The position numbers were made by a program, and so were the translations under genes. From Oscillospiraceae bacterium (GTDB lineage Bacteria; Bacillota; Clostridia; Oscillospirales; CAG-272), in assembly GCA_015063895.1 (NCBI GenBank), contig SVTG01000004.1:18923-82922 (forward strand): 64,000 nucleotides of DNA, in the 5' to 3' direction. The notes below the pieces were generated by a model. That model was not told the DNA's origin and did no database searches. It saw only the letters and a program-made list of their open reading frames with translations. Below are positions 1 through 64,000 of the stretch, piece after piece; the first letter of the stretch is position 1; every line of letters begins with the position of its first letter.

Positions 1-40
1 CGAGGCGCCTTGTTTTTTCTTTGGTTTTCATAAAATACAT
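1..40 (-). CDS. First 13 codons (MYFMKTKEKTRRL...) of a gene running off the left edge. It is presumably thiamine-related because the TPP riboswitch controls it.
   Basis: ATG at 38-40 on the minus strand, with AAGGGAGG 4 nt upstream, directly downstream of the riboswitch terminator hairpin. Too short to assign a family. Confidence 0.35.
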   Translation of the reverse strand, partial: MYFMKTKEKTRRL

Positions 41-49
41 GAAACCTCC

Positions 50-86
50 CTTAATAAAATTACCGCACGGAAATCTCCGTGCGGTA
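50..86 (-). terminator. Expression-platform terminator of the TPP riboswitch
   Basis: 10-bp stem ACCGCACGGA/TCCGTGCGGT (62-71 / 76-85) with a 4-nt loop, followed on the minus strand by AUUUUAUU. Confidence 0.7.
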
Positions 87-94
87 AATATAAG

Positions 95-200
95 GGTAGC
101 GCTCCCCTATGTATCTCCCTACGCCGGCATTATCCGTATCAGGTTAAAGGGTTCAAACTACTGTTTGTCTCAGCCGCCCCACTTGGCAGCGCCCCCGATT
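95..200 (-). promoter_or_regulatory. TPP (THI-box) riboswitch aptamer
   Basis: The minus strand reads GGGGCGGCUGAGA...GAACCCUUUAACCUGAUACGGAUAAUGCCGGCGUAGGGAG. This matches the conserved CUGAGA and ACCUGAUCUGGAUAAUGCCAGCGUAGGGA cores of the THI element. The ends are approximate. Confidence 0.85.
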
Positions 201-218
201 TCTATGCGGTTTAGCAAC

Positions 219-247
219 AATATAACACAAAAGTCGCGACTTGTCAA
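219..247 (-). promoter_or_regulatory. Sigma-A type promoter driving the riboswitch
   Basis: Minus strand TTGACA (242-247), 17-nt spacer, TGtTATATT (219-224 plus the TG extension). Confidence 0.6.
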
Positions 248-265
248 TACGAAATGAAAAATTTT

Positions 266-1603
266 TCAGTAACGCACGTTAGAGGCGACCTGTGTGATGT
301 CGACCTCGCTCAGCAGCGCCTCGTCAACCTCAATGCGATCAAGATACAGCGTGGTCTTCTGCTGCAGCATGTATTCAAGCGTCAGGCCGCGCAGAGTAGT
401 GAACCAACGCGAATTTTGCTCGTTTTTCCAGGCGGCGGTATCCAGCTCAACGCGCATCAAAACGTAATACCCCGAATCCGATTCCAGCACGCAGGTGCCA
501 CCCACCTCCAATTTGGCAAGCTCACTTGAGAAGGTGCCAAACGCGGTATCACTGCTGTACGTGCCAAGCGCAAAATACATACCGTTGGGGGCATAGGTAT
601 TGTTGAAATCACTGTTATCGGAAAGCTCCTTGGCGTATTCGAGGAACTTCGCCTCATCGTCAACGCAAAGCGCGGCGATCTGATCGGCGCGTTGCTTTCT
701 TGCCTGCATTTCCTCTTCGGTGTAATTTTTAACGATCCGTTCTCCCCTGCTGTCGTAGCGGTAATTGATCACACCGTTATCCTTATCGTAGGCCACGACC
801 TCATCGTTGCCATCGCGATAAAGCACAAGGTTATCACCGTACTTACTACCGTACTTAGTGGCATACTCGCCCTCACGTGCCACCGTTACGTACTTGGCGC
901 GCTCGCTTTCAGGCAGCCCCTCCAGCGTTGCGGCAGACACATAGGCCACGTGCTTGAAATCATCGTCTGTGTACCGAACGGCAATGCCGTCAGCATCCTT
1001 TTCATGGTCGTAATAATAATTGGCCAGCTGCATCTGATAGCCGCGATAATAGGTCGCCTTATAATACTCCTCAATGGCAGTATCCTGGATCAGCTTGCCC
1101 CCGGCCCCGTAAAGATGCTCCTTGAGAAGTGCGAGCTTTGCCTCCAGAATAGCGGCGTCACGCAAGACCGTCACGTTTGCACCGTAGGCGGCCAAAATAG
1201 AGTTCAGGGTGGTTTTTGATCCCTCACCGTCGGTGGCGATCACCTCTTCGATCCACGCATCGATCTCCTCTACCGTGCTTTTGGGAAGCTCCAAGTCATA
1301 TTCCTCAAACAGGATCATGGCGGCGGCAATATGCTTCAAGCCCTCCAGCACCTGGGCGGTATAAAACTGTGCGACGGTGGTGTGATCGGTTGAGATATAG
1401 CCGTTCCAGTAGCTGTCGCTGGTCACATTGGCGCCCGACTGCGCAAGCGACCCCTTCATGCGCGAGAGATAAAGCTGAAAGACGTTGACGGAGATTTTTT
1501 CTCCGCCTGCCTTGATCAGCGTTTTACCGTGTGAAGCACAAGCCGTGAGAAGCATCACACAGCAAAGCAGTGCGGCCAGCGCCGCCAGTAGTTTTTTCTT
1601 CAT
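266..1603 (-). CDS. PrsA/SurA-like (parvulin-family) foldase lipoprotein
   Basis: Signal peptide MKKKLLAALAALLCCVMLLTAC with a lipobox. The C-terminus (FSSELAKLEVGGTCVLESDSGYYVLMRVE) resembles a degenerate parvulin PPIase core. It lies immediately downstream of mfd, as in many Clostridia. The start was moved to the ATG at 1603 because of AAGGGA 8 nt upstream. Confidence 0.55.
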   Translation of the reverse strand: MKKKLLAALAALLCCVMLLTACASHGKTLIKAGGEKISVNVFQLYLSRMKGSLAQSGANVTSDSYWNGYISTDHTTVAQFYTAQVLEGLKHIAAAMILFEEYDLELPKSTVEEIDAWIEEVIATDGEGSKTTLNSILAAYGANVTVLRDAAILEAKLALLKEHLYGAGGKLIQDTAIEEYYKATYYRGYQMQLANYYYDHEKDADGIAVRYTDDDFKHVAYVSAATLEGLPESERAKYVTVAREGEYATKYGSKYGDNLVLYRDGNDEVVAYDKDNGVINYRYDSRGERIVKNYTEEEMQARKQRADQIAALCVDDEAKFLEYAKELSDNSDFNNTYAPNGMYFALGTYSSDTAFGTFSSELAKLEVGGTCVLESDSGYYVLMRVELDTAAWKNEQNSRWFTTLRGLTLEYMLQQKTTLYLDRIEVDEALLSEVDITQVASNVRY

Positions 1604-1690
1604 CTGTATCATTCCCTTTATATTTCGATTATCCAAGCTGTAAACACCTAACCATTATACAATATAATTCGGATTTTGTCTACCCCTTTT

Positions 1691-4600
1691 TTACGTCTGC
1701 CCCTCACCGTGCGCATCGCGCAGGCGGCGAAGAGCCAAAAAGAGGTCAGAGAGCTCACCGAGCATGGCGGCACCCTTGGCACCGCGGTAGCGGATATAGG
1801 GCGATGCCGACACCATCATACGCAATTTGCCCGGGAACGCGGTGGAAAGCTCAAGCCAATGATCGACGTCAAGCGCTTCACCGCAAATGGCGATATCGGC
1901 ACCGTCCTGCCTGATCTGCGTGATGCCGCACTGTGCGGCCAACGAGCGGATCAGTGCAATTTGCAGGAGATTGGAGGCAGCACGCGGCAATTCACCGTAG
2001 CGGTCAAGGAGCTCGTCTGTCATATCCTCCACGTCCTGCGGCTCGGCAATGAGCGAAATACGCTTATACAGCGCCATACGCTGCGAAGCAGAGGAAACGT
2101 AACGCTCCGGCAGGCAGGCATCCAGAGAAAGCGACACCACACATTCGACGCTCTGCGGCGGCAGCTCGCCCTTTTCCTCCAGCACGGCCTCGTTTAAGAG
2201 CTTGACGTAAAGCTCGTAGCCGACGGCATCGAGGTGCCCGTGCTGCTCGGCGCCCAGGAGATTGCCGGCACCACGCAATTCAAGATCGCGCAGGGCAATG
2301 CGGAAGCCCGCACCAAACTCGGCATATTCGCGGATCGCCTCCAGGCGTTTACGCTGGATATCGTCAAGCGTACGTCCACGGGGATAAGTGAAGTACGCAT
2401 AGGCACGACGGGGTGAGCGCCCCACGCGCCCACGCAGCTGATGCAGCTGGGAAAGCCCCATACGGTGTGCGTTATCCACGATAAGCGTATTGGCGTTGGG
2501 CACGTCGATGCCTGTTTCAATGATCGTGGTGCTGACCAGAATATCGATCTCGCCCGTGATCATATCGCCCCAGATCCTTTCAAGCGTATCCTTATCCATC
2601 TTGCCGTGTGCCACGGTGATCCTTGCCTCGGGGATCGCCGCCGAAAGCGTGGCGGCTACGGCATTGATATCGTCGACCGTATTGTGCAGATAAAAGACCT
2701 GCCCACCGCGCCGCAGCTCGCGGCGCACCGCCTCCTCAAGAATGAGCGCATCGTGCTCAAGCACGTAGGTTTGCACGGGCAGACGGTCACCCGGTGCCTC
2801 GTCAAGAACGGAAATATCGCGAATACCGCTCATCGCCATATTGAGTGTGCGCGGTATAGGGGTGGCGGTCAGGGTCAGCACGTCAACGTTGCCGCAGAGC
2901 TGCTTGAGCTTTTCCTTTTGCGCAACGCCAAAGCGCTGCTCCTCGTCAACGATCAAAAGCCCCAGGTCCTTGAAGCGCACGTCCTTTGAGATCAGGCGGT
3001 GTGTACCGACGATAATATCAAGGTCGCCGCGCGCCAAACGCAGCAGTGTTTTTTCCTGCTCCTTTGGTGTGCGGAAGCGCGAAAGCATATCCACGCTCAC
3101 CGCGAAAGCGCGCATACGTGCGCTGATGGTTTGATAATGCTGTAAGGCAAGGATCGTGGTGGGCACCAGAATGGCCACCTGCTTGCCTGCCAAAACCGCC
3201 TTATATGCGGCACGCAATGCGACCTCGGTCTTGCCAAATCCCACGTCACCGCACAAAAGTCGGTCCATGGGGGCCGCGCGCATCATATCCTCCTTGATCT
3301 CATCGGCGGCGCTGATCTGCCCCTCGGTCTCCTCATACTGGAAGGCTGCCTCAAACTCATGCTGGTATCTGTCATCGGGCGGGAAGGCAAATCCCAAACG
3401 GCGCTCACGCTCGGCATACAAGCGGATAAGATCCTTTGCCATATCCTTCACGGCCGCCTTGGCACGTGACTTGGCCTTTTTCCATTCGGCACCGCCAAAG
3501 CGCGAGAGCTTGACAAGCCCGTCGTCGGCGTGAGCGCCGATATATTTGGAAACGGCATCCAGACGGTCACAGGGCAAAAAGAGCTTGTCGCTGCCTGCGT
3601 ACTGAATGCTGACGTAATCGCGCGTTACCCCATCAATGGTCAGGGTTTCAAGCCCCGTATAGCGGCCAATGCCATGCGCCTCGTGTACGACGAGGTCACC
3701 GACGCAGAGATCGGCGTAGGACAAGATCGCCCCGCGCGCAGAGCGCCTTTTCTTAGCGCGCCTCAGCTTACCCGCAGGGGATAACCCACCGTGTCTACCC
3801 TCACCGTTCAGCGAAAGGACGGCGACACCCGAAATGCCAAGCTCAAAGCCCGTTCCGCTCTCGCCGATCGCAATGACGACCTCATCGGGACGGGGCGGCT
3901 CGGCCGCTTCGGCATCTGCCACACGCACGGCAAGAAATTTGGGAGAGAGCTCCCGTTGCAGCTGCTCTGCCGCTGTTCTGCTTTCAGCCAGCAGCAGTAC
4001 CGCACGGTGTGCGGCAAGATAATCCTCAATATCCTCTGATAAAAGCGTAAAATTATCCCCGTATGCGGCCGTATGCTTGGTTTTAAAGGTATAAAGACCG
4101 CCCAGGCGCCGCCCTACGAGCCCTTGTGCGATCGAGTCGATATGCACGGTAAGTGCCTCACCAAGAAAAGCCTCCAGCACGGCGGCGGTATGGGTATATA
4201 CGGCAAGAGCCGGAGAAATGGTGCCGTTTTCCAGCAGATCCTTAACGGTCTCCTCGGTATGCCAGAGGGCGGCTTTGGTGCGGTCGTTCACGGCATTGGT
4301 GCCGCGCAGCAGCACCAGCGTGTGTGCATCAAGGTAGGAGAGCAGGCACTCCCTTGCCGTATCCACTAACGTAAGATACTTGTCGGCAAAAGGAATTTCC
4401 CCGTCACCCGTAAGAGCGGCGAGCTCCTTTTCAAGCTCCTCTCGCCCACGGTCGCTTTTGCATTTTTTCAGCTGACCTGAAACGGCATCGCGCATCGCCT
4501 CACGCGTTTCGGCAGTGAGCAGCACCTCGCGCGCAGGGGGGAGCTCACAGCTTTGTATCATGGTATGAATGCGTTGCGTTTCAACGTCAAACACACCCAT

Positions 4601-5257
4601 ACGGTCGATCTCGTCGCCAAAAAACTCAACACGTATGGGGGCTGATTTCACCAAAACCTGCCCATCGGGTGTGAGAGCGCGCAAATTCGGCGCATAGATA
4701 TCCACAATGCCGCCGCGTACGGCAAACTGCCCCGCCCCCTCACAAAGCTCAACGCGCGCATAGCCTGCGGCAAGCAGCTTTTGCGCAAGCTCAGACGGCT
4801 CAAGACAGGTGGCGGTATCCAGCACAGTGGTAGCGGCACGCAGACGCTCGCGCGACACCGTAAGCCCCAATGCCGCGTCGGGCGTGGTGAGTACGATATC
4901 GAGCTCACCCTCAAGCAAGCGCCAAAGCACCGAAAGCCTCTCATGCTCGTACTCATGAGAGGCGGTGATGCTATAGAAGGTGAGGTCGCGTGCCGTATAA
5001 AAGGCGGCACGCACGCCGTAGCCCGAAAGCAATGTCGCGAGGCGCACACACTCCTTCTCCTCGGGGAGCAGGAAGAGCACGGCACCCTTATTTTTATCCT
5101 TCAGGTCGGGGACGAGCGCTAAGAGAAGCGCATCTGCCGCACCGTCGGTCAGGCCCGTTACGGCAAAGGGCAACGAGCGACGGCCGAGCGCGTGCGACAG
5201 ATCGGCAACGAGGTCGCGATATTCGGGCTCAGCACGGAAAAGCTGTGGGATCAGCAT
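1691..5257 (-). CDS. mfd: Transcription-repair coupling factor
   Basis: 1188 aa with a CarD-like domain (VHEAHGIGRY), helicase motifs GDVGFGKTEVALRAA, DEEQRFG and TLTATPIPRT, and a TRCF C-terminal domain. Confidence 0.95.
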   Translation of the reverse strand: MLIPQLFRAEPEYRDLVADLSHALGRRSLPFAVTGLTDGAADALLLALVPDLKDKNKGAVLFLLPEEKECVRLATLLSGYGVRAAFYTARDLTFYSITASHEYEHERLSVLWRLLEGELDIVLTTPDAALGLTVSRERLRAATTVLDTATCLEPSELAQKLLAAGYARVELCEGAGQFAVRGGIVDIYAPNLRALTPDGQVLVKSAPIRVEFFGDEIDRMGVFDVETQRIHTMIQSCELPPAREVLLTAETREAMRDAVSGQLKKCKSDRGREELEKELAALTGDGEIPFADKYLTLVDTARECLLSYLDAHTLVLLRGTNAVNDRTKAALWHTEETVKDLLENGTISPALAVYTHTAAVLEAFLGEALTVHIDSIAQGLVGRRLGGLYTFKTKHTAAYGDNFTLLSEDIEDYLAAHRAVLLLAESRTAAEQLQRELSPKFLAVRVADAEAAEPPRPDEVVIAIGESGTGFELGISGVAVLSLNGEGRHGGLSPAGKLRRAKKRRSARGAILSYADLCVGDLVVHEAHGIGRYTGLETLTIDGVTRDYVSIQYAGSDKLFLPCDRLDAVSKYIGAHADDGLVKLSRFGGAEWKKAKSRAKAAVKDMAKDLIRLYAERERRLGFAFPPDDRYQHEFEAAFQYEETEGQISAADEIKEDMMRAAPMDRLLCGDVGFGKTEVALRAAYKAVLAGKQVAILVPTTILALQHYQTISARMRAFAVSVDMLSRFRTPKEQEKTLLRLARGDLDIIVGTHRLISKDVRFKDLGLLIVDEEQRFGVAQKEKLKQLCGNVDVLTLTATPIPRTLNMAMSGIRDISVLDEAPGDRLPVQTYVLEHDALILEEAVRRELRRGGQVFYLHNTVDDINAVAATLSAAIPEARITVAHGKMDKDTLERIWGDMITGEIDILVSTTIIETGIDVPNANTLIVDNAHRMGLSQLHQLRGRVGRSPRRAYAYFTYPRGRTLDDIQRKRLEAIREYAEFGAGFRIALRDLELRGAGNLLGAEQHGHLDAVGYELYVKLLNEAVLEEKGELPPQSVECVVSLSLDACLPERYVSSASQRMALYKRISLIAEPQDVEDMTDELLDRYGELPRAASNLLQIALIRSLAAQCGITQIRQDGADIAICGEALDVDHWLELSTAFPGKLRMMVSASPYIRYRGAKGAAMLGELSDLFLALRRLRDAHGEGQT

Positions 5258-5895
5258 GAGCCACCCACCCCGTTACAGACCTGCATCGCGGCGGCAAGGT
5301 CGCCCTTCAGTAAGAGCGAAACACCCTTTTCGATCGCTTCATTCAATCCGTTCAGCGTTGCAAGCTCCTCGGTCGAAAATGCGGAAAGCACCCAGTCGGC
5401 AAGATCGTAAGACGGGTGCGGCTTTTTGCCGATGCCGATGCGCACACGGGCAAACTCATTGCTGCCAAGCTGTGCGATAATACTTTTCATACCGTTATGG
5501 CCGCCGTCGCTTCCCTTGCCGCGCACACGGAGTCTGCCAACGTCCAAGGTAACGTCGTCGTAAATAACGATCACGTGATCGGGCTCCACGTGATAAAACG
5601 CCGCCGCCTCACCAACGGCATCGCCCGACAAATTCATATAGGTCTGCGGCTTCATCAGCAGCACGCGCTGCCCTGCCAGCACACCCTCCCCGACCAAGGC
5701 CTTGAAGCGTGCGCGGTCAAGCGATATCCCCATTCCCTTTGCCAGCGCATCAACGGCAAGAAAGCCTGCGTTGTGCCGCGTGCGTGCGTACTCCGCCCCC
5801 GGGTTTCCGAGCCCCACCACAAGATACGCAGGGGCACCGGTCGCAGGTGCTGAAGCCGTTTCAATTTTCTTGAACAAATCGAAAATATTTGCCAT
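5251..5895 (-). CDS. pth: Peptidyl-tRNA hydrolase
   Basis: GLGNPGAEYARTRHNAGF and GHNGMKS motifs; overlaps the mfd start by 7 nt. Confidence 0.95.
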   Translation of the reverse strand: MANIFDLFKKIETASAPATGAPAYLVVGLGNPGAEYARTRHNAGFLAVDALAKGMGISLDRARFKALVGEGVLAGQRVLLMKPQTYMNLSGDAVGEAAAFYHVEPDHVIVIYDDVTLDVGRLRVRGKGSDGGHNGMKSIIAQLGSNEFARVRIGIGKKPHPSYDLADWVLSAFSTEELATLNGLNEAIEKGVSLLLKGDLAAAMQVCNGVGGSC

Positions 5896-6114
5896 ATCCT
5901 ACCCTCTCCTGCCGTTTGGCACACAGGTAACCCCCGCATCGCCTTGCAAGCACACAAACGCCGCCGCGAGAGCTCGCGCCGACGTCATTCATGATCGCAT
6001 ACCATTATACACTACTTTTTCGCCGCTGTCAAACTGTTTTTTTCAAGATTGATAAATATTTATCAGTATTCAAGAAAAGTTAACTTTATTTTTAAAAATT
6101 GTTATATTTGCCTC

Positions 6115-6143
6115 TTGAGTTTTCTACAATAGTATGTTATAAT
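6115..6143 (+). promoter_or_regulatory. Candidate ppdK promoter
   Basis: TTGAGT (6115-6120), 17 nt, TGtTATAAT (-10 at 6138-6143). An 8-bp hairpin TTATGCGG/CCGCATAA follows in the 5' UTR. Confidence 0.5.
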
Positions 6144-6218
6144 AATCGCCGTTATGCGGACGCCCGCATAATTTTATGTTAACAATAAAAAAATATTATA
6201 TATTTGGAGGTAATTTAA

Positions 6219-8843
6219 ATGGCAAAGAAGTATTGCTACCTTTTTACCGAGGGTAACGCTAACATGCGTGAGCTGCTCGGCGGCAAAGGCGCAAACCTTG
6301 CTGAGATGACCAACATCGGTCTTCCCGTTCCCCAGGGCTTCACCATTTCCACGGAGGCCTGCACCCAGTATTACGAGGACGGCCGTCAGATCAACGACGG
6401 TATCCAGGCCGAGATTAACGAATACATCGTAAAGATGGAAGAGATCACCGGCAAGAAGTTCGGCGACCTTGAAAATCCCCTTCTCGTTTCGGTTCGTTCG
6501 GGCGCTCGCGCTTCCATGCCCGGCATGATGGACACGATCCTCAACCTCGGTCTGAACGAAGAGGTTGTAAACGTTATGGCAGAGAAGTCCGGCAACGCTC
6601 GTTGGGCTTGGGACTGCTACCGCCGCTTTATCCAAATGTACTCCGACGTCGTTATGGAGGTCGGCAAGAAGTACTTTGAGGAGCTGATCGACAAGATGAA
6701 GGAGGAGAAGGGCGTTTCTCAGGACGTTGACCTGACCGCCGCTGACCTCCAGGAGCTTGCTGAGCAGTTCAAGGCTGAGTACAAGGCGAAAATCGGTGAG
6801 GATTTCCCCACCGACCCCAAGGTTCAGTTGATGGGCGCTATCAAGGCAGTATTCCGTTCTTGGGACAACCCCCGTGCAAACGTTTACCGCCGCGACAACG
6901 ATATCCCCTACTCCTGGGGCACCGCTGTAAACGTACAGGCTATGGCATTCGGTAACATGGGTGACGACTGCGGCACCGGTGTTGCCTTCACCCGCGACCC
7001 CGCTACGGGCGAAAAGAAGATGATGGGTGAGTTCCTGACCAACGCACAGGGTGAGGACGTTGTAGCAGGCGTCCGTACGCCCATGCCCATCGCTCAGATG
7101 GCTGAGAAATTCCCCGAGGCCTACGCACAGTTCGTAAAGGTATGCGGTATCCTTGAGAACCACTACCACGACATGCAGGATATGGAGTTCACCGTTGAGC
7201 ACGGTAAGCTCTACATGCTTCAGACCCGTAACGGCAAGCGCACCGCTCAGGCTGCACTTCAGATCGCTGTTGACCTCGTAGCTGAAGGTCACAAGACCGA
7301 GCAGGAGGCTGTTCTCATGATCGACCCCCGCAACCTTGACACCCTCCTTCACCCCCAGTTTGACGTGAAGGCTCTCAAGGCTGCCAACCCCATCGGCAAG
7401 GGCCTTGGCGCTTCTCCCGGTGCTGCTTGCGGTCAGGTGGTATTCTCCGCTGACGACGCTGACAAGTGGAACCAGGCAGGCAAGAAGGTGATCCTTGTCC
7501 GTCTTGAGACCTCTCCCGAGGATATCACGGGCATGAAGGCTTCTCAGGGCATTCTCACCGTTCGCGGCGGTATGACCTCCCACGCAGCAGTTGTTGCGCG
7601 CGGCATGGGTAAGTGCTGCGTTTCGGGCTGTGGCGAGATCGCTATGGACGAGGAGAACAAGCAGTTCACCCTGGCAGGCAAGACCTACCACGAGGGCGAC
7701 TACATCTCCATTGACGGTTCCACCGGTAAGATCTACGACGGTATCATTCCCACCGTTGATGCTGAGATCTCCGGCAACTTCGGCACCATCATGAGTTGGG
7801 CTGACAAGTACCGCAAGCTGCAGGTACGCACCAACGCCGACACGCCTACCGACGCAAAGAAGGCACGCGAGCTTGGCGCTGAGGGTATCGGCCTTTGCCG
7901 CACCGAGCATATGTTCTTCGAGGCAAGCCGCATCGCCGCTATCCGCGAGATGATCTGCTCCGACACCGTTGAGGGCCGCGAGAAGGCTCTTGCCAAGATC
8001 CTGCCCATGCAGCAGGGTGACTTTGAGGCTCTTTACGAGGCTCTTGAGGGCAACCCCGTAACCATTCGTTTCCTTGACCCGCCTCTTCACGAGTTCGTTC
8101 CCACCGATGAGGCTGACATCGCTCTGCTTGCCAAGAACACCGGCAAGACCGTAGCGCAGGTCAAGGCCATTATCGCAGGCCTGCACGAGTTCAACCCCAT
8201 GATGGGTCACCGTGGCTGCCGTCTGGCTGTTACCTACCCCGAGATCGCCGTGATGCAGACCAAGGCTGTGATCCGCGCCGCTCTGAACGTCAAGAAGGCT
8301 CACCCCGACTGGGATATCGTGCCTGAGATCATGATTCCCCTGGTTGGCGAGGTGAAGGAGCTTGCGTTTGTCAAGAAGCACGTTGTAACCACCGCTGACG
8401 CTGAGATCGCCGCTGCAGGCGCTGACCTGAAGTACAAGGTCGGTACGATGATCGAGATCCCCCGTGCAGCTCTGACCGCTGACGAGATCGCGAAGGAGGC
8501 TGAGTTCTTCTCCTTCGGTACCAACGACCTCACGCAGATGACCTTCGGCTTCTCCCGCGATGACGCAGGCAAGTTCCTTGATGCCTACTACGACACCAAG
8601 ATCTACGAGAACGATCCCTTTGCTAAGCTCGACCAGACCGGCGTTGGTAAGCTTGTGGAAATGTCCGCGAAGCTCGGCCGCGCAACCCGCCCCGACATCA
8701 AGCTCGGTATCTGCGGTGAGCACGGTGGCGACCCCTCCTCCGTTGAGTTCTGCCACAAGATCGGCCTCACGTACGTTTCCTGCTCTCCCTTCCGCGTGCC
8801 GATCGCTCGCCTTGCCGCAGCACAGGCCGCACTGAAGGACTGA
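6219..8843 (+). CDS. ppdK: Pyruvate, phosphate dikinase
   Basis: 874 aa with the phospho-His loop GGMTSHAAVVARGMG and PEP-utilising C-terminal motifs CRTEHMF and FFSFGTNDLTQ. RBS GGAGG. Confidence 0.95.
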   Translation: MAKKYCYLFTEGNANMRELLGGKGANLAEMTNIGLPVPQGFTISTEACTQYYEDGRQINDGIQAEINEYIVKMEEITGKKFGDLENPLLVSVRSGARASMPGMMDTILNLGLNEEVVNVMAEKSGNARWAWDCYRRFIQMYSDVVMEVGKKYFEELIDKMKEEKGVSQDVDLTAADLQELAEQFKAEYKAKIGEDFPTDPKVQLMGAIKAVFRSWDNPRANVYRRDNDIPYSWGTAVNVQAMAFGNMGDDCGTGVAFTRDPATGEKKMMGEFLTNAQGEDVVAGVRTPMPIAQMAEKFPEAYAQFVKVCGILENHYHDMQDMEFTVEHGKLYMLQTRNGKRTAQAALQIAVDLVAEGHKTEQEAVLMIDPRNLDTLLHPQFDVKALKAANPIGKGLGASPGAACGQVVFSADDADKWNQAGKKVILVRLETSPEDITGMKASQGILTVRGGMTSHAAVVARGMGKCCVSGCGEIAMDEENKQFTLAGKTYHEGDYISIDGSTGKIYDGIIPTVDAEISGNFGTIMSWADKYRKLQVRTNADTPTDAKKARELGAEGIGLCRTEHMFFEASRIAAIREMICSDTVEGREKALAKILPMQQGDFEALYEALEGNPVTIRFLDPPLHEFVPTDEADIALLAKNTGKTVAQVKAIIAGLHEFNPMMGHRGCRLAVTYPEIAVMQTKAVIRAALNVKKAHPDWDIVPEIMIPLVGEVKELAFVKKHVVTTADAEIAAAGADLKYKVGTMIEIPRAALTADEIAKEAEFFSFGTNDLTQMTFGFSRDDAGKFLDAYYDTKIYENDPFAKLDQTGVGKLVEMSAKLGRATRPDIKLGICGEHGGDPSSVEFCHKIGLTYVSCSPFRVPIARLAAAQAALKD

Positions 8844-8867
8844 TTTTAATCACAATTCTCAATAAAA

Positions 8868-8904
8868 GGGCTCCGATGAGAAGATCCTCATCGGAGCCCT
8901 TTTT
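8868..8904. terminator. Bidirectional intrinsic terminator (ppdK / convergent membrane-protein gene)
   Basis: 13-bp perfect stem GGGCTCCGATGAG/CTCATCGGAGCCC with a 6-nt loop, an A-run before and T5 after. Confidence 0.85.
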
Positions 8905-8913
8905 GTCGCTCGT

Positions 8914-9780
8914 TTATTTTTTGATAGGCAGCAGCATACGCGTTTGCTTTTTGTATGCATCAAACCCCACCTTGCGTGACTGCCTTTTTTCCGCCATTGG
9001 AATGCTGACAGCCAAAAAAAGCACCGTATTGGCAAGTGCCCCTGCCGCCAGATACCACGCGTGCGGCGCCGCCACGACCACGGAAAGTCCTACACCCCAC
9101 CACATCAGGATCTCGCCAAGATAATTGGGGTGACGGGAATACCTCCAAAGCCCGCGACGAATAAAGGCGGTGTCGCGCTTACGGCGGAACTGATGCATCT
9201 GAATATCCGCCACCCCCTGCATCAGGGCCGCCCCCAAGGACAGGCAAAGCAGCAGCACGCTACCAACGTTTGCAGAAAGCCCCACACGTATCGCATAAAC
9301 GCCGGGCAAAATACAGCCGTATACCACCAGCGTCGGCACCATATGTATGCCCACAAAATTGATCACGGGATAAAATGCCCCCGTCTTTTCCCTGAGCATC
9401 GTATACCGCCAATCCTGATGCATCAGATTACCAAAGGTGTACGCCCAGTTTGCTGTCAGGCGGATCGCCCAAAAGGAGACCACCGTGATCAAAAGAACGC
9501 CAAAGACGCTCAGCTTTTCTCCTGCGGCAAAAGCCACCAGGATCACGGGCGGCTGTACGCTCCAATACGGATCGTAGACCGACGCGTTTTTGCATAACAG
9601 ACTGAATATAAAGGTTACCACGGTCGCCGCCACGTCAGCCACAAGCAGCGAAAGCCACCAATCAAAATGATTGGCACGGTAGACCAAGACACCTACTAAG
9701 GTGGCTAAAATGTAGACAAACGCCACGAAAGCGAAGCTTGTCGCGCGATTTTCCTTCAAACGGTTCATAAGCTTTTGCAA
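8914..9780 (-). CDS. DUF1295 / steroid-5-alpha-reductase-like polytopic membrane protein
   Basis: Multi-TM protein with the C-terminal signature GLWRYSRHPNYLGEILMWWG. Confidence 0.6.
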   Translation of the reverse strand: MQKLMNRLKENRATSFAFVAFVYILATLVGVLVYRANHFDWWLSLLVADVAATVVTFIFSLLCKNASVYDPYWSVQPPVILVAFAAGEKLSVFGVLLITVVSFWAIRLTANWAYTFGNLMHQDWRYTMLREKTGAFYPVINFVGIHMVPTLVVYGCILPGVYAIRVGLSANVGSVLLLCLSLGAALMQGVADIQMHQFRRKRDTAFIRRGLWRYSRHPNYLGEILMWWGVGLSVVVAAPHAWYLAAGALANTVLFLAVSIPMAEKRQSRKVGFDAYKKQTRMLLPIKK

Positions 9781-10014
9781 TGCCTTTCGATCGGTGTTAT
9801 TTTTCTTTTGATCAATGGTTAAAAGGAGAGGATCGCAAACCCGACTCCCCTGCGGCTTGTCATAAGGATACCACGCCCCCCTGAAAAAGTCAATAAATAA
9901 AGCAAAATATTTCGACCCCTTGCCCCAAAATTTTCCAAAGGGAAAACGGCCTGCGGCATAGCTCTCGCCGCCCTTGCATATACTTTTTTAAAGTATCGTT
10001 TGATAGGAGATCTT

Positions 10015-10536
10015 ATGAAACAATCAGGACTTTGGCAGTTGATGGGCTTTGCCGTGACGTCGCTTGGCGGCACGATCTTGCATTTTCTATACGAATGGCT
10101 GGGGAAAGCCGCGTGGATCGCACCGTTTTCGGGTGTGAACGAATCCACCTGGGAGCACATGAAGCTGCTGTTTTGGCCAATGTTTATCTTTGCGCTTGTA
10201 CAGAGCCTGTTTTTTAAGGACCGTGCGGATTTTTGGTGCGTGAAGCTCAAGGCTGTTTTGCTTGGTCTTGCGCTGATCCCCACTCTCTTTTACACCTATA
10301 ACGGTGTGGTTGGCAAGTCGCCGGATTGGCTCAATATTGCGATTTTCTTTGTGTGCGCTGCCATTGCCTATCTGGGGGAAGCGCGTTGGTTTCGGGAGGA
10401 TAAGACCGCCTGTAAACACCCAAAGCTCGCCGTGGCTGCGTTCTGCTCTCTCGCCGCTTTATTTATGCTCTTCACCTTCTTTGCCCCGAAGCTCGGTATT
10501 TTTCAAGACCCCTTGACGGGGGCTTACGGCATTTAA
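10015..10536 (+). CDS. Small polytopic membrane protein, function unknown
   Basis: About 5 TM segments, with motifs GGTILHFLYEW and ESTWEHMKLLFWP. It resembles the DUF6512-type family (name from memory, unverified). The ATG at 10015 follows AGGAGA. Confidence 0.4.
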   Translation: MKQSGLWQLMGFAVTSLGGTILHFLYEWLGKAAWIAPFSGVNESTWEHMKLLFWPMFIFALVQSLFFKDRADFWCVKLKAVLLGLALIPTLFYTYNGVVGKSPDWLNIAIFFVCAAIAYLGEARWFREDKTACKHPKLAVAAFCSLAALFMLFTFFAPKLGIFQDPLTGAYGI

Positions 10537-10572
10537 TTCAGCGCGCAAGCACGCAAAGCAGGCGGTCTTGCG

Positions 10573-10920
10573 TCACGCGTGATAGAGTTTGCGATAAGCG
10601 GTGGCACAAAGTCCCGTTTTTCTTTTAAAGGTCTTCATAAAATGGATCTCATCGGCAAACCCACAGGAAAATGCCACTGCGTGAACGGGCAGCGCGGTAG
10701 TTGCCAGCAGCTCGCGGGCAAGCTCTATGCGCTTTTGCACCACGTATTCGATGATCGTCACTCCGTAAGCCTTTTTAAATTGACGTAGCAGGTGCGCGTG
10801 ACTGATGCCCGCATCCTTGCATACCCCCTCAATGCTGAAGGTGGACAACGTGAAGCTACCGTCTATCATTTCCTTTATGCTCTGTATTTCCTCCGTGCGC
10901 TCGCCCGTACAGCACTCCAT
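10573..10920 (-). CDS. AraC-family HTH domain only (115 aa), probably the surviving C-terminus of a disrupted full-length regulator
   Basis: Tandem HTH_18-type helices (GISHAHLLRQFKKAYGVT ... AFSCGFADEIHFMKTFKRKTG). A cupin-like remnant reads in another frame just upstream (10958-11125). Confidence 0.6.
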   Translation of the reverse strand: MECCTGERTEEIQSIKEMIDGSFTLSTFSIEGVCKDAGISHAHLLRQFKKAYGVTIIEYVVQKRIELARELLATTALPVHAVAFSCGFADEIHFMKTFKRKTGLCATAYRKLYHA

Positions 10921-11127
10921 AATGCGATAAAAAAAGTGGAATTATTTTGCCAAGCGGTTATGGGCACTTTTTGAGGAAACAGTATACCTGCGGCATATCC
11001 GGTACGAGGCGGACGGAGAAACGGAGCTTTCCTTCTCCCTCAGCTTTTGCAACGCACCCCACCACAATCTGTACAACGCCGAGGGCTATATTGCCTCCCC
11101 CCTTCCGTATTACGCTTTCCCACTCAT

Positions 11128-11170
11128 CAAAAAGCCGCAAGAGCATCGGGCATTGCCCGTCCTTGCGGCT
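11128..11170 (-). terminator. Terminator of the sugar/Etf operon
   Basis: AGCCGCAAG/CTTGCGGCT stem enclosing an inner CGGGC/GCCCG hairpin, followed by T5 on the minus strand, 8 nt after the Etf stop. Confidence 0.7.
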
Positions 11171-11177
11171 TTTATTT

Positions 11178-12563
11178 TTATAGCTTGATATTTTCAATTT
11201 TTTCCAGGATACCGTAATCGGCGTAGTCAAATATGGGGGCTTCCCTGTCGGGATTGATGGCAATTACCGTGCCTGCCCCCGACATACCCGCGATATGATG
11301 CACAGCACCCGATATGCCGACGGCGATATAGAGGACGGGCGACAGCACCTTTCCCGTCAAGCCAACCTGCTTTTCGTAAGGCAGAAAATCGTTGTCCACC
11401 ATTTTGCGAGAGGCAGCCACCTCCGCACCAAGACGGGCGGCAAGCGCTTCAGCGGCGGCAAGAGAATCCTTGGCACCGTAGCCTATACCCACCACAACGT
11501 CGGAGGTATCGCCCTTGACGGTTCTGACGGTGGCCATAGCAGGACGGATCAGACTGCGGATTTCCGCTATCACGCTACCCGAAAGAGCGGGCCGTATCAT
11601 AAAAAGCTCCTTGCCGTCGGTATGAAGGGCGGTGCAATCGGCGCAAAGCCCCACATCCAACAGGGCCGCCACCTCCGCCGCCATCCGCTTGGAGGGAAAA
11701 TCGCTTCCCCACAAAACCGCATCGGGGCGCTCCTTTTGAATACACGCCGCCACACTTGCGGTGTCCGACAGCGGAATGACCCGTATATTCTCGCTCACAC
11801 CGCGAGCAAAGTCTACGGGCGCCTCCCCTACGCAAAGCACCGAGGGGAGCAATGCCTCTTTGGCTCTTTCGGGGCTTATGCGCTCTTTTCCCTTTTGCAA
11901 GGCATCCGCCACCGTTTCCAAAAGAGAGGCGGCGTCAATGAAGCGGCATTTTCTTTTGCCCGTTTGGTTCTCCTTGGTGGAGATAACCCTTGTTGGCGAG
12001 CCCTTCAAGCCGCATTTTTCAGCATCGGCGCCGATATCGGCGCAGGAAAGAACACGGCATTCGCCCGTAACGGAGCGAAGCCTTGGGCGTCTGAGCGTAT
12101 TGATGCGCTCTACTGTCAGCACAGCGGGAAGGGACACAGATTCCTCCTGCCATCTGGTTTTACAGGCTATACTATTCTCGGTGACGCTTTGAATCTGCAT
12201 CACGTTGGTGATAAGAGAATAGCCCAGCTTGGTGGCAAGCATCGCCCCCGTTTGGGCGGTATCGCCAACTAAGGTTTGCCGACCGCAGAATACAAGGTCG
12301 GGAGAAAGAAGCCTGATAGCCCTTTCCAGGGTATAGGCAGTTGCCAGCGTATCGGCGCCCGCAAAGGCGCTATCACTTAAAAGCACAGCCTCCTTGGCGC
12401 CAAGACGGGTCAAGGAAACCAGCATATCCCGCGCGCGCAAGGGTCCCATACTCAAAAGAATGACCTCGGCGCCCGCAATACGGAGAGCCTCCTCGTACGC
12501 CGAGGCGTCAAAGGGGTTAATTTCCCCGTCGAACCCCTGGCGAACACAAACCACTATTTTCAT
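11178..12563 (-). CDS. Fused electron-transfer flavoprotein, EtfB-like N-terminal half joined to an EtfA-like C-terminal half in one 461-aa chain
   Basis: The N-terminus MKIVVCVRQ...[11 protein letters not shown]...[15 protein letters not shown]...GLKGSPT is EtfB-like. The C-terminus ...[42 protein letters not shown]...[12 protein letters not shown] is the EtfA FAD-binding domain. Confidence 0.8.
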
Positions 12564-13750
12564 GTTTTTTCTACCGTTTTTCCGCCAAGAATGACCCTTT
12601 TCAAGGTTAGCTCTCGGTCAAAAATCAAAAGGTCGGCATCCTTTCCTGCCGCAATGGAGCCCTTGCGCGCGGAAATACCCATACGGAGGGCAGGCGCCAG
12701 AGAAAGCATAACACAGGCATCGGAAAGAGATATGCCATAGCTTTGGCAAAGCACACGAAGGCATCTATCCATCGTGGCGATGCTTCCCGCAAAGGAGCTC
12801 ATATCCAACAGCTTCGCAACGCCATTGTCTACAATAACCTCGGTGCCCGCGTGCAGGCTTCCCAGCTTGCCGCTTTGCAAGGAGGATGCCGACAGGCGCA
12901 TACCGTCGGTAATGACGGATACCCCTTCTCTGCCCTTTATCTTCATAGCTAAGAGGATATCCTCCTTCGGGATATGACAGCCGTCCCCGATCAGCTCCAC
13001 GGTAACGTGATCGTTGAGATAGGTTGCCTCGTTGACACCCGCATACACCGTTTGCCCCCGTTTTCTGTGAGAGCTTGTGGCGTTATAAAAATGGGTAACG
13101 TGGGAAAATCCGTTCCGGTAGGCTGCCTCCGCTTGGGCGGCGGTGGCGTCTGTGTGCGCCACGGCAGCCACAATGCCAAGCTCCCGCATACGGTTGCCGA
13201 ATGTGGCGATACCGTCAAGCTCGGGGGCGGCGTCCCATCTGTGAATAGCGCCCCCGGCAAGCGCCAGCAGCGCCTCGGTTTCCTCCACGGTGGGAGAACG
13301 GAGAACGTCGCCCTTTTGCGCGCCGCGACTTAATTTCTCACCGCCATAGAAATAGGGTCCCTCCAGATGAACGCCGGGCGCTAAGGATGCGTAGGCGCTT
13401 CCTTCCTTGAAGGCGTGAAAGGCGGCAAGAAAGGCGGACAAATCCTCAAAGCTCGCCGCCACAGCGGTGGGATAGAGGGTGGTGGTGCCGTGGGCAAGGT
13501 GCGCCTTGATAGCGCCCTCAAAGGCATCCACCGTAGCGTCCATAAAATCGTGTCCGCCGCCCCCGTGGACGTGAATATCCACAAAACCGGGAAGGACGTA
13601 GCCGCCCTCCGCATCCATCACCTCGCACTCGCAGGCGGCGCCCGTATAGGCGAGGGTCTCTATTTTGCCGCCGCAAAGCGAGAGGATCTTGCCATCCAGA
13701 ATGCCGTCGGGGGTGACGAGGGCGCCGTTTTGTATCAAAACACGCTTCAT
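12560..13750 (-). CDS. N-acetyl-hexosamine-6-phosphate deacetylase (NagA/AgaA family amidohydrolase)
   Basis: [17 protein letters not shown] metal-binding motif; 396 aa; 4-nt overlap with the downstream Etf gene. Confidence 0.75.
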
Positions 13751-13751
13751 A

Positions 13752-14606
13752 TTACTTGTTGTAAACTCTGATTTGGGAAACAGGGCACGCCGTTGCTACG
13801 GCTGCGGCGTACACCATCGCGTCGGGGTGTCCCTGGAAGAGGGTGCAGGGTACGGAGGCAGTCTTCTCACCGTGCAGAATCTTACGGAGAGCGGCGGCGT
13901 TCCAGTCACGGGGCATACACATACGAACCTTCTTCGCCAGCAGCATTTCCTTCATACCGACGGTGATGCAGTTTTCGGGAATGGCTTCAATATTGGCGCC
14001 GCAGTTCATAAAGGCGTTGATGGTTCTGGTTTCTCTGGTGATTTTCAGGGTTCTGGTGGGACGGGCGGCGAACTCCTCGGGCGTAACAACCTCACCGGGC
14101 TCCGGAGGCTCGTTGAAGGCGTAGTGGCCGTTGATGCCAACGCCGCCAAAGACCATATCGAGCTTACCGTAGCTCTCTATAATCTCCATGACTCTGCCCT
14201 CGTTGCCGGGCTCGGGGAAAATGCGGTTTTCGGGAAGAACGTTCAGCTCCTCGTCCACCTTGGAATAGAAGGTTCTGTCCATACCGCCTCTGAAGGAAAG
14301 GGGATGGTTGTAATCAATATAGGTGCCGTCCTCGTTGAGATACTCGTCCATATTGATAAAGACGCACTTTTTCAAGGAAATACGGTACTTGTTCACAAGC
14401 TCCGCAATGCGGGCGTAGGGGCCAAGGGGGCCGTAGGGCACTACCATAACGGTGGGCTCGCCCTTTCTATTATTCTCGGCGATTACCTCCAGAACCTCGA
14501 TAGCCACCCTCCAGTACATATCGACCTCGTGCTCACATACGCTGAGCTTTACCTTGCTTCCTTCTGCAAGCTTTTCGGGGGGAATTAAATTGATGTTCAT
14601 ACTCAT
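13752..14606 (-). CDS. Hexosamine-6-phosphate deaminase/isomerase-like protein (NagB/AgaI superfamily, long form)
   Basis: GVGINGHYAFNEP active-site-region motif; 284 aa; RBS AAAGGAG. Confidence 0.7.
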   Translation of the reverse strand: MSMNINLIPPEKLAEGSKVKLSVCEHEVDMYWRVAIEVLEVIAENNRKGEPTVMVVPYGPLGPYARIAELVNKYRISLKKCVFINMDEYLNEDGTYIDYNHPLSFRGGMDRTFYSKVDEELNVLPENRIFPEPGNEGRVMEIIESYGKLDMVFGGVGINGHYAFNEPPEPGEVVTPEEFAARPTRTLKITRETRTINAFMNCGANIEAIPENCITVGMKEMLLAKKVRMCMPRDWNAAALRKILHGEKTASVPCTLFQGHPDAMVYAAAVATACPVSQIRVYNK

Positions 14607-14618
14607 TTTCTTTCTCCT

Positions 14619-16091
14619 TTACTGATTTTCCCGGTAAATTTCTGCCAGGGCTTTTTGTATTTTTTTGTATTTTGCAAACAGTTTCTGATATTTTTCGGTG
14701 TTCTCACGAATGGGCGTGACGGTTCTTTCCGTCTTGATTGCCAGCTTTATTGCCTCGTCAAAGCTTTTGAAAACACCCAGCGCCACACCTGCCAGCATAG
14801 CGGCACCCAAGGAGGAGTCGCTGCTTTGGGTAATGCGCAGCTCCATCCCCAAGGCGTCTGCCACTATCTGACTCCAAAGGGGCGATTTGGCGCCGCCGCC
14901 AATGAGCGTTGCCGTTTTGCCCGTTCGAATGCCGATGGATTCCAAATACGCCTTGGAATCCAGAAGCGACAGGGCGACACCCTCTAAAACGGCTCTGGAA
15001 AAATGCGCCTTAGTATGGGTTGCCCGCATTCCCGTAAAGCTGGCGCAAAGGGTGGGGTCGGCATAGGGCGTCAGCTCTCCCTTCAGATAGGGATGATAGA
15101 AGAGCCCTTCCGCACCAATAGGAACCTCTGCCGCCGCCTGATCCATTTCGGCGTAATCACCGCCGAAGGTATCTCGGTACCAGCGATAGCTGGAGGCTGC
15201 CGCCTTGGTTGCCGTCCCGGGGTACCAAAGACCCTTGACAACGTGAGAATAGTTTACAAGGTGTCTATCGGGTCGGGCTTCTTCGGTCATCACGCAAATT
15301 CTGCCCGCTGTTGCCAGCTTCACGGTTGTATCGCCCTTGGCAATGGCACCTGACGCCAACACCTCAAGGGCGGTATCCGTGGTACCGCATATCACGGCAG
15401 TTCCCTCGGCAAGTCCCGTCATTTTGGCCGCCTTGGGGGTGATGCTTCCCACGATGTCGGTGGGATTTTTAACAGGGGGGAGCATAGCGGGGGTAATGCC
15501 CGCCAGGGCGCAAAGCTCCCCGTCCCATTGCATTTCGTTGCAGTTGAAGAGCATACTGCCCTCTGCCTCGATGTAGTCGGTGGCGTACACGTCCGTCAAG
15601 AGATAGCGCAGGTAGTCCTTTTCGAAGAAAACGTAACGCCCGCGCCGAAACAGCTCCGACTGATTGCGCCGCAGCCATAGCAGCTGGGGCAGCGTCCATA
15701 TGGTGTCGGGCTTATGGAAGGTTTTGGAAAAGATCTCCTCCCCCTTTTCCCTTTGCAAGGCATCTGCCTCGGCACGGCTTCTGGTGTCCGTCCAATGAAT
15801 GGCACGGGAAAGGGGCCGAAAGCTCTCGTCTGCCAGCAAAAAGGTATGGGTGGCGGAGTCTAGCGCAACGCCTACGATATCCCGAGGGTTGACGCCGCTT
15901 TTTTGCAGGATCTCTCTCGTATTACAAAGGAGCGCCGCCTCCCAATCCGAGGGGGACTGCTCACAGCCGCCGTCCTCGGTATAGAGGGTGGGGTATTCTA
16001 CGGTGCTTTGTGCAACGATTTTCCCCGTCCCGTCTAGCAGCGTTGCCTTGGAGGCGCCGCCGCCAAAGTCAATGCCTAATAAATATGTCAT
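14619..16091 (-). CDS. FGGY-family sugar kinase (xylulokinase-like)
   Basis: N-terminus LLGIDFGGGASKATL and C-terminus LIGGGAKSPLWSQIVADALG. The start was moved to the ATG at 16091, 7 nt after AAGGAAGG. Confidence 0.8.
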   Translation of the reverse strand: MTYLLGIDFGGGASKATLLDGTGKIVAQSTVEYPTLYTEDGGCEQSPSDWEAALLCNTREILQKSGVNPRDIVGVALDSATHTFLLADESFRPLSRAIHWTDTRSRAEADALQREKGEEIFSKTFHKPDTIWTLPQLLWLRRNQSELFRRGRYVFFEKDYLRYLLTDVYATDYIEAEGSMLFNCNEMQWDGELCALAGITPAMLPPVKNPTDIVGSITPKAAKMTGLAEGTAVICGTTDTALEVLASGAIAKGDTTVKLATAGRICVMTEEARPDRHLVNYSHVVKGLWYPGTATKAAASSYRWYRDTFGGDYAEMDQAAAEVPIGAEGLFYHPYLKGELTPYADPTLCASFTGMRATHTKAHFSRAVLEGVALSLLDSKAYLESIGIRTGKTATLIGGGAKSPLWSQIVADALGMELRITQSSDSSLGAAMLAGVALGVFKSFDEAIKLAIKTERTVTPIRENTEKYQKLFAKYKKIQKALAEIYRENQ

Positions 16092-16156
16092 ATACAAGCC
16101 TTCCTTTTTTCGCTCTGCCGCAAGGGGATAATCACCCTTATCGGGGCAAGAGGAAA

Positions 16157-16945
16157 TTATTTAATCCAGTCGTGCTCGGGGTCGTTAGAGCGGTTGAAGC
16201 CCTGGTAATCGCCCGCCATCAGCCACAAAAAATAGGTTTTGTAGCCAGGGGTAGCCACGGTGGTATGGAAGCCACGGGGAAACTCCACCAGCTCATCGTT
16301 CTTCACACGGTACGCCTCCTCAATTTCGCCGTCACCCGTATACAGGCATTGCACGGCGAAGCCCTGCTTGGGCTCAAAGAGGAAATAATAAATTTCCTCG
16401 GCGACGCACTCGGTGGGCATATTGTCCTCATCGTGCTTATGGGGAGGGAAGCCCGCCCAGTTGCCCTCGGCAACGTATGCCTCGCCAACGGTCAGTATTT
16501 TGGCGTTGGTGGTGCCGTCAATGAGGAAGGTGGTTTCTCTTTGGAAGGGGACTCTGCCCAGAAGCTTCACGGGCACTCTCTCCGCGCGCAAAAGCTGGGG
16601 CTCACCCTTCTCTGCCACGGGGGTGGCGCAAACGGCAATTTTCAGGTTGTCCCGTGCCGTAATGTCGAGGCTCATATCGCGGGGCATAAAAAAGCTTTCA
16701 GCCCGCTTGTTCTCAAAAACGGAGCTGCGATTGCCGACATTCTCCCATTTTTCATTGTCAAACGTCACGTCACAATGCCCCTCGAGCAGAATAAAGGCAG
16801 TTTCCTTATCCTCGGTGCTGTAACGGAGGCTTTCTCCCGCACCAAGCGCAATAATACCGAACTCCAGCCGCTTAAGGGAGCATTCACCGATCTTACACAT
16901 GGGGGTATAGCCCTTTTGGGGCAGATAAGTCTTTTTATAATTCAT
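16157..16945 (-). CDS. KduI/IolB-family sugar isomerase (5-deoxy-glucuronate isomerase-like)
   Basis: 262-aa cupin with PPHKHDE...EEIYYF...GFHTTVATPGYKTYFLWLMAGD, typical of IolB. Confidence 0.65.
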   Translation of the reverse strand: MNYKKTYLPQKGYTPMCKIGECSLKRLEFGIIALGAGESLRYSTEDKETAFILLEGHCDVTFDNEKWENVGNRSSVFENKRAESFFMPRDMSLDITARDNLKIAVCATPVAEKGEPQLLRAERVPVKLLGRVPFQRETTFLIDGTTNAKILTVGEAYVAEGNWAGFPPHKHDEDNMPTECVAEEIYYFLFEPKQGFAVQCLYTGDGEIEEAYRVKNDELVEFPRGFHTTVATPGYKTYFLWLMAGDYQGFNRSNDPEHDWIK

Positions 16946-17846
16946 AACCGTTCTCCTTCATATATGCTTTGACAGCTTCAAAGCGCGGCACGCTTTCGCG
17001 CGCCCCCACACCCATACACTTCATAGCGGACACGGCACTGGCAAAGTGACAGCACTTTTCGTATCCGTAGCCCTTGACCACGCCTGCGGCAAAGGCACCG
17101 TGAAAGACGTCACCCGAGCCGTTGGAATCCTTCACCTCGGCAGGATATATGGGATAATAGGAAAGGCTTTCGCCGTCATAAATCAAGCCGCCTCTTTTTC
17201 CCTGGGTAACAACCACGATTTCGGGAGAATAGAGGTCATAGAGCTTCCTTGCCGCCTCCTCGGCGGTGGTGGCGCCTGTGTGCCCGATGGCAAACTCCTC
17301 GGAGGGAATCATAATGTCGGTCTGCGCCAGGAGCGCCGCGACGCCCTCGTAAAGACCGCCGCAATCGTATAGCACCTTGGTGCCTGCTTCTTTCGCAATA
17401 ATGGCAGCCTCTACCGCCGCCTCTAACTCGTTGCCGTCCACCATCAGAAGCGCCGCTTCCCTGACAGCCTGCCTTTGCGCCTCGGAAAGAGAGAGGGGAG
17501 GCAGGTTGCCCTTGTCGAAAACGCAGGTGCGCGCGGTGGAATCGGCAGACAGCCAAAGCACCGAGGTAAAGGAGCGGTAGCCGCTCTTGATTTCCACAAG
17601 GTCGGTGGCAACGCCGTATGCTTCAAAATCCTTCTTTAAGAAGGCGCCGCCGTTATCATCGGACAAAACGCCGATATACGCCGCTGATTCTCCGAGCTTT
17701 TGCGCGGCAACCAGCCCCGTTGCGGTGGGGCCGCCGCCTGCGGGCTTACAGGAGGTGGCGCGCATTTTGGTATCTTCCTTGGGATAGGTGGGGACGTTAT
17801 AAAGCGTATCAAACACGCAAGCGCCTATTCCGACTATCTTTGCCAT
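16935..17846 (-). CDS. PfkB-family sugar(-phosphate) kinase
   Basis: Ribokinase-fold motifs GGGPTATG and DSNGSGDVFHGAF. The ATG at 17846 lies 1 nt after the aldolase stop. Confidence 0.8.
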   Translation of the reverse strand: MAKIVGIGACVFDTLYNVPTYPKEDTKMRATSCKPAGGGPTATGLVAAQKLGESAAYIGVLSDDNGGAFLKKDFEAYGVATDLVEIKSGYRSFTSVLWLSADSTARTCVFDKGNLPPLSLSEAQRQAVREAALLMVDGNELEAAVEAAIIAKEAGTKVLYDCGGLYEGVAALLAQTDIMIPSEEFAIGHTGATTAEEAARKLYDLYSPEIVVVTQGKRGGLIYDGESLSYYPIYPAEVKDSNGSGDVFHGAFAAGVVKGYGYEKCCHFASAVSAMKCMGVGARESVPRFEAVKAYMKENGYEL

Positions 17847-17847
17847 A

Positions 17848-18690
17848 TCAGTCAGCCCTTCCGTCAGCGCCCACCAGCTTGATTTTAGAAATGCAGAAGC
17901 TCTTGACAGCCTCAATGGGCTTTTTCATAAAGGTATCGATAGCAACGGGTCTTTGGGGATCGTTTACGACCTCCTTGCAGGTATCAAGGAAGGAATAGCA
18001 AAGGTCGGTGGCGAAATTCATTTTGCGAATGCCCTCCGCAACAGCCTTTTTAATTTCCTCGTCGGGAACACCCGAGCCGCCGTGCAGAACCAATGCCGCA
18101 CCGCCCGTTGCCGCGCGAATCGCCTTGATGCGCTCAATGTCCAGCTTGGGCGGCTTTTTATATCTGCCGTGCGCCGTGCCAACGGCAACCGCCAGACAGC
18201 AGACGCCCGTTTCCTCCACGAAGCGCTTGGCGTCCTCGGGGGTGGTAAACTCGTCCATCGTATCGTCCTTGGTGGTGCCTACGTGCCCAAGCTCGCCCTC
18301 CACCTGCACGTCAAGATAGCGGCAGGTATCCGCTACTCTTTTGGTTAAGGCAATATTCTCCTCAAAGGGGAGGGTGGAGCCGTCCAGCATAATACCCGTG
18401 GCGCCGTAGCAAAGAGAACGGGTGGTTTCCAGCTCCGAGGGGCCGTGGTCCAGGTGGAAGCAGACGGGAACGGTGGCGCGGGCTGCCGCCGCCAGAATAA
18501 CGGGGGAAAGGAAATAACCCGTTTCCTCCTTCATCAAGCGGGGGTACACCTGCATAATGACGGGGGCGCGCGCCTCCTCGGCGGCGTGCAGCACGCCAAT
18601 CACGCTTTCCATATTATAGACGTTGAAGGCGGGGACGCAAAAGCCGCCCTTTTCCGCCATTCCGATAATCGTTTGAAGATTGACCAGCAT
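17848..18690 (-). CDS. Class II ketose-bisphosphate aldolase (GatY/KbaY/IolJ family)
   Basis: VPAFNVYNMES...PVIMQV...HLDHG...LVLHGGSG motifs. Confidence 0.8.
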   Translation of the reverse strand: MLVNLQTIIGMAEKGGFCVPAFNVYNMESVIGVLHAAEEARAPVIMQVYPRLMKEETGYFLSPVILAAAARATVPVCFHLDHGPSELETTRSLCYGATGIMLDGSTLPFEENIALTKRVADTCRYLDVQVEGELGHVGTTKDDTMDEFTTPEDAKRFVEETGVCCLAVAVGTAHGRYKKPPKLDIERIKAIRAATGGAALVLHGGSGVPDEEIKKAVAEGIRKMNFATDLCYSFLDTCKEVVNDPQRPVAIDTFMKKPIEAVKSFCISKIKLVGADGRAD

Positions 18691-18702
18691 CGCTTTTCTC
18701 CT

Positions 18703-19788
18703 TTATTGCAGTATGAGGTCTTCTAAGGAATAGATGGCAAAGCCCTCCTCCGCTGCTGCCTTCAGGGCGGCGTATTCGGACACGGAGGCGGTAACGATGG
18801 CGGTAGCGCCAATGCTCTTGGCATTGAAAATTCTTCTCTTGGCAACCTCTTCGATAACCTTCGGCATATACTGCGCCATCAGAATGTTGCCCGCAAAGAT
18901 AGTTCCCTTGCGGTTCAGATGCATTTCGGAAAGCTCGGCAAAGGCGCCGATGACCTCTCTTGCCTCCTCGGTTTCCTCTAAATCGCGTGCCAGCTGATAG
19001 GGGTCCTGGTACACCACGCGCGTATCGCTCTTTTGCGCCTTCAGCTTGTTTTCCTTCAGCAAAGAGGCAAGGAAGGCGGTATAGGTGACAACCGTTGCCT
19101 TCACCTCGATGCCGTACTCCTTGTACAGCTGCTTGATAGTCTTGGCGTCCTCGGGGTCATAAACAACCACGGTTTTATAGCCATTCAGCGCCTTGGCGCA
19201 GGCAGCCATCATCTCGGCGGTTTCATCCGCCTTGCCGATAAGGAACTCCAACTGCGCTCCCGAGGGAGCCTCGTTTTCCAAAAGCGTAAAGGCAACCCCC
19301 GCCTTATCCAAAACCGCCACAGCCTTGCACGCCTCGGCGCACATCATATATCTGGCATCTACACCCAGGAAAAGCAGGGTGTCGGTCTTAGCGGAATGGG
19401 CGTTGATCGCGGCGGTAAGGCTCTCGCAGAGAGCATTCTTGCCGTAGGCGTTACCAAAGGTGAGGCAATTCTCTACCATAGTATTGATGTAGGGAGGGAG
19501 CTTATCCTCCAAGGCTGCCTGCAATCTTGCCTCCTTGGCGAACATAACGGGGTCCCAGCCCGTGACACACTCGTGAACGCAGGCGCCGCAGGTGGCACAT
19601 TCGTACACGTTGTCCATTACCTCAGAAAGGTCGATAGCCTCACGGTTGACCAAGGACAGACCCAGGGCTCTGGCTCTGGGAGTGCTTCTCTCCTGTCCCG
19701 TGGCGTTGCCGATGGGGCAGATGTGATGACACATCCAGCAGAAGCGACAGGAATCTATATGCTGTTTGCTTTTTTCAGACATGATCAT
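18703..19788 (-). CDS. (Fe-S)-binding subunit, GlcF/LutA/GlpC-like
   Basis: Two ferredoxin-type clusters, CRFCWMCHHICP and CATCGACVHEC, plus a C-terminal CCG-like domain. The start was taken at ATG 19788, 9 nt after AAGGAG. Confidence 0.7.
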   Translation of the reverse strand: MIMSEKSKQHIDSCRFCWMCHHICPIGNATGQERSTPRARALGLSLVNREAIDLSEVMDNVYECATCGACVHECVTGWDPVMFAKEARLQAALEDKLPPYINTMVENCLTFGNAYGKNALCESLTAAINAHSAKTDTLLFLGVDARYMMCAEACKAVAVLDKAGVAFTLLENEAPSGAQLEFLIGKADETAEMMAACAKALNGYKTVVVYDPEDAKTIKQLYKEYGIEVKATVVTYTAFLASLLKENKLKAQKSDTRVVYQDPYQLARDLEETEEAREVIGAFAELSEMHLNRKGTIFAGNILMAQYMPKVIEEVAKRRIFNAKSIGATAIVTASVSEYAALKAAAEEGFAIYSLEDLILQ

Positions 19789-19801
19789 AGCTGTTCTCTC
19801 C

Positions 19802-21238
19802 TTATATTCCAAGCTTAAAGGGGTTCATAATACCGTTGGGGTCCAAGGTCTTTTTCAGGCCCTCGAACACCTGCATAGCGGGGCCGTACTGCTCCTTCAT
19901 CAGTCTGCCAAGCTTAATGCCCACGCCATGGTGGTCGTTAACAACGCCGCCGTGCTCTAATGCCGTTCTGACGCCGCAGGTCCAAATCTGCTGATGGAGC
20001 CGCAGAGCCTCCACAGGGTCGGTGGGAACGTCCTTGCCCTCCACGATAAATCTGTCGTAAATCATCGAGCCCCATTCATACCAATGAGAGAAGTGGGCGA
20101 TAAACTTAGCCTGGGGGAAGTTGCTTTCAATCGCATTCTTCATTGCCCAGTAGATTTCCTCAATCTTGCCGTAGGGCGCAATGGTATCCATCGTACCGAA
20201 CATCTGGGGAATGTCCATCATATGACCGGGATAGAAGAAGGTGATTTTTTCCTTCCACCATTTCTCACCGTACTCGCTGCCAAGGTCCTCGGCACCGTAT
20301 TTCTTGAAGGTGTCAAGCAGGATCTTCTCCTCCACGTCCACTAACTCCTTGACGCCCTCGTAGGCAATGTTCATAAAGGCGCCCTTGCGCTCCACGCCTA
20401 CGATTTTCTTAATGAGAGAGGAGGTTTCCGCCTCATCGTACAGACGCATAACCGAGGGCTTGAACTTTTGCAAAAGCTCGCGGCTTGCTAAGAACGCACC
20501 GTGCATATCCTGGAACAGGAAGCCTCTGAAGCGGCGCACCTCGGGCTGGTCGAAGATACGAATCTGCGCCTTGGTGATAACGCCCAGCGTTCCCTCGGAG
20601 CCGATGAAAATCTGGTTCAGATCGGGCCCTGCCGCGTGCTTGGGCGCGGAGGCGGTGTTGATGATGTCGCCGTTGGGAAGAACGACCTCCATCTGCAGCA
20701 CCATATCGTCAATCTTGCCGTACTTGGTGGACACAACGCCGATGCCTCTGTGGGCAAGGAAGCCGCCAACCGTGGAGCAGGTGAGGGAGGAGGGATAGTG
20801 CATGGTTGCCTTGCCTACCTCGTTTGCCGCCCACTCGATGTGCTTATAGATGGCACCCGTGCCGCACTCTATGTACATAGCGTCGGTATTGACCTCGTAA
20901 ATCTTGTTCATTCTCTTGGTATCAAGCAGAATGCCGCCTGCCACGGGAATGGCGCCGCCCTGGGTACCGCCGCCGGCACCCCAGGTGGTAACGGGGATTT
21001 TATAGTAGTTGGCGATTTTCAGAACCTTGGACACCTCGGTGGCGTTTTCGGGACAAACCACGATATCAGCCTCGGGCATACGCTCGCCTCTGTCAGCCCA
21101 CATTCTGGACAGCCAGAAATAATCCACGCTATGGGAGACCTTGTCGATGGCTCTGGTGGAGCAATTTTCCTTTCCTACCGCATCCTCAAGCTCGGTGAGA
21201 ATCATGGAAAACAAAAATTTGTTCATTTGGTACTGCAT
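19802..21238 (-). CDS. FAD-linked oxidase/dehydrogenase (GlcD / D-lactate dehydrogenase / alkyl-DHAP-synthase-like)
   Basis: FAD_binding_4 pattern PDIVVCPENATEVSKVLKIANYYKIPVTTWGAGGGTQGG and a C-terminal HHGVGIKLG. The start was moved to ATG 21238, 6 nt after AGGAGG. Confidence 0.8.
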   Translation of the reverse strand: MQYQMNKFLFSMILTELEDAVGKENCSTRAIDKVSHSVDYFWLSRMWADRGERMPEADIVVCPENATEVSKVLKIANYYKIPVTTWGAGGGTQGGAIPVAGGILLDTKRMNKIYEVNTDAMYIECGTGAIYKHIEWAANEVGKATMHYPSSLTCSTVGGFLAHRGIGVVSTKYGKIDDMVLQMEVVLPNGDIINTASAPKHAAGPDLNQIFIGSEGTLGVITKAQIRIFDQPEVRRFRGFLFQDMHGAFLASRELLQKFKPSVMRLYDEAETSSLIKKIVGVERKGAFMNIAYEGVKELVDVEEKILLDTFKKYGAEDLGSEYGEKWWKEKITFFYPGHMMDIPQMFGTMDTIAPYGKIEEIYWAMKNAIESNFPQAKFIAHFSHWYEWGSMIYDRFIVEGKDVPTDPVEALRLHQQIWTCGVRTALEHGGVVNDHHGVGIKLGRLMKEQYGPAMQVFEGLKKTLDPNGIMNPFKLGI

Positions 21239-21417
21239 ATTCATCCTCCTGTATGAATTTTTTATATCCATAAACAATTATAGCACTTCCTTTTTGGGTT
21301 GTAAATGTAAACAAAGAAAGTATTTGTAAAAAACGGTACTTATTTTTGCGCTTTTGGATTGAAAAATCCATTTTTTTGTGGTATGATGGGATAAAACGAT
21401 AGAAAAGGAGTCCGACG

Positions 21418-22245
21418 ATGAAGCTGATTTCCTTTGAAAAGCTTTACACCACCGATTTTTTGATCAGCGAATCCCTGGTCAAGCCGCAATGCTGGCAAGG
21501 GCGCGGAAACGTATACAACGCCCTGGGAAAGCCCAAAATTTCGCACACGCTTCTCTGGTTCAAAAACTGCAGCGCCGTCATCACGGATTCGGTGGGAAAC
21601 GTCCTTCACGCGGCACAAAATCAGCTTATCTACACCGCCAAGGGCATTGAATATAAAATCCTCTTTCAGGACACGGGCAAAAGCAAGGAGGACACCGTTG
21701 TCATCCATTTTCAGATGACGGACAAGGACGGGGAGGACATTGCCCCTATTCTTACCCCCTTCGTTTGCATGAAGTCCTTGGATGCCGCCACCGCCGCCTC
21801 CATTGATATGCTTGCCAAGGAGTTCACCAAGAACATCGTCTGCGTCCCCGAAATCAATTCGGTGATATATAAAATCCTGGCGGATATTTGTAAAAACCAA
21901 AAAAGAAGGACGACAAAAAAGCGATACGCACGTATTATAAACGGCATTGAGCTTTTAGAGCAGAACAGCGAATTAGACATTGAGGAGATTGCCAGGCGCT
22001 GCGGCATCAGCGGCTGCTATTTCAGACGACTGTTCAAGGAATACAGCGGCGAGAGTCCCATACAGTTCCGTCAACGTCACCGCATCGAGCGCGCCAAGAG
22101 CCTTTTGCTTTCCGACGAGCCCTACTCCATCGGCGAAATCGCCAGCGAGCTGAATTTTCTGGACATATACCATTTCAGCAAAACCTTCAAAAAGCTTTGC
22201 GGTATGTCCCCCAGCGAATTTTTAAGTCGGTACGGCGCGGAATAG
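21418..22245 (+). CDS. AraC-family transcriptional regulator, divergent from the sugar operon
   Basis: N-terminal ligand domain plus a C-terminal HTH (IARRCGISGCYFRRLFKEY...IASELNFLDIYHFSKTFKKLCGMSP). Confidence 0.85.
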   Translation: MKLISFEKLYTTDFLISESLVKPQCWQGRGNVYNALGKPKISHTLLWFKNCSAVITDSVGNVLHAAQNQLIYTAKGIEYKILFQDTGKSKEDTVVIHFQMTDKDGEDIAPILTPFVCMKSLDAATAASIDMLAKEFTKNIVCVPEINSVIYKILADICKNQKRRTTKKRYARIINGIELLEQNSELDIEEIARRCGISGCYFRRLFKEYSGESPIQFRQRHRIERAKSLLLSDEPYSIGEIASELNFLDIYHFSKTFKKLCGMSPSEFLSRYGAE

Positions 22246-22281
22246 CCCGTTATAATAAAAAAGAACGCAAAGCCTCCTTTC

Positions 22282-22467
22282 TTATGTGCGACAAACAATG
22301 TAGTCTACAGTCACATTGAAATAATCTGCTAATTTGCAAAGTGCATCTATATCCGGCTCGCGCACTTCCCTTTCATAGCGCGAATATACCAGCGGAGAAC
22401 AACAAATAACTTCTGCCACTTCCTTTTGTGTTGCACCCTTTTCTGCTCGCAATTCTTTAAGTCTCAT
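22282..22467 (-). CDS. XRE-family HTH regulator (61 aa)
   Basis: MRLKELRAEKGATQKEVAEVICCSPLVYSRYEREVREPDIDALCKLADYFNVTVDYI is a classic Cro/C1 HTH. Confidence 0.85.
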   Translation of the reverse strand: MRLKELRAEKGATQKEVAEVICCSPLVYSRYEREVREPDIDALCKLADYFNVTVDYIVCRT

Positions 22468-22702
22468 CCTCTTCCTCCAAGCCTAGGATATCGCATAGCA
22501 TTGAGTATGCTACTGATTTTTTTCCTTGTTTCTTTGAGGAATGATATCCTTGCCAAGTCTTTCTGCCAACCGAGCATTCACAATACCAAACAGGATTCCC
22601 ATTTTCATCATAAGCTTCTGAGAAGTCATAACTCGGCTGATCAATATAGCCTTTTTGATAAAATTCCTGAAGCTGATTTATTACTCGGTCAATGTCGGGT
22701 TC
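22457..22702 (-). pseudogene. Open frame with a dsRBD-like motif and no canonical start codon; its stop overlaps the XRE start
   Basis: Stop-to-stop frame EPDIDRVINQLQEFYQKGYIDQPSYDFSEAYDENGNPVWYCECSVGRKTWQGYHSSKKQGKKSVAYSMLCDILGLEEEDET. It has no ATG/GTG/TTG before residue 64 and no RBS. It is absent from the ORF track. Confidence 0.3.
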
Positions 22703-22834
22703 TCAGTGGTTGTCAATTACTTTCGACTATCCTTTTCGGACATGCGAGTCACGAAGCCACAAGCCGCTTTTTCTTTGTTTATTGCGATGTAAATTTTGAG
22801 GGCTGACGATTGATTTTCGTCAGCCCTTCGTATG

Positions 22835-23581
22835 TTATTTTCTTCCTTTTCCGTTATCTTTACCTATACCGTTTGTCAGCATATCCTTCAGTTCTGCCAT
22901 GGACTTATCCTTCAAATCCTCGATCGTATAGCTCGGATGCTTCTCGATAATCTTGGAGATTATACGGTATTTACCGGGGGAGATGCCGTATTCATCGGCT
23001 TCGGCTCTATCCTCGGTGGTTAGTTTGGTCGTATTTACCGAGTAATTTCTATTGCCTCTGATCTTCTCGGCACGCTCGGAGAGCTTTGCAAGAAGTTTGT
23101 CGGCATTTTTGTTTTTCTCGGATACCGCGCTGATATATATTTCCGCATTACTATCAAAATAGCCGTTCTCATCATATGCGGCTATCATTTTTTCGAGTGC
23201 ATCCTCGGCGGATAATCCCTTGAGCTTGATGCCGTTAAGTGCTTTTTCGGCATCTTCGTTAAGATATTCTACGCTACTTATCTTGCCAAAGCGGTTCACG
23301 TTAAGAGCAACCGAAGGGTTAACGTCTATATAAACGGTCTGATAATTCTCGTTACCCAGACCGAGCATACCTCCAATCAGTATAAATACGAACACGAAGC
23401 ATGCCGCAATCGGCATAAATCTTTTTGCAAAGGGGGATATACGAAGAGATTTCTTTTCTTTTTGTATAGCTGTGGTTGACATCTCTTGCTTTGCCTTAGC
23501 AAGAATTTCGTTTTTCAAATCGGCACGAGGTGTGATTTCTTCACTTTCTTTAAATAACCTTTCAAAGTCCTTATCCGTCAA
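22835..23581 (-). CDS. Single-pass membrane anti-sigma-factor candidate
   Basis: Immediately follows the sigma gene. The TTG at 23579-23581 overlaps the sigma stop (GTTGA) and lies 8 nt after AAGGAGG; an alternative in-frame ATG is at 23641. One TM segment (FMPIAACFVFVFILIGGMLGL) and an extracytoplasmic C-terminus. Confidence 0.5.
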   Translation of the reverse strand: MTDKDFERLFKESEEITPRADLKNEILAKAKQEMSTTAIQKEKKSLRISPFAKRFMPIAACFVFVFILIGGMLGLGNENYQTVYIDVNPSVALNVNRFGKISSVEYLNEDAEKALNGIKLKGLSAEDALEKMIAAYDENGYFDSNAEIYISAVSEKNKNADKLLAKLSERAEKIRGNRNYSVNTTKLTTEDRAEADEYGISPGKYRIISKIIEKHPSYTIEDLKDKSMAELKDMLTNGIGKDNGKGRK

Positions 23582-24144
23582 CTCGATCCCCTCCTTTCGT
23601 AAGCGTTTTTTACTTTCTTGATTGCGTTGTTGTATTGCCATCGCACCGTGCTTTCAAGCCCCCCCACGATCTTGGCAATATCCTTGAATTTCACGTCGTT
23701 TACAGCGTGTAATATCACGATACGAAATTCATTTTCATTCAGTACCTTTTCCGATAGCACGATGATACCGCTTTCATCGTATATGTGCGGAGCATCTTCT
23801 TCGCCAAGACCGAGGATGTTAACGGTTTCCTCGTCATCATAATCAATCGAAACAATGCGAGCGTTCTTTCGCAACATATTAAGGCAAATGTTCTTTGCTA
23901 TGGTATAAAGCCAATTAAAGCCGTTTTCGCCTCGGTATTTTTCTATATTGCGAACCACCGTCAGATAGGTTTCGGATAGCGCATCCTCGCTGTCGTGGTG
24001 ATTGTGCATGTATGTATAACACAGAAAGTAAAGCGGTTTTGCCGTTTCCTCGTACAACGGGTCTAAGGCAGAGCTATCGCCCTGCCTTATCTGAGTCAAA
24101 TATTCATCTACTTTGTATTTTTCCTTTTCGATGATAATTGCCAT
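23578..24144 (-). CDS. ECF-type sigma-70 family RNA polymerase sigma factor
   Basis: Region 2 (DSEDALSETYLTVVRNIEKYRGENGFNWLYTIAKNICLNMLRK) and region 4 HTH (FKDIAKIVGGLESTVRWQYNNAIKKVK). Confidence 0.85.
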   Translation of the reverse strand: MAIIIEKEKYKVDEYLTQIRQGDSSALDPLYEETAKPLYFLCYTYMHNHHDSEDALSETYLTVVRNIEKYRGENGFNWLYTIAKNICLNMLRKNARIVSIDYDDEETVNILGLGEEDAPHIYDESGIIVLSEKVLNENEFRIVILHAVNDVKFKDIAKIVGGLESTVRWQYNNAIKKVKNAYERRGSS

Positions 24145-24222
24145 TTTTAATACCCGTCGGGCTTATCCGATATTCTCCTTTATTAGAATTTTGGGTTACT
24201 CGGTAACATCCTCTGTCTTGGG

Positions 24223-24639
24223 CTACTTACCCTTGTTCCCGTTCTGACGTCTTTCAGCCTCTGCGCGGTACTCCTTGCGTGCCTTCTTGGAGGACTCCTT
24301 GTAAGCATCCTTCAGTTCACCGGCTTTTGCCTTGTATTCATCTTGAAGGGGCTTCAGCTCTGCCTCCTTTTCTGCAATCTGTGCCTCGATTGCAGATTTT
24401 TCTTCGTCAGTCAGTTCACCTTCAAGCTGTGCTTCAAGTGCCTCAATTTCAGTGCGAAGCTCGAAGAGTCTTGCGTATTCGTTCTTGAGCATGTCAATGT
24501 CCGCGCGATAATTATCCTTCAAACCAGCCGAGATCTTTTCCTCGCCCTTGTTGCCCTTGAGCAATTTCATCCAGCCCTTCACGCCAAGCTCCAGGACCTC
24601 GGTGTCGGTCAGCTCGGGATGAGCGTCAAGAACACGCAT
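24223..24639 (-). CDS. Charged coiled-coil protein, apparently 5'-truncated
   Basis: The in-frame sequence upstream of the ATG (HNRITETLDKYADKATEWGISAGHVKLV-M-RVLDAHPEL...) continues a domain also found at the anti-sigma C-terminus, but it begins right after a stop at 24724-24726 with no start codon. Confidence 0.4.
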   Translation of the reverse strand: MRVLDAHPELTDTEVLELGVKGWMKLLKGNKGEEKISAGLKDNYRADIDMLKNEYARLFELRTEIEALEAQLEGELTDEEKSAIEAQIAEKEAELKPLQDEYKAKAGELKDAYKESSKKARKEYRAEAERRQNGNKGK

Positions 24640-24647
24640 AACCAGCT

Positions 24648-24905
24648 TTACGTGTCCTGCGGAGATGCCCCATTCAGTAGCCTTGTCAGCATACTTGTCA
24701 AGTGTTTCGGTAATCCTGTTGTGTCAAGGATATATTTATTTGCAAAACCGCCATGCTTATCATCGCATGCCCATTCCTTCGCCAATTCTACATACTCTGT
24801 GCAATAAAATCCAAGTCCATAATCATTATATGGTTTACCTTTTCCATATTCGGGAACCTCAATTATGTTTTCCGATCCATGATAAATAATAAGTTCGTTT
24901 TTCAT
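24648..24905 (-). pseudogene. DUF3990-family gene, C-terminally disrupted
   Basis: MKNELIIYHGSENIIEVPEYGKGKPYNDYGLGFYCTEYVELAKEWA is the DUF3990 N-terminal signature. The frame degenerates after ...FANKYILDTTGL and abuts the unrelated fragment at about 24715. Confidence 0.55.
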
Positions 24906-24927
24906 AGCATTCACCTTCCTTGCTATT

Positions 24928-24956
24928 ATTATACCATTACAATGTTAGTTTGTCAA
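24928..24956 (-). promoter_or_regulatory. Strong sigma-A promoter upstream of the DUF3990 remnant
   Basis: Minus strand TTGACA (24951-24956), 17 nt, TGgTATAAT (-10 at 24928-24933), then AAGGAAGG and the ATG. Confidence 0.65.
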
Positions 24957-25033
24957 CACCAAATTAACATTACGATGTTAGTTTTCGTTAAAAAGTGCAA
25001 AATTTGCACCTTCAAAAAATATTGAAAGTGCAA
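24936..25033. repeat. Operator-like repeat cluster between the integrase 3' end and the DUF3990 promoter
   Basis: Direct repeats ATTACAATGTTAGTTT (24936-24951) and ATTACGATGTTAGTTT (24969-24984). Perfect 15-bp palindrome GTGCAAAATTTGCAC (24994-25008). AAGTGCAAA recurs at 25025-25033. Confidence 0.7.
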
Positions 25034-25074
25034 ATCCGCTTTTCTTTGCTTACTGCGTATCAATTTTTGACTCT

Positions 25075-26514
25075 CTACGCTATCCCGTATTCCTCTTTCA
25101 TCTCCGCTATCATCTGGGCAAGCTTCTCCTCACATTCTTCGATGCTGCCGGCGTAGATGTTTCGGGTGATTCGTTTGCCGTTCACGATTGGCGAGTACCG
25201 TCCTTCCCACACGTTCTTGCTGACTTGATGAATCGAGCCTGTTCCCTGCCGTCTGTACTTGCCTTTATAAGGCTCAAATTTCGTCCTTGGCGTGGGTTTT
25301 GGTGCTTCGGTCGGTACTTGCTCGTCCTCGCTCTCACCGCCGTCAAACTCGGCGTACGCGCCTGCAAGCGTTCCTATCGTTTTATCTATGGTCTTGGCTG
25401 CGGTTCGCATTCCTTCGTCGGTGGCGTGGGAGTAGACATTCAGTGTGGTTTCTACGCTTTCGTGTCCTATCGTGCAGGCGAGCGTTTTGACATCCATTCC
25501 ATACCTCAGAGCCTGCGTTGCGAAGGTATGGCGGAGCGCGTGAAACGGCACCTGCTTACAGCCTGCGTGTTCGAGTATTTGCGAGAGCTTCTTTCTGCAC
25601 GCACACGGATCGCGAGGCAGGTCTTGTTCTCTTTTATACGGCGATGGGAACAACCACTTTGACCGTACCTTTTTGCGGTACTCCTTCAATATTTCGACCA
25701 GCGGTAACGGGAGGATGATTGTGCGGTAGGCTGCTTTTGTTTTGGGTGGCATGATGTGCAACTCCTTATTGAAGTACCGCACCTGCTTATTAACCTTCAG
25801 CTCGCCTGTTTCAAGGTTGATATCATCCCACATGAGCGCCAGCAGTTCCCCTCGGCGTAAACCCGTGGACAGGTCGAGGAGGAACATTTCATAGAATCCT
25901 TCCTCTTTCGCCTGTATGAGCAGACGTTGCATTTCTTCGACCGTCAGCACCTCGATTTCCGCACTTTTCTTGGGCGGCAGCTTACAATGCGCAGCCGGAT
26001 TCTGACGGATCAGTCCTTCGACTCTCGCCTTTTCAAGCGAGGCTCGGCAATGGGCGTGTATGCTCCTTATCACCGAGTTGGCAAGCCCTTCTCCGTATAT
26101 TTCTCGGCGGACGAGCCTGCCGTCGCTTTTGAGATGTGCGTAGAACTTTTCGAGTGTTCCTGCCGTTACTTGATTAAGAGGAACATTGCCGATTTTCGGG
26201 ATAATCTGATTGTAGATTCTCTGTTCATAGGTGGTCTGTGTGTACGGTCGGAGAGCGGGCTTGCAGTAGTTATGATACCAGAAGTCTATCCACTCTCCGA
26301 ATGGCATTTCGGGTGTGCATCGAGTGATCTCGGTTGCTCCGATGGTTTCTTTGAGTGCTTCGAGCTTTTCGAGGCACTCTGTTTTTGTTTTTGCAAGCAC
26401 GTTCTTGGTCTTGGGCAGACCGCGTTCATCGTATCCGATGACGATTCGCCCTTCCCATCTGCCGTCCTTGCGTTCTCTTACTGTTCCTGATCCACTTTTA
26501 CGTTTCTTTTTCAT
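25075..26514 (-). CDS. Tyrosine site-specific integrase with Arm-DBD-like segments at both termini
   Basis: Catalytic region HALRHTFATQALRYGMDVKTLACTIGHESVETTLNVYSH. N-terminus SGSGTVRERKDGRWEGRIVIGYD...TKTECLEKLEALKE. The C-terminus repeats the pattern: QGTGSIHQVSKNVWEGRYSPIVNG...SIEECEEKLAQMIAEMKE. The start was taken at ATG 26514 (MKKKRKSG). Confidence 0.9.
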   Translation of the reverse strand: MKKKRKSGSGTVRERKDGRWEGRIVIGYDERGLPKTKNVLAKTKTECLEKLEALKETIGATEITRCTPEMPFGEWIDFWYHNYCKPALRPYTQTTYEQRIYNQIIPKIGNVPLNQVTAGTLEKFYAHLKSDGRLVRREIYGEGLANSVIRSIHAHCRASLEKARVEGLIRQNPAAHCKLPPKKSAEIEVLTVEEMQRLLIQAKEEGFYEMFLLDLSTGLRRGELLALMWDDINLETGELKVNKQVRYFNKELHIMPPKTKAAYRTIILPLPLVEILKEYRKKVRSKWLFPSPYKREQDLPRDPCACRKKLSQILEHAGCKQVPFHALRHTFATQALRYGMDVKTLACTIGHESVETTLNVYSHATDEGMRTAAKTIDKTIGTLAGAYAEFDGGESEDEQVPTEAPKPTPRTKFEPYKGKYRRQGTGSIHQVSKNVWEGRYSPIVNGKRITRNIYAGSIEECEEKLAQMIAEMKEEYGIA

Positions 26515-26519
26515 AATGA

Positions 26520-27725
26520 TTATCCTTTCGTCGTTTTTCCTGTTGCAACATAGTCGCCTTTCTCGCTCTCGCTTCGAAATTCTCCTTGTTGCTGCCACTC
26601 CTTTTCGGTCGCTTCATCCGCCACTGGCGGCGCTTCCGAACGTCCCCATGGTTTTAACTCCTTTCCAAAGATATCTGTGATATAGTTTCCGACAATGCCT
26701 GATGCATTTCTCTGCATGTCGGTTGTCACGTGAGTGTAGGTGTCGAGCGTGAAGCTCGCTTTGGTGTGGCCGAGAATACCTGCCAAGGTCTTGGGATCGA
26801 CTCCGTTTGAGGCTGCGTGCGTTGCGAAGGTGTGGCGCAGGTCATGGAAGCGGATATCGGGAAGTCCTGCTTCCTTCAGCAGGCGTTTGAGCTGTGCGTA
26901 TGCCGTGCCGGGATCAAGCGGCAGTTCGGGATAGGTCGGCTTCGGGAAGATCCACTCTGTAAGTGCCGTTTTCTGCCGTTCGCACAGAAGATTGCACACG
27001 CTTCTCGGGAGAAGGATCACGCGGTTTCCTTCGCTTGTTTTGGTTTCTCCGATAACGGGCTGTCCGTGCTGGTAACGTATAGTTCTCTGCACGTGGAGCT
27101 TGCCGTGCTTGGCATCGAAGTCCGTCCATTTCAGACCGCAAATCTCACCTCGGCGCATGCCTGTCATGAGGTCGGTATAGAAGAAATCGTACCATACCTC
27201 ATCCCCTTCAATATGCGTTAGGAAGGTTTCGATCTGAGACTGCAGCAGTACCGTTTTTTCTTGTCTGCCGAGCTTCGGTATCGTTGTTCCTTCTGTCGGG
27301 TTTACAGGAATCAATCCCTCCCGAACCGCCCCGTCCAAGGCTTCGTGAAGCATCATGTGAATCGCTCGTACCATAGAGTTTGACAGCTCGTGTCCGTGCA
27401 CCTTGTGCTTCTCCATTCTGCCCGACCGTTTGAGCTTGTTATACATCTTTTGGATGTCTTGCGTTGCCACCTGCGTGATGATCTTACTGCCAAGGTTCGG
27501 TATGATGTGGTTGTTGATCATGTGCCGATATCTTGCGGCCGTGCTTTCGCGTATCATTGGGGCTTTATATTCTTCAAGCCATTTTGTGAGCCACTCGCCG
27601 AGAGTCATTCGGCTTTCCTCGGTCGTGTCCATGCCTGCGTAGTATTCTTTGAGTTTTGTGAGGCGAGGCATCAGCTCTTTTTGTGTTTTTCCGAACACCG
27701 ATTTATACATCGGAGTTTCTCGCAA
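26520..27725 (-). CDS. Second tyrosine integrase, N-terminally truncated relative to its neighbour
   Basis: FHDLRHTFATHAASNGVDPKTLAGILGHTKASFTLDTYTH. It aligns with integrase 1 only from about residue 35 of that protein (MYKSVFGKTQKEL against KTKNVLAKTKTEC). An in-frame TAG sits immediately upstream. Confidence 0.8.
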   Translation of the reverse strand: MRETPMYKSVFGKTQKELMPRLTKLKEYYAGMDTTEESRMTLGEWLTKWLEEYKAPMIRESTAARYRHMINNHIIPNLGSKIITQVATQDIQKMYNKLKRSGRMEKHKVHGHELSNSMVRAIHMMLHEALDGAVREGLIPVNPTEGTTIPKLGRQEKTVLLQSQIETFLTHIEGDEVWYDFFYTDLMTGMRRGEICGLKWTDFDAKHGKLHVQRTIRYQHGQPVIGETKTSEGNRVILLPRSVCNLLCERQKTALTEWIFPKPTYPELPLDPGTAYAQLKRLLKEAGLPDIRFHDLRHTFATHAASNGVDPKTLAGILGHTKASFTLDTYTHVTTDMQRNASGIVGNYITDIFGKELKPWGRSEAPPVADEATEKEWQQQGEFRSESEKGDYVATGKTTKG

Positions 27726-28413
27726 ACAGAATATTTCAAATACATTTTTCTATAAAACGCGTCGAAATAATCCAAAACCTCATCCAAATCTATGACGGAA
27801 CTTTTCAAACTCAATTCACAAATAGCTTTAATAAGAACGGGTTTGTAGGAATACTGGATAACTATGCTCGCTGGAAATCTTGTTTTAAGAAATCAACCGG
27901 AACAAAATCCAAATGTATTTCGCCTACAATTCTTCCGTATTGGCTATCAATCGGGTAGTCTTTGATTTCATTCTTAAATTCATCCACATATGTGAAGAAT
28001 GCACTTTTCTCGCTAGGTCTGATTGCTCGTCCATTTCTAATCAAATCAATACCAAACATTGTAGCATGGTCAAATCTTTGAATACCTATCCATCCATGAA
28101 TTCTTTCTTCTATAGAACGGATCATTGTGGACTTGCAAGAAGGACATTCAGAAACCCCTTCCGGTATAATAGTTCTACAGCTACCGCAATGTCTTTGAAC
28201 TCCTACAACTGTATCTATATCCATGCGAGCAGGAATTGGTTTTCCATTGCGCTCAACGAATCTATTGCTTCCCCACACACAGTGTTCAAACGGTTCACAC
28301 GGTATTCTATCAACTAAAATACGAACATTTCTATTTCTAAGAATCTCCTTCTTTGAACCTGACCACATATCGGTATGATTTTGGGCAGTTTGGTATAGAT
28401 AAACGGTGACCAC
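27726..28413 (-). pseudogene. Remnant of a larger zinc-ribbon protein (possibly GHKL/MORC-type, tentative): 5'-truncated, frameshifted near 27865, 3' end cut by integrase 2
   Basis: The 183-aa frame has CGSC...CPSC, FGIDLIRNGRAI and YGRIVGEIHLDFVPV. A +2 frame continues (VIQYSYKPVLIKAICELSLKSSVIDLDEVLDYFDAFYRKMYL...) into the integrase start. No room or sequence exists for an N-terminal domain before the host terminators. Confidence 0.45.
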
Positions 28414-28447
28414 ATATCAATCATTCGGTACTCGGATTTGACCACAT
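28350..28447. repeat. Clustered direct repeats TGACCACAT(ATC)
   Basis: TGACCACATATC at 28350-28361 and 28397-28408, TGACCACATCT at 28429-28439, and degenerate TGACCAT at 28441-28447. Confidence 0.75.
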
Positions 28448-28505
28448 CTTTGACCATAATCAGAACCGGAGTACACGGAGACAAGAGTGCACGAGAGTAT
28501 GAAAA

Positions 28506-28551
28506 AGCCGTTTTTGCGTAGCAGAAAGGGCTAAAAAAAGCAAAAACGGCT
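28506..28551 (-). terminator. Second hairpin/terminator at the island-host boundary
   Basis: 12-bp perfect inverted repeat AGCCGTTTTTGC / GCAAAAACGGCT with a 22-nt loop, followed by T5 on the minus strand. Confidence 0.5.
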
Positions 28552-28589
28552 AAAAAAAGATATATCAATCAGTTGGGGTAATAGCGGTA

Positions 28590-28624
28590 AAATGTAAAAG
28601 TGGCGTTGCGGAGCAACGCCACTT
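28590..28624 (-). terminator. Terminator of the sugar-transferase operon
   Basis: GTGGCGTTGC/GCAACGCCAC stem directly after the TAA stop, followed by UUUUACAUUUU on the minus strand. Confidence 0.75.
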
Positions 28625-29314
28625 TTATTTGGCGCCGGCTTTGGTAAAGACGGCGACCACTGTGCGAAAAAGAATCTTAATATCAAGCAGGAGAGATTGG
28701 TTTTGAGCGTAGTAAAGCTCCATTTTCTGGCGCGCGCCGTTTTCGTAGCAGGCACGGTTACGGGCAAAGGCCTGCCAGTAGCCCGTGAGCCCCGGCTTGA
28801 CCGACAAAAACAGCGCCCGCTCCTCCTTGGTATAATGCCGCTCCAGCTCCTCTTGAAGGACGGGGCGCGGCCCCACCAGCGACATATTACCGCGCAGGAG
28901 CACGTTCCACCACAGCTGCGGCAGCTCGTCAAGCGAGGTGCGGCGCAGGACGGCGCCGAAGCAGCGCCGTCCGTCGCCCGCTTTTTTATAACCGATCAGG
29001 CGGCGGTCATCGGGAAGCTTATATTCAAGGCGATACACGGCAAGCTCATCGGGGGTGAGCATATTTTCTACCTCGTCAGCACCCTTTTTCATCGTGCGGA
29101 ACTTCAGCACCGCCAGACGTGTACCGTTTTGCCCCACGCGCACGTGCCAATAAAAAGGATTTCCGCCGTCGCGCAGCACGATAGCAAGCGCCACCAAAAC
29201 CGAGAGCGGTAACAGGCAAAGAGAAAGCACAAGCGACAGTACAATGTCGCAAAGGCGGCGCACAAAAGCAGTAAAACGCCCCCCGTTAGGCGCTGTATTC
29301 TTACTTTTTGTCAT
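28625..29314 (-). CDS. Undecaprenyl-phosphate sugar-1-phosphate transferase (bacterial sugar transferase family; EpsL/WbaP C-terminal type)
   Basis: LRRTSLDELPQLWWNVLLRGNMSLVGPRP and GLTGYWQ motifs. The start was taken at ATG 29314 after AAGGAAG. Confidence 0.9.
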   Translation of the reverse strand: MTKSKNTAPNGGRFTAFVRRLCDIVLSLVLSLCLLPLSVLVALAIVLRDGGNPFYWHVRVGQNGTRLAVLKFRTMKKGADEVENMLTPDELAVYRLEYKLPDDRRLIGYKKAGDGRRCFGAVLRRTSLDELPQLWWNVLLRGNMSLVGPRPVLQEELERHYTKEERALFLSVKPGLTGYWQAFARNRACYENGARQKMELYYAQNQSLLLDIKILFRTVVAVFTKAGAK

Positions 29315-29960
29315 CTTCCTTAGCGGGAACAACAGCCGTTGTCTGCGGGGACTGCTTGGCACTCTTTTTCTTCTTCTTTTCCTGGCGCTTAGCGCTACCT
29401 GCGCGGCGATTTTGTGCCGTAGCGTAGCCGAAAATAGCAGCCATCACAGCGGAGATCGCGCCGATCACAAACAGGAAATATTTATCGGGGATCGAGGGGC
29501 TGGCCATCTGCCATACACCAAAGGCGCACACCAGTATGTAAAGGCAAAGCGCCCAAAGCGGCACCTTTTTTTGTGCCGCACTCCCCTGCAGACGGTAGGC
29601 GTGAATGATCTCCACAGCGCCGCGCAGCCACACGGCAAGACCCACCACCGAGCAGACCTGCAGCGCGGAGAAAAAGGGCACGTTTACCTGTGCACAAACA
29701 AGACCGACAATGGTGAGGATCAAGAGCGCGATCTCCACGCCCACGAAGATCTGCACCACGCCACGACGGCGTGTCAGCATCGGGAAAAGCGTGAACACCA
29801 TATAAACGGCAAGCACGATAGCCACCAGCAAATGCAAAATATCCTGTGCCAGCGTCACGCCCTTGACGCCCAAGGCGCCCAGGAACATTAAAACGGCCAG
29901 CATAACCAGCAAAATACAGGTGATCATCGTAAAGATCCAGTTTTTCATCAATTTTTGCAT
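29301..29960 (-). CDS. Polytopic membrane protein with a lysine-rich tail, function unknown
   Basis: About 6 TM segments. The ATG at 29960 is preceded by AAAGGAG, and the upstream part of the tracked ORF is implausible. Same operon as the sugar transferase. Confidence 0.55.
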   Translation of the reverse strand: MQKLMKNWIFTMITCILLVMLAVLMFLGALGVKGVTLAQDILHLLVAIVLAVYMVFTLFPMLTRRRGVVQIFVGVEIALLILTIVGLVCAQVNVPFFSALQVCSVVGLAVWLRGAVEIIHAYRLQGSAAQKKVPLWALCLYILVCAFGVWQMASPSIPDKYFLFVIGAISAVMAAIFGYATAQNRRAGSAKRQEKKKKKSAKQSPQTTAVVPAKEDDKK

Positions 29961-29973
29961 CACAAATCTCCTT

Positions 29974-30861
29974 TCAACGGTACCCATCGTACCCGTAGTC
30001 ATAGTCGTCTTCTTCGTTTTCATTTTCATTTTCGATCGGCACGGGCAGCTGCGATCTGCCTTCACCGAAGAACATACGCACCAGGTACACCAAGGCACCG
30101 AACAGCAATGCCGCCGCGGCAAAAATGAGCACGACGATATACAGTGCCGTCACGGCAGTGGCAAAGGTGCGGAAGCCCGTGAGTATCAAGCGCCTTGCAC
30201 GGGCATCAAACAGCGCCGTAACAGCCGCAAATGCAAGCGCTAAGGCTGCATACAGCAGCATACCCGAAAAGGCACTGTAAAGGTCATCAAGCGACACGTA
30301 AACGCCAAGCGAAAGCACCAACAGCAGCAGGCACCCTGCGACCTTGGCAAAAATACCGCTGCCGCCCTCGCGGAACAGCGACGGGAAAAAGCCGAGTGCC
30401 AATTTGGCATATTCACCAAAGCCTGCCTCGCCTTCCACCAGCACCTCGGTTGCTGCCGAAAGCTCGGCAAAGGCACCCGAAAAGCAGACCTGGATCACCA
30501 GCATACATAAAAACAACCCCAACACCGCGGGCATTACGGCAAACAAATAATTGCCGAACACCGCCACGGGATTTTTGCGATCGTAATCATGCTCGACAAA
30601 GCCGAGCTCCCCTTCGGGATCGTGAGGATTGAGCAAGCAGAAATCCTGCACGTGATGAAAGGTGATCATACATGCCACCAGGTGCGCGAACTCGCGCAAG
30701 GGTGTGAGGATCACATGCAGACCAAACAAAATAGGTCTGCCACGCCCCGTGCCCACCAACGAGCAGAAGGTGCGGTTGCAAAAATATACCGCAATGCCAA
30801 ACCCTAACGGCAGGGCGGCGGTAAATATAATAATTTGTAAATAGTATTCGAGAAAGGTCAT
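29974..30861 (-). CDS. Polytopic membrane protein with an acidic NENENEEDDYDYGYDGYR tail, function unknown
   Basis: RBS AAAGGAG 5 nt before the ATG; 7-8 TM segments; first gene of the three-gene operon. Confidence 0.55.
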   Translation of the reverse strand: MTFLEYYLQIIIFTAALPLGFGIAVYFCNRTFCSLVGTGRGRPILFGLHVILTPLREFAHLVACMITFHHVQDFCLLNPHDPEGELGFVEHDYDRKNPVAVFGNYLFAVMPAVLGLFLCMLVIQVCFSGAFAELSAATEVLVEGEAGFGEYAKLALGFFPSLFREGGSGIFAKVAGCLLLLVLSLGVYVSLDDLYSAFSGMLLYAALALAFAAVTALFDARARRLILTGFRTFATAVTALYIVVLIFAAAALLFGALVYLVRMFFGEGRSQLPVPIENENENEEDDYDYGYDGYR

Positions 30862-30896
30862 ATTTCTCCTTTACAGGGCTTGTTAATTCGTACCGC

Positions 30897-30925
30897 TTGA
30901 CAAACAAACAAGCGCGTGCTATAAT
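30897..30925 (+). promoter_or_regulatory. rnpB promoter
   Basis: TTGACA (30897-30902), 17 nt, TGcTATAAT (-10 at 30920-30925). Confidence 0.8.
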
Positions 30926-30930
30926 GATGA

Positions 30931-31284
30931 GCGACTTCACCAAACGGCCGCGCGGTATGTTGCCGAAAGGTATTACCGTGAGGAAAGTCCGGGCTTCATA
31001 GGGCAGGATAGCTGATAACGTCAGCCGCAGGCGACTGCCGGGAAAGTGCAACAGAAATAAACCGCCCCATCTTTGGGGTAAGGATGGAAAGGCGAGGTAA
31101 GAGCTCACCCACTCCTATGGTAACATAGGTTTGCTGTAAACCCTATCCGAAGCAACACCGCACGGGGACGTTGGCCCGACGTTGTCCCCTTGGTGGCACG
31201 GGAGTGATCCCGAAGGTTTGCGGTGACGCAAATCGCAGATAGATGGCCGTTCACGACAGAACCCGGCTTATCGGTGGAGTCCTT
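30931..31284 (+). ncRNA. rnpB: RNase P RNA, bacterial type A
   Basis: GAGGAAAGUCCGGGC at 30980-30994, AGUGCAACAGAAA, GGUAAGAGCUCACC and ACAGAACCCGGCUUAUCGG at the 3' end. The whole sequence is colinear with E. coli M1 RNA. P1 pairs 30933-30941 with 31273-31281. The ends are good to about 5 nt. Confidence 0.95.
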
Positions 31285-31287
31285 TAT

Positions 31288-31321
31288 AACCGCAAGGCAG
31301 ATGCCTTGCGGTTATTTTTTT
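31288..31321 (+). terminator. rnpB terminator (abuts the ftsK stop)
   Basis: AACCGCAAGG/CCTTGCGGTT 10-bp stem, 6-nt loop, T7. Confidence 0.85.
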
Positions 31322-34300
31322 AGCTGTAATCGTTAAAATCGTCGGTATCCCCCTCGTCCTCAGCGGCAAGGTGATTCAGATACCCTTGTGCCGCAGGCAG
31401 GATCTGACGCGGCTTGTTGCCCTCAGAGGCGCTGACAAGGCCCAGCTCCTCCATACGGTCAATGATCTTGGCGGCACGGCCGTAGCCTACGCCAAGGCGG
31501 CGCTGCAGGAGCGAGGTAGCAACCTTTTGCGTGTCAATGGCCAGCTTGACAGCCTCCACAAACTTGGGATCCTCACCGCTGTCATCATCATCGCCAAAGT
31601 CATCAAAGTCGGCCTTCTTGCCGTTGTTTTGCGCCTTAGCCATTTCGATCTCGATCTGATCCATAAAGGCCTGATTATACTGTACGGGGTCATTGTTTTT
31701 ACGCACAAAGGAGATCACACGGTCAAGCTCCCCGTCGGACACAAACGCGCCCTGGATACGCACGGGAGCCTTATCCTGCGAGTTGGTTGCCATATACAGC
31801 ATATCGCCGCGACCCGTCAGTGCCTCGGCACCGTTGACGTCAAGAATGGTACGCGAGTCGACCTGCTGCTTGACCATAAAGGCGATACGCGAGGGGATAT
31901 TGGTCTTGAGCTTACCCGTAATCACGTCGACCGAGGGGCGCTGCGTACCGATGATCAGGTGAATACCCGCAGCACGTGCCTTTTGCGCGAGGCGACAGGT
32001 AAAGTTCTCGGGGTCGTTATTTGAGCAGCTCATCTTAAGGTCGGCAAACTCATCGATGACGATGATCATATACGGCAGATGCTCGCGGTCGGGATCGTTT
32101 GCCACTGCCGCATTATAGGATTCGATATTACGCACACCCACGTCCTTGATCAGCTGGAAGCGGCGCTCCATCTCCTGCACGGCACAGGCAAGCGCACCCG
32201 CTGCACGCTGCATATCGGTGACGATCGGCATATACAGATGCGGCACGTGCTCGTAAGGGGCAAATTCGATCTGCTTGGGATCGATCAAAATCAGACGCAG
32301 ATCCTTCGGGGAGGTCTTATAAATCAGGCTGACGAGGATCGAGTTGATGCATACCGATTTACCCGAGCCGGTGGTACCTGCCACCAGAAGGTGCGGCATC
32401 TTGACCAGATTGCACATACGCACGCTGCCGCCAACGTCAAGGCCGAGCGGCACCTCCAGAGGATCGGTGGAATTTTTATATTCCGCCGATTCAAGCATCG
32501 TGCGCATATACACGGTCTCGCGCACCTTGTTGGGCACCTCCACGCCAATGGCGGGCTTGCCGGGGATCGGTGCCTCAATACGCACGGAGGAGGCCAGATT
32601 CAGGGAAATATCGTCCTGGCGGTTTGTCACCGATCGCACGCTGGTACCTGCCACGGGGCGCAGCTCGTAGCGTGTGATCGAGGGACCGTGCGAATACGCA
32701 ATTTCGTCCTGAATATGAATATTAAAGCTTTCAAGCGTATTGCGCAAAATATCCTTAGTCTCCTCGATCTCCTCATAAAAATCGTCGTTGCGAAGGTTTT
32801 TGTCCTCATTGAGCAAGGAAATGGGGGGACGCATATATTCACGCGGCGGCACCTCGGGTGCGGGGGGCGGCGTATCCTTTACGGGCGCCTGCTGGACAAC
32901 GGGGCGCGCCACACGGACAGGCGCCGCTTGCTGCACGGGAGGTGTGAAGCTCGGTGCCGCAGGCACGCGCTGAGGCGCGACCGACTCACGGCGCACCTCC
33001 ACGGTGGGAGCCGCAGGTGCCGCGGGCGTCTCGCGCACCGTGCCAAAGTCAAAATAATCGTCCTGTGCCGCGTCCTGCACCGATTGCGATATGCCATCGT
33101 CCTCAAAATCATCGGCAGCAGGCGCGGTCGTCGGTGCGGTGGCGGTATACGGCTCGTGAACGGCCGACACGGGCGCCACGATATCATCGGCAGCAGTAAC
33201 GGTATGCTCTATATCGGTAGCAATATCCTCAGCAGGAGTAGGCGTGCCGAAAAGCTCGTCCAACACGCTTTGTGCATCGGCAGCACCGTCGTCTGCGGGC
33301 TCCTCCTCAAACAGATCGGCCAGGCTCCCGATATCGCCGCGCGTGCTCGTATGCATCACGGGCGCTACGGGCTCCGCTACGGGCTTCACGGGCGAGGGGG
33401 CAGGTGTTGCGGTCACGTAAGAGGGCGACTGTGCCGAGGGCACCGTCGCGGCCGCAGGACGAGAGGGAAAGGGTGCTGCGGGTGTGGGCACGTAGGGGGT
33501 CTGTCGGATATTGCCAAGCGTTTCTTCCTCACCGACCGTCTGTGTCGGCGTTGCCACACTCACCGCGGGAGCTGCCGGCGTTTCAGCGGCATAGGTGTCG
33601 CTGACAGCGGTCGAAGTATTTTGCGCATGCGGTGCGATCACGATATGGCTGTGATCGGGCGCTTCAGCGCGGGCACGCTTGGGCTCGGGGCGCACGGGAA
33701 GCGCGAAGGGGGCGTAATAGCTTGCCGTATCTTTTGCCGCAGTCTGTAACGTCTGCGGTGCAGCGGGGGCTGCTGCGGCAGTACCCGTTTCACCCGTCAT
33801 ATCGCGCAGCAGCGCCTCAACGGTGCGATTGGCAGCGGCACGTGCCTCAGGTGTCGTAGCGGGGGGCGCCGTCGGCGCGCTCGTTTCTACGATCTCGGGC
33901 TCGTCATCGGGAATATCCAATATCTCCAGCACGTCGGCGTTGCGACGCTTTGGCTGCTTTTCCGACGTGGGCAACGGATCCTCGGATGCTGCGACCTTCT
34001 CCTGCTCGGACAGGGGCTCGGCATCGTCAATGATCTCGTCATCTTCCTTTTCGCCGAAATCATACACGGCACCGTGAGAAAGCGGCTGCGGCTTTTTCCA
34101 TACCGGCTCTGCGCCTTCCCCACCCTTACCGAGTGCGGCTCTTGCAGGCGCTGCGGTAAGGCCTCCACCGTTGGCGCCACGCTCCTCGCGGCGACGTGCG
34201 CGGCTCATCTGCATTTTGGCGTTGATGCGCTGATACAGGACGCTCGGCGTCAGCCCTACAAGATAAATGCCGATGATCACCAAAAGCGGAATAGCCAGCA

Positions 34301-35312
34301 AGCAGGTGCCGGGCAAGCGCAGGCAAAAGCCAAGCCATTCGCCGACAAAGCCGCCAAGCAAGCCGCCACCCACCAGCTCCTGCCCCGCGGAGAGCAATGC
34401 CGCAGGCTCGGTCATGCAGCGCGCACGGTCAAGATCCTGAAAGACGTGGATAATACCCGAGAGCAGCAACAAAAATGCCGCTGACAAAAAGATCTTTTTG
34501 CCAAGGATCCCTTCGCGCACAAAGCGCTTCCAACGCAGGGCCAGCACGCACAAAAACAGCGGCAGCACGTAGGCACCGATGCCAAGCAAGCGGCAAAGAA
34601 AATCCGCCAGCCAGTTACCGAAGGCCCCCGCCGAGGCGGAAAGGCCCGCAAGATCACGCAAAATAAAGCTGACAGCGGCAAACAGCGCCACCCAGAACAT
34701 GACGTAAGGGATCACCTGATGTGCAAACAGCTCGGTTTGTCCATCCGTCGGCTTAGCAACACGCGTCGATGCTTTTTTCTCGCGGCGCGGAGCACGCGCT
34801 CTTTCATTGTTGCTCTCACGCGTCTCGCGGCGTGTATCCCGCGCTTCTTCTCGGTCGTCACGGTAGTCACGGCGGTCATCACGGTAGTCGCGGCGCTCGT
34901 CGCGGTAGTCGCGGCGATCGTCACGATAATCGCGGCGGTCATCACGGTAGTCGCGGCGGTCATCACGGTAGTCGCGGCGCTCGTCACGGTAGTCGCGGCG
35001 CTCATCGCGGTAGTCGCGGCGCTCGTCGCGGTAGTCGCGGCGGTCGTCGCGGTAGTCGCGGCGCTCGTCGCGGTAGTCGCGGCGCTCATCGCGGTAATCA
35101 CGGCGCTCGTCGCGGTAGTCGCGGCGGTCGTCGCGGTAATCACGGCGGTCACGGGGATCGTCACGCTCGCTTTGCTGATTATCCTCATCAAAAGCACGAA
35201 TACGCTCGGCACGCTGCTCACGAGGCGCGGCACCAAATAATTTTGTGCCGCTGCGTCGCGTAACACGCCCGCGCGCGGTGCTTTGCTTTTGCTTTTGCTT
35301 GTCCTCCCGCAT
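31320..35312 (-). CDS. ftsK: DNA translocase FtsK/SpoIIIE with a repeat-bearing N-terminal extension and a long Pro/Ala-rich linker
   Basis: Walker A GTTGSGKSVCIN, Walker B MIIVIDEFADL, and a gamma wHTH LLQRRLGVGYGRAAKIIDRMEELGLV. Four TM segments follow the repeats. The start was taken at ATG 35312 (MREDKQ) after GGAAAGGGAG. Confidence 0.9.
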   Translation of the reverse strand: MREDKQKQKQSTARGRVTRRSGTKLFGAAPREQRAERIRAFDEDNQQSERDDPRDRRDYRDDRRDYRDERRDYRDERRDYRDERRDYRDDRRDYRDERRDYRDERRDYRDERRDYRDDRRDYRDDRRDYRDDRRDYRDERRDYRDDRRDYRDDREEARDTRRETRESNNERARAPRREKKASTRVAKPTDGQTELFAHQVIPYVMFWVALFAAVSFILRDLAGLSASAGAFGNWLADFLCRLLGIGAYVLPLFLCVLALRWKRFVREGILGKKIFLSAAFLLLLSGIIHVFQDLDRARCMTEPAALLSAGQELVGGGLLGGFVGEWLGFCLRLPGTCLLAIPLLVIIGIYLVGLTPSVLYQRINAKMQMSRARRREERGANGGGLTAAPARAALGKGGEGAEPVWKKPQPLSHGAVYDFGEKEDDEIIDDAEPLSEQEKVAASEDPLPTSEKQPKRRNADVLEILDIPDDEPEIVETSAPTAPPATTPEARAAANRTVEALLRDMTGETGTAAAAPAAPQTLQTAAKDTASYYAPFALPVRPEPKRARAEAPDHSHIVIAPHAQNTSTAVSDTYAAETPAAPAVSVATPTQTVGEEETLGNIRQTPYVPTPAAPFPSRPAAATVPSAQSPSYVTATPAPSPVKPVAEPVAPVMHTSTRGDIGSLADLFEEEPADDGAADAQSVLDELFGTPTPAEDIATDIEHTVTAADDIVAPVSAVHEPYTATAPTTAPAADDFEDDGISQSVQDAAQDDYFDFGTVRETPAAPAAPTVEVRRESVAPQRVPAAPSFTPPVQQAAPVRVARPVVQQAPVKDTPPPAPEVPPREYMRPPISLLNEDKNLRNDDFYEEIEETKDILRNTLESFNIHIQDEIAYSHGPSITRYELRPVAGTSVRSVTNRQDDISLNLASSVRIEAPIPGKPAIGVEVPNKVRETVYMRTMLESAEYKNSTDPLEVPLGLDVGGSVRMCNLVKMPHLLVAGTTGSGKSVCINSILVSLIYKTSPKDLRLILIDPKQIEFAPYEHVPHLYMPIVTDMQRAAGALACAVQEMERRFQLIKDVGVRNIESYNAAVANDPDREHLPYMIIVIDEFADLKMSCSNNDPENFTCRLAQKARAAGIHLIIGTQRPSVDVITGKLKTNIPSRIAFMVKQQVDSRTILDVNGAEALTGRGDMLYMATNSQDKAPVRIQGAFVSDGELDRVISFVRKNNDPVQYNQAFMDQIEIEMAKAQNNGKKADFDDFGDDDDSGEDPKFVEAVKLAIDTQKVATSLLQRRLGVGYGRAAKIIDRMEELGLVSASEGNKPRQILPAAQGYLNHLAAEDEGDTDDFNDYS
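34857..35150 (-). repeat. About 14 tandem copies of a 21-bp unit encoding RRDYRD[D/E] inside ftsK
   Basis: The plus strand reads (CGGTAGTCGCGGCGCTCGTCG)n with only synonymous or D/E variation. In frame, it codes for residues 55 to about 152. Confidence 0.9.
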
Positions 35313-35498
35313 AGCTGCTCCCTTTCCAAAAACTCGTATTTTCTGTCTTGCATGATGCCGCACCGCTTCATTCATACTATGAAGTGGAAACGGCACCGAT
35401 AAAATTCCATTATATAGTATAACACTTTTAATTCTTATATACAAGAACATATTTTAATATTTTTAGGACATATTTACGCGAATTTTACGAGGTGTTAT

Positions 35499-35873
35499 AT
35501 GAAAAACAGCAAAAAAACCTACCCCGTTTTGCTGCTAATCGGTTTTTTGGCAGGTCTTACCAACGGTTTACTGGGCGCGGCAGGCGGCATCGTGATCGTG
35601 ATGGGGTTGCGTGCGTTTTTAACAAAAAAGGTGGCAAACGGGCGCAGTTTTTACACCACAGCCTTAGCCGTGATGCTGCCACTTTCGATCCTCACGGCCA
35701 TGCAATACGCGCGCGGCGGACACTTGGGGGCACTTCCCCCCGAGGTCGTTGTATTTCCCTCTGTGCTGGGCGGTGCGCTTGGTGCGTGGCTCCTGCCCTA
35801 TCTGAAGCCAACGCTCCTGCACCGTATTTTTGCGGTGCTTATCCTGATCTCGGGCATTTTACTGGCGGTGTAA
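35499..35873 (+). CDS. Half-size TSUP (TauE/SafE) family membrane protein, N-half type
   Basis: 124 aa, 4 TM segments, LLIGFLAGLTNGLLGAAGGIVIV motif. Confidence 0.7.
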   Translation: MKNSKKTYPVLLLIGFLAGLTNGLLGAAGGIVIVMGLRAFLTKKVANGRSFYTTALAVMLPLSILTAMQYARGGHLGALPPEVVVFPSVLGGALGAWLLPYLKPTLLHRIFAVLILISGILLAV

Positions 35874-35877
35874 AAAG

Positions 35878-36225
35878 ATGCTGACTGCGATCGTAATATT
35901 TTTTCTCTCCGTGCTCTCCGGTATGGGGGTTGGCAGCGCGGGGCTGCTTGTAACGTGGCTGACCGTTGCCTGTCATTCCCCCCAGCTGGTGGCACAGGGG
36001 GTAAACCTGATCTACTTTATTTTTTCTGCGGGCGCCGCGCTTGTGTTACACGTATTTCGCACCCCGTTATTATGGAAATGCATTCTTTTTCTGCTCCCCG
36101 CCGGGATCCTTGGCAGTCTGCTCGGGGTGCGTCTGGCCCTATGGCTGCCCGAGGAGCTGCTGCGACGGCTGTTTGGTTGGGCGCTGATCCTGATCGGCGG
36201 CAGCGGACTGTTTCGCCAAAGATAG
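35878..36225 (+). CDS. Half-size TSUP (TauE/SafE) family membrane protein, second half
   Basis: 115 aa, 4 TM segments, FFLSVLSGMGVGSAGLLV motif. It starts 4 nt after the previous stop. Confidence 0.7.
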   Translation: MLTAIVIFFLSVLSGMGVGSAGLLVTWLTVACHSPQLVAQGVNLIYFIFSAGAALVLHVFRTPLLWKCILFLLPAGILGSLLGVRLALWLPEELLRRLFGWALILIGGSGLFRQR

Positions 36226-36305
36226 CAAGCCCGCATTTCAGCTGATGATCGGTCACGGTTTTCTTATAATATAATAAATTTAATAAAAAAATTTTCAAAA
36301 AAACC

Positions 36306-36334
36306 TTTACAAACAAAAAAGATTGTGGTATAAT
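36306..36334 (+). promoter_or_regulatory. rpsO promoter
   Basis: TTTACA (36306-36311), 17 nt, TGgTATAAT (-10 at 36329-36334). A roughly 100-nt GC-rich leader follows. Confidence 0.7.
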
Positions 36335-36438
36335 AGTTCCCGCATGACGCTTTCTCGGTCACAGGACAACGCCGTTAACGGCATTCACCAGCCTGCCGCT
36401 GGGATCGCGCTGTAATAAAAGAAAGGTGAAAAAATACC

Positions 36439-36705
36439 ATGTTGAAGCAAGACGAAAAGCAAGCCATTATTGCGCAGTACGCCACCCACGAGGGTGACAC
36501 CGGTTCCCCCGAGGTTCAGATCGCGATCCTTACCCATCGCATCAACGCTCTTACCGAGCACCTCAAGGCCAACCACAAAGACCACCACAGCCGCCGCGGC
36601 ATGCTGAAGATGATCGGTCACAGACGTAATCTTCTCGGCTACCTGCAGAAGAACGATATCGAGCGTTACCGCGCGATCATCGAGAAGCTGAACCTGCGCA
36701 AGTAA
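36439..36705 (+). CDS. rpsO: 30S ribosomal protein S15
   Basis: 88 aa, [45 protein letters not shown]. Confidence 0.95.
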
Positions 36706-36710
36706 TCTTT

Positions 36711-36764
36711 ACGGGAGTGCGGAGTGGGGCCCTTGCCTCACTCCACGCTCCCGTTTGCGCTTTT
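36711..36764 (+). terminator. rpsO terminator / pnp leader hairpin
   Basis: 16-bp stem ACGGGAGTGCGGAGTG / CACTCCACGCTCCCGT (one wobble, one mismatch), then TTGCGCTTTT. Confidence 0.65.
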
Positions 36765-36889
36765 CACCACACAAAAAACATTCTCCTGCGTTACGTTTTA
36801 ACAGTTAGCTATGCGCCCGAGGGGCGCTCGGACGTGCAGCTAATTGTTAAACCTGCGCAGGTGAAAATATTAAAACGGAGGAAAACAAA

Positions 36890-39013
36890 ATGTCCGAAAA
36901 TGCAGTGAGCACCCCTATGGTGTTCAAAAACTACAAAACCTTCCGCTACACGCTGGCAGGTCGTCCGCTGGTTGTTGAGACCGGCAAAATGGCAGGGCTC
37001 GCTAACGGCTCTTGCCTTATTCGCTACGGCGAAACCGCTATCCTTTGCTGTGCTACCGCATCGGTTCGTCCTCGTGACGGCATCGATTTCCTGCCCCTCT
37101 CGGTTGACTATGACGAGAGAATGTACGCCGCAGGCAAGATCCCCGGTGGCTACCTCAAGCGCGAGGGTAAGCCCTCTGAAAAGGCCGTTCTCACCTCCCG
37201 TGTGATCGACCGCCCCATTCGCCCCCTGTTCCCCAAGGATCTGCGCAACGACGTAGCTCTGACCCTCACCGTGATGTCGGTTGACCCCGAGTGCGCACCC
37301 GAGGTAACCGCTATGATCGGCGCTTCCATCGCCCTTTCGATCTCGGATATTCCGTGGAACGGCCCGATCGGCGGCGTGCACGTAGGTCTCCTTGACGGCA
37401 AGCTGATCATCAACCCCACCGAGGAGCAGCAGAAGGTAAGCGATATGCAGCTGACCGTTGCCGCTTCTATGAAGAAGGTGGTTATGATCGAGGCAGGCGC
37501 CAATCAGGTTGACGACGACACGATGTACGATGCTATTATGCTGGCACACCGTGAGATCAAGGACCTGCTGGTATTCATCAACGCCATCGTTGACGAGATC
37601 GGCAAGCCTAAGTTTGAATATCCCTCCTGCGAGCTTGATCACGACATGTTCGATGAGATCTTTGCCTTCTGCGAGAAGGACCTTATGGTCGCTCTTGACA
37701 CCGACGACAAGACCGTGCGTGATGCGCGCATCGCCCCCATCTACGACGCCATCGTCGAGAAGTTCTCCGAGAAGTACGAGGGCCTTTCCGGCATGATGGA
37801 GGAGCTTCTTTACAAGATGCAAAAGAAGATCGTTCGCCGTTGGCTCCTCGTTGACAAGAAGCGTGTTGACGGTCGCCGTATGGACGAGATCCGTCCCCTT
37901 GCCGCTGAGGTTTCGCTTCTGCCCCGCGTACACGGCTCGGGCCTTTTCACCCGTGGCCAAACGCAGGTCATGACCGCCGCTACCCTCGGCACCCTGGGTG
38001 AGGCACAGATGCTTGACGGCATCGACAGCGAGACCAGCAAGCGCTATATGCACCACTATAACATGCCCGGCTTCTCTACCGGTGAGGCAAAGTCCACCCG
38101 TAGCCCCGGCCGTCGTGAGATCGGTCACGGTGCACTGGCTGAGCGCTCCTTGGTGCCCGTTCTTCCCTCCGAGGAGGAATTCCCCTACGCCATTCGCCTT
38201 GTATCCGACGTGGTATCCTCCAACGGCTCTACCTCGCAGGGCTCTGTTTGCGGCTCTACGCTCGCACTCATGGACGCAGGCGTGCCGATCAAGGCTCCCG
38301 TTGCCGGTATTTCCTGCGGCCTGATCACCGCTGAGGACGGCTCTTGGGACGTTATGATGGACATTCAGGGTCTTGAAGACTTTTACGGCGATATGGACTT
38401 CAAGGTAGCAGGCACCCACAAGGGTATCACCTCTATCCAGATGGACCTGAAGGTCGACGGTCTGACGCCCGAGATCATCAAGGCTGCACTTGCTATGACC
38501 CACAAGGGCCGTGACTATATCATTGACGAGGTGCTTCTCAAGGCAATTCCCGGTCCTCGCACCGAGGTTTCCAAGTACGCACCCAAGATGACCACCATGA
38601 AGATCGACCCCGACAAGATCCGCGAGGTCATCGGTAAGGGTGGCGCTGTGATTCAAAAGATCACCGCCGAGTCCGGAGCCAAGATCGACATTGAGGACGA
38701 CGGCACCATTCGCATTGCCGCCATCAACGGCGAGAGCGCCGACAAGGCACGTGCTGCCATTGCCGCCATCGCTTACGACCCCGAGGTCGGCGCCGTATTC
38801 ACCGGTAAGGTAACGGGTATTAAGGAGTTCGGCTGCTTTGTTGAGTACCTGCCCGGCAAGGAGTGCATGGTGCACATCTCCAAGATCGCCAAGACCCGCA
38901 TTGACAAGGTTGAGGACGTTTTGAAGATGGGCGATACCGTTAAGGTGAAGTACATGGGCTTTGATCAGAAGAAGAACCGCATGGAATTCTCCATCAAGGA
39001 CGCACTTGACTGA
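36890..39013 (+). CDS. pnp: Polyribonucleotide nucleotidyltransferase (PNPase)
   Basis: 707 aa with two RNase PH domains, a KH domain (IGKGGAVIQKI) and an S1 domain (GKVTGIKEFGCFVEY). Confidence 0.95.
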   Translation: MSENAVSTPMVFKNYKTFRYTLAGRPLVVETGKMAGLANGSCLIRYGETAILCCATASVRPRDGIDFLPLSVDYDERMYAAGKIPGGYLKREGKPSEKAVLTSRVIDRPIRPLFPKDLRNDVALTLTVMSVDPECAPEVTAMIGASIALSISDIPWNGPIGGVHVGLLDGKLIINPTEEQQKVSDMQLTVAASMKKVVMIEAGANQVDDDTMYDAIMLAHREIKDLLVFINAIVDEIGKPKFEYPSCELDHDMFDEIFAFCEKDLMVALDTDDKTVRDARIAPIYDAIVEKFSEKYEGLSGMMEELLYKMQKKIVRRWLLVDKKRVDGRRMDEIRPLAAEVSLLPRVHGSGLFTRGQTQVMTAATLGTLGEAQMLDGIDSETSKRYMHHYNMPGFSTGEAKSTRSPGRREIGHGALAERSLVPVLPSEEEFPYAIRLVSDVVSSNGSTSQGSVCGSTLALMDAGVPIKAPVAGISCGLITAEDGSWDVMMDIQGLEDFYGDMDFKVAGTHKGITSIQMDLKVDGLTPEIIKAALAMTHKGRDYIIDEVLLKAIPGPRTEVSKYAPKMTTMKIDPDKIREVIGKGGAVIQKITAESGAKIDIEDDGTIRIAAINGESADKARAAIAAIAYDPEVGAVFTGKVTGIKEFGCFVEYLPGKECMVHISKIAKTRIDKVEDVLKMGDTVKVKYMGFDQKKNRMEFSIKDALD

Positions 39014-39042
39014 TCCTTTCATTACAATTTATAAAAATAACC

Positions 39043-39072
39043 AAAAAGCCGATGGCAACGCCATCGGCTTTT
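39043..39072 (+). terminator. pnp terminator
   Basis: GCCGATGG/CCATCGGC stem extended by A/T pairs, then T4. Confidence 0.75.
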
Positions 39073-39080
39073 GAAATCGT

Positions 39081-39117
39081 AAAAAACCGCAAAACGGCTA
39101 GCCGTTTTGCGGTTTTT
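39081..39117. terminator. Bidirectional terminator (serA side)
   Basis: CCGCAAAACGG/CCGTTTTGCGG 11-bp stem, 4-nt loop, A6 before and T5 after. Confidence 0.8.
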
Positions 39118-39121
39118 GGCT

Positions 39122-40291
39122 TTAAGAGAATCGAATCGTACGTACGCGGCGCACACCCTCAAGGGCCGCGATATCGCGCTCTACCTTCTCGGTTACAGGA
39201 TCGTTGACCTCGAGAATGGTATATGCATTTTCGCCCTTGGATTTGTTCAGAAGATTTTCAATGTTGATACCGTCCTTTGCCATCACCGAAGAAATGTTGG
39301 CAAGCACAGCGGGCACGTTTGCATGCAGCACGCAAACACGCGAGGCAGCAGATACGGGCAGCGTGGCCGCAGGATAATTCACACTGTTTTGAATGTTACC
39401 GTAGCGGATATATTCATCAAGCTCATCGGCAGCCATAAGGGCGCAGTTTTCCTCCGCCTCCTCGGTAGAGCCGCCCAGGTGAGGAATGACCACGACCTGC
39501 GGCATTGCCACGGTTTCCTCGGTCGGGAAATCGGTGACATACGCAGATACGGCACCGCTTTCCAGCGCTACGGCAAGATCGGCGGCATTGACCAGCTCGG
39601 CGCGCGCAAGATTGATGATCTTTACGCCCTTTTTCATTGAGGCGATCGTTTGGGCATTGATCATACCCGTAGTCTTCTCCGTGGCGGGCACGTGCAGCGT
39701 AATATAATCGGCCGCGGCGTACACCTCTTCATACGTGGCAGCCTTTACAATATGATGGTCAAGGTTCCACGCACCTGCAACCGACAGGTACGGATCGCAC
39801 CCAACGACCGTCATGCCAAGCTTCACGGCTGCATTTGCCACCAGACCGCCAATGGCACCGAGGCCAATGACACCAAGGGTCTTGCCACGCAGCTCACTGC
39901 CTGCAAATTTTGCCTTGCCGGCTTCTACCTGCTTGGCCACGTCTGCGGTGCCTGCAAGAGATCTTGCCCAGTTGACGCCGCCGATGATATCGCGCGAGGC
40001 AAGCAGCATAGCACAAATGGCGAGCTCCTTGACACCGTTTGCATTGGCACCGGGGGTATTGAATACCACGATACCCTCCTCCGCACAGCGTGCCACGGGA
40101 ATATTGTTCACACCTGCACCCGCACGGGCGATCGCCAGCAGCTCGGGATTAAAGGTCATGTCGTGCAGCTTTGCCGAGCGCACCATGATGCCGACGGGGC
40201 TTTCCACGTCTGCACCGCAGGTGTAAAGCTCCCGCTCAAGGCGGTCGGTGCCGATCTTGGCAATTTTATTCATCAAAAGAATGTTATTCAT
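39122..40291 (-). CDS. serA: D-3-phosphoglycerate dehydrogenase with a C-terminal ACT domain
   Basis: NAD motif GVIGLGAIGGLVA, 2-hydroxyacid dehydrogenase core, and an ACT-like tail. The start was taken at ATG 40291 after GAAAGGAA. Confidence 0.85.
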   Translation of the reverse strand: MNNILLMNKIAKIGTDRLERELYTCGADVESPVGIMVRSAKLHDMTFNPELLAIARAGAGVNNIPVARCAEEGIVVFNTPGANANGVKELAICAMLLASRDIIGGVNWARSLAGTADVAKQVEAGKAKFAGSELRGKTLGVIGLGAIGGLVANAAVKLGMTVVGCDPYLSVAGAWNLDHHIVKAATYEEVYAAADYITLHVPATEKTTGMINAQTIASMKKGVKIINLARAELVNAADLAVALESGAVSAYVTDFPTEETVAMPQVVVIPHLGGSTEEAEENCALMAADELDEYIRYGNIQNSVNYPAATLPVSAASRVCVLHANVPAVLANISSVMAKDGINIENLLNKSKGENAYTILEVNDPVTEKVERDIAALEGVRRVRTIRFS

Positions 40292-40302
40292 ATCGTTTCC
40301 TT

Positions 40303-41394
40303 TCAAGCCTTGGGATTTTCAGCGGCAAATTTCTTCATAAATGCCACCAGGGCCGCCACGCCCTCAGCAGGCATTGCATTATAAATAGAAGCGCGCATAC
40401 CGCCCACCGAGCGATGGCCCTTGAGGTTTTTCAAGCCGTTGGCGGCCGCCTCCTTGGCAAACTTCTTATCAAGCTCGGCATCGCCCGTAACGAAGGTCAC
40501 GTTCATCATCGAGCGGCTATCCTTTTTCACGGGAGCAAGATAATACGACTGGCTGTCAAGATAGTCGTAAAGAACGGTAGCCTTGGCTACGTTATGCTTT
40601 TTCATCGCCTCAAGACCGCCGATCGAGAGCAGCCACTCGTATACGAGCTTTGCCACGTAGATCGTGTAGCAGGGGGGCGTGTTGTACATGGAGCCGTTTT
40701 CGGCCATCGTCTTCCACTCCATCATAGTGGGCATCTTGGGATCGGCATACTCAAGCAGATCCTCGCGCACGATCACCACGGTAAGACCGGCAGGTGCCAT
40801 ATTCTTCTGCGCCCCGGCATAGATCACGCCGAAGCGGCTGACGTCAACCGGCTCGGACAAAATGCAAGAGGACATATCGGCCACCAGCGGGATATCACCG
40901 GTATCGGGAATATCGGCATATTTGGTGCCGTAGATCGTATTGTTGTAGCAAATATGCACGTAAGAGGCATCGGGGCGGAACATATCGCGCGTGAGCGCGG
41001 GGATATGGTCGAAATTATCCTCCTTGGTGGTAGCAGCGCAGACAACGTCATAGCCCATTTTTTGTGCTTCCTTGAATGCCTTGCCGGAAAACTGACCCGA
41101 AACCACGTAATCGGCCTTACCTGTGCGACCGATCAGATTCATGGGGACGGCTGCAAACTGAAGCGAAGCACCGCCCTGCAAAAACAGCACCTTGTAATTA
41201 TCGGGGATCCCCATCAGCTCGCGCAGCATTTTTTCTGCATCGGCAATGATCGCTTCGTAATCGGGAGATCGGTGCGACATTTCCATCACGGACATACCTG
41301 AGTTGCCGTAAGTAATCAGCTCTGCTGCGGCCTTTTCAAGCACGGGCAGAGGCAGCATCGAGGGGCCTGCGGAAAAATTGTAAACTCTGTTCAT
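40303..41394 (-). CDS. serC: Phosphoserine aminotransferase
   Basis: MNRVYNFSAGPSMLP..., GGASLQF and KNMAPAGLTVVIVR motifs. The start was moved to ATG 41394 after GGAGG. Confidence 0.9.
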   Translation of the reverse strand: MNRVYNFSAGPSMLPLPVLEKAAAELITYGNSGMSVMEMSHRSPDYEAIIADAEKMLRELMGIPDNYKVLFLQGGASLQFAAVPMNLIGRTGKADYVVSGQFSGKAFKEAQKMGYDVVCAATTKEDNFDHIPALTRDMFRPDASYVHICYNNTIYGTKYADIPDTGDIPLVADMSSCILSEPVDVSRFGVIYAGAQKNMAPAGLTVVIVREDLLEYADPKMPTMMEWKTMAENGSMYNTPPCYTIYVAKLVYEWLLSIGGLEAMKKHNVAKATVLYDYLDSQSYYLAPVKKDSRSMMNVTFVTGDAELDKKFAKEAAANGLKNLKGHRSVGGMRASIYNAMPAEGVAALVAFMKKFAAENPKA

Positions 41395-41452
41395 ACCGAA
41401 CCTCCAAAATATTGCCGACACACATCGGCGTAAAATAAAAAGATTAAATTTA

Positions 41453-41481
41453 ATTATATACTCTTTATAGGTCAATGTCAA
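41453..41481 (-). promoter_or_regulatory. serC-serA promoter
   Basis: Minus strand TTGACA (41476-41481), 17 nt, TATAAT (41453-41458). Confidence 0.7.
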
Positions 41482-41683
41482 GTTCTCTGGTGAAAAATTA
41501 TCTCACAAAAAAACTTTGCCGTGTGCTCACCTTTCGTGCAAAATGTCAAAACAGCTTTTTATATTGCCATCGCTTTTTCCATTGTTTTCTATGGATATTT
41601 TCCCACATTGTTACAAACAATATCTTTGACATGATATCAAAATACGAAAAACACCCCACTTTGGGGCCGAATAAGGAGTTAGT

Positions 41684-42259
41684 ATGAAATCAACCGAATT
41701 TGCAAGACGCTCTACGGGCGTGACCAGACGCTGTGACGAGCTGGGGCGTTTGGTATTGCCCAAGGAGATCCGCCGCACCATGCGCATCCGTGAGGGCGAC
41801 CCGCTTGAAATATTTACAAACCGAGAGGGCGAGATCATTTTAAAAAAATACTCCCCCATCGGTGAGCTTGCCTCCTTTGCTGACGAATACGCCGAAACGC
41901 TCTACAAGACCTGCTCGCTCTCGGTGGTGATCTCCGACCGTGATGCCGTGATCGCTGCTGCGGGTGTGCCGCGCAAGGAATATAACGAAAAAACGCTTTC
42001 CCCCGCCCTTGAAAAGATCATTGAAAGCCGTACGCTGTACGTTTGGCGCGAGGGAACCGAGCGCCTGCCTGTCCTGGCAGAGGGGGAAGGCCACACGGTC
42101 AACTGCGCCATGCCGATCCTTGCCGAGGGTGATATCGTGGGGTGTGTCATTTCCATCTCTGTGCCCGACAAGCAAGGGCGCACTGCCTCGGTCAGCGAGG
42201 CTGAAAGCAAGCTGATCCAGACCGCAGCCGGCTTTCTTGGGCGACAGCTGGAATCCTGA
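41684..42259 (+). CDS. spoVT: Stage V sporulation protein T (AbrB-family regulator with a GAF-like domain)
   Basis: N-terminal SpoVT/AbrB swapped-hairpin TGVTRRCDELGRLVLPKEIRRTMRIREGDPLEIF and a C-terminal GAF-like region with PILAEGDIVGCV. Confidence 0.85.
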   Translation: MKSTEFARRSTGVTRRCDELGRLVLPKEIRRTMRIREGDPLEIFTNREGEIILKKYSPIGELASFADEYAETLYKTCSLSVVISDRDAVIAAAGVPRKEYNEKTLSPALEKIIESRTLYVWREGTERLPVLAEGEGHTVNCAMPILAEGDIVGCVISISVPDKQGRTASVSEAESKLIQTAAGFLGRQLES

Positions 42260-42269
42260 GGACGTGATG

Positions 42270-42307
42270 AAAAGGCCGCATCCGTTTTACGCGGACGCGG
42301 CCTTTTT
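42270..42307. terminator. Bidirectional terminator between spoVT and the polysaccharide genes
   Basis: GGCCGCaTCCG / CGGAcGCGGCC stem, 7-nt loop, flanked by A4 and T5. Confidence 0.7.
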
Positions 42308-42308
42308 G

Positions 42309-43673
42309 TTATTTTTTTGAAAGCAAGCCCCGCCACGGGGTATAAAAATCGGCTTGTAACGTGTCATTCCTATCCTCAAGATGCCGCTCAAGCAAGGCAA
42401 AAAAGCACACCGCCAAAAAGGCATAGGGCACAGGACAAAATTCACCCGGATTTACCATCGACATAAGGAAGAGCCCCAGATAACACAGCGCGAAGCCGCA
42501 TTCTCTGTCGCGGCGCACGCGCCACGCGAGGCAAAAGCGCACGTAAAGCTGATACCCCCACGCAAGCACGCCGCACGCGCCAAGACCGCCCACGACCTGC
42601 GCCACAAACACATGATACCAGTTGATCGTTCCCTGCTTACCGCTATAGAGATCGGCATTGCCGCGGTAACCGAGTCCGCTGCCAAACAGCGGATTTTCCA
42701 AAAAGTTTTCAAAGCCGCGGCGCAGCATCTGTGCGCGTGCCTCGTCGGGACGCACCAGGGAAAGCGCATCGGCATTGGCCAGCACAAACCAGAAGCAATA
42801 CCCTGCCACCAGCAGCACCATTGCAAAATAAAAGCGATTCCACAAACGCAGAACATAATCGGTTTCCTGTCGCCAGGCAAAGAGGCAGCAAACGATCAGC
42901 TCAATACCGATAAACAGCGCACCGCCGCGCGAGCCAAGCATCAGCCCCGCAGCAAACATGGTGCCTGCCAGCATATAATGCCCTACGTGGCGTTTTTTCT
43001 GCATCAGGGCGGCCGGCATGGCGATCATCAGTATCGTGGCCATGTTATTGCTCCACTGCACCGTATCGGTTAAAAAAATCGCCCCTGCCGCCGCAAACCT
43101 CGGCAGCATAAACGCAACCGTCACCGCGGCACCCGTAAGCCCCCACCACAAAAGATCGCACGCAAAGCCCTCGCGCACAGCCTTTTCGCGGTATTCGTGC
43201 TTCATGATCAGATAGGAAAGCACAAGACCCGGGCCAAGGCCAAGCATGAACATCAAGGAGGCGGGGCGGAAATAATCCCCTACCGGTATCATGCCGATGC
43301 CGCCGAAAAGCGTCGCTGCGCTCACCGCCACAAGCGGCCAAAGACTCGGTCCCCTTGTCAGACGTGGCTTTGTGCGCCACAAATAAAAGCCGAGCGCCGC
43401 AACCACGATCGGGGCGAGCCAGATATACCCGATAAAGACCGAGAAGGAATCGTAACAAAAGATCAAAAGAAGCGTCAGCTGTAAAAAAGGCAGGGTGATC
43501 AGCTTGACGTTCTTTTGTGTAAAAAGCCCCACGCAAAGCAGCAATAAGAGCGCTACGGCAAAGGGGGCGAGCCTTGCGGTCTCGCCCCCGGTGAAAACCG
43601 CCACGAGAAACACCGCAAGGCTAAGACCTGCGCGATACAGCGCCTCACCGTATTTCAAAAGCAGGGTTTTCAT
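42309..43673 (-). CDS. O-antigen ligase/polymerase-like (Wzy_C-type) membrane protein
   Basis: 454 aa, about 12 TM segments, central loop with MLGSRGGALFIGIE. Confidence 0.6.
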   Translation of the reverse strand: MKTLLLKYGEALYRAGLSLAVFLVAVFTGGETARLAPFAVALLLLLCVGLFTQKNVKLITLPFLQLTLLLIFCYDSFSVFIGYIWLAPIVVAALGFYLWRTKPRLTRGPSLWPLVAVSAATLFGGIGMIPVGDYFRPASLMFMLGLGPGLVLSYLIMKHEYREKAVREGFACDLLWWGLTGAAVTVAFMLPRFAAAGAIFLTDTVQWSNNMATILMIAMPAALMQKKRHVGHYMLAGTMFAAGLMLGSRGGALFIGIELIVCCLFAWRQETDYVLRLWNRFYFAMVLLVAGYCFWFVLANADALSLVRPDEARAQMLRRGFENFLENPLFGSGLGYRGNADLYSGKQGTINWYHVFVAQVVGGLGACGVLAWGYQLYVRFCLAWRVRRDRECGFALCYLGLFLMSMVNPGEFCPVPYAFLAVCFFALLERHLEDRNDTLQADFYTPWRGLLSKK

Positions 43674-43693
43674 ATCGTATCCTCCGACGGAAT

Positions 43694-45211
43694 TTAGTTG
43701 TTGTCGGCGTCCTTAGTACGGTACGCATATTTGCTGTATCGGCTCTGATATCCGTAGCGAGAGCCGTAATGATAGTAGCCAAGCGCACCCTTTGCATTGA
43801 TATCGTTGAGAACAAAGCCTGCAACGCTGGCGTGCATCGTCTGCATGGTTTCCACCACACCTGCGATCGCAGGCAGCTTGGAGTATCCTGCACGTACCAC
43901 CAAAATATAGGACGATACGATAGAGGTCACCACGCCCGCGTCGGCCGTTTCAAGGATCGGGGGCAGATCAATAAATACGTAGTCATACTGCTCCTTGGCC
44001 TCGGCAAGAAGCTGCTGCATACGCGCGGAAGAAAGCAGCTCGGAGGGGTTAGGCGGAATATGACCGCACACAAGCACGTCAAGGCCCTCGTATGCATTTT
44101 TTACAACAGCATTTTCAAAGGGCTTTTGCTCAATACCCGCCAGCACCTCGGAAAGACCGTGACGCTCACCCTCAAGGGAAAAGATCTTGTGCTGCACGGG
44201 GCAACGCATATCGCCGTCGATCAGCAGCACCTTCTTGCCAAGCTGAGCAAAGCTGATCGCTACGTTTGCGATCACCACGCTCTTGCCTGCACCCGCAAAG
44301 CCCGAGGTTACACCGAATACGGGGCTGGTATTATCCTTATGCGCCACATACGTCAGATTGGTGCGCAGCGTTTTGAAGGATTCGACAACCGAGAAAGGCG
44401 TATCCTCCGAGAGCAATCTGCCCTCGTAATTGCGCTGAATATGATTAGGGTCACGGTCACTGTCAAAGCTCTCACGCACAAAGCGCTTACTGCCCTCCTG
44501 CTTTTTGGTAAACCATTGCGGGATCAGGCCGATGATCGGCATATTCCCCGAAACCGTCTTCAGATTTTCCTCGTTGTAAATGGTCTTGTCAAGGAAGGCA
44601 CGCAGGAAGAAATACACGTAAACCAGCGCCACCAGCAGTATGCCGCCGAGCGCCGTATTCAGAAATACGTTAGGAGAATCCGCCACGGTATCGAGCGACC
44701 CGTAATCCACCATTTTAATGTTGATATACGTACGCGTGCTATCGTTTAACAGGATCTCTGGTGCCAGCTCCTGCACCACGGACAAAATATCATAGGCCTC
44801 CTGCGCATCGGTAGAAGCGATCTTCACCGTAAAATTCGCAAGATCACCGTCAGCGGTGGCCGTGATCTTTTCGGAAAGCTGCTTCAGAGTCAGCTCCTTG
44901 CCAAAGCGCCCGTTATAGGTGCGCAGCACCTCACTGAGGAAAACGTTGCCCTTGATCTCGTCGGCATAGTTGGCGGCATACAGTGCAGCACCGACCTGAT
45001 AGCCGCTGCTCATCATATTACCACTCTCTACCGTGCTTTCCACGGCAAACTTAGCAGAGGAAGAATAGGTGGGGTCGATCACCAATTTCGTCAGGGCAAA
45101 GGCACCGCCTGCACCAATAACCAGGGCCAGCAGCAGCCAGATCAGGCGGCGGCGCAGCACCGCCAGCAGGAAGCCAAATGTAATTTCTGTGGTCTTTTCT
45201 TGTTCGTTCAT
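43694..45211 (-). CDS. Fused chain-length determinant (Wzz) and BY-kinase (polysaccharide co-polymerase / tyrosine autokinase)
   Basis: N-terminal Wzz fold with two TM segments. Walker A TSGFAGAGKSVVIANVA, Walker A' VLLIDGDMR, Walker B VFIDLPP, and a Tyr-rich tail GYYHYGSRYGYQSRYSKYAY. Confidence 0.8.
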   Translation of the reverse strand: MNEQEKTTEITFGFLLAVLRRRLIWLLLALVIGAGGAFALTKLVIDPTYSSSAKFAVESTVESGNMMSSGYQVGAALYAANYADEIKGNVFLSEVLRTYNGRFGKELTLKQLSEKITATADGDLANFTVKIASTDAQEAYDILSVVQELAPEILLNDSTRTYINIKMVDYGSLDTVADSPNVFLNTALGGILLVALVYVYFFLRAFLDKTIYNEENLKTVSGNMPIIGLIPQWFTKKQEGSKRFVRESFDSDRDPNHIQRNYEGRLLSEDTPFSVVESFKTLRTNLTYVAHKDNTSPVFGVTSGFAGAGKSVVIANVAISFAQLGKKVLLIDGDMRCPVQHKIFSLEGERHGLSEVLAGIEQKPFENAVVKNAYEGLDVLVCGHIPPNPSELLSSARMQQLLAEAKEQYDYVFIDLPPILETADAGVVTSIVSSYILVVRAGYSKLPAIAGVVETMQTMHASVAGFVLNDINAKGALGYYHYGSRYGYQSRYSKYAYRTKDADNN

Positions 45212-45219
45212 CGCTGTGA

Positions 45220-47085
45220 TTACTCCTTTGTGGTTCGCGCCCCTGCGGCCGTACGCTTATCTGCACGGTACGTGGGGACCAGGTCTTTGATTTTTGCTAA
45301 AATAGCAGCAACGTCGTTTTGCGCCGCAGCTGTTTTCATATCGGCCAGCGCCTGCATCAGCGTATCGTGATCTACGGGCACGGGGTTGCCGATAAAGATT
45401 TTTTTATTGGGGGTCTTTCGCATACCCTCCTCGTCAAGCAGCAGCTCCTCAAACAGCTTCTCGCCGGGGCGTAAACCCGTAAAGGTGATGTCGATATCCT
45501 GATAGGGGGTATAGCCCGAAAGCCGGATCAGATTTTCAGCAAGCGTCACGATCTTGACGGGCTCGCCCATGTCCAGCACGAAGATCTCACCGCCCGTGGC
45601 GTAAGCGCCAGCCTGCAAAACAAGCGAGACTGCCTCGGGGATCGTCATAAAATAGCGGATAATATCCTTATGTGTAACGGTAACGGGACCGCCCTCACTG
45701 ATCTGACGCTTAAACAGCGGTATCACACTGCCGTTACTGCCCAAAACGTTACCAAAGCGCACGGCCACGTAATCGGTGTTCTTGGACTGCGCAGCAAAAT
45801 TTTGCACGATCATCTCGCAAATACGCTTAGTGGCGCCCATCACGTTGGTGGGATTGACGGCCTTGTCGGTGGAGATCATCACAAAGCGCTCCACACCAAA
45901 ATCATTGGCGGCCTTTGCCACGTTATACGTACCGAACACGTTGTTTTTGATCGCCTCGGCAGGGCTGTTTTCCATCAGCGGCACGTGCTTATGCGCCGCC
46001 GCGTGAAATACGATATGCGGCGACACGGTAGCGAATACGTCACTGACACGGCGCTCGTCACGCACGCTACCGATCAACACGCGCAGCGTCAGATACGGAT
46101 ACGCACGCCTGAGCTCCATTTCAATATCGTAGGCGTTATTTTCATAAATATCAAAAATAGTCAGCGATGCGGGATTATGCGCCGCGATCTGACGGCAGAG
46201 CTCACTGCCGATCGAGCCACCGCCGCCCGTCACAAGGATATGCTTGCCTTCGATATATGCAAACACCTCGCGGGTATTGATCGTGATGGGCTCGCGTCCA
46301 AGCAGGTCGTTGATGCTGATATCACGCATATAATTGGTCACGCCCGTGCCCGAAAGCATCTGATACATGCCCGGCAGGATCCGCACACGGCAGCGTGTGC
46401 GTGCACAGATCTCACAAATGGCGCTGATATCTGCTGTGCGCGCCGAGGGGATCGCAATAAAGATCTGCTCAATGGCGTGCTTTTCTACCATCTGCTCGAT
46501 CACGGTACGGTCACCGACCACGGGCACGCCGCAAATATTGGTATGTAATTTTTTGGGGTCGTCATCGATAATACAGACCGGCAAAAGATCGATCTTATCG
46601 GAGGTTTTGATCTCACGCACGATCATCGTGCCCGCGTCTCCCGCACCGATCACCATGACGGGGGTGCGCTTGCTGCGCCCCTTGAAGCGATAGCGCCAAG
46701 CGCGCGAAAAGCGATAACCGTAACGGGTAAGGCAGGTAAGATTAAATAAGATCAAAAAGGCCACGATCACTTCACGCACACCAAAGCCAAGCAAGGCCCT
46801 GTTGAGTATCATGCAGATCGGTGCGGCAAGCAGAATACCGAAGCACAAGCGCAGCATCTCTTCAAAGCCTGCATTTTGCAAGGACATTTTATAATAACCG
46901 AGCACAGCAAACACGACAAGAGATACGGCACTTGTTACCAGCACCGCGGGAAGCAGCTCAAGGCCGAATTGTATACGGCTTGTCAATAAGATGCGCGCTA
47001 TAAATAACGACAGCAAAAGTGCAAGCCAGTCGGCTACCAGCAGCAGGGCTATTTTCCGCACCTTTACCCAACAAATATTTTTCAT
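45220..47085 (-). CDS. Membrane-anchored nucleotide-sugar 4,6-dehydratase (CapD/PglF/EpsC family)
   Basis: Four N-terminal TM segments, then ILVTGGGGSIGSEL and a short-chain dehydratase core (FHAAAHKHVPLME). Confidence 0.85.
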   Translation of the reverse strand: MKNICWVKVRKIALLLVADWLALLLSLFIARILLTSRIQFGLELLPAVLVTSAVSLVVFAVLGYYKMSLQNAGFEEMLRLCFGILLAAPICMILNRALLGFGVREVIVAFLILFNLTCLTRYGYRFSRAWRYRFKGRSKRTPVMVIGAGDAGTMIVREIKTSDKIDLLPVCIIDDDPKKLHTNICGVPVVGDRTVIEQMVEKHAIEQIFIAIPSARTADISAICEICARTRCRVRILPGMYQMLSGTGVTNYMRDISINDLLGREPITINTREVFAYIEGKHILVTGGGGSIGSELCRQIAAHNPASLTIFDIYENNAYDIEMELRRAYPYLTLRVLIGSVRDERRVSDVFATVSPHIVFHAAAHKHVPLMENSPAEAIKNNVFGTYNVAKAANDFGVERFVMISTDKAVNPTNVMGATKRICEMIVQNFAAQSKNTDYVAVRFGNVLGSNGSVIPLFKRQISEGGPVTVTHKDIIRYFMTIPEAVSLVLQAGAYATGGEIFVLDMGEPVKIVTLAENLIRLSGYTPYQDIDITFTGLRPGEKLFEELLLDEEGMRKTPNKKIFIGNPVPVDHDTLMQALADMKTAAAQNDVAAILAKIKDLVPTYRADKRTAAGARTTKE

Positions 47086-47167
47086 AAGGTCAAGCTCTCC
47101 TTATCAACGGAAATAGGATCTTCACGTTACATTTTAATGTATTTACACTTCGGGGTCAATGGAAATT

Positions 47168-47905
47168 TTAACCTTGGTCGGCACCGTTGCCTTCCTTTTC
47201 GCGGCGCTTTTCCTCCCGTTCGCGCTCGTTTTTCTCGCGTTTTTCGGCCTTTTCGGCTTTTTCACGCTCACGCTTTTCGGCTTTTTCACTCTCCTCGCGC
47301 TCGCGCTTTTCGGCCTTCTCGCGCTCGCGGCGCTCACGCTCGGCCTTATCGGGATCGGTATAGCGCGCCTCAAGCATCTCCTGTGCCACGGTCTTCAGAT
47401 AAGCGGAGAGCGATATGATATCAAGCAATGCCACCAAAAAATCGGCATCGTTCGACATATCAAGACCGTCCTCCTTCAATAACGAAAAAACGGTATCGGC
47501 CGTGCGGGCGCGATTGCCCTCCTTGATGGCAAGGAAACGGTGATAGCAGGCCGTCAGATCCTTACCCGTAAAGCCGCAATCGTTGCGCGCCCCCGTCAGC
47601 ACACGCTTGATCTCGCTGATCGAAAGCGTGTTTTTCAGCGCATACACCAGCAGCATTTCTATGATATGCTCTTTGGTATATTTTTTGCCCTCGATCGGGC
47701 TGATCAGACCGTCCTTTGAGTAGTTGTTGATCATGGTCTTAGTCAGTGCGCGCTCTCGGTAACGCAACGAGGCCGCACTGTTTTTATCTGCCACCAAGCT
47801 CAGGATCTGGTCAAGGTACAGATCGATGGCAGGGATATCGGTATCGGCAAGATCGGCGTCTCCCACTGCCAGTGCGATCAGTGCTGCGAGCTCCTTTTCG
47901 CTCAT
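47168..47905 (-). CDS. DUF1836 domain protein with an (E/K/R)-repeat tail
   Basis: IPAIDLYLDQILSLV and LTKTMINNYSKDGLISPIEGKKYTKEHIIEMLLVYALKN match DUF1836. C-terminal ERERREREKAEKREREESEKAEKREREKAEKAEKREKNERE. The ATG at 47905 follows AGGAGGG. Confidence 0.6.
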   Translation of the reverse strand: MSEKELAALIALAVGDADLADTDIPAIDLYLDQILSLVADKNSAASLRYRERALTKTMINNYSKDGLISPIEGKKYTKEHIIEMLLVYALKNTLSISEIKRVLTGARNDCGFTGKDLTACYHRFLAIKEGNRARTADTVFSLLKEDGLDMSNDADFLVALLDIISLSAYLKTVAQEMLEARYTDPDKAERERREREKAEKREREESEKAEKREREKAEKAEKREKNEREREEKRREKEGNGADQG

Positions 47906-48079
47906 CAAATTCCCTCCTCTCGACAGCAATCGTGCAAATTCGCAAAAATATACATATTACATTATAACCTTTCTCGCGCGCAAAGTCAAGAGTAAATGCG
48001 CATTTTATACAGCAATAAAAAAACGCCCCTCTCCGATGAACATTCACAGGGAAATATCCGTTGGAAAGGGGCACTCTTA

Positions 48080-48607
48080 TTATCTGCTACCGTCATCCCA
48101 CAGCGTAACGCTGCCTGCGGCACGCGTTTTATGCATATCAATGAGACGCTGATTGGCAGAGCCGCGGAAGCGCAGGCGGATATCCTTTTGCGCCAGCACA
48201 AACTCGCCGTCAACCAGCACGTCGGTCAACGCCAGGATCTCGTCGGTTGCCTCACACCGCGCGGGGCTATCCGAGAGTAGCTCCTCAAGCACGTAGCCCG
48301 AATAGATCCAAATGGATTTAGTGGGGTACTGTGCCTTGATTTTGCGCAAAAGCGGCAGGAGAACCACCTGGTTTTGCGGCTCCATCGGCTCGCCACCGAG
48401 AAGCGTGAAGCCCGTGATAAAGTCGGGTGACATCAGATCAAGGATTTCTTGCACCGTTTCGGGGGTAAATGGCATACCGTAGTCAAAATCCCACGTGTCG
48501 GGGTTAAAGCACCCCGGGCAATGATGCGTACAGCCCGACACGAAAAGCGACACACGCACGCCGGGGCCGTTGGCAATATCGCGCCCTTTAATTGCACCGT
48601 AATTCAT
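48080..48607 (-). CDS. nrdG: Anaerobic ribonucleotide reductase activating protein (radical SAM)
   Basis: GPGVRVSLFVSGCTHHCPGCFNPDTW cluster motif. Confidence 0.9.
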   Translation of the reverse strand: MNYGAIKGRDIANGPGVRVSLFVSGCTHHCPGCFNPDTWDFDYGMPFTPETVQEILDLMSPDFITGFTLLGGEPMEPQNQVVLLPLLRKIKAQYPTKSIWIYSGYVLEELLSDSPARCEATDEILALTDVLVDGEFVLAQKDIRLRFRGSANQRLIDMHKTRAAGSVTLWDDGSR

Positions 48608-48610
48608 GGA

Positions 48611-50794
48611 TCAAAGGTGCAGCACGCGCTCTTGAATTTCCTTGGTTCTGCCCTGGTTCCAATATTGCGTGCCGATATAGCCGCAGGTACGGCGCGCCAC
48701 GTTCATCTTGTTTTGGTCACGGTTATGGCAATGCGGGCACTCCCACACCAGCTTACCGTCGTCCTCAACGATCCGGATCTCACCGTCATAGCCGCAGACC
48801 TGGCAATAATCGCTCTTGGTATTGAGCTCGGCGTACATGATATTATTGTAAATGAACTTCATGACCTCCAGCACTGCATCAAGGTTATCCTGCATATTGG
48901 GAACCTCAACGTAGCTGATCGCACCGCCGGGAGAGAGCTCCTGGAACTTGGACTCGAAGGCGAGCTTATCGAAGGCATCGATCTCCTGCGTTACGTGCAC
49001 GTGATAGGAATTGGTGATATAGCTCTTATCGGTCACACCCGGGATCTTGCCGAAGCGCTTTTGCAGACACTTGGCAAATTTATAGGTGGTGGACTCAAGA
49101 GGCGTGCCGTAAAGCGAGTAGTGAATGTCCTCTGCCTCTTTCCATTTCTTGCAGGCATCGTTGAGATGCTGCATGACCTCAAGACCGAATTTTTCACCCT
49201 CGGGGTCGGTCAATTTTTTACCCGTCATGGCATATACGCACTCCCAAAGGCCTGCGTAGCCGAGCGAAATGGTGGAGTAACCACCGTGCAAAAGCTTGGT
49301 AATGGGCTCACCCTTTTCAAGGCGTGCAAGCGCACCGTACTGCCACAAAATGGGGGCCGCATCGGAAAGCGTGCCCTCAAGACGCTCGTGACGGCATTGC
49401 AGGGCGCGATGGCAAAGCTCAAGACGCTCGTCAAGGATCTGCCAGAATTTCTGCACGTCTCTGCCCTCAAGCGTCGCGGTGCAGGCAGCATCGACCAGAT
49501 TGATGGTCACTACACCCTGATTGAAGCGGCCGTAATACTTCGCCTTACCGTTTTCGTCAACCCAGGGCGTGAGGAACGAGCGGCAGCCCATGCAGGTGTA
49601 GCAGTTGCCGTCGCCGTTATCGTCGACCTTGAGCTTCTTCATCACCTTTTCGGAGATATAGTCGGGCACCATGCGCTTTGCGGTGCACTTTGCGGCGAGC
49701 TTGGTGAGATTCCAGTAGGGAGCATCCTCGCTGATATTATCCTCCTCCAGCACGTAAATGAGCTTGGGGAAGGCAGGGGTCACGTAAACGCCCGTTTCGT
49801 TTTTCACACCCGTGATACGCTGCTCAAGCATTTCCTCAATGATCATGGCGAGGTCCTTCTTGGTCTGCGCGTCCTTGGCTTCACCAAGATACATAAATAC
49901 CGTAATGAAGGGGGCCTGACCGTTGGTGGTAAGCAGGGTCACGACCTGATACTGAATGGTCTGCACGCCGCGGCGGATCTCATCGCGCAGACGCGCCTCA
50001 ACGATCGCGGCCACCTTGTCTTCGCCGGGTGCCACACCCAGCGTTTCCAGCTCAGCCTTGACCTGACGGGCGATCTTCTCGCGCGACACCTGCACGAAGG
50101 GTGCCAGATGCGTCAGAGAAATGCTTTGACCGCCGTATTGGTTCGAGGCGACCTGTGCAATGATCTGCGTTGCAATATTGCAGGCGGTGGAAAAGCTATG
50201 GGGCTTTTCGATCAGCGTGCCGCTGATCACCGTGCCGTTTTGCAGCATATCCTCAAGGTTGACAAGGTCACAGTTGTGCATATGCTGTGCAAAATAATCG
50301 CTGTCGTGGAAATGGATAATGCCCTCCTCGTGTGCAGCAACGATATCCTCGGGAAGCAAAATACGGCGCGTCAGGTCCTTAGAGACCTCACCTGCCATAT
50401 AGTCGCGCTGTACGCTGTTGACGGTGGGGTTCTTATTGGAGTTTTCCTGCTTGACCTCCTCGTTGTTGCATTCGATCAAGGAAAGGATATTTTCATCGGT
50501 GGTATTGGCGCGACGGGCGAGATTACGCGTAAAGCGGTAGCGGATATAGCGCTTTGCCGTTTCGGGGGCATTTTGCTGAATGATCAGCGTTTCTACCAGC
50601 TCCTGGATCTCCTCCACGGAAAGCGCACGGCCTACGTCGTTGCAGTAATCCTCAATTACAAAGGAAATATAGTCAATTTGGCGCGCAGTCAGCTCGGGCT
50701 TACCCTCGCCGCTCTCGTTTGCCTTCTCGATCGCGCGTACGATCTTCGTGCGGTCAAAGGTCACCTCAGAGCCGTTTCTTTTAATGATCTTCAT
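48611..50794 (-). CDS. nrdD: Anaerobic ribonucleoside-triphosphate reductase
   Basis: N-terminal ATP-cone (MKIIKRNGSEVTFDRTKI), C-terminal zinc site CQVC...CPHC and glycyl-radical motif RRTCGYIG. The start was moved to ATG 50794 after GGAGGGAGAGGGAAAG. Confidence 0.95.
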   Translation of the reverse strand: MKIIKRNGSEVTFDRTKIVRAIEKANESGEGKPELTARQIDYISFVIEDYCNDVGRALSVEEIQELVETLIIQQNAPETAKRYIRYRFTRNLARRANTTDENILSLIECNNEEVKQENSNKNPTVNSVQRDYMAGEVSKDLTRRILLPEDIVAAHEEGIIHFHDSDYFAQHMHNCDLVNLEDMLQNGTVISGTLIEKPHSFSTACNIATQIIAQVASNQYGGQSISLTHLAPFVQVSREKIARQVKAELETLGVAPGEDKVAAIVEARLRDEIRRGVQTIQYQVVTLLTTNGQAPFITVFMYLGEAKDAQTKKDLAMIIEEMLEQRITGVKNETGVYVTPAFPKLIYVLEEDNISEDAPYWNLTKLAAKCTAKRMVPDYISEKVMKKLKVDDNGDGNCYTCMGCRSFLTPWVDENGKAKYYGRFNQGVVTINLVDAACTATLEGRDVQKFWQILDERLELCHRALQCRHERLEGTLSDAAPILWQYGALARLEKGEPITKLLHGGYSTISLGYAGLWECVYAMTGKKLTDPEGEKFGLEVMQHLNDACKKWKEAEDIHYSLYGTPLESTTYKFAKCLQKRFGKIPGVTDKSYITNSYHVHVTQEIDAFDKLAFESKFQELSPGGAISYVEVPNMQDNLDAVLEVMKFIYNNIMYAELNTKSDYCQVCGYDGEIRIVEDDGKLVWECPHCHNRDQNKMNVARRTCGYIGTQYWNQGRTKEIQERVLHL

Positions 50795-50825
50795 CTTTCC
50801 CTCTCCCTCCGGGCGACGCGGTCGC

Positions 50826-50873
50826 CCACTATATTTAGACACCGTTTTAAAATCAGAACACAATATCTTGTGT
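50826..50873. promoter_or_regulatory. Tandem NrdR boxes in the nrdD leader
   Basis: ACACAATATCTTGTGT (50858-50873) is a near-perfect palindrome matching the acaCwAtATaTwGtgt consensus. The weaker box is CCACTATATTTAGACA (50826-50841). The centres are 32 bp apart. Confidence 0.7.
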
Positions 50874-50885
50874 CAGGCAGGAAAT

Positions 50886-50914
50886 AGTATACCATGAACA
50901 AGCGAAAAAGGCAA
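50886..50914 (-). promoter_or_regulatory. nrdDG promoter
   Basis: Minus strand TTGCCT (50909-50914), 17 nt, TGgTATACT (-10 at 50886-50891). The NrdR boxes lie just downstream. Confidence 0.6.
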
Positions 50915-51240
50915 GCGTTTTTTTAAGAAAATAATACACAAAAATAGCACCTTATTTTTGTCGTGTTTGTCATCTTTTTTCAAGAGGTGAAAAAAGCGCC
51001 CACAAGGTGTTAAAAAACAGCCTTGACGGCATGAAATGATTCATGCTTCGTCAGCTTTCGGCTTTTTTCGTCACGCACCCATATAATATAAAGGTAGAAA
51101 ACAGCCTTCTTTGCAGCCTCGGGGGATCCGATCTGCGTTTTGCCGGGTGTGGCTATATATATTTTTCACTTCCCTCTTGCATTCTTACGTAAAATGCGGT
51201 AAAATATAGAGCGATTGTAAAAAAATAAAGGATTACAGCC

Positions 51241-52836
51241 ATGGACGAAAGAACAAAAAAAGAAATACAGCGCAGACGCACGTTTGCCATTATCTCACAC
51301 CCCGACGCGGGTAAAACGACCCTGACGGAAAAGCTGCTCCTTTACGGCGGCGCCATTCAATCGGCGGGATCCGTAAAGGGTAAGCAAAGCGACAGACACG
51401 CCGTTTCCGACTGGATGGAGCTTGAAAAGCAGCGCGGCATTTCGGTTACCTCCTCGGTATTGCAGTTTGAATACGACGGCTTTTGCATCAACATTCTGGA
51501 TACCCCCGGTCACCAGGATTTCTCCGAGGACACTTACCGCACGCTGATGGCTGCCGACAGTGCCGTAATGGTTATTGACGCAGCCAAGGGCATCGAGCCC
51601 CAGACCCGCAAGCTCTTTCACGTTTGCGCCAAGCGCGGCATTCCGATCTTTACCTTTATCAACAAGCTCGACCACGAGGCACGCGATCCCTTTGACCTGC
51701 TTGACGAGCTTGAGCGCGAATTTGGCATCGGTACGTATCCGATGAACTGGCCGATCAGCTGCGGCGTAACCTTTAAGGGCGTATACGACCGCCGTGAGCG
51801 TGCCATTCACGCCTTTGACGACGCACACCGCGGCAGAAGTCGCCTGAATGCCATTGCCTGTGATATCACCGACACCGAAAAGCTTGACGCGCTGATCGGT
51901 GAAAATCTGCGCACCGAATTGGTGGAGCAGGTGGAGCTGCTGGACGGCGCCTCGTTTGATTTTGATCTTGACGCGATCGCCAAGGGCAAGCTTTCCCCCG
52001 TATTTTTCGGCTCGGCCCTCAACAACTTTGGCGTTGAGGATTTTCTGCGTTACTTCCTGCAGCTTACCCCCACTCCGCTGCCTCGCACCACCGAAACCGA
52101 GACCGTGGATCCGTTTGACGACCGCTTCTCTGCGTTTGTTTTCAAGATCCAGGCCAACATGAACAAGGCGCACCGCGACCGCATAGCCTTTATGCGCATC
52201 TGCTCGGGCAAGTTTGAGCGCGGCAAGGAATACTATCATATGCAGGCCGGCAAGCCCATTAAGCTCGCCCAGCCGCAGCAAATGATGGCAGAGGAACGCG
52301 AAGGTATTGAGAAAGCGTTTGCGGGCGATATCATCGGCGTATTCGATCCGGGTGTGTTTTCGATCGGCGATACCGTTTGTACCAAGGACCGCAAAATCAC
52401 CTTTGAGGGCATTCCCACCTTTGCCCCCGAGCACTTTGCCATGGTCGAGCAGATCGACTCCATGAAGCGCAAGCAATTTGCCAAGGGCATGAACCAGATC
52501 GCACAGGAGGGTGCCATTCGCATTTTCTTTGAGCCCGATGCCGGTTACGAGCGCGTGTTTGTCGGCGTCATCGGCACGCTGCAATACGACGTACTGCAAT
52601 TCCGCATGAAATCCGAATACGGCGTAGAGTATATCAAGCGTGAATTGCCGTTTCAGTTTATCCAACGCATCGCCGCCTACGAAGGGGATCTTGCACGCCT
52701 GAATCTCGCCTCCGACACCAGACGGGTCACGGACGTGCGCGGGAAAAATTATCTGCTTTTCACGGGTCAGTGGAGCATAAAATGGGCACTTGACAACAAC
52801 CCCTCGCTGGTGCTTGAAGACTTTGACCACCAGTAA
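51241..52836 (+). CDS. prfC: Peptide chain release factor 3
   Basis: GTPase motifs AIISHPDAGKTT, DTPGHQDF and NKLD; 531 aa. Confidence 0.95.
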   Translation: MDERTKKEIQRRRTFAIISHPDAGKTTLTEKLLLYGGAIQSAGSVKGKQSDRHAVSDWMELEKQRGISVTSSVLQFEYDGFCINILDTPGHQDFSEDTYRTLMAADSAVMVIDAAKGIEPQTRKLFHVCAKRGIPIFTFINKLDHEARDPFDLLDELEREFGIGTYPMNWPISCGVTFKGVYDRRERAIHAFDDAHRGRSRLNAIACDITDTEKLDALIGENLRTELVEQVELLDGASFDFDLDAIAKGKLSPVFFGSALNNFGVEDFLRYFLQLTPTPLPRTTETETVDPFDDRFSAFVFKIQANMNKAHRDRIAFMRICSGKFERGKEYYHMQAGKPIKLAQPQQMMAEEREGIEKAFAGDIIGVFDPGVFSIGDTVCTKDRKITFEGIPTFAPEHFAMVEQIDSMKRKQFAKGMNQIAQEGAIRIFFEPDAGYERVFVGVIGTLQYDVLQFRMKSEYGVEYIKRELPFQFIQRIAAYEGDLARLNLASDTRRVTDVRGKNYLLFTGQWSIKWALDNNPSLVLEDFDHQ

Positions 52837-52917
52837 TTCCAATTTTTAAAATATATTTTCCAATTTTAATTTTATTTGCATCTAAAATTTTCCAATAAAG
52901 ATCTAAAACAATCGAAA

Positions 52918-52956
52918 ACGGGTAAGGAATCACGCAAAACTCCTTGCCCGTTTTTA
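52918..52956 (+). terminator. prfC terminator
   Basis: ACGGGTAAGGA / TCCTTGCCCGT 11-bp stem (one G-U pair), 12-nt loop, T5. Confidence 0.75.
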
Positions 52957-53022
52957 AATTTCACCGACAAACAATATTGTATCACACCCGAATTTTCGCC
53001 GCAGGATATTGCGTGCAGTGAA

Positions 53023-53051
53023 TTGACAACGCGCTTTTTTTATGTTATACT
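53023..53051 (+). promoter_or_regulatory. Promoter of the WG-repeat gene
   Basis: TTGACA (53023-53028), 17 nt, TGtTATACT (-10 at 53046-53051). Confidence 0.65.
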
Positions 53052-53127
53052 TTATATGTATATCATATTTTTGATGGGCACACGCACGTGTGCTCGCAAG
53101 AATATTCTGAGGAAAGGAGTCCGACTT

Positions 53128-54477
53128 ATGGCCTTTTGTTCAGCGTGCGGCAGCGCCCTGCCCGAGGACGGCAGCCCTTGCCCCTGCACAAGCCAGCAAA
53201 GCCCACCCGACACACCGCACTCGCATCGCCGCTTTCCGTTAGCGGCTGTTCCCGTTATTCTGATCGTTGCCCTGGTGGCGCTTTTGATCATCTTATTATC
53301 GGTCAGCGATTTTATCCTCCCCGAGCGCACACCGCTTTTTCAAAAAAAGCTGGTTCCCGTTGCTGCCAACGTCACCGACGAGCACGGCACCTCAGTCAAG
53401 TGGGGCTACGCCGATAAAAACGGCGAAATGGTCATCGCTGCCAAATTTGAAATGGCCCGCGAATTTGCGGCAAACGATCTTGCGCCCGTCAAGCAAAACG
53501 GCCTGTGGGGTTACATTAACAAAAACGGCGACTTTATGATCGCCGTACAGTTTGAGGAGGCCGAGCCCTTTACCGCGAAAGGCTTTGCCTGCATCAAGCA
53601 AAACGGCTCCTGGGGTTATATCAATCGCCGCGGCAGCATCGTCATCAATCCGCAGTTTGACAGCGCTTACCCCTTTGCCAGGAACGGTCTTGCGCTGGTT
53701 TCCATCGGCGGCAAATACGGCTACATCAATACCGAAGGCGTTTACGTGATCGAGCCCCGCTTTGACGCCGCCCGTCCCTTTGACGATAACGGCTACGCCG
53801 CCGTGCTCGCCCTGTCGCATTGGGGCATGATCGACAAGCACGGCGATTGGGTCGTCAATCCCCAATTCGAAGCCATTGAGTCCTTTACCGACAACGATCT
53901 CGCTTTGGTCATGAAGGAAGGCAAGTACGGCTTTATCAACCGCGACGGCATGTACGTTGTCGCCCCCACCTATGAATATGCCGAATCCTTCAGCGAGGGG
54001 CTGGCATTGGTGAAAAAGGACGGAAAATACGGATTTATCAACAAAAACGGTGTGACTGTGATCACCCCCACCTATACGGCAGCAAAATCCTTTGCCGAGA
54101 ACGGCCTTGCCGCCGTACAGATCGCCGCAAATGCCGATCTGTGGGGCTATATCAACAAAAAAGGCGAGGTGGTCATTGCCGCACAATACAACGAGGCACA
54201 CACCTTTACAAACGGCTATGCAGCTGCCAAGAAGGACGGCGTCTACGTCTTTATTGACAAAAAGGGCACCGTTGTGCTTCGCCTTGACAGCACCTACCTG
54301 CACGTGAGTGATTTCATGTCGGACGGCTATGTGCTGGCAGTCCGCACGGATCCCGTTACCAACGAGACCACGTATCATATTTTTGACAAGGACGGCGATA
54401 TTCACGAGGCAGGCTACCGATTTGTTTTACCAAGGTCTGTCACAACTGCACCCGAGATCGCACGCGGGATACGCTGA
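53128..54477 (+). CDS. Zinc-ribbon / single-TM / WG-repeat (KWG-type beta-repeat) protein
   Basis: N-terminal CSACGSALPEDGSPCPC, one TM segment, then about 11 copies of the ~30-aa unit xGxWGYINKxGxxVIxPQFxxAxxF. The ATG at 53128 follows GGAAAGGAG. Confidence 0.75.
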   Translation: MAFCSACGSALPEDGSPCPCTSQQSPPDTPHSHRRFPLAAVPVILIVALVALLIILLSVSDFILPERTPLFQKKLVPVAANVTDEHGTSVKWGYADKNGEMVIAAKFEMAREFAANDLAPVKQNGLWGYINKNGDFMIAVQFEEAEPFTAKGFACIKQNGSWGYINRRGSIVINPQFDSAYPFARNGLALVSIGGKYGYINTEGVYVIEPRFDAARPFDDNGYAAVLALSHWGMIDKHGDWVVNPQFEAIESFTDNDLALVMKEGKYGFINRDGMYVVAPTYEYAESFSEGLALVKKDGKYGFINKNGVTVITPTYTAAKSFAENGLAAVQIAANADLWGYINKKGEVVIAAQYNEAHTFTNGYAAAKKDGVYVFIDKKGTVVLRLDSTYLHVSDFMSDGYVLAVRTDPVTNETTYHIFDKDGDIHEAGYRFVLPRSVTTAPEIARGIR

Positions 54478-54530
54478 AGTTGATCATTTTTCCGACTGTC
54501 GGATAAAAAATATAAAGTGAGGTAATACTT

Positions 54531-54824
54531 ATGAACGAAAAGGATATGCAAGAGGTCGACATTTACATTCTCCAGGACGAGGAGGGTGTGGAGCACGAGT
54601 TTGAGCTCATTGACACCTGTGAGAAAAACGGCGTAAAATACTACGCCATGGTAGCAGTTGAGGATGCCGAAAAGAACGACGATATGTGTGAATATACCAT
54701 TCTGAAGGCCGTGATGGAAAACGGCGAGGAATGCCTTGTCACCATTGAGGACGACGACGAATTTGACGACGTGGCAGACTATTTTGACGATAAATTTGCC
54801 ACCGAGATCGACTACGACAAATAA
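54531..54824 (+). CDS. DUF1292 (UPF0473) family acidic protein
   Basis: DIYILQDEEGVEHEFELIDTCEKNGVKYYAMV...EYTILKAVMENGEECLVTIEDDDEFDDVADYF. Confidence 0.7.
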   Translation: MNEKDMQEVDIYILQDEEGVEHEFELIDTCEKNGVKYYAMVAVEDAEKNDDMCEYTILKAVMENGEECLVTIEDDDEFDDVADYFDDKFATEIDYDK

Positions 54825-55127
54825 TCTTTTCCGGTTGATACGCCTGCCTTGTGCGTGATAGCCGATTGGTGGAGCCGACGCATACGAATTGGAGCCCGAA
54901 ACCGTCCCACTGCGGTTTGCAGACCTCCCGTTTCCCACAAGCCGATTGACTTGTCTCGGCGGGACAACGGACGTTGGGAGCAGTAATGCCGTGGGCAGGG
55001 CACCGCCTTGTGAAAACAGGGTTCTTAGATATCGGTTACACGGCTTGGCGGGTTTTCCTTTCGCGCATGGCGCGAGGGGCCGCAGCGGCGGCCTTGCGCT
55101 GGCAAGGACGCCGCTTTGCTTTTTTTA
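54825..55127 (+). other. GC-rich non-coding element ending in an intrinsic terminator; candidate cis-regulatory leader or sRNA of unknown class
   Basis: No credible ORF in any frame. GNRA hairpin CCUUGU-GAAA-ACAGGG (55005-55020). Hairpin GAAACCG/CGGUUU (54898-54918). Terminator GCGGCGgCCTTGC-GCTG-GCAAGGaCGCCGC (55085-55114) plus TTTGCTTTTTTT, 28 nt before the next ATG. Confidence 0.35.
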
Positions 55128-55154
55128 AATTCTAAAGATAGGAGAACATATATC

Positions 55155-56423
55155 ATGGGCATTATCAAGGCCACACTTTCCGCCATTGGCGGCGGCCTGG
55201 CAGACAGCTGGCTTGAGGTCATCGAGGCCGGTGAAATGAGCGATACCACCGTCTTTACCAAGGGCGTAAAGGTACGCAAAAACGACAAACGCAGCGCCAA
55301 CAAGCGCGGCACCGAGGACACCATCTCAAACGGCTCTGTCATTCACGTATACGACAATCAATTCATGCTGCTGGTAGACGGCGGAAAGGTGGTGGATTTT
55401 ACCGCCGAGCCCGGCTACTACAAGGTGGATAACAGCGCGATGCCCTCTTTATTTGCAGGGCAGTTCGGTAAGGCAATTTTAGAGAGCTTCAGCCGCATCA
55501 AGTTCGGCGGCACCCCCTCCTCGGCGCAGCGCGCCTACTTTATCAATCTGCAGGAGATCAAGGGCATTAAATTCGGTACCCGTACCCCTGTGAATTACTT
55601 TGACAGCTTCTATAATTCCGAGCTTTTTCTGCGCGCCTTCGGCACCTATTCCATCAAGATCACCGATCCGCTGAAATTTTACGCACAGGCTGTTGCACGC
55701 AATGCAACGCACGTTGACATCAGCGATATCAACGAGCAGTACTTAGACGAATTTTTAGAGGCGCTGACCGCAGCCATCAATGCCATGTCCGCTGACGGTA
55801 TCCGTATTTCCTACGTAGCCTCGAAATCCCGCGAGCTGTCTGATTATATGTCACGCGAGCTTGACGCCAAGTGGCACGCATTGCGCGGCATGGAGGTGCT
55901 TTCTGTCGGTCTTGCCAGCGTTTCCTACGACGAGGAATCCAAAAAGCTGATCAACATGCGCAACCAGGGCGCGATGCTGAGCGACGCCGCCGTGCGAGAG
56001 GGCTACGTGCAGGGCGCGATGGCCCGCGGCTTTGAAAACGCAGGCAGCAATCCCGCAGGCGGTGCCACCGCCTTTATGGGCATGGGCATGGGCATGGGCG
56101 CAGCCGGCGGCTTCGGTGCCTTTTCCGAGACCAACCGTGCCGCCATGGAGCGCGATGCGGCAGCACGTGCCGCCACCGCCAAGAAGGAGGGCTGGACCTG
56201 CCCCAAGTGCGGCGCGGTAAATACAGGCAAATTCTGCTCTGAATGCGGCGAAAAACAGCCGAGCAGCGGTTGGATATGCCCCAAGTGCGGCGCAACGAAT
56301 GCCGGCAAATTCTGCTCTGAATGCGGTGAGCGTGCCCCTGCCTCCGACAAATGGTTCTGCCCCGACTGCGGCACCGAAAACAGCGGCAAATTCTGCCAGA
56401 ACTGCGGCAAAAAGAAGGACTGA
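55155..56423 (+). CDS. SPFH/Band-7 (YdjI-like, virion-core-protein-like) protein with three C-terminal zinc ribbons
   Basis: N-terminus MGIIKATLSAIGGGLADSWLEVIE... and a core typical of YdjI-type SPFH proteins. A Gly/Met-rich linker follows, then three copies of W.CP.CG..N.GKFC..CG (56187-56420). Confidence 0.75.
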   Translation: MGIIKATLSAIGGGLADSWLEVIEAGEMSDTTVFTKGVKVRKNDKRSANKRGTEDTISNGSVIHVYDNQFMLLVDGGKVVDFTAEPGYYKVDNSAMPSLFAGQFGKAILESFSRIKFGGTPSSAQRAYFINLQEIKGIKFGTRTPVNYFDSFYNSELFLRAFGTYSIKITDPLKFYAQAVARNATHVDISDINEQYLDEFLEALTAAINAMSADGIRISYVASKSRELSDYMSRELDAKWHALRGMEVLSVGLASVSYDEESKKLINMRNQGAMLSDAAVREGYVQGAMARGFENAGSNPAGGATAFMGMGMGMGAAGGFGAFSETNRAAMERDAAARAATAKKEGWTCPKCGAVNTGKFCSECGEKQPSSGWICPKCGATNAGKFCSECGERAPASDKWFCPDCGTENSGKFCQNCGKKKD

Positions 56424-56426
56424 TCT

Positions 56427-57518
56427 ATGAACGATACCGCCCTTACATATCATTGCCCGAACTGTGCGGCGGGCCTTTCCTTCAACCCCGAAAAGGGCAA
56501 GCTCTGCTGTGAATACTGCTTGTCGGAATTCACCGACCAGGAATTGGCACAGGCAGCAAGTCAGCGGGAGGCGGAGGACGCGGCCTCGGCCGCCGCCGAG
56601 CGAGCAGCCGAGGAGAGCGAGGTGCCGAACGAGGCGTTTTGCGCACAGCTGAACACCTATGCCTGCAACGCCTGCGGTGCCGAGATCATGGCTGACGACA
56701 GCACCGCCGCCACCGTCTGCCCCTACTGCCACAATCCCGTTTTACTGACAGGGCGTCTTACGGGTCAAATGCAGCCGCACAAGGTGATCCCCTTTGCGAT
56801 CGACAAGGAGGAAGCGAAAAAGCGCTTTCTTGACTTTGCGGGCAAAAAATGGTTCGTGCCGCGCTCCTTTATTTCAGAAGCGCAGATCGACAAGATGCAG
56901 GGCATCTACTATCCCTTCTGGGTGACCGATGCCGACGCGGGCGCCTCCATGTCCGCACGCGCCACACGTGTGCGCACCTGGTACTCGGGTGATTACCGCT
57001 ATACCGAGACCTCCAAATTTCACATTTACCGTGCAGGCGAGATCCATTTTGAGGATATTGTGACACCCGCCATCACCGAGGAGGACCGCGAAATGTTAGA
57101 TGGGATCCTCCCCTATCCCAGCGACTCGCTACAGCCCTTTTCCATGCCTTATTTATCGGGATTTGTTGCCAAAAAGCGCGACATTGAAAAGGAGAGTGTG
57201 CGCGAAGCGGTGCGCACGCGTATGCATCAATACGCCGCAACGCTCCTGCAAAACACCATTGGTCCCTACACATCCGTGACGCCCTCGGCGCCGCGCCTGC
57301 TGACACGCGCGATACACTGGGACTATACCCTGATGCCGATCTGGCTTTTGACCTATCACCATCGCGGCAAGACCTACACCTACGCCCTCAACGGCTATAC
57401 GGGCAAGGTCTTTGGCCGCCTGCCCGTTTGCCCCAAGCGCCTTTCACTCTTAGGTATCATCACGGGCCTGGCTGCAGGCGTAGCTGCGGCCCTCATCAAG
57501 CTTTTCTTGTTTGGTTAA
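56427..57518 (+). CDS. Zinc-ribbon protein with a C-terminal TM anchor (YdjG-like)
   Basis: CPNCAAGL...CCEYC and CNACGAEI...CPYCHNPV ribbons, with a C-terminal TM segment LLGIITGLAAGVAAALIKLFLF. It starts 4 nt after the SPFH stop. Confidence 0.55.
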   Translation: MNDTALTYHCPNCAAGLSFNPEKGKLCCEYCLSEFTDQELAQAASQREAEDAASAAAERAAEESEVPNEAFCAQLNTYACNACGAEIMADDSTAATVCPYCHNPVLLTGRLTGQMQPHKVIPFAIDKEEAKKRFLDFAGKKWFVPRSFISEAQIDKMQGIYYPFWVTDADAGASMSARATRVRTWYSGDYRYTETSKFHIYRAGEIHFEDIVTPAITEEDREMLDGILPYPSDSLQPFSMPYLSGFVAKKRDIEKESVREAVRTRMHQYAATLLQNTIGPYTSVTPSAPRLLTRAIHWDYTLMPIWLLTYHHRGKTYTYALNGYTGKVFGRLPVCPKRLSLLGIITGLAAGVAAALIKLFLFG

Positions 57519-57531
57519 AGGGGGGACGGGT

Positions 57532-58287
57532 ATGAAAAAAGCACTGTTTTTTATTCTCATCGCCACTCTTTTTGCCCTGCTGACGCTTTCCGCCTCGGCC
57601 TTCACGGTAGAGATCAAGGACGAGGTCGGGTTGCTTGATTTCGAGGCAATGGCGATCGACCGTGACGCCGCGACCGAGGAAAAGCTGAAGGGCACCCGCT
57701 TTGGCGTGTTCACAGCCGTTTCCCTATACCGCGACGATTATCCCTCCGACTCACGGGTAGCAAGCAGGTTTGGGCTCAGCGAGCACGAAAGCGCGGTCAT
57801 TTTAGTGTTGCGCTTATATGAAGGCACGTACTACTACGATATCTATTTATACGGCGATGCCGACGATATTTTCCGCGACAGCGACGTCGACCGCGTTTTG
57901 GACGACACAAGCGTATACCAGAACCTGAAGGGCGCCCGTTTTGAGGCGGGCATGAGGAGCTTTTTCTCACTTTCGGCCGACGTGCTGCAGGATCATTACG
58001 AAAAGCTTGCCGCACGTAAAGCACGCGCACCGCTGGTGGCCGTGATCGCAGGTCTGATCGCTGCTGCCGTGGTTGGCAGCGGCAGTGCTCTCGGTGTCTT
58101 CCTGTACTATCGCAAAAAGCGCCACGGCGAAACCTATCCCTTAGACCGCTATGCACGCTTACAGCTGACCGCACGCGAGGACCGCTTTGTCGGCAGCTTT
58201 GTCACACGCACACGCATTCAACGAAACAACGGCAGCCGCAGTGGCGGTGGCCGTAGTGGCGGTGGTGGCAGACGCGGCGGGCGCTGA
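57532..58287 (+). CDS. Secreted/TM TPM-like domain protein with a Gly/Arg tail (YdjH-like)
   Basis: Signal peptide MKKALFFILIATLFALLTLSASA, a TPM-like body, one TM segment (LVAVIAGLIAAAVVGSGSALGVFLYY) and the tail SGGGRSGGGGRRGGR. The ATG at 57532 follows AAAGGGGGGA. Confidence 0.5.
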   Translation: MKKALFFILIATLFALLTLSASAFTVEIKDEVGLLDFEAMAIDRDAATEEKLKGTRFGVFTAVSLYRDDYPSDSRVASRFGLSEHESAVILVLRLYEGTYYYDIYLYGDADDIFRDSDVDRVLDDTSVYQNLKGARFEAGMRSFFSLSADVLQDHYEKLAARKARAPLVAVIAGLIAAAVVGSGSALGVFLYYRKKRHGETYPLDRYARLQLTAREDRFVGSFVTRTRIQRNNGSRSGGGRSGGGGRRGGR

Positions 58288-58310
58288 CACAGCTAAAATG
58301 CATCAAAAAA

Positions 58311-58353
58311 GCACCCCGTTGGCACACTAAGTGCCAGCGGGGTGCCCTTTTTT
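58311..58353. terminator. Bidirectional terminator (SPFH operon / kdgK)
   Basis: 15-bp stem GCACCCCGTTGGCAC / GTGCCAGCGGGGTGC (one G-U pair), 5-nt loop, A6 before and T6 after. Confidence 0.85.
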
Positions 58354-58358
58354 AAAAA

Positions 58359-59381
58359 TTATCTCTGCACGCGGCCCGAGCCGTCGCCGCCTGCCAGCTT
58401 TTCAACCTCAGCCACGCTCACGCGGTTATAGTCGCCCTCCACACTGTGCTTGAGTGCAGAGGCTGCCACTGCAAATTCGATAGCCTCCTTAGCGGACTTG
58501 CCCGACAGCAGCGCGTAGATCAGACCGCCGCCAAAGCTGTCACCGCCGCCCACGCGGTCAACAATGTGCAGATGATAGCTCTTGGAGAAGTAATACTCCT
58601 CACCGTCAAAGAGCATGCCCGCCCAGTCGTTGTCGCTGGCAGAGATCGAGGTGCGCAGGGTAATGGCCACCTTCTCAAAGCCAAACTTATCGGCCAGCTG
58701 CTTGGCAACCGACTTATAGCCCTCGTGATTCAGCTTACCGCCGTAAATATCGGTGTTCTCCGCCTCAATGCCGAACACGTCCTTGGCGTCCTCCTCGTTG
58801 GAAATGCAAACGTCAACGTATTGGCAGAGCTCAGTCATCGCGGCACGTGCCTCGGCACGTGTCCAAAGCTTGCCGCGGTAATTGAGATCGCAGGAGATCT
58901 TCACGCCGCGTGCCTTAGCAGCCATACAGGCCTGCTTGCAGATCTCCACCAAATTAGCGCCCAGTGCGGGCGTGATTCCCGTAAAGTGGAACCAATCGGC
59001 CCCTGCAAAGATCTCGTCCCAGTTAAAGTCGGCAGGGCTTGCCTCCTGAATGGCGGAATGCGCACGGTCGTAAATGCAGACCGAGCCACGCTGTGAAGCG
59101 CCCTTTTCAAGATAGTAAATGCCCACACGGTCACCGCCGCGCACGATCTTGGAGGTATCCACACCGAAATAGCGCAGCGAATTGACAGCCCCCTCGCCGA
59201 TGGCGTGCTTTGGAAGCTTGGTCACGTACACGCTATCAAGCCCGTAGTTGGCAAGCGATACGGCCACGTTGGCCTCGCCGCCGCCGAAGGTGGCCTGCAT
59301 CTGATCATTCTGGAAAAAGCGGTAATAGCCGTTCGGGGCCAATCTTAACATCAATTCACCAAAGGTAACAACGCGTTTCAT
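58359..59381 (-). CDS. kdgK: 2-dehydro-3-deoxygluconokinase (PfkB family)
   Basis: 340 aa with FGGGEANVAVSL and VDRVGGGDSFGGGLIY motifs; overlaps eda. Confidence 0.85.
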   Translation of the reverse strand: MKRVVTFGELMLRLAPNGYYRFFQNDQMQATFGGGEANVAVSLANYGLDSVYVTKLPKHAIGEGAVNSLRYFGVDTSKIVRGGDRVGIYYLEKGASQRGSVCIYDRAHSAIQEASPADFNWDEIFAGADWFHFTGITPALGANLVEICKQACMAAKARGVKISCDLNYRGKLWTRAEARAAMTELCQYVDVCISNEEDAKDVFGIEAENTDIYGGKLNHEGYKSVAKQLADKFGFEKVAITLRTSISASDNDWAGMLFDGEEYYFSKSYHLHIVDRVGGGDSFGGGLIYALLSGKSAKEAIEFAVAASALKHSVEGDYNRVSVAEVEKLAGGDGSGRVQR

Positions 59382-59935
59382 TTCTTTTCCTCCATTTTTG
59401 CAAGTGCTTCCTTGACAAAAAAGCTACCGCCGATGGCGGCCACCTTGTCAAAGGCCAAAAACTCATCGATATTGCTGCGGTCAACACCGCCGGTCGGGAT
59501 AAATCTTACCTGCGGGAAGGGCGCGGAAAGCGCCTTGAGTGCCGACAGGCCGCCGTAAATGTTAGCAGGGAAAAATTTCACCGTGGTAATGCCGAGCTCC
59601 AGCGCCTGCATGATCTCGGTAGGCGTCACGCACCCCGGGTAATAGGGCACACCGGCCTTGCGGCACACCTCGGCAACGCCAAGAGAAAGGCCGGGAGATA
59701 CGATAAAGGTAGCCCCTGCCTCAAGAGCAGCCTGGCATTGCGCGGCATTGATCACAGTACCCGCACCGATCTCCATGTCGGGGTAATTTTTCACAGCATA
59801 CGCGATCGCCTCAGCGGCGCAGGACGTACGGAAGGTGATCTCAGCACACATAATACCGCTGCTTTTCAGCGCGGTTAAAATTTTATCGGTTTCCGCGAGC
59901 TCTTTAATAACGACAACAGGTATAAACTTTTCCAT
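59378..59935 (-). CDS. eda: KDPG / 4-hydroxy-2-oxoglutarate aldolase
   Basis: EITFRT, GAGTV, FVSPG and VKFFPA motifs. The start was taken at ATG 59935, 6 nt after GGAGG. Confidence 0.85.
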   Translation of the reverse strand: MEKFIPVVVIKELAETDKILTALKSSGIMCAEITFRTSCAAEAIAYAVKNYPDMEIGAGTVINAAQCQAALEAGATFIVSPGLSLGVAEVCRKAGVPYYPGCVTPTEIMQALELGITTVKFFPANIYGGLSALKALSAPFPQVRFIPTGGVDRSNIDEFLAFDKVAAIGGSFFVKEALAKMEEKK

Positions 59936-59966
59936 GTTTGCCTCCATTGGTCAAAGATTTAATCTC

Positions 59967-59995
59967 ATTGTAGCACATATTTGTTCGGTTGGCAA
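59967..59995 (-). promoter_or_regulatory. eda-kdgK promoter
   Basis: Minus strand TTGCCA (59990-59995), 17 nt, TGcTACAAT (-10 at 59967-59972). Confidence 0.6.
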
Positions 59996-60086
59996 GTAAA
60001 ATCTTGCCGTTTTTCATATTCGCTTACACTTTTTCCCGACTTGCCACCCTCTCGCCACAAAAGACGCTTTGTGATATATGTGCTAC
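59970..60086. repeat. 11-bp perfect inverted repeat pair in the eda / LRR-lipoprotein divergent region
   Basis: GTAGCACATAT (59970-59980) and ATATGTGCTAC (60076-60086). The left copy overlaps the eda -10/spacer. Confidence 0.8.
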
Positions 60087-60201
60087 CGCCCATACATTTT
60101 TTGGCAAATTTCACTATTGCCAAATACATTGTGATATGTTAAAATAAATCAGACCTTGACATTGCGATAATAAATTACGGATATACACGAGGAAAAAAAT
60201 T

Positions 60202-62523
60202 ATGAAGCGACTGTTATCCCTTTTACTCATGCTCTGCCTTTTGGTGCCCTGCCTGGTGCTCACCGCCTGCGGCCCTGACAAGGAGCCCGGTGACGGCGAG
60301 GGAGGTAGCACACCCTCCACCGAGGATAAGGACACTCCCGCACTCAGGTTCATTCTGCTTGAAGACGACACCTACAGTGTATCCAAGGGCGGGCTCGGCT
60401 ATGCTCGCGAGATCGTCATTCCCGCCACGTACAACGGTAAACCCGTCACGAGGATCGCAGCAAACGGCTTTTCCGGTGCGGGCTTTGAAAAGATCACGAT
60501 CCCCGAAAGCATTCAGGTCATCGGGGCCGGTGCATTCACCGGCTGTGCCGATTTCAAGGAGATCACCTTGCCTCAAGGCATTACCGAGATCGGTGATGAC
60601 ACCTTCAACGGCTGCGTTTACCTTGAAGAGATCCATATTCCCGCAGGCGTTACACGCATCGGCAACGCCGCCTTTATGGGCTGCACAAGCCTGACGAGCG
60701 TGACGGTTCCCGAGGGCGTGACTGAGATCGGCGCGCAAGCCTTCTGGGGCTGCGTGAACATCACCTCCTTTTCTCTGCCGAATACGCTGAAAACCGTTGG
60801 CAACATGGCCTTTGCCATCATTGGGGAGGAAACGCTTGAAAAACCGCACGGCCTTCAATACAACAGCCTTGACGGCAACAAGTACCTCGGTAACGCACAA
60901 AACCCCCGCCTGGTGCTCGTAGAGCTCGGCGACAAGAGTGTGACCGAATACGCCATTCCCACCGACACACGCATCATTTACAGCTACGCGCTTGCCTGGT
61001 CCTCCATAGCCAGTATTTCCATGCATGCTGACGTAACCGGCATTTCCGCTTACGCATTTCTTGAGTGCACGGCGCTCACCGCCGTTCATATCCCCGACAA
61101 GGTGAGCGTTGTGGGTGAGCGCGCCTTCTACGGCTGCCGAAGCCTGAAGCGGGTCACAGGCATGAACTTTATCGAGGAGATCGGCAACTACGCATTTTTG
61201 GGCTGCTCCACCGCCTCAAATTCCTTTGAGATCAATATCGGCAGCACGCTGAAGTCAATTGGCAGAAACGTATTTCCCAGCGAAAACGCGCTCAAGTGCA
61301 CCACCGATAAAAACGTTTCTTACATCGGCAACACGCAAAACCCCTATTTGATCGCCGTTCGTGCCGAGAAGAAATCCAGCACCAACAACTACACCATCAA
61401 CGCCAACACCAAGATCATTTACGAGAGCTCCTTTGACAATTGCGATCTCATTACGGAGATCCTTATTCCCGAGGGCGTCTTCCTGATCGCCTACGATGCC
61501 TTCTACCACTGCGACAACTTAAGCTACGTATCCCTGCCGAAATCGCTTGAGATCATTATGCAGGATGCCTTCCACACCTGCAAGCGCCTGCCCTCTATCG
61601 TAATTCCCGAAAACGTGGTCTACATCGGCGACGGCGCATTTAAAGGCTGCTCAAGCATGGCTAAGATCACCCTTCCCTTCGTAGGCTGCACCCCCAACGG
61701 CGGCGGCAATGCACTGTTTGGCTCTATTTTTGGTGCACAAAACGTAGGCCAGCAGGTTTCGCGCGTGCCCACAGCACTGCGCACCGTCATCGTCACGGGC
61801 GGTACCACAATCGGCAACGCCGCCTTCAGCGACTGTGAATACATTGAAAGCATCACGCTTCCCGCCTCTTTGAAGCACATTGGCGAGGGCGCCTTCTTCT
61901 TTACCAAAAAGCTCTCCGAGGTTTATATCAACGACCTCTCGGCCTGGTGCAACGTCACGATAGCAGGCGCCTCAGCCTCGCCCTTCACCTACGCGCAAAC
62001 GCTTTACGTGAACGACAAACGCATAGCCGAGCTGCAGATCCCCGACGGTGTGACCGCCATCAGCACCTTCGCCTTTATGAACGTGCAAAACATTACCAAG
62101 GTCAAGATTCCCGACTCGGTGACGGTCCTGGGTGACGACTGCTTTAAAAACTGCCAGAATCTCACTACCGTACAATTCGGCACGGGTGTGACCGAGATCA
62201 AGAGCTCCGCGTTTGAAAACTGCGCCAAGCTCACCGATCTCACGCTCCCTGAAAATCTGGAAATACTGGAGAGCTCCAGCCTGCGTGGCTGCACGAGCCT
62301 GACCGAGATCGTCCTACCTAAATCGTTGCGCTTTATCGGCGACCACGCCTTCAAGAGCTGCGATGCACTGGAAAAGGTCACCTTTGAAGGCAAGACCGGC
62401 TGGAACGTGGTCACCTCGCGCACCGAAACCAAGGGAGAAAAGCTCTTCTTGCTTATGAAGGGTAAAAACGCCACGTATCTGGTTGAGGATTACACCGACT
62501 GCTACTGGGTGCGCAACAAGTAA
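60202..62523 (+). CDS. Surface lipoprotein with BspA-type leucine-rich repeats
   Basis: Lipobox LVLTAC. There are more than 20 repeats of the ~23-aa pattern IP.gVt.IG..AF.gC..L..i.lP (LRR_5 type). Confidence 0.8.
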   Translation: MKRLLSLLLMLCLLVPCLVLTACGPDKEPGDGEGGSTPSTEDKDTPALRFILLEDDTYSVSKGGLGYAREIVIPATYNGKPVTRIAANGFSGAGFEKITIPESIQVIGAGAFTGCADFKEITLPQGITEIGDDTFNGCVYLEEIHIPAGVTRIGNAAFMGCTSLTSVTVPEGVTEIGAQAFWGCVNITSFSLPNTLKTVGNMAFAIIGEETLEKPHGLQYNSLDGNKYLGNAQNPRLVLVELGDKSVTEYAIPTDTRIIYSYALAWSSIASISMHADVTGISAYAFLECTALTAVHIPDKVSVVGERAFYGCRSLKRVTGMNFIEEIGNYAFLGCSTASNSFEINIGSTLKSIGRNVFPSENALKCTTDKNVSYIGNTQNPYLIAVRAEKKSSTNNYTINANTKIIYESSFDNCDLITEILIPEGVFLIAYDAFYHCDNLSYVSLPKSLEIIMQDAFHTCKRLPSIVIPENVVYIGDGAFKGCSSMAKITLPFVGCTPNGGGNALFGSIFGAQNVGQQVSRVPTALRTVIVTGGTTIGNAAFSDCEYIESITLPASLKHIGEGAFFFTKKLSEVYINDLSAWCNVTIAGASASPFTYAQTLYVNDKRIAELQIPDGVTAISTFAFMNVQNITKVKIPDSVTVLGDDCFKNCQNLTTVQFGTGVTEIKSSAFENCAKLTDLTLPENLEILESSSLRGCTSLTEIVLPKSLRFIGDHAFKSCDALEKVTFEGKTGWNVVTSRTETKGEKLFLLMKGKNATYLVEDYTDCYWVRNK

Positions 62524-62550
62524 ATATCAGATCCGTAACGGGCATTTCAA

Positions 62551-62580
62551 GCGCCTGCGCGCCACGCGCAGGCGCTTTTT
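62551..62580 (+). terminator. Terminator of the LRR gene
   Basis: GCGCCTGCGCG / CGCGCAGGCGC 11-bp stem, 3-nt loop, T5. Confidence 0.85.
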
Positions 62581-62626
62581 GCATTTTCATGTGTCATATT
62601 TTATAAATATTATGCCTATTTATATA

Positions 62627-62655
62627 TTGCACTCAAAAAAAATGTGTGCTATAAT
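62627..62655 (+). promoter_or_regulatory. nagB promoter
   Basis: TTGCAC (62627-62632), 17 nt, TGcTATAAT (-10 at 62650-62655). Confidence 0.7.
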
Positions 62656-62704
62656 GAAGGAGAATACGGCATTGCCGCAATTATCACAAACGGAGGAACA
62701 TATC

Positions 62705-63424
62705 ATGAATATTATTGTTTGCAAAAGCTACGACGAAATGTCCCAGCGCGCCGCACAAATGGTGGCAGCACAGATCAAGAGCAAGCCCAGCAGCGTGATC
62801 GGTCTTGCGACCGGCTCTACGCCCGAGGGCCTTTACGCACAGTTAGTAGAGATGTGCAAGAACGGCGAGCTCAGCTTCAAGGACGTAACCACCGTTAACC
62901 TTGACGAGTACTACCCCATCAACCCCACCAACGACCAGAGCTACCGCTACTTCATGAACTATCACCTCTTTGATCATCTGGATATCGACAAGGCGAACAC
63001 CAACGTGCCCGACGGCACCGCTGCCGACCCCGTAGCCGAGGCACACCGCTATGAGCAGAAGATCACCGACCTCGGCGGCATTGATCTGCAGATCCTCGGC
63101 ATTGGCCGCAACGGTCACATCGGCTTTAACGAGCCCGATCAGAAGCTGATGCTTGACACACACGTGACCGACCTTACCCCCGACACCATCGATGCAAACT
63201 CCCGCTTCTTTGCCAGCGCAAACGACGTACCCCGTCAGGCACTTACCATGGGTATGGGCTCGATCTTCAAGGCAAAGAGCATCATTATCATGGCAACCGG
63301 CGCCAACAAGAAGAAGGCTGTTTCCGCCATGCTTGAGCGCACGGTAGACACCAGCTTCCCCGCTACCATGCTCAACTTCCACCCGAACGTTACGCTTATC
63401 TGCACTGCTGACGTTCTGGAGTAA
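62705..63424 (+). CDS. nagB: Glucosamine-6-phosphate deaminase
   Basis: MNIIVCKSYDEMSQ..., GLATGSTP and GIGRNGHIGFNEP motifs. The start was moved to ATG 62705 after GGAGG. Confidence 0.9.
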   Translation: MNIIVCKSYDEMSQRAAQMVAAQIKSKPSSVIGLATGSTPEGLYAQLVEMCKNGELSFKDVTTVNLDEYYPINPTNDQSYRYFMNYHLFDHLDIDKANTNVPDGTAADPVAEAHRYEQKITDLGGIDLQILGIGRNGHIGFNEPDQKLMLDTHVTDLTPDTIDANSRFFASANDVPRQALTMGMGSIFKAKSIIIMATGANKKKAVSAMLERTVDTSFPATMLNFHPNVTLICTADVLE

Positions 63425-63459
63425 GCCCATTCAAAATCTGAAGGATAAGGAATTTTAAA

Positions 63460-64000
63460 ATGATTCGATTTGGCACAGGCGGGTGGCGTGCGATCATCGG
63501 TGACGATTTTATCCGCGCAAATATCGTAAAGGTCGCCACGGGTATTGCCAAGCTGGCACGCGAAAACAACAAGACCGATAAGCCCATCTGTATCGGCTAC
63601 GACCGCCGCTTTTTGTCGGAGCAGGCCGCCAAATGGGTGGCCGAGGTGCTTTGCGCAAACGGCATCAAGGTCTGGTTCATGAAGCGCTCAAGCCCCACGC
63701 CCTTAGTGATGTTCACGGGCAAGCACAACGCCCTGCATTACGGCGTGGAGATCACAGCCTCTCATAACCCTGCCGCATACAACGGCATTAAAATTTTCAT
63801 TCACGACGGGCGCGATGCCGACGTTGCCACGACCGAGCGCCTTGAGGAGCTGATCAATGCCACCTCTGACGAGGAAGTTGTCACGCTCGGCTTTGACGAT
63901 GCTGTGGCAAGCGGCATGATCGAATTCCCTAAGTTTTTGTTCAACGACTTTATCGATTCTATCATTTCCCGTCTTGATATGAGTATCATTCGTGCCAAGG
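63460..64000 (+). CDS. Phosphohexomutase (phosphoglucomutase/phosphomannomutase family), 5' part, runs off the right edge
   Basis: MIRFGTGGWRAIIGDDF... with the catalytic-Ser loop EITASHNPAAYNGIK. It is not in the ORF track because no stop lies inside the window. Confidence 0.8.
   Translation, partial: MIRFGTGGWRAIIGDDFIRANIVKVATGIAKLARENNKTDKPICIGYDRRFLSEQAAKWVAEVLCANGIKVWFMKRSSPTPLVMFTGKHNALHYGVEITASHNPAAYNGIKIFIHDGRDADVATTERLEELINATSDEEVVTLGFDDAVASGMIEFPKFLFNDFIDSIISRLDMSIIRAK

Follow-up and report, generated by a model that had tools for sequence, protein, structure and literature searches.

The window, by which we mean the whole stretch of DNA that was analyzed, is 64,000 nt long. The bacterium that carries the operon described here is uncultured. 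Nine co-directional open reading frames are present on the minus strand between 21238 and 11178, and searches with Pfam and NCBIfam profiles bore out the families stated for them in the original prediction. The starts of the genes were refined using the ribosome-binding sites (RBS) and the N-termini of homologues. The features are listed below in the order of transcription of the operon, preceded by the divergent regulator.

21418..22245, plus strand: divergent AraC-family regulator (HTH_18/HTH_AraC)
21277..21305, minus strand: sigma-70-type promoter-like site (TTTACA-17-TATAAT, TG upstream, 11/12 matches)
19802..21238, minus strand: FAD enzyme, YgcU/alkyl-DHAP-synthase-like, VAO superfamily (478 aa; PF01565 and PF02913)
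18703..19788, minus strand: Fe-S protein (two [4Fe-4S] motifs, N-terminal; no CCG cysteines in the C-terminal domain)
17848..18690, minus strand: class II ketose-(bis)phosphate aldolase, IolJ/GatY/Fba-like (PF01116, 284 bits)
16935..17846, minus strand: PfkB-family kinase, ribokinase/IolC-like (PF00294; start refined to the ATG at 17846)
16157..16945, minus strand: IolB-type (KduI/IolB cupin) aldose-ketose isomerase (PF04962, 233 bits)
14619..16091, minus strand: FGGY kinase, XylB-like (FGGY_N and FGGY_C)
13752..14606, minus strand: divergent NagB-superfamily deaminase/isomerase, NagB-like (TIGR00502, 94 vs. 236.9)
12560..13750, minus strand: NagA-type amidohydrolase, N-acetylhexosamine deacetylase-like (TIGR00221, 229.3 vs. 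225.65)
11178..12563, minus strand: fused EtfB-EtfA electron transfer flavoprotein (ETF, residues 4-153; ETF_alpha, 354-428)
11129..11173, minus strand: intrinsic terminator of the operon (hairpin followed by UUUUU)

The nine-gene operon is real. The distances at the junctions are +13 nt (FAD enzyme/Fe-S protein), +12 (Fe-S protein/aldolase), +1 (aldolase/PfkB), -11 (PfkB/IolB), +65 (IolB/FGGY), +12 (FGGY/NagB-like), +1 (NagB-like/NagA-like), and -4 (NagA-like/Etf). Therefore, the tight packing originally described applies to seven of the eight junctions and fails at IolB-FGGY, where the gap of about 65 nt (59 nt with a TTG start) is the site of gene insertions in other loci. The promoter-like site was the top match in a scan of 11.5 kb and lies directly 5' of the first gene. 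The ATG of that gene (21238) follows it at a distance of 39 nt and is preceded by an AGGAGG RBS. The claim of a single terminator is supported by the hairpin at the distal end (-26.6 kcal/mol, z = -4.9, equaled by none of 200 shuffles), which a simple terminator scan overlooked because of its branched loop. The predicted divergent AraC gene is also present; its orthologues (57-77% identity) are placed likewise in 10 or more loci of the variant that contains the NagA-like and NagB-like genes, and most other modules carry an RpiR regulator in its place. As had been noted, no transporter gene was found in the nine-gene unit, nor was one found in the rest of the window.

The first gene had been described as coding for a GlcD-like FAD oxidase, a claim that did not hold. 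The protein scored 194.9 bits on the GlcD HMM, one third of the cut-off of 567.9, and its top match in PDB was alkyl-DHAP synthase (ADPS, 2uuu, 2e-42). In the alignment it keeps the equivalents of ADPS Arg419, Tyr578, and His616/617, the glutamate of the GEHG motif of 2-hydroxyacid dehydrogenases is replaced, and the ADPS/YgcU pattern stands in the place of the HxGDGNxH of GlcD and LDHD. A GlcD/LctD-like active site was ruled out by the lost glutamate together with the ADPS-type residues. No named relative is closer than E. coli YgcU, to which the protein aligns over its full length (470 residues, 30% identity; E = 8e-56). Since the active site is of the ADPS/YgcU type, the proposal that glycolate or D-lactate is oxidized as a side product has no direct support.

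The Fe-S protein matched only Fer4_8 and Fer4_17 in Pfam and resembles TfrB, GlpC, and LdhH weakly, with scores far under the cut-offs; a profile search of Pfam and NCBIfam gave no match to a CCG domain. Among the motifs originally quoted, HVHGGGG of the NagA-like protein, GINGHYAFNEP of the NagB-like protein, and the first cluster motif of the Fe-S protein, CRFCWMCHHICP, are as stated, but the second cluster motif, CATCGACVHECV, is CxxCxxCxxxCV and does not end in CP. EtfB and EtfA are fused into one polypeptide (461 aa), both halves of which match bifurcating Etfs best (5ol2, 7koe, the LctB of 7qh2, and 6fah, at about 1e-30), while non-bifurcating EtfB reaches only about 1e-11. By its sequence, the Etf is predicted to be of the electron-bifurcating type, as in LctBCD. 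That genes of sugar and hexosamine metabolism are linked to those of the FAD enzyme, Fe-S protein, and Etf, as proposed, was supported.

The remaining enzymes of sugar metabolism could be placed with different degrees of precision. The aldolase scored 239.9 on TIGR00167 (cut-off 215.6), met no specific equivalog cut-off, and scored equally on tagatose-bisphosphate aldolase and FBA models. The PfkB-family kinase remained under the cut-offs for ribokinase (111.8 bits) and IolC (IolC_N, 99.7 bits; cut-off 300). Its assignment to the hexose-phosphate kinase subfamily (LacC/PfkB/FruK) was ruled out by a score of 50 bits on TIGR03168, where the cut-off is 216. The isomerase scored 220.6 on the IolB equivalog TIGR04378 (cut-off 205), and module homologues from five other loci reached 220-258 bits. 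All isomerases tested thus exceed the IolB cut-off, and the IolB/IolC/IolJ-like branch, offered originally as an alternative, fits better than the main reading. The FGGY kinase scored 369.2 on TIGR01312 (380.25), and its top PDB matches were xylulokinase structures.

The NagA-like protein keeps the HxH motif and matches B. subtilis NagA (2vhl) at 1.9e-40. Its substrate may be phosphorylated because the phosphate-binding arginine of NagA is retained. The NagB-like protein, which had no Pfam match, keeps the equivalents of Asp72, His143, and Glu148; Phe stands in for Arg172 and Asn for Lys208, and the 41-44 loop has been shortened. The usual phosphate-binding residues are thus absent.

Comparison of 168 fetched loci showed that the operon is built of two units. 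All seven core genes (FAD enzyme, Fe-S protein, fused EtfBA, IolB-type isomerase, PfkB, class II aldolase, and FGGY) were found in 69 loci and form a fixed module, which occurs in rumen and gut Clostridia, Bacilli, and Thermoguttaceae, in the last two without NagA/B. In the 27 flavoenzyme-centered loci whose 10-kb flanks were complete, no Fe-S protein, aldolase, PfkB, or IolB gene was missing, FGGY and Etf were present in 26, and NagA/B in only two. The Fe-S gene adjoined the flavoenzyme gene wherever the module was seen. In all 67 comparisons, the flavoenzyme ranked first among the core proteins in conservation, with 83-95% identity across phyla against 51-68% for its neighbors. The module usually carries an SftI-like isomerase at its head (49 of the 69 complete loci) and lacks NagA/B. 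Among NCBIfam models, this accessory isomerase matched only that of the sulfoquinovose isomerase SftI, at 75.6 against a cut-off of 700; further accessory genes code for DUF4867 (SftX) and a GalM-type mutarotase. In the variant found in the window the SftI-like entry isomerase is absent and all seven core genes are kept.

The pair of NagA-like and NagB-like genes is a separate unit, often found alone beside GH123. The NagB-like gene had a NagA-like partner wherever it was seen, and of 32 fully flanked NagB-centered loci 15 had no core gene; GH123 was present in eight of these 15, and PfkB or aldolase in none. The GH123 enzymes are cytoplasmic and belong to the beta-N-acetylgalactosaminidase family, and one operon composed of GH123, NagB-like, and NagA-like genes with a divergent AraC gene adjoins GH35 and GH36 genes. 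These results contradict the assignment of five genes to an Aga/Nag route, since PfkB, aldolase, and FGGY co-occur with the flavoenzyme and not with NagA/B, and they reverse the view of the redox trio as an addition to hexosamine catabolism. The nine-gene arrangement is far from chance. The identical order recurred in seven fetched loci and all nine genes, in several orders, in 21. The place of the pair with respect to the module varies, with four or more junctions used; in seven loci it is the middle, the interval from FGGY to Etf. Genes for a PIG-L deacetylase and a NagB-II-type SIS deaminase, which are not homologous to the pair, adjoin the module in another lineage, and in two loci (L001 and L004) AGE, MurQ-like, and second NagB-like genes are inserted into it. 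These observations speak for a functional coupling of the two units. No characterized pathway equal to the cluster was found, in keeping with the original reading, and no paper on the seven-gene module was found in the literature. The module is very widespread in gut bacteria, yet uncharacterized.

We lean, by a small measure, toward a composite operon in which the NagA/B unit feeds the redox/sugar module as follows. An N-acetyl-hexosamine-type sugar, probably galacto-configured, would be deacetylated by the NagA-like enzyme and then deaminated and isomerized by the NagB-like enzyme to a 2-ketose or 2-keto sugar acid. This product would be of the same kind as that which the SftI-like isomerase yields from a non-amino sugar in most other genomes. 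The IolB-type isomerase, PfkB, and aldolase would act like IolB/IolC/IolJ: an aldehydo-sugar with an anionic tail would be converted to a 2-ketose, phosphorylated adjacent to the keto group, and cleaved to DHAP and a C3 fragment. The FGGY kinase and the flavoenzyme/Fe-S/Etf complex would carry out one step poorly suited to NAD(P) enzymes. It would transfer two electrons to or from a phosphorylated keto intermediate whose head group resembles DHAP, and the Etf would exchange electrons with NAD(H) and ferredoxin. In the version that we prefer, which is tentative, a hexuronate- or hexosaminuronate-type substrate would give DHAP and tartronate semialdehyde or hydroxypyruvate, and the C3 acid would be phosphorylated and reduced to phosphoglycerate. 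The order of the steps and the direction of electron flow are inferred, as is the substrate, which is taken from genomic context.

That context hints at an anionic or uronate substrate. About 11 loci have an AEC/Mem_trans permease within the operon, three types of (Me)GlcA-associated CAZyme (CE15, GH115, and an in-operon protein with a GH67 N-terminal domain) are located within or close to the module across three lineages, and in the E. coli ygc locus YgcU, Etf, and an FGGY kinase occur with a KduD-like reductase. However, these CAZymes were seen in only three lineages, in two of them outside the operon, and the CAZyme neighbors of the module are mixed (GH30, GH123, GH36, GH13, GH31, GH39, and GH101-like). 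The SftI-like isomerase, DUF4867, and the GalM-type mutarotase are otherwise tied to neutral or 6-sulfo sugars and not to uronates. Against the proposed working, the window also carries a canonical KdgK/Eda pair and a canonical NagB. We know of no case in which a 2-oxo acid phosphate is the substrate of a bifurcating reductase, and the need for ADPS-type residues in such a reduction is not obvious.

The genes around the pair (GH123/GH35/GH36) also speak against the proposed working, since they indicate ordinary GalNAc, and no flavoenzyme is required for tagatose or tagatose 6-phosphate, the product from that sugar. As an alternative, two unrelated pathways might be co-transcribed, a GalNAc route and an independent Etf-linked one, with the hexosamine carbon bypassing the flavoenzyme and passing from the NagA-like and NagB-like enzymes to a tagatose 6-phosphate kinase and a tagatose-bisphosphate aldolase borrowed from the module. 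We consider this unlikely, but it is the strongest competitor. The pair evidently works without the module, the aldolase does not discriminate between the two types of model, and a shared galacto-configured lower pathway would account for the repeated recruitment of the pair. However, the PfkB kinase lies outside the required subfamily, and the window variant lacks the SftI-like isomerase yet keeps all core genes, at junctions of 1-13 nt. The mid-module position of the pair and the non-homologous deacetylase and deaminase genes also argue for a functional connection.

It is rather improbable that the module degrades a 6-deoxy, 6-sulfo, or 6-O-sulfated hexose, or the hexosamine that corresponds to it where NagA/B is present. 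The isomerase, a kinase, and the aldolase would produce DHAP and lactaldehyde, sulfolactaldehyde, or glyceraldehyde sulfate; IolB would turn the C3 aldehyde into a ketone, the second kinase would yield X-CH2-CO-CH2-OP, an acyl-DHAP analogue, and the ADPS-like flavoenzyme would swap X for OH to give a second DHAP. This scheme has a role for every gene and accounts for the ADPS-type catalytic residues. It also agrees with the SftI-only match of the accessory isomerase, the altered anion site of the NagB-like protein, the occurrence of the module in herbivore guts, and the fact that sulfoglycolysis clusters of the same bacterial families employ the DUF4867 (SftX), GalM-type mutarotase, PfkB, and class II aldolase families. 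However, the SftI score is low, and no sulfoquinovosidase (GH31 YihQ type), sulfatase, or sulfite-exporter/sulfite-reductase gene was seen beside any module. Moreover, substitution of a sulfonate or sulfate requires no Etf, and for the hydroxylation of acetol phosphate we estimated, from tabulated free energies, an E0' of about 0 mV, a potential near which a bifurcating Etf in a fermenter is not easily an electron acceptor. The IolB family is known for carboxylate-tailed substrates.

Less probable still is the original model, in which the trio is a 2-hydroxyacid dehydrogenase of the LctBCD/GlcDEF type that oxidizes glycolate or D-lactate from N-glycolyl or muramyl-type amino sugars handled by the Nag/Aga genes. 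The composition of the trio does resemble Ldh-EtfAB, the flavoenzyme matches LctD (7e-29) and LDHD (7.5e-35) in PDB, genes for a MurQ/GKRP-like etherase homologue and an AGE epimerase lie inside the cluster in L001 and L004, and a GH25 muramidase is found near one synteny group. Against it, the metal-binding glutamate is gone, most loci with the trio have no amino-sugar gene, and IolB, FGGY, PfkB, and aldolase are left without a role though inseparable from the trio. Finally, a variant myo-inositol or cyclitol pathway (e.g., from galactinol- or pinitol-type plant cyclitols), with authentic IolB/IolC/IolJ and with FGGY and flavoenzyme/Etf replacing IolG/IolE/IolD to form 5-deoxyglucuronate, is consistent with the isomerase scores, the iolB-iolC-iolJ-like adjacency, and GH36 genes near some loci, but is highly improbable given that iolD, iolE, iolG, and iolA occur in none of about 180 loci, the malonate-semialdehyde enzyme is absent, PfkB falls far below the IolC cut-off, and the mutarotase, SftI-like isomerase, and NagA/B accessories point to open-chain aldoses.

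Several known systems resemble parts of the composite operon. Firmicute sulfoglycolysis clusters (with a sulfo-EMP2 kinase and class II aldolase) share with the module the SftI-like isomerase, DUF4867, mutarotase, and class II aldolase families, as well as bacterial families and habitat, but the module isomerase is only a distant SftI homologue. The module lacks sulfoquinovosidase, transaldolase/transketolase, and sulfolactaldehyde reductase, and the known clusters lack flavoenzyme/Fe-S/Etf, IolB, and FGGY genes. The GlcNAc/GalNAc route (NagA-NagB; AgaA-AgaI/AgaS-KbaY) has in common with the operon the amidohydrolase-fold deacetylase, which is just above the NagA cut-off, and the catalytic Asp/His/Glu of NagB; the NagB-like protein is far under both the NagB and AgaI cut-offs. 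In addition, AgaK, PTS, and AgaS are absent from the operon, the conserved partner of the pair is GH123, and the kinase and aldolase belong to the flavoenzyme module. ADPS/AGPS (2uuu, 4bby) belongs to ether-lipid metabolism, is not a redox enzyme, and has neither an Etf nor an Fe-S partner; the operon protein lacks its N-terminal 130-200 residues and has Asp at the first His of the HHH loop.

Ldh-EtfAB (LctBCD) of Acetobacterium woodii (7qh2) also combines a VAO-superfamily FAD dehydrogenase with a bifurcating-type Etf, and the EtfB half in the operon retains GDTAQ as a motif and aligns to LctB at 6e-30. However, LctD is a GlcD-type metal-dependent 2-hydroxyacid dehydrogenase, the operon Etf is a single shortened polypeptide, the [4Fe-4S] clusters are carried not by EtfA but by a distinct protein of 360 aa, and the genes around are those of sugar kinases and an aldolase instead of a lactate permease and racemase. 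The E. coli K-12 ygc locus (ygcNOP, ygcQR, ygcS, ygcU, ygcW, yqcE, ygcE), for which no functional paper was found in the literature, likewise includes EtfAB (YgcQR), a small Fe-S protein (YgcO), and an FGGY kinase (YgcE), and YgcU shares the motifs R..LYD, SH.Y..G...Y, and HHG[IV]G with the flavoenzyme. It differs in its separate Etf subunits, a FixC-like YgcN that suggests a quinone link, a KduD-like SDR in place of the IolB-type isomerase, two MFS transporters, a GlpP-like antiterminator, and the lack of PfkB kinase, aldolase, and NagA/B. In IolB-IolC-IolJ, which make up the lower part of myo-inositol catabolism in Bacillus subtilis, as in the operon, a PfkB kinase and an aldolase of class II accompany an isomerase at the level of the IolB equivalog. 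The operon has no iolA/D/E/G, its kinase is under the IolC cut-off, and the three enzymes are always tied to flavoenzyme/Fe-S/Etf and the FGGY kinase. The chemistry implied for both is the conversion of an aldehydo-acid to a 2-ketose, then to a phosphate ester, and finally to DHAP and a C3 oxo-acid.

The nine open reading frames located between nucleotides 21238 and 11178 of the window are all on the minus strand, and their products were assigned to families using Pfam and NCBIfam. These were the families named in the original prediction. For the Etf, the Fe-S protein and the NagB-type protein, the family assignment held and some details were added: the Etf subunits are fused, the Fe-S protein has no CCG domain and the NagB-like protein has no Pfam match.

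Genes of the operon (all start positions refined)
19802-21238, minus strand: VAO-superfamily FAD enzyme (FADox, the flavoenzyme)
18703-19788, minus strand: 2x[4Fe-4S] protein
17848-18690, minus strand: class II aldolase
16935-17846, minus strand: PfkB kinase
16157-16945, minus strand: IolB/KduI cupin
14619-16091, minus strand: FGGY kinase
13752-14606, minus strand: NagB-like protein
12560-13750, minus strand: NagA-like amidohydrolase
11178-12563, minus strand: Etf (fused EtfB-EtfA)

The junctions, from the flavoenzyme to the Etf gene, measure +13, +12, +1, -11, +65, +12, +1 and -4 nt, so the tight packing described before is correct except for the gap of about 65 nt between the IolB and FGGY genes. 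The top sigma-70-like site in a scan of 11.5 kb (11/12 matches, with a TG extension) lies 39 nt 5' of the first ATG. A hairpin (-26.6 kcal/mol, z = -4.9) followed by a U-run is located 3' of the last gene, and an AraC gene is divergent from the operon. The nine genes form one transcription unit. Neither the operon nor the rest of the window includes transporter genes. The host is an uncultured Clostridia bacterium, and a metagenome-assembled genome (MAG) from roe-deer caecum has the same nine genes with 96-100% protein identity.

Other features were observed around the operon and elsewhere in the window. Just past the AraC gene (22001-28000) the G+C content falls to 0.43-0.49, and the genes at 22835-24144 (-) and 25075-27725 (-) encode an RsgI-like anti-sigma factor and a sigma-70 region-2 protein, with two phage-type integrases in tandem after them. 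This stretch may be an integrated element flanking the operon. An ORF of 115 amino acids just 3' of the operon terminator, at 10573-10920 (-), has an AraC-type HTH domain alone and resembles a regulator gene that has been truncated. At 39122-41481 (-), a D-2-hydroxyacid dehydrogenase of the SerA type, with an ACT domain, is encoded next to a class V aminotransferase; the two probably form a serine-biosynthesis pair. The 860-aa ORF at 6174-8756 (-), which matches no family and lies antisense to the gene for pyruvate phosphate dikinase (6219-8843, +), can almost certainly be dismissed as a shadow ORF.

The distribution of the genes was analyzed in two scans. The genome collection was searched with the NagB-like protein, which gave 207 relatives, and 80 loci were retained. 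Metagenomes were searched with the flavoenzyme; 80 of the 259 matching stretches were retained, and contigs obtained by exact look-up were added. In the NagB-like scan, the NagB-like and NagA-like genes were almost always adjacent, and the other seven genes were present in some loci only. When the 32 NagB-centered loci with full 10-kb flanks were considered, the seven-gene module was found in 17, and no module gene was found in the other 15. These 15 pair-only loci had no PfkB kinase or aldolase genes (0/15 each), and eight had a GH123 gene. The typical stand-alone pair unit consists of an AraC gene in the opposite orientation, one or two GH123 genes and the NagB-like and NagA-like genes, with GH35 and GH36 genes nearby. 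The usual module starts with an oppositely oriented RpiR regulator gene and, in some cases, genes for an SftI-like isomerase and a GH30 enzyme, followed by those for the flavoenzyme, Fe-S protein, aldolase, PfkB and IolB. After IolB, a DUF4867 or GalM-type mutarotase gene and an AEC permease gene may precede the FGGY and EtfBA genes. In the fully flanked flavoenzyme loci (n = 27), the genes for the Fe-S protein, aldolase, PfkB and IolB were each present in 27/27, those for FGGY and Etf in 26/27, that for the SftI-like isomerase in 22/27, and the NagA/B genes in only 2/27. All seven core genes were found in 69 of the 168 loci, in at least four block orders. Across these 168 loci the pair was located between FGGY and Etf, after Etf, before the flavoenzyme gene or after PfkB, and the module occurred without the pair in one Bacilli MAG and in Thermoguttaceae (Planctomycetota). 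These results showed that the seven-gene module is inherited as a block, and that the hexosamine pair is separable and was recruited to the module repeatedly. The architecture in the window is a minority form, in which the pair and AraC replace the SftI-like isomerase and RpiR.

The recurrence of the joining, independent of position, argues for a functional link between both units rather than an accident. Two other arrangements point in the same direction. In a human-gut lineage (loci L150, 1095-8082, and L162), the region immediately 5' of RpiR and the core includes an oppositely oriented AraC gene and genes for a ROK protein, a PIG-L deacetylase, a NagB-II-type double-SIS protein (deaminase), a Mem_trans permease and a CE15 glucuronoyl-esterase-like protein. 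The PIG-L and NagB-II-like genes are non-homologous counterparts of the NagA/NagB add-on. CE15-type enzymes are associated with (Me)GlcA esters. In two loci from water-deer MAGs (L001, 3737-8495, and L004), four extra genes in the IolB-FGGY gap encode a PMI-like cupin, a 559-aa MurQ/GKRP-like SIS protein, an AGE-family N-acylglucosamine 2-epimerase homologue and a second NagB-like protein.

Other variants of the module were also found. Two Thermoguttaceae loci (L081 and L088; 10703-13105 and 16456-18858) encode a protein of 800 amino acids that has DUF4838 and, at its N-terminus, a GH67 domain; its gene and that of an MscS-type channel lie between PfkB and IolB, within the module. No FGGY or Etf gene was present in the retrieved part of these contigs. 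Four Faecousia MAGs (L031, L037, L039 and L040) have a divergent version of the cluster in the order NagB-like, NagA-like, aldolase, PfkB, flavoenzyme, Fe-S protein, EtfA-like, IolB, FGGY. In this version the flavoenzyme is 59-61% and the Fe-S protein 36% identical to its window counterpart, and a separate 349-aa EtfA-like gene is present; the Etf is apparently unfused. Occasional genes straight after Etf (L094, 18874-19995; L173, 18705-19610; L109, L115, L118 and L120) belong to the Ldh_2 (YiaK/ComC-like) dehydrogenase, DHDPS/NanA-family lyase, GalE-like epimerase, Cof-type HAD phosphatase and ARMT1-type damage-control phosphatase families.

The flavoenzyme has the FAD_binding_4 and FAD-oxidase_C domain pair (PF01565, 116.9 bits; PF02913, 71.6 bits), which is common to the whole VAO superfamily. 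Its scores against the GlcD models were below both cut-offs (194.9 versus 567.9 for TIGR00387; 113 versus 897 for PRK11230). The best match in the PDB was alkyl-DHAP synthase (ADPS, 2e-42), followed by LDHD (7.5e-35), LctD (7e-29) and glycolate oxidase (5e-27). In enzymes of the GlcD/LctD/LDHD type, the Glu-His of the G-E-H-G-[IV]-G motif help bind the metal and the substrate, as seen in LDHD and D2HGDH structures. The flavoenzyme has N-D-H-H-G-V-G aligned with G-E-H-G-I-G of LDHD, so this 2-hydroxyacid dehydrogenase motif is not kept, and AHFSHWYEWGSMIY aligned with GHVGDGN-FH of LDHD, where the HxGDGNxH pattern is not kept either. The catalytic positions of ADPS were located through the mutant entries 4bc7 (R419H) and 4bca (Y578F). 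Arg419, Tyr578 and His616/His617 are kept, the segments SVMRLYD, SMIYDRF and DHHGVG being aligned with ASIRLMD, ACIYFYF and HHHGVG. ADPS proteins have 580-660 amino acids and an N-terminal domain that contributes to the lipid-binding site. The flavoenzyme (478 amino acids) lacks this domain, and the alignment begins at ADPS residue 135 (Dictyostelium) or 202 (guinea pig). ADPS catalyzes an acyl/alkyl exchange on DHAP with no net redox; the obligate Etf and Fe-S partners argue that the reaction of the flavoenzyme is probably redox.

The best named relative of the flavoenzyme is E. coli YgcU (183 bits, 30% identity over residues 11-472, which is the full length, with motifs in common). The median identity to the window flavoenzyme was 89-90% (83-95% in the metagenome set), the corresponding values for the Fe-S protein, aldolase, PfkB, FGGY and Etf were 51-68%, and the flavoenzyme was the most conserved core protein in 67/67 loci. 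It is under exceptional constraint, with about 90% identity across phyla versus 50-65% for neighbor genes. The best 120 database clusters listed, which include Bacilli and Thermoguttaceae, were all at least 82% identical to it, and the nearest representatives in a library clustered at 50% identity were 53%, 46% and 40% identical. The flavoenzyme group is one tight, isolated clade. Its 90%-identity cluster has 2,944 members; the IolB entries of 263-264 amino acids in this cluster are ordinary IolB sequences, a database clustering artefact and not a fusion protein.

The fused Etf is a 461-aa protein with a shortened EtfA N-terminal domain and a GDTAQ-type motif in its EtfB part. Both halves match bifurcating Etfs (1e-26 to 1e-31), i.e., 5ol2 (Bcd-Etf), 7koe (FixAB-type), 7qh2_B (LctBC), 6fah (CarDE) and 4kpu, and the matches to non-bifurcating EtfB were weaker (5e-12 and 2e-11). 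Bifurcating (group 2) Etfs have two FAD per heterodimer and couple NADH and ferredoxin. The Fe-S protein includes the CxxCxxCxxxC[PV] cluster motifs CRFCWMCHHICP and CATCGACVHECV (Fer4_8, 31.5 bits), and its C-terminal domain is degenerate, with no PF02754 match and no CCG motif in the C-terminal 230 residues. It scored below the cut-offs of the GlcF (20.6 versus 333) and GlpC (33.9 versus 278) models, and a PDB sequence search gave nothing useful for its identity. Judged from these comparisons, an enzyme of the ADPS/YgcU type is paired with an Etf of the bifurcating type. At the sequence level, the matches to ADPS, YgcU and the Etfs, and also those to NagB, left no ambiguity.

The IolB protein of the window scored above the equivalog cut-off (220.6 versus 205), as did five other module isomerases (220-258), which fall into two sequence subtypes only about 40% identical to each other. 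PfkB was below the cut-offs of the IolC model TIGR04382 (99.7 versus 300) and of TIGR03168, the LacC/PfkB/FruK hexose-phosphate kinase subfamily (50.3 versus 216.4); it resembles ribokinase and IolC and lies outside the latter subfamily. The aldolase was above the TIGR00167 cut-off (239.9 versus 215.6) and below those of the FBA, GatY and KbaY equivalogs; it is a generic class II ketose-bisphosphate aldolase. FGGY was just under the XylB cut-off (TIGR01312, 369.2 versus 380.25). The accessory isomerase of other loci had the sulfoquinovose isomerase SftI model as its sole NCBIfam match, far under the cut-off, and a PDB sequence search produced nothing useful. DUF4867 is the SftX cupin of sulfoglycolysis clusters, and the largest DUF4867 sequence cluster was reported beside fucose-isomerase-family and FGGY genes (PMC11968277), an arrangement that is probably the present module. 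DUF4867 was rejected as an assigned isomerase, SftX being a cupin of sulfoglycolysis without an explained role.

The NagA-like protein is marginally above the TIGR00221 cut-off (229.3 versus 225.65) and has the HxH metal motif in DIHVHGGGG. In E. coli NagA, Arg227 of the R-E/D-P-G motif binds the 6-phosphate. The Arg is present in the NagA-like protein (K-R-G-Q), and the motif is altered and includes a 4-residue insertion. The NagB-like protein had no match to PF01182 even at E = 0.01, and was below the cut-offs of TIGR00502 (94.1 versus 236.9) and the AgaI model (39.8 versus 271). It keeps Asp72, His143 and Glu148, with NMDEY and GINGHYAFNEP aligned with NMDEY and GNDGHIAFNEP of the E. coli enzyme. 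Arg172, Lys208 and the 41-44 TGGT loop of E. coli NagB bind phosphate; in the NagB-like protein Arg172 is Phe, Lys208 is Asn, and the loop is PYG--P, with a two-residue deletion. Together with GH123, the pair may represent a hexosamine route with a deaminase that is non-canonical in 6-phosphate binding. A canonical NagB with an N-terminal extension of about 70 amino acids is encoded at 62483-63424 (+) (TIGR00502, 274 bits versus 236.9), which indicates that the NagB-like protein of the operon is a specialized paralogue. This gene and those for a KdgK-like PfkB kinase and an Eda aldolase (58359-59381, -, and 59378-59947, -) provide the genome with the standard GlcN-6-P and KDG routes besides the operon.

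From a sugar of the N-acetyl-hexosamine type, the pair could produce the 2-ketose (or keto-acid) otherwise supplied by the SftI-like isomerase, and the GH123, GH35 and GH36 context suggests that this sugar is probably galacto-configured. IolB, PfkB and the aldolase would act as IolB/IolC/IolJ to produce DHAP and a C3 fragment. The redox step would be the task of FGGY and the flavoenzyme complex, and its substrate would be a keto compound that is phosphorylated and has a DHAP-like head. A glycerol-phosphate/DHAP-like ligand is suggested by the similarity to ADPS and by the GlpP-like regulator in E. coli. Since hexose-level ketoses need no such redox step, the substrate would be more oxidized or more reduced than a hexose, or substituted. 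We see a real, although minor, chance that the flavoenzyme, the 2x[4Fe-4S] protein and the bifurcating-type Etf catalyze a new class of reaction in carbohydrate metabolism. It may consist of flavin-N5-type chemistry on a phosphorylated ketose or an analogue of a triose, at the carbon beside the keto group, in the form of reductive or hydrolytic loss of an O-, N- or S-linked substituent or of water-dependent hydroxylation, coupled to NADH/ferredoxin.

A hexuronate, with a hexosaminuronate as substrate of the pair, is the version ranked first, although we regard it as a rather doubtful candidate. The uronate would be converted to a keturonate and its 1-phosphate, which would be cleaved to DHAP and tartronate semialdehyde/hydroxypyruvate; phosphorylation of the C3 acid and its reduction would yield phosphoglycerate, in a reaction that couples the oxidation of NADH to that of ferredoxin being reduced. 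Several points favor this version: carboxylate-tailed aldehydes are what the IolB family is known for, about 11 operons include a gene for an anion permease of the AEC type, (Me)GlcA-related proteins (CE15, GH115 and the GH67-N protein) are encoded near or inside the module in three lineages, YgcW of the E. coli locus is KduD-like, and the anion site of the NagB-like protein is altered. However, the accessory genes (SftI-like, DUF4867 and mutarotase) and the GalNAc-type surroundings of the pair point to other substrates, and the CAZyme support is thin, with heterogeneous neighbors. A neighborhood census of transporters and CAZymes yielded occasional in-operon AEC permease and GH30 genes, one CUT1 ABC system and scattered GH/CE families; none of the glycosidases was consistent enough across loci to identify the substrate. 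The in-operon GH30 is glucosylceramidase/BT3312-like and uninformative, and the proteins of about 700 amino acids encoded beside several modules are mutually unrelated. Other substrates were considered and rejected. Plain tagatose/galactose or another hexose-level ketose leaves no role for the flavoenzyme; hexitols clash with accessories such as the mutarotase, the isomerase and NagB; for pentose 5-phosphates analogous to 5-deoxyglucuronate, the product (glycolaldehyde phosphate) leads nowhere; for 2,3-diketogulonate/ascorbate the decarboxylase and epimerases are missing; and for 4-O-methylglucuronate demethylation no route could be written that leaves an aldolase substrate.

It is unlikely that the operon simply places two pathways under one promoter, perhaps with PfkB and the aldolase in common for tagatose phosphate, because the PfkB subfamily and the location of the pair in the middle of the module fit poorly, and it is precisely the variant with the added pair that has lost the entry isomerase. 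A 6-deoxy, 6-sulfo or 6-sulfate sugar, where the ADPS-like enzyme turns an X-CH2-CO-CH2-OP compound into DHAP, would give every gene a role and account for the catalytic residues. We consider it improbable nonetheless, as no sulfoquinovosidase, sulfatase or sulfite genes were seen next to the modules and the Etf is superfluous for substitution chemistry. Furthermore, based on free energies tabulated for analogous couples, we estimate about 0 mV for the hydroxylation of acetol phosphate, a value that agrees poorly with a bifurcating Etf in a fermenter. The original prediction described an amino-sugar operon with an LctBCD/GlcDEF-type redox trio that, as one hypothesis, oxidizes glycolate or D-lactate. 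This interpretation was supported in part only, and the glycolate/D-lactate oxidation now seems very improbable in view of the active-site signature of the flavoenzyme, which keeps neither GEHG nor HxGDGNxH, and of the independence of the module from the amino-sugar genes. A cyclitol route is hardly credible, as iolA, iolD, iolE and iolG were found in none of the inspected loci.

If the new chemistry suggested for the flavoenzyme complex is true, it would define a new anaerobic route, very abundant, for a sugar common in the gut. This sugar would be a uronate or a hexose with a deoxy, sulfo or ether substitution, together with the corresponding N-acetylamino sugar. The orphan ygc locus of E. 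coli would gain a function as well. The module is very common and is found in Clostridia from rumen, hindgut and human gut, Bacilli and Planctomycetes. Identification of the substrate would close a gap in what is known of carbon flow during gut fermentation in herbivores and humans, would probably reveal a new electron-bifurcating (or confurcating) reaction, would annotate thousands of metagenome "FAD-binding oxidoreductase" or "alkyldihydroxyacetonephosphate synthase" calls, and would hint at the role of the long-standing orphan ygc genes. To our knowledge, the YgcU/ADPS-like flavoprotein clade has no known role in sugar metabolism, and an ADPS/YgcU-like flavoenzyme, about 90% conserved across phyla and tied to a bifurcating-type Etf in a sugar operon, would be surprising to specialists.

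Neither a description of the cluster nor a functional study of the ygc genes was found in the full-text literature searched, which lacked most subscription-journal papers, and the module is not mentioned in the rumen sulfoquinovose paper. The operon resembles Ldh-EtfAB in its architecture, the flavoenzyme resembles ADPS in its active site, the lower pathway resembles IolBCJ, and the likeness to NagA/NagB is confined to the add-on pair; by these comparisons, the operon as a whole belongs to none of them. The closest named system, itself uncharacterized, is the E. coli ygc locus, where the product of ygcU resembles the flavoenzyme. The annotated MG1655 region includes ygcU (FAD dehydrogenase), ygcQR (Etf), ygcNO (FixCX-like), ygcE (FGGY kinase), ygcW (KduD-like), ygcP (GlpP-like) and two transporters. 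The likeness to the present operon lies in the co-location of the Etf (ygcQR), ygcO and FGGY kinase (ygcE) genes with ygcU.
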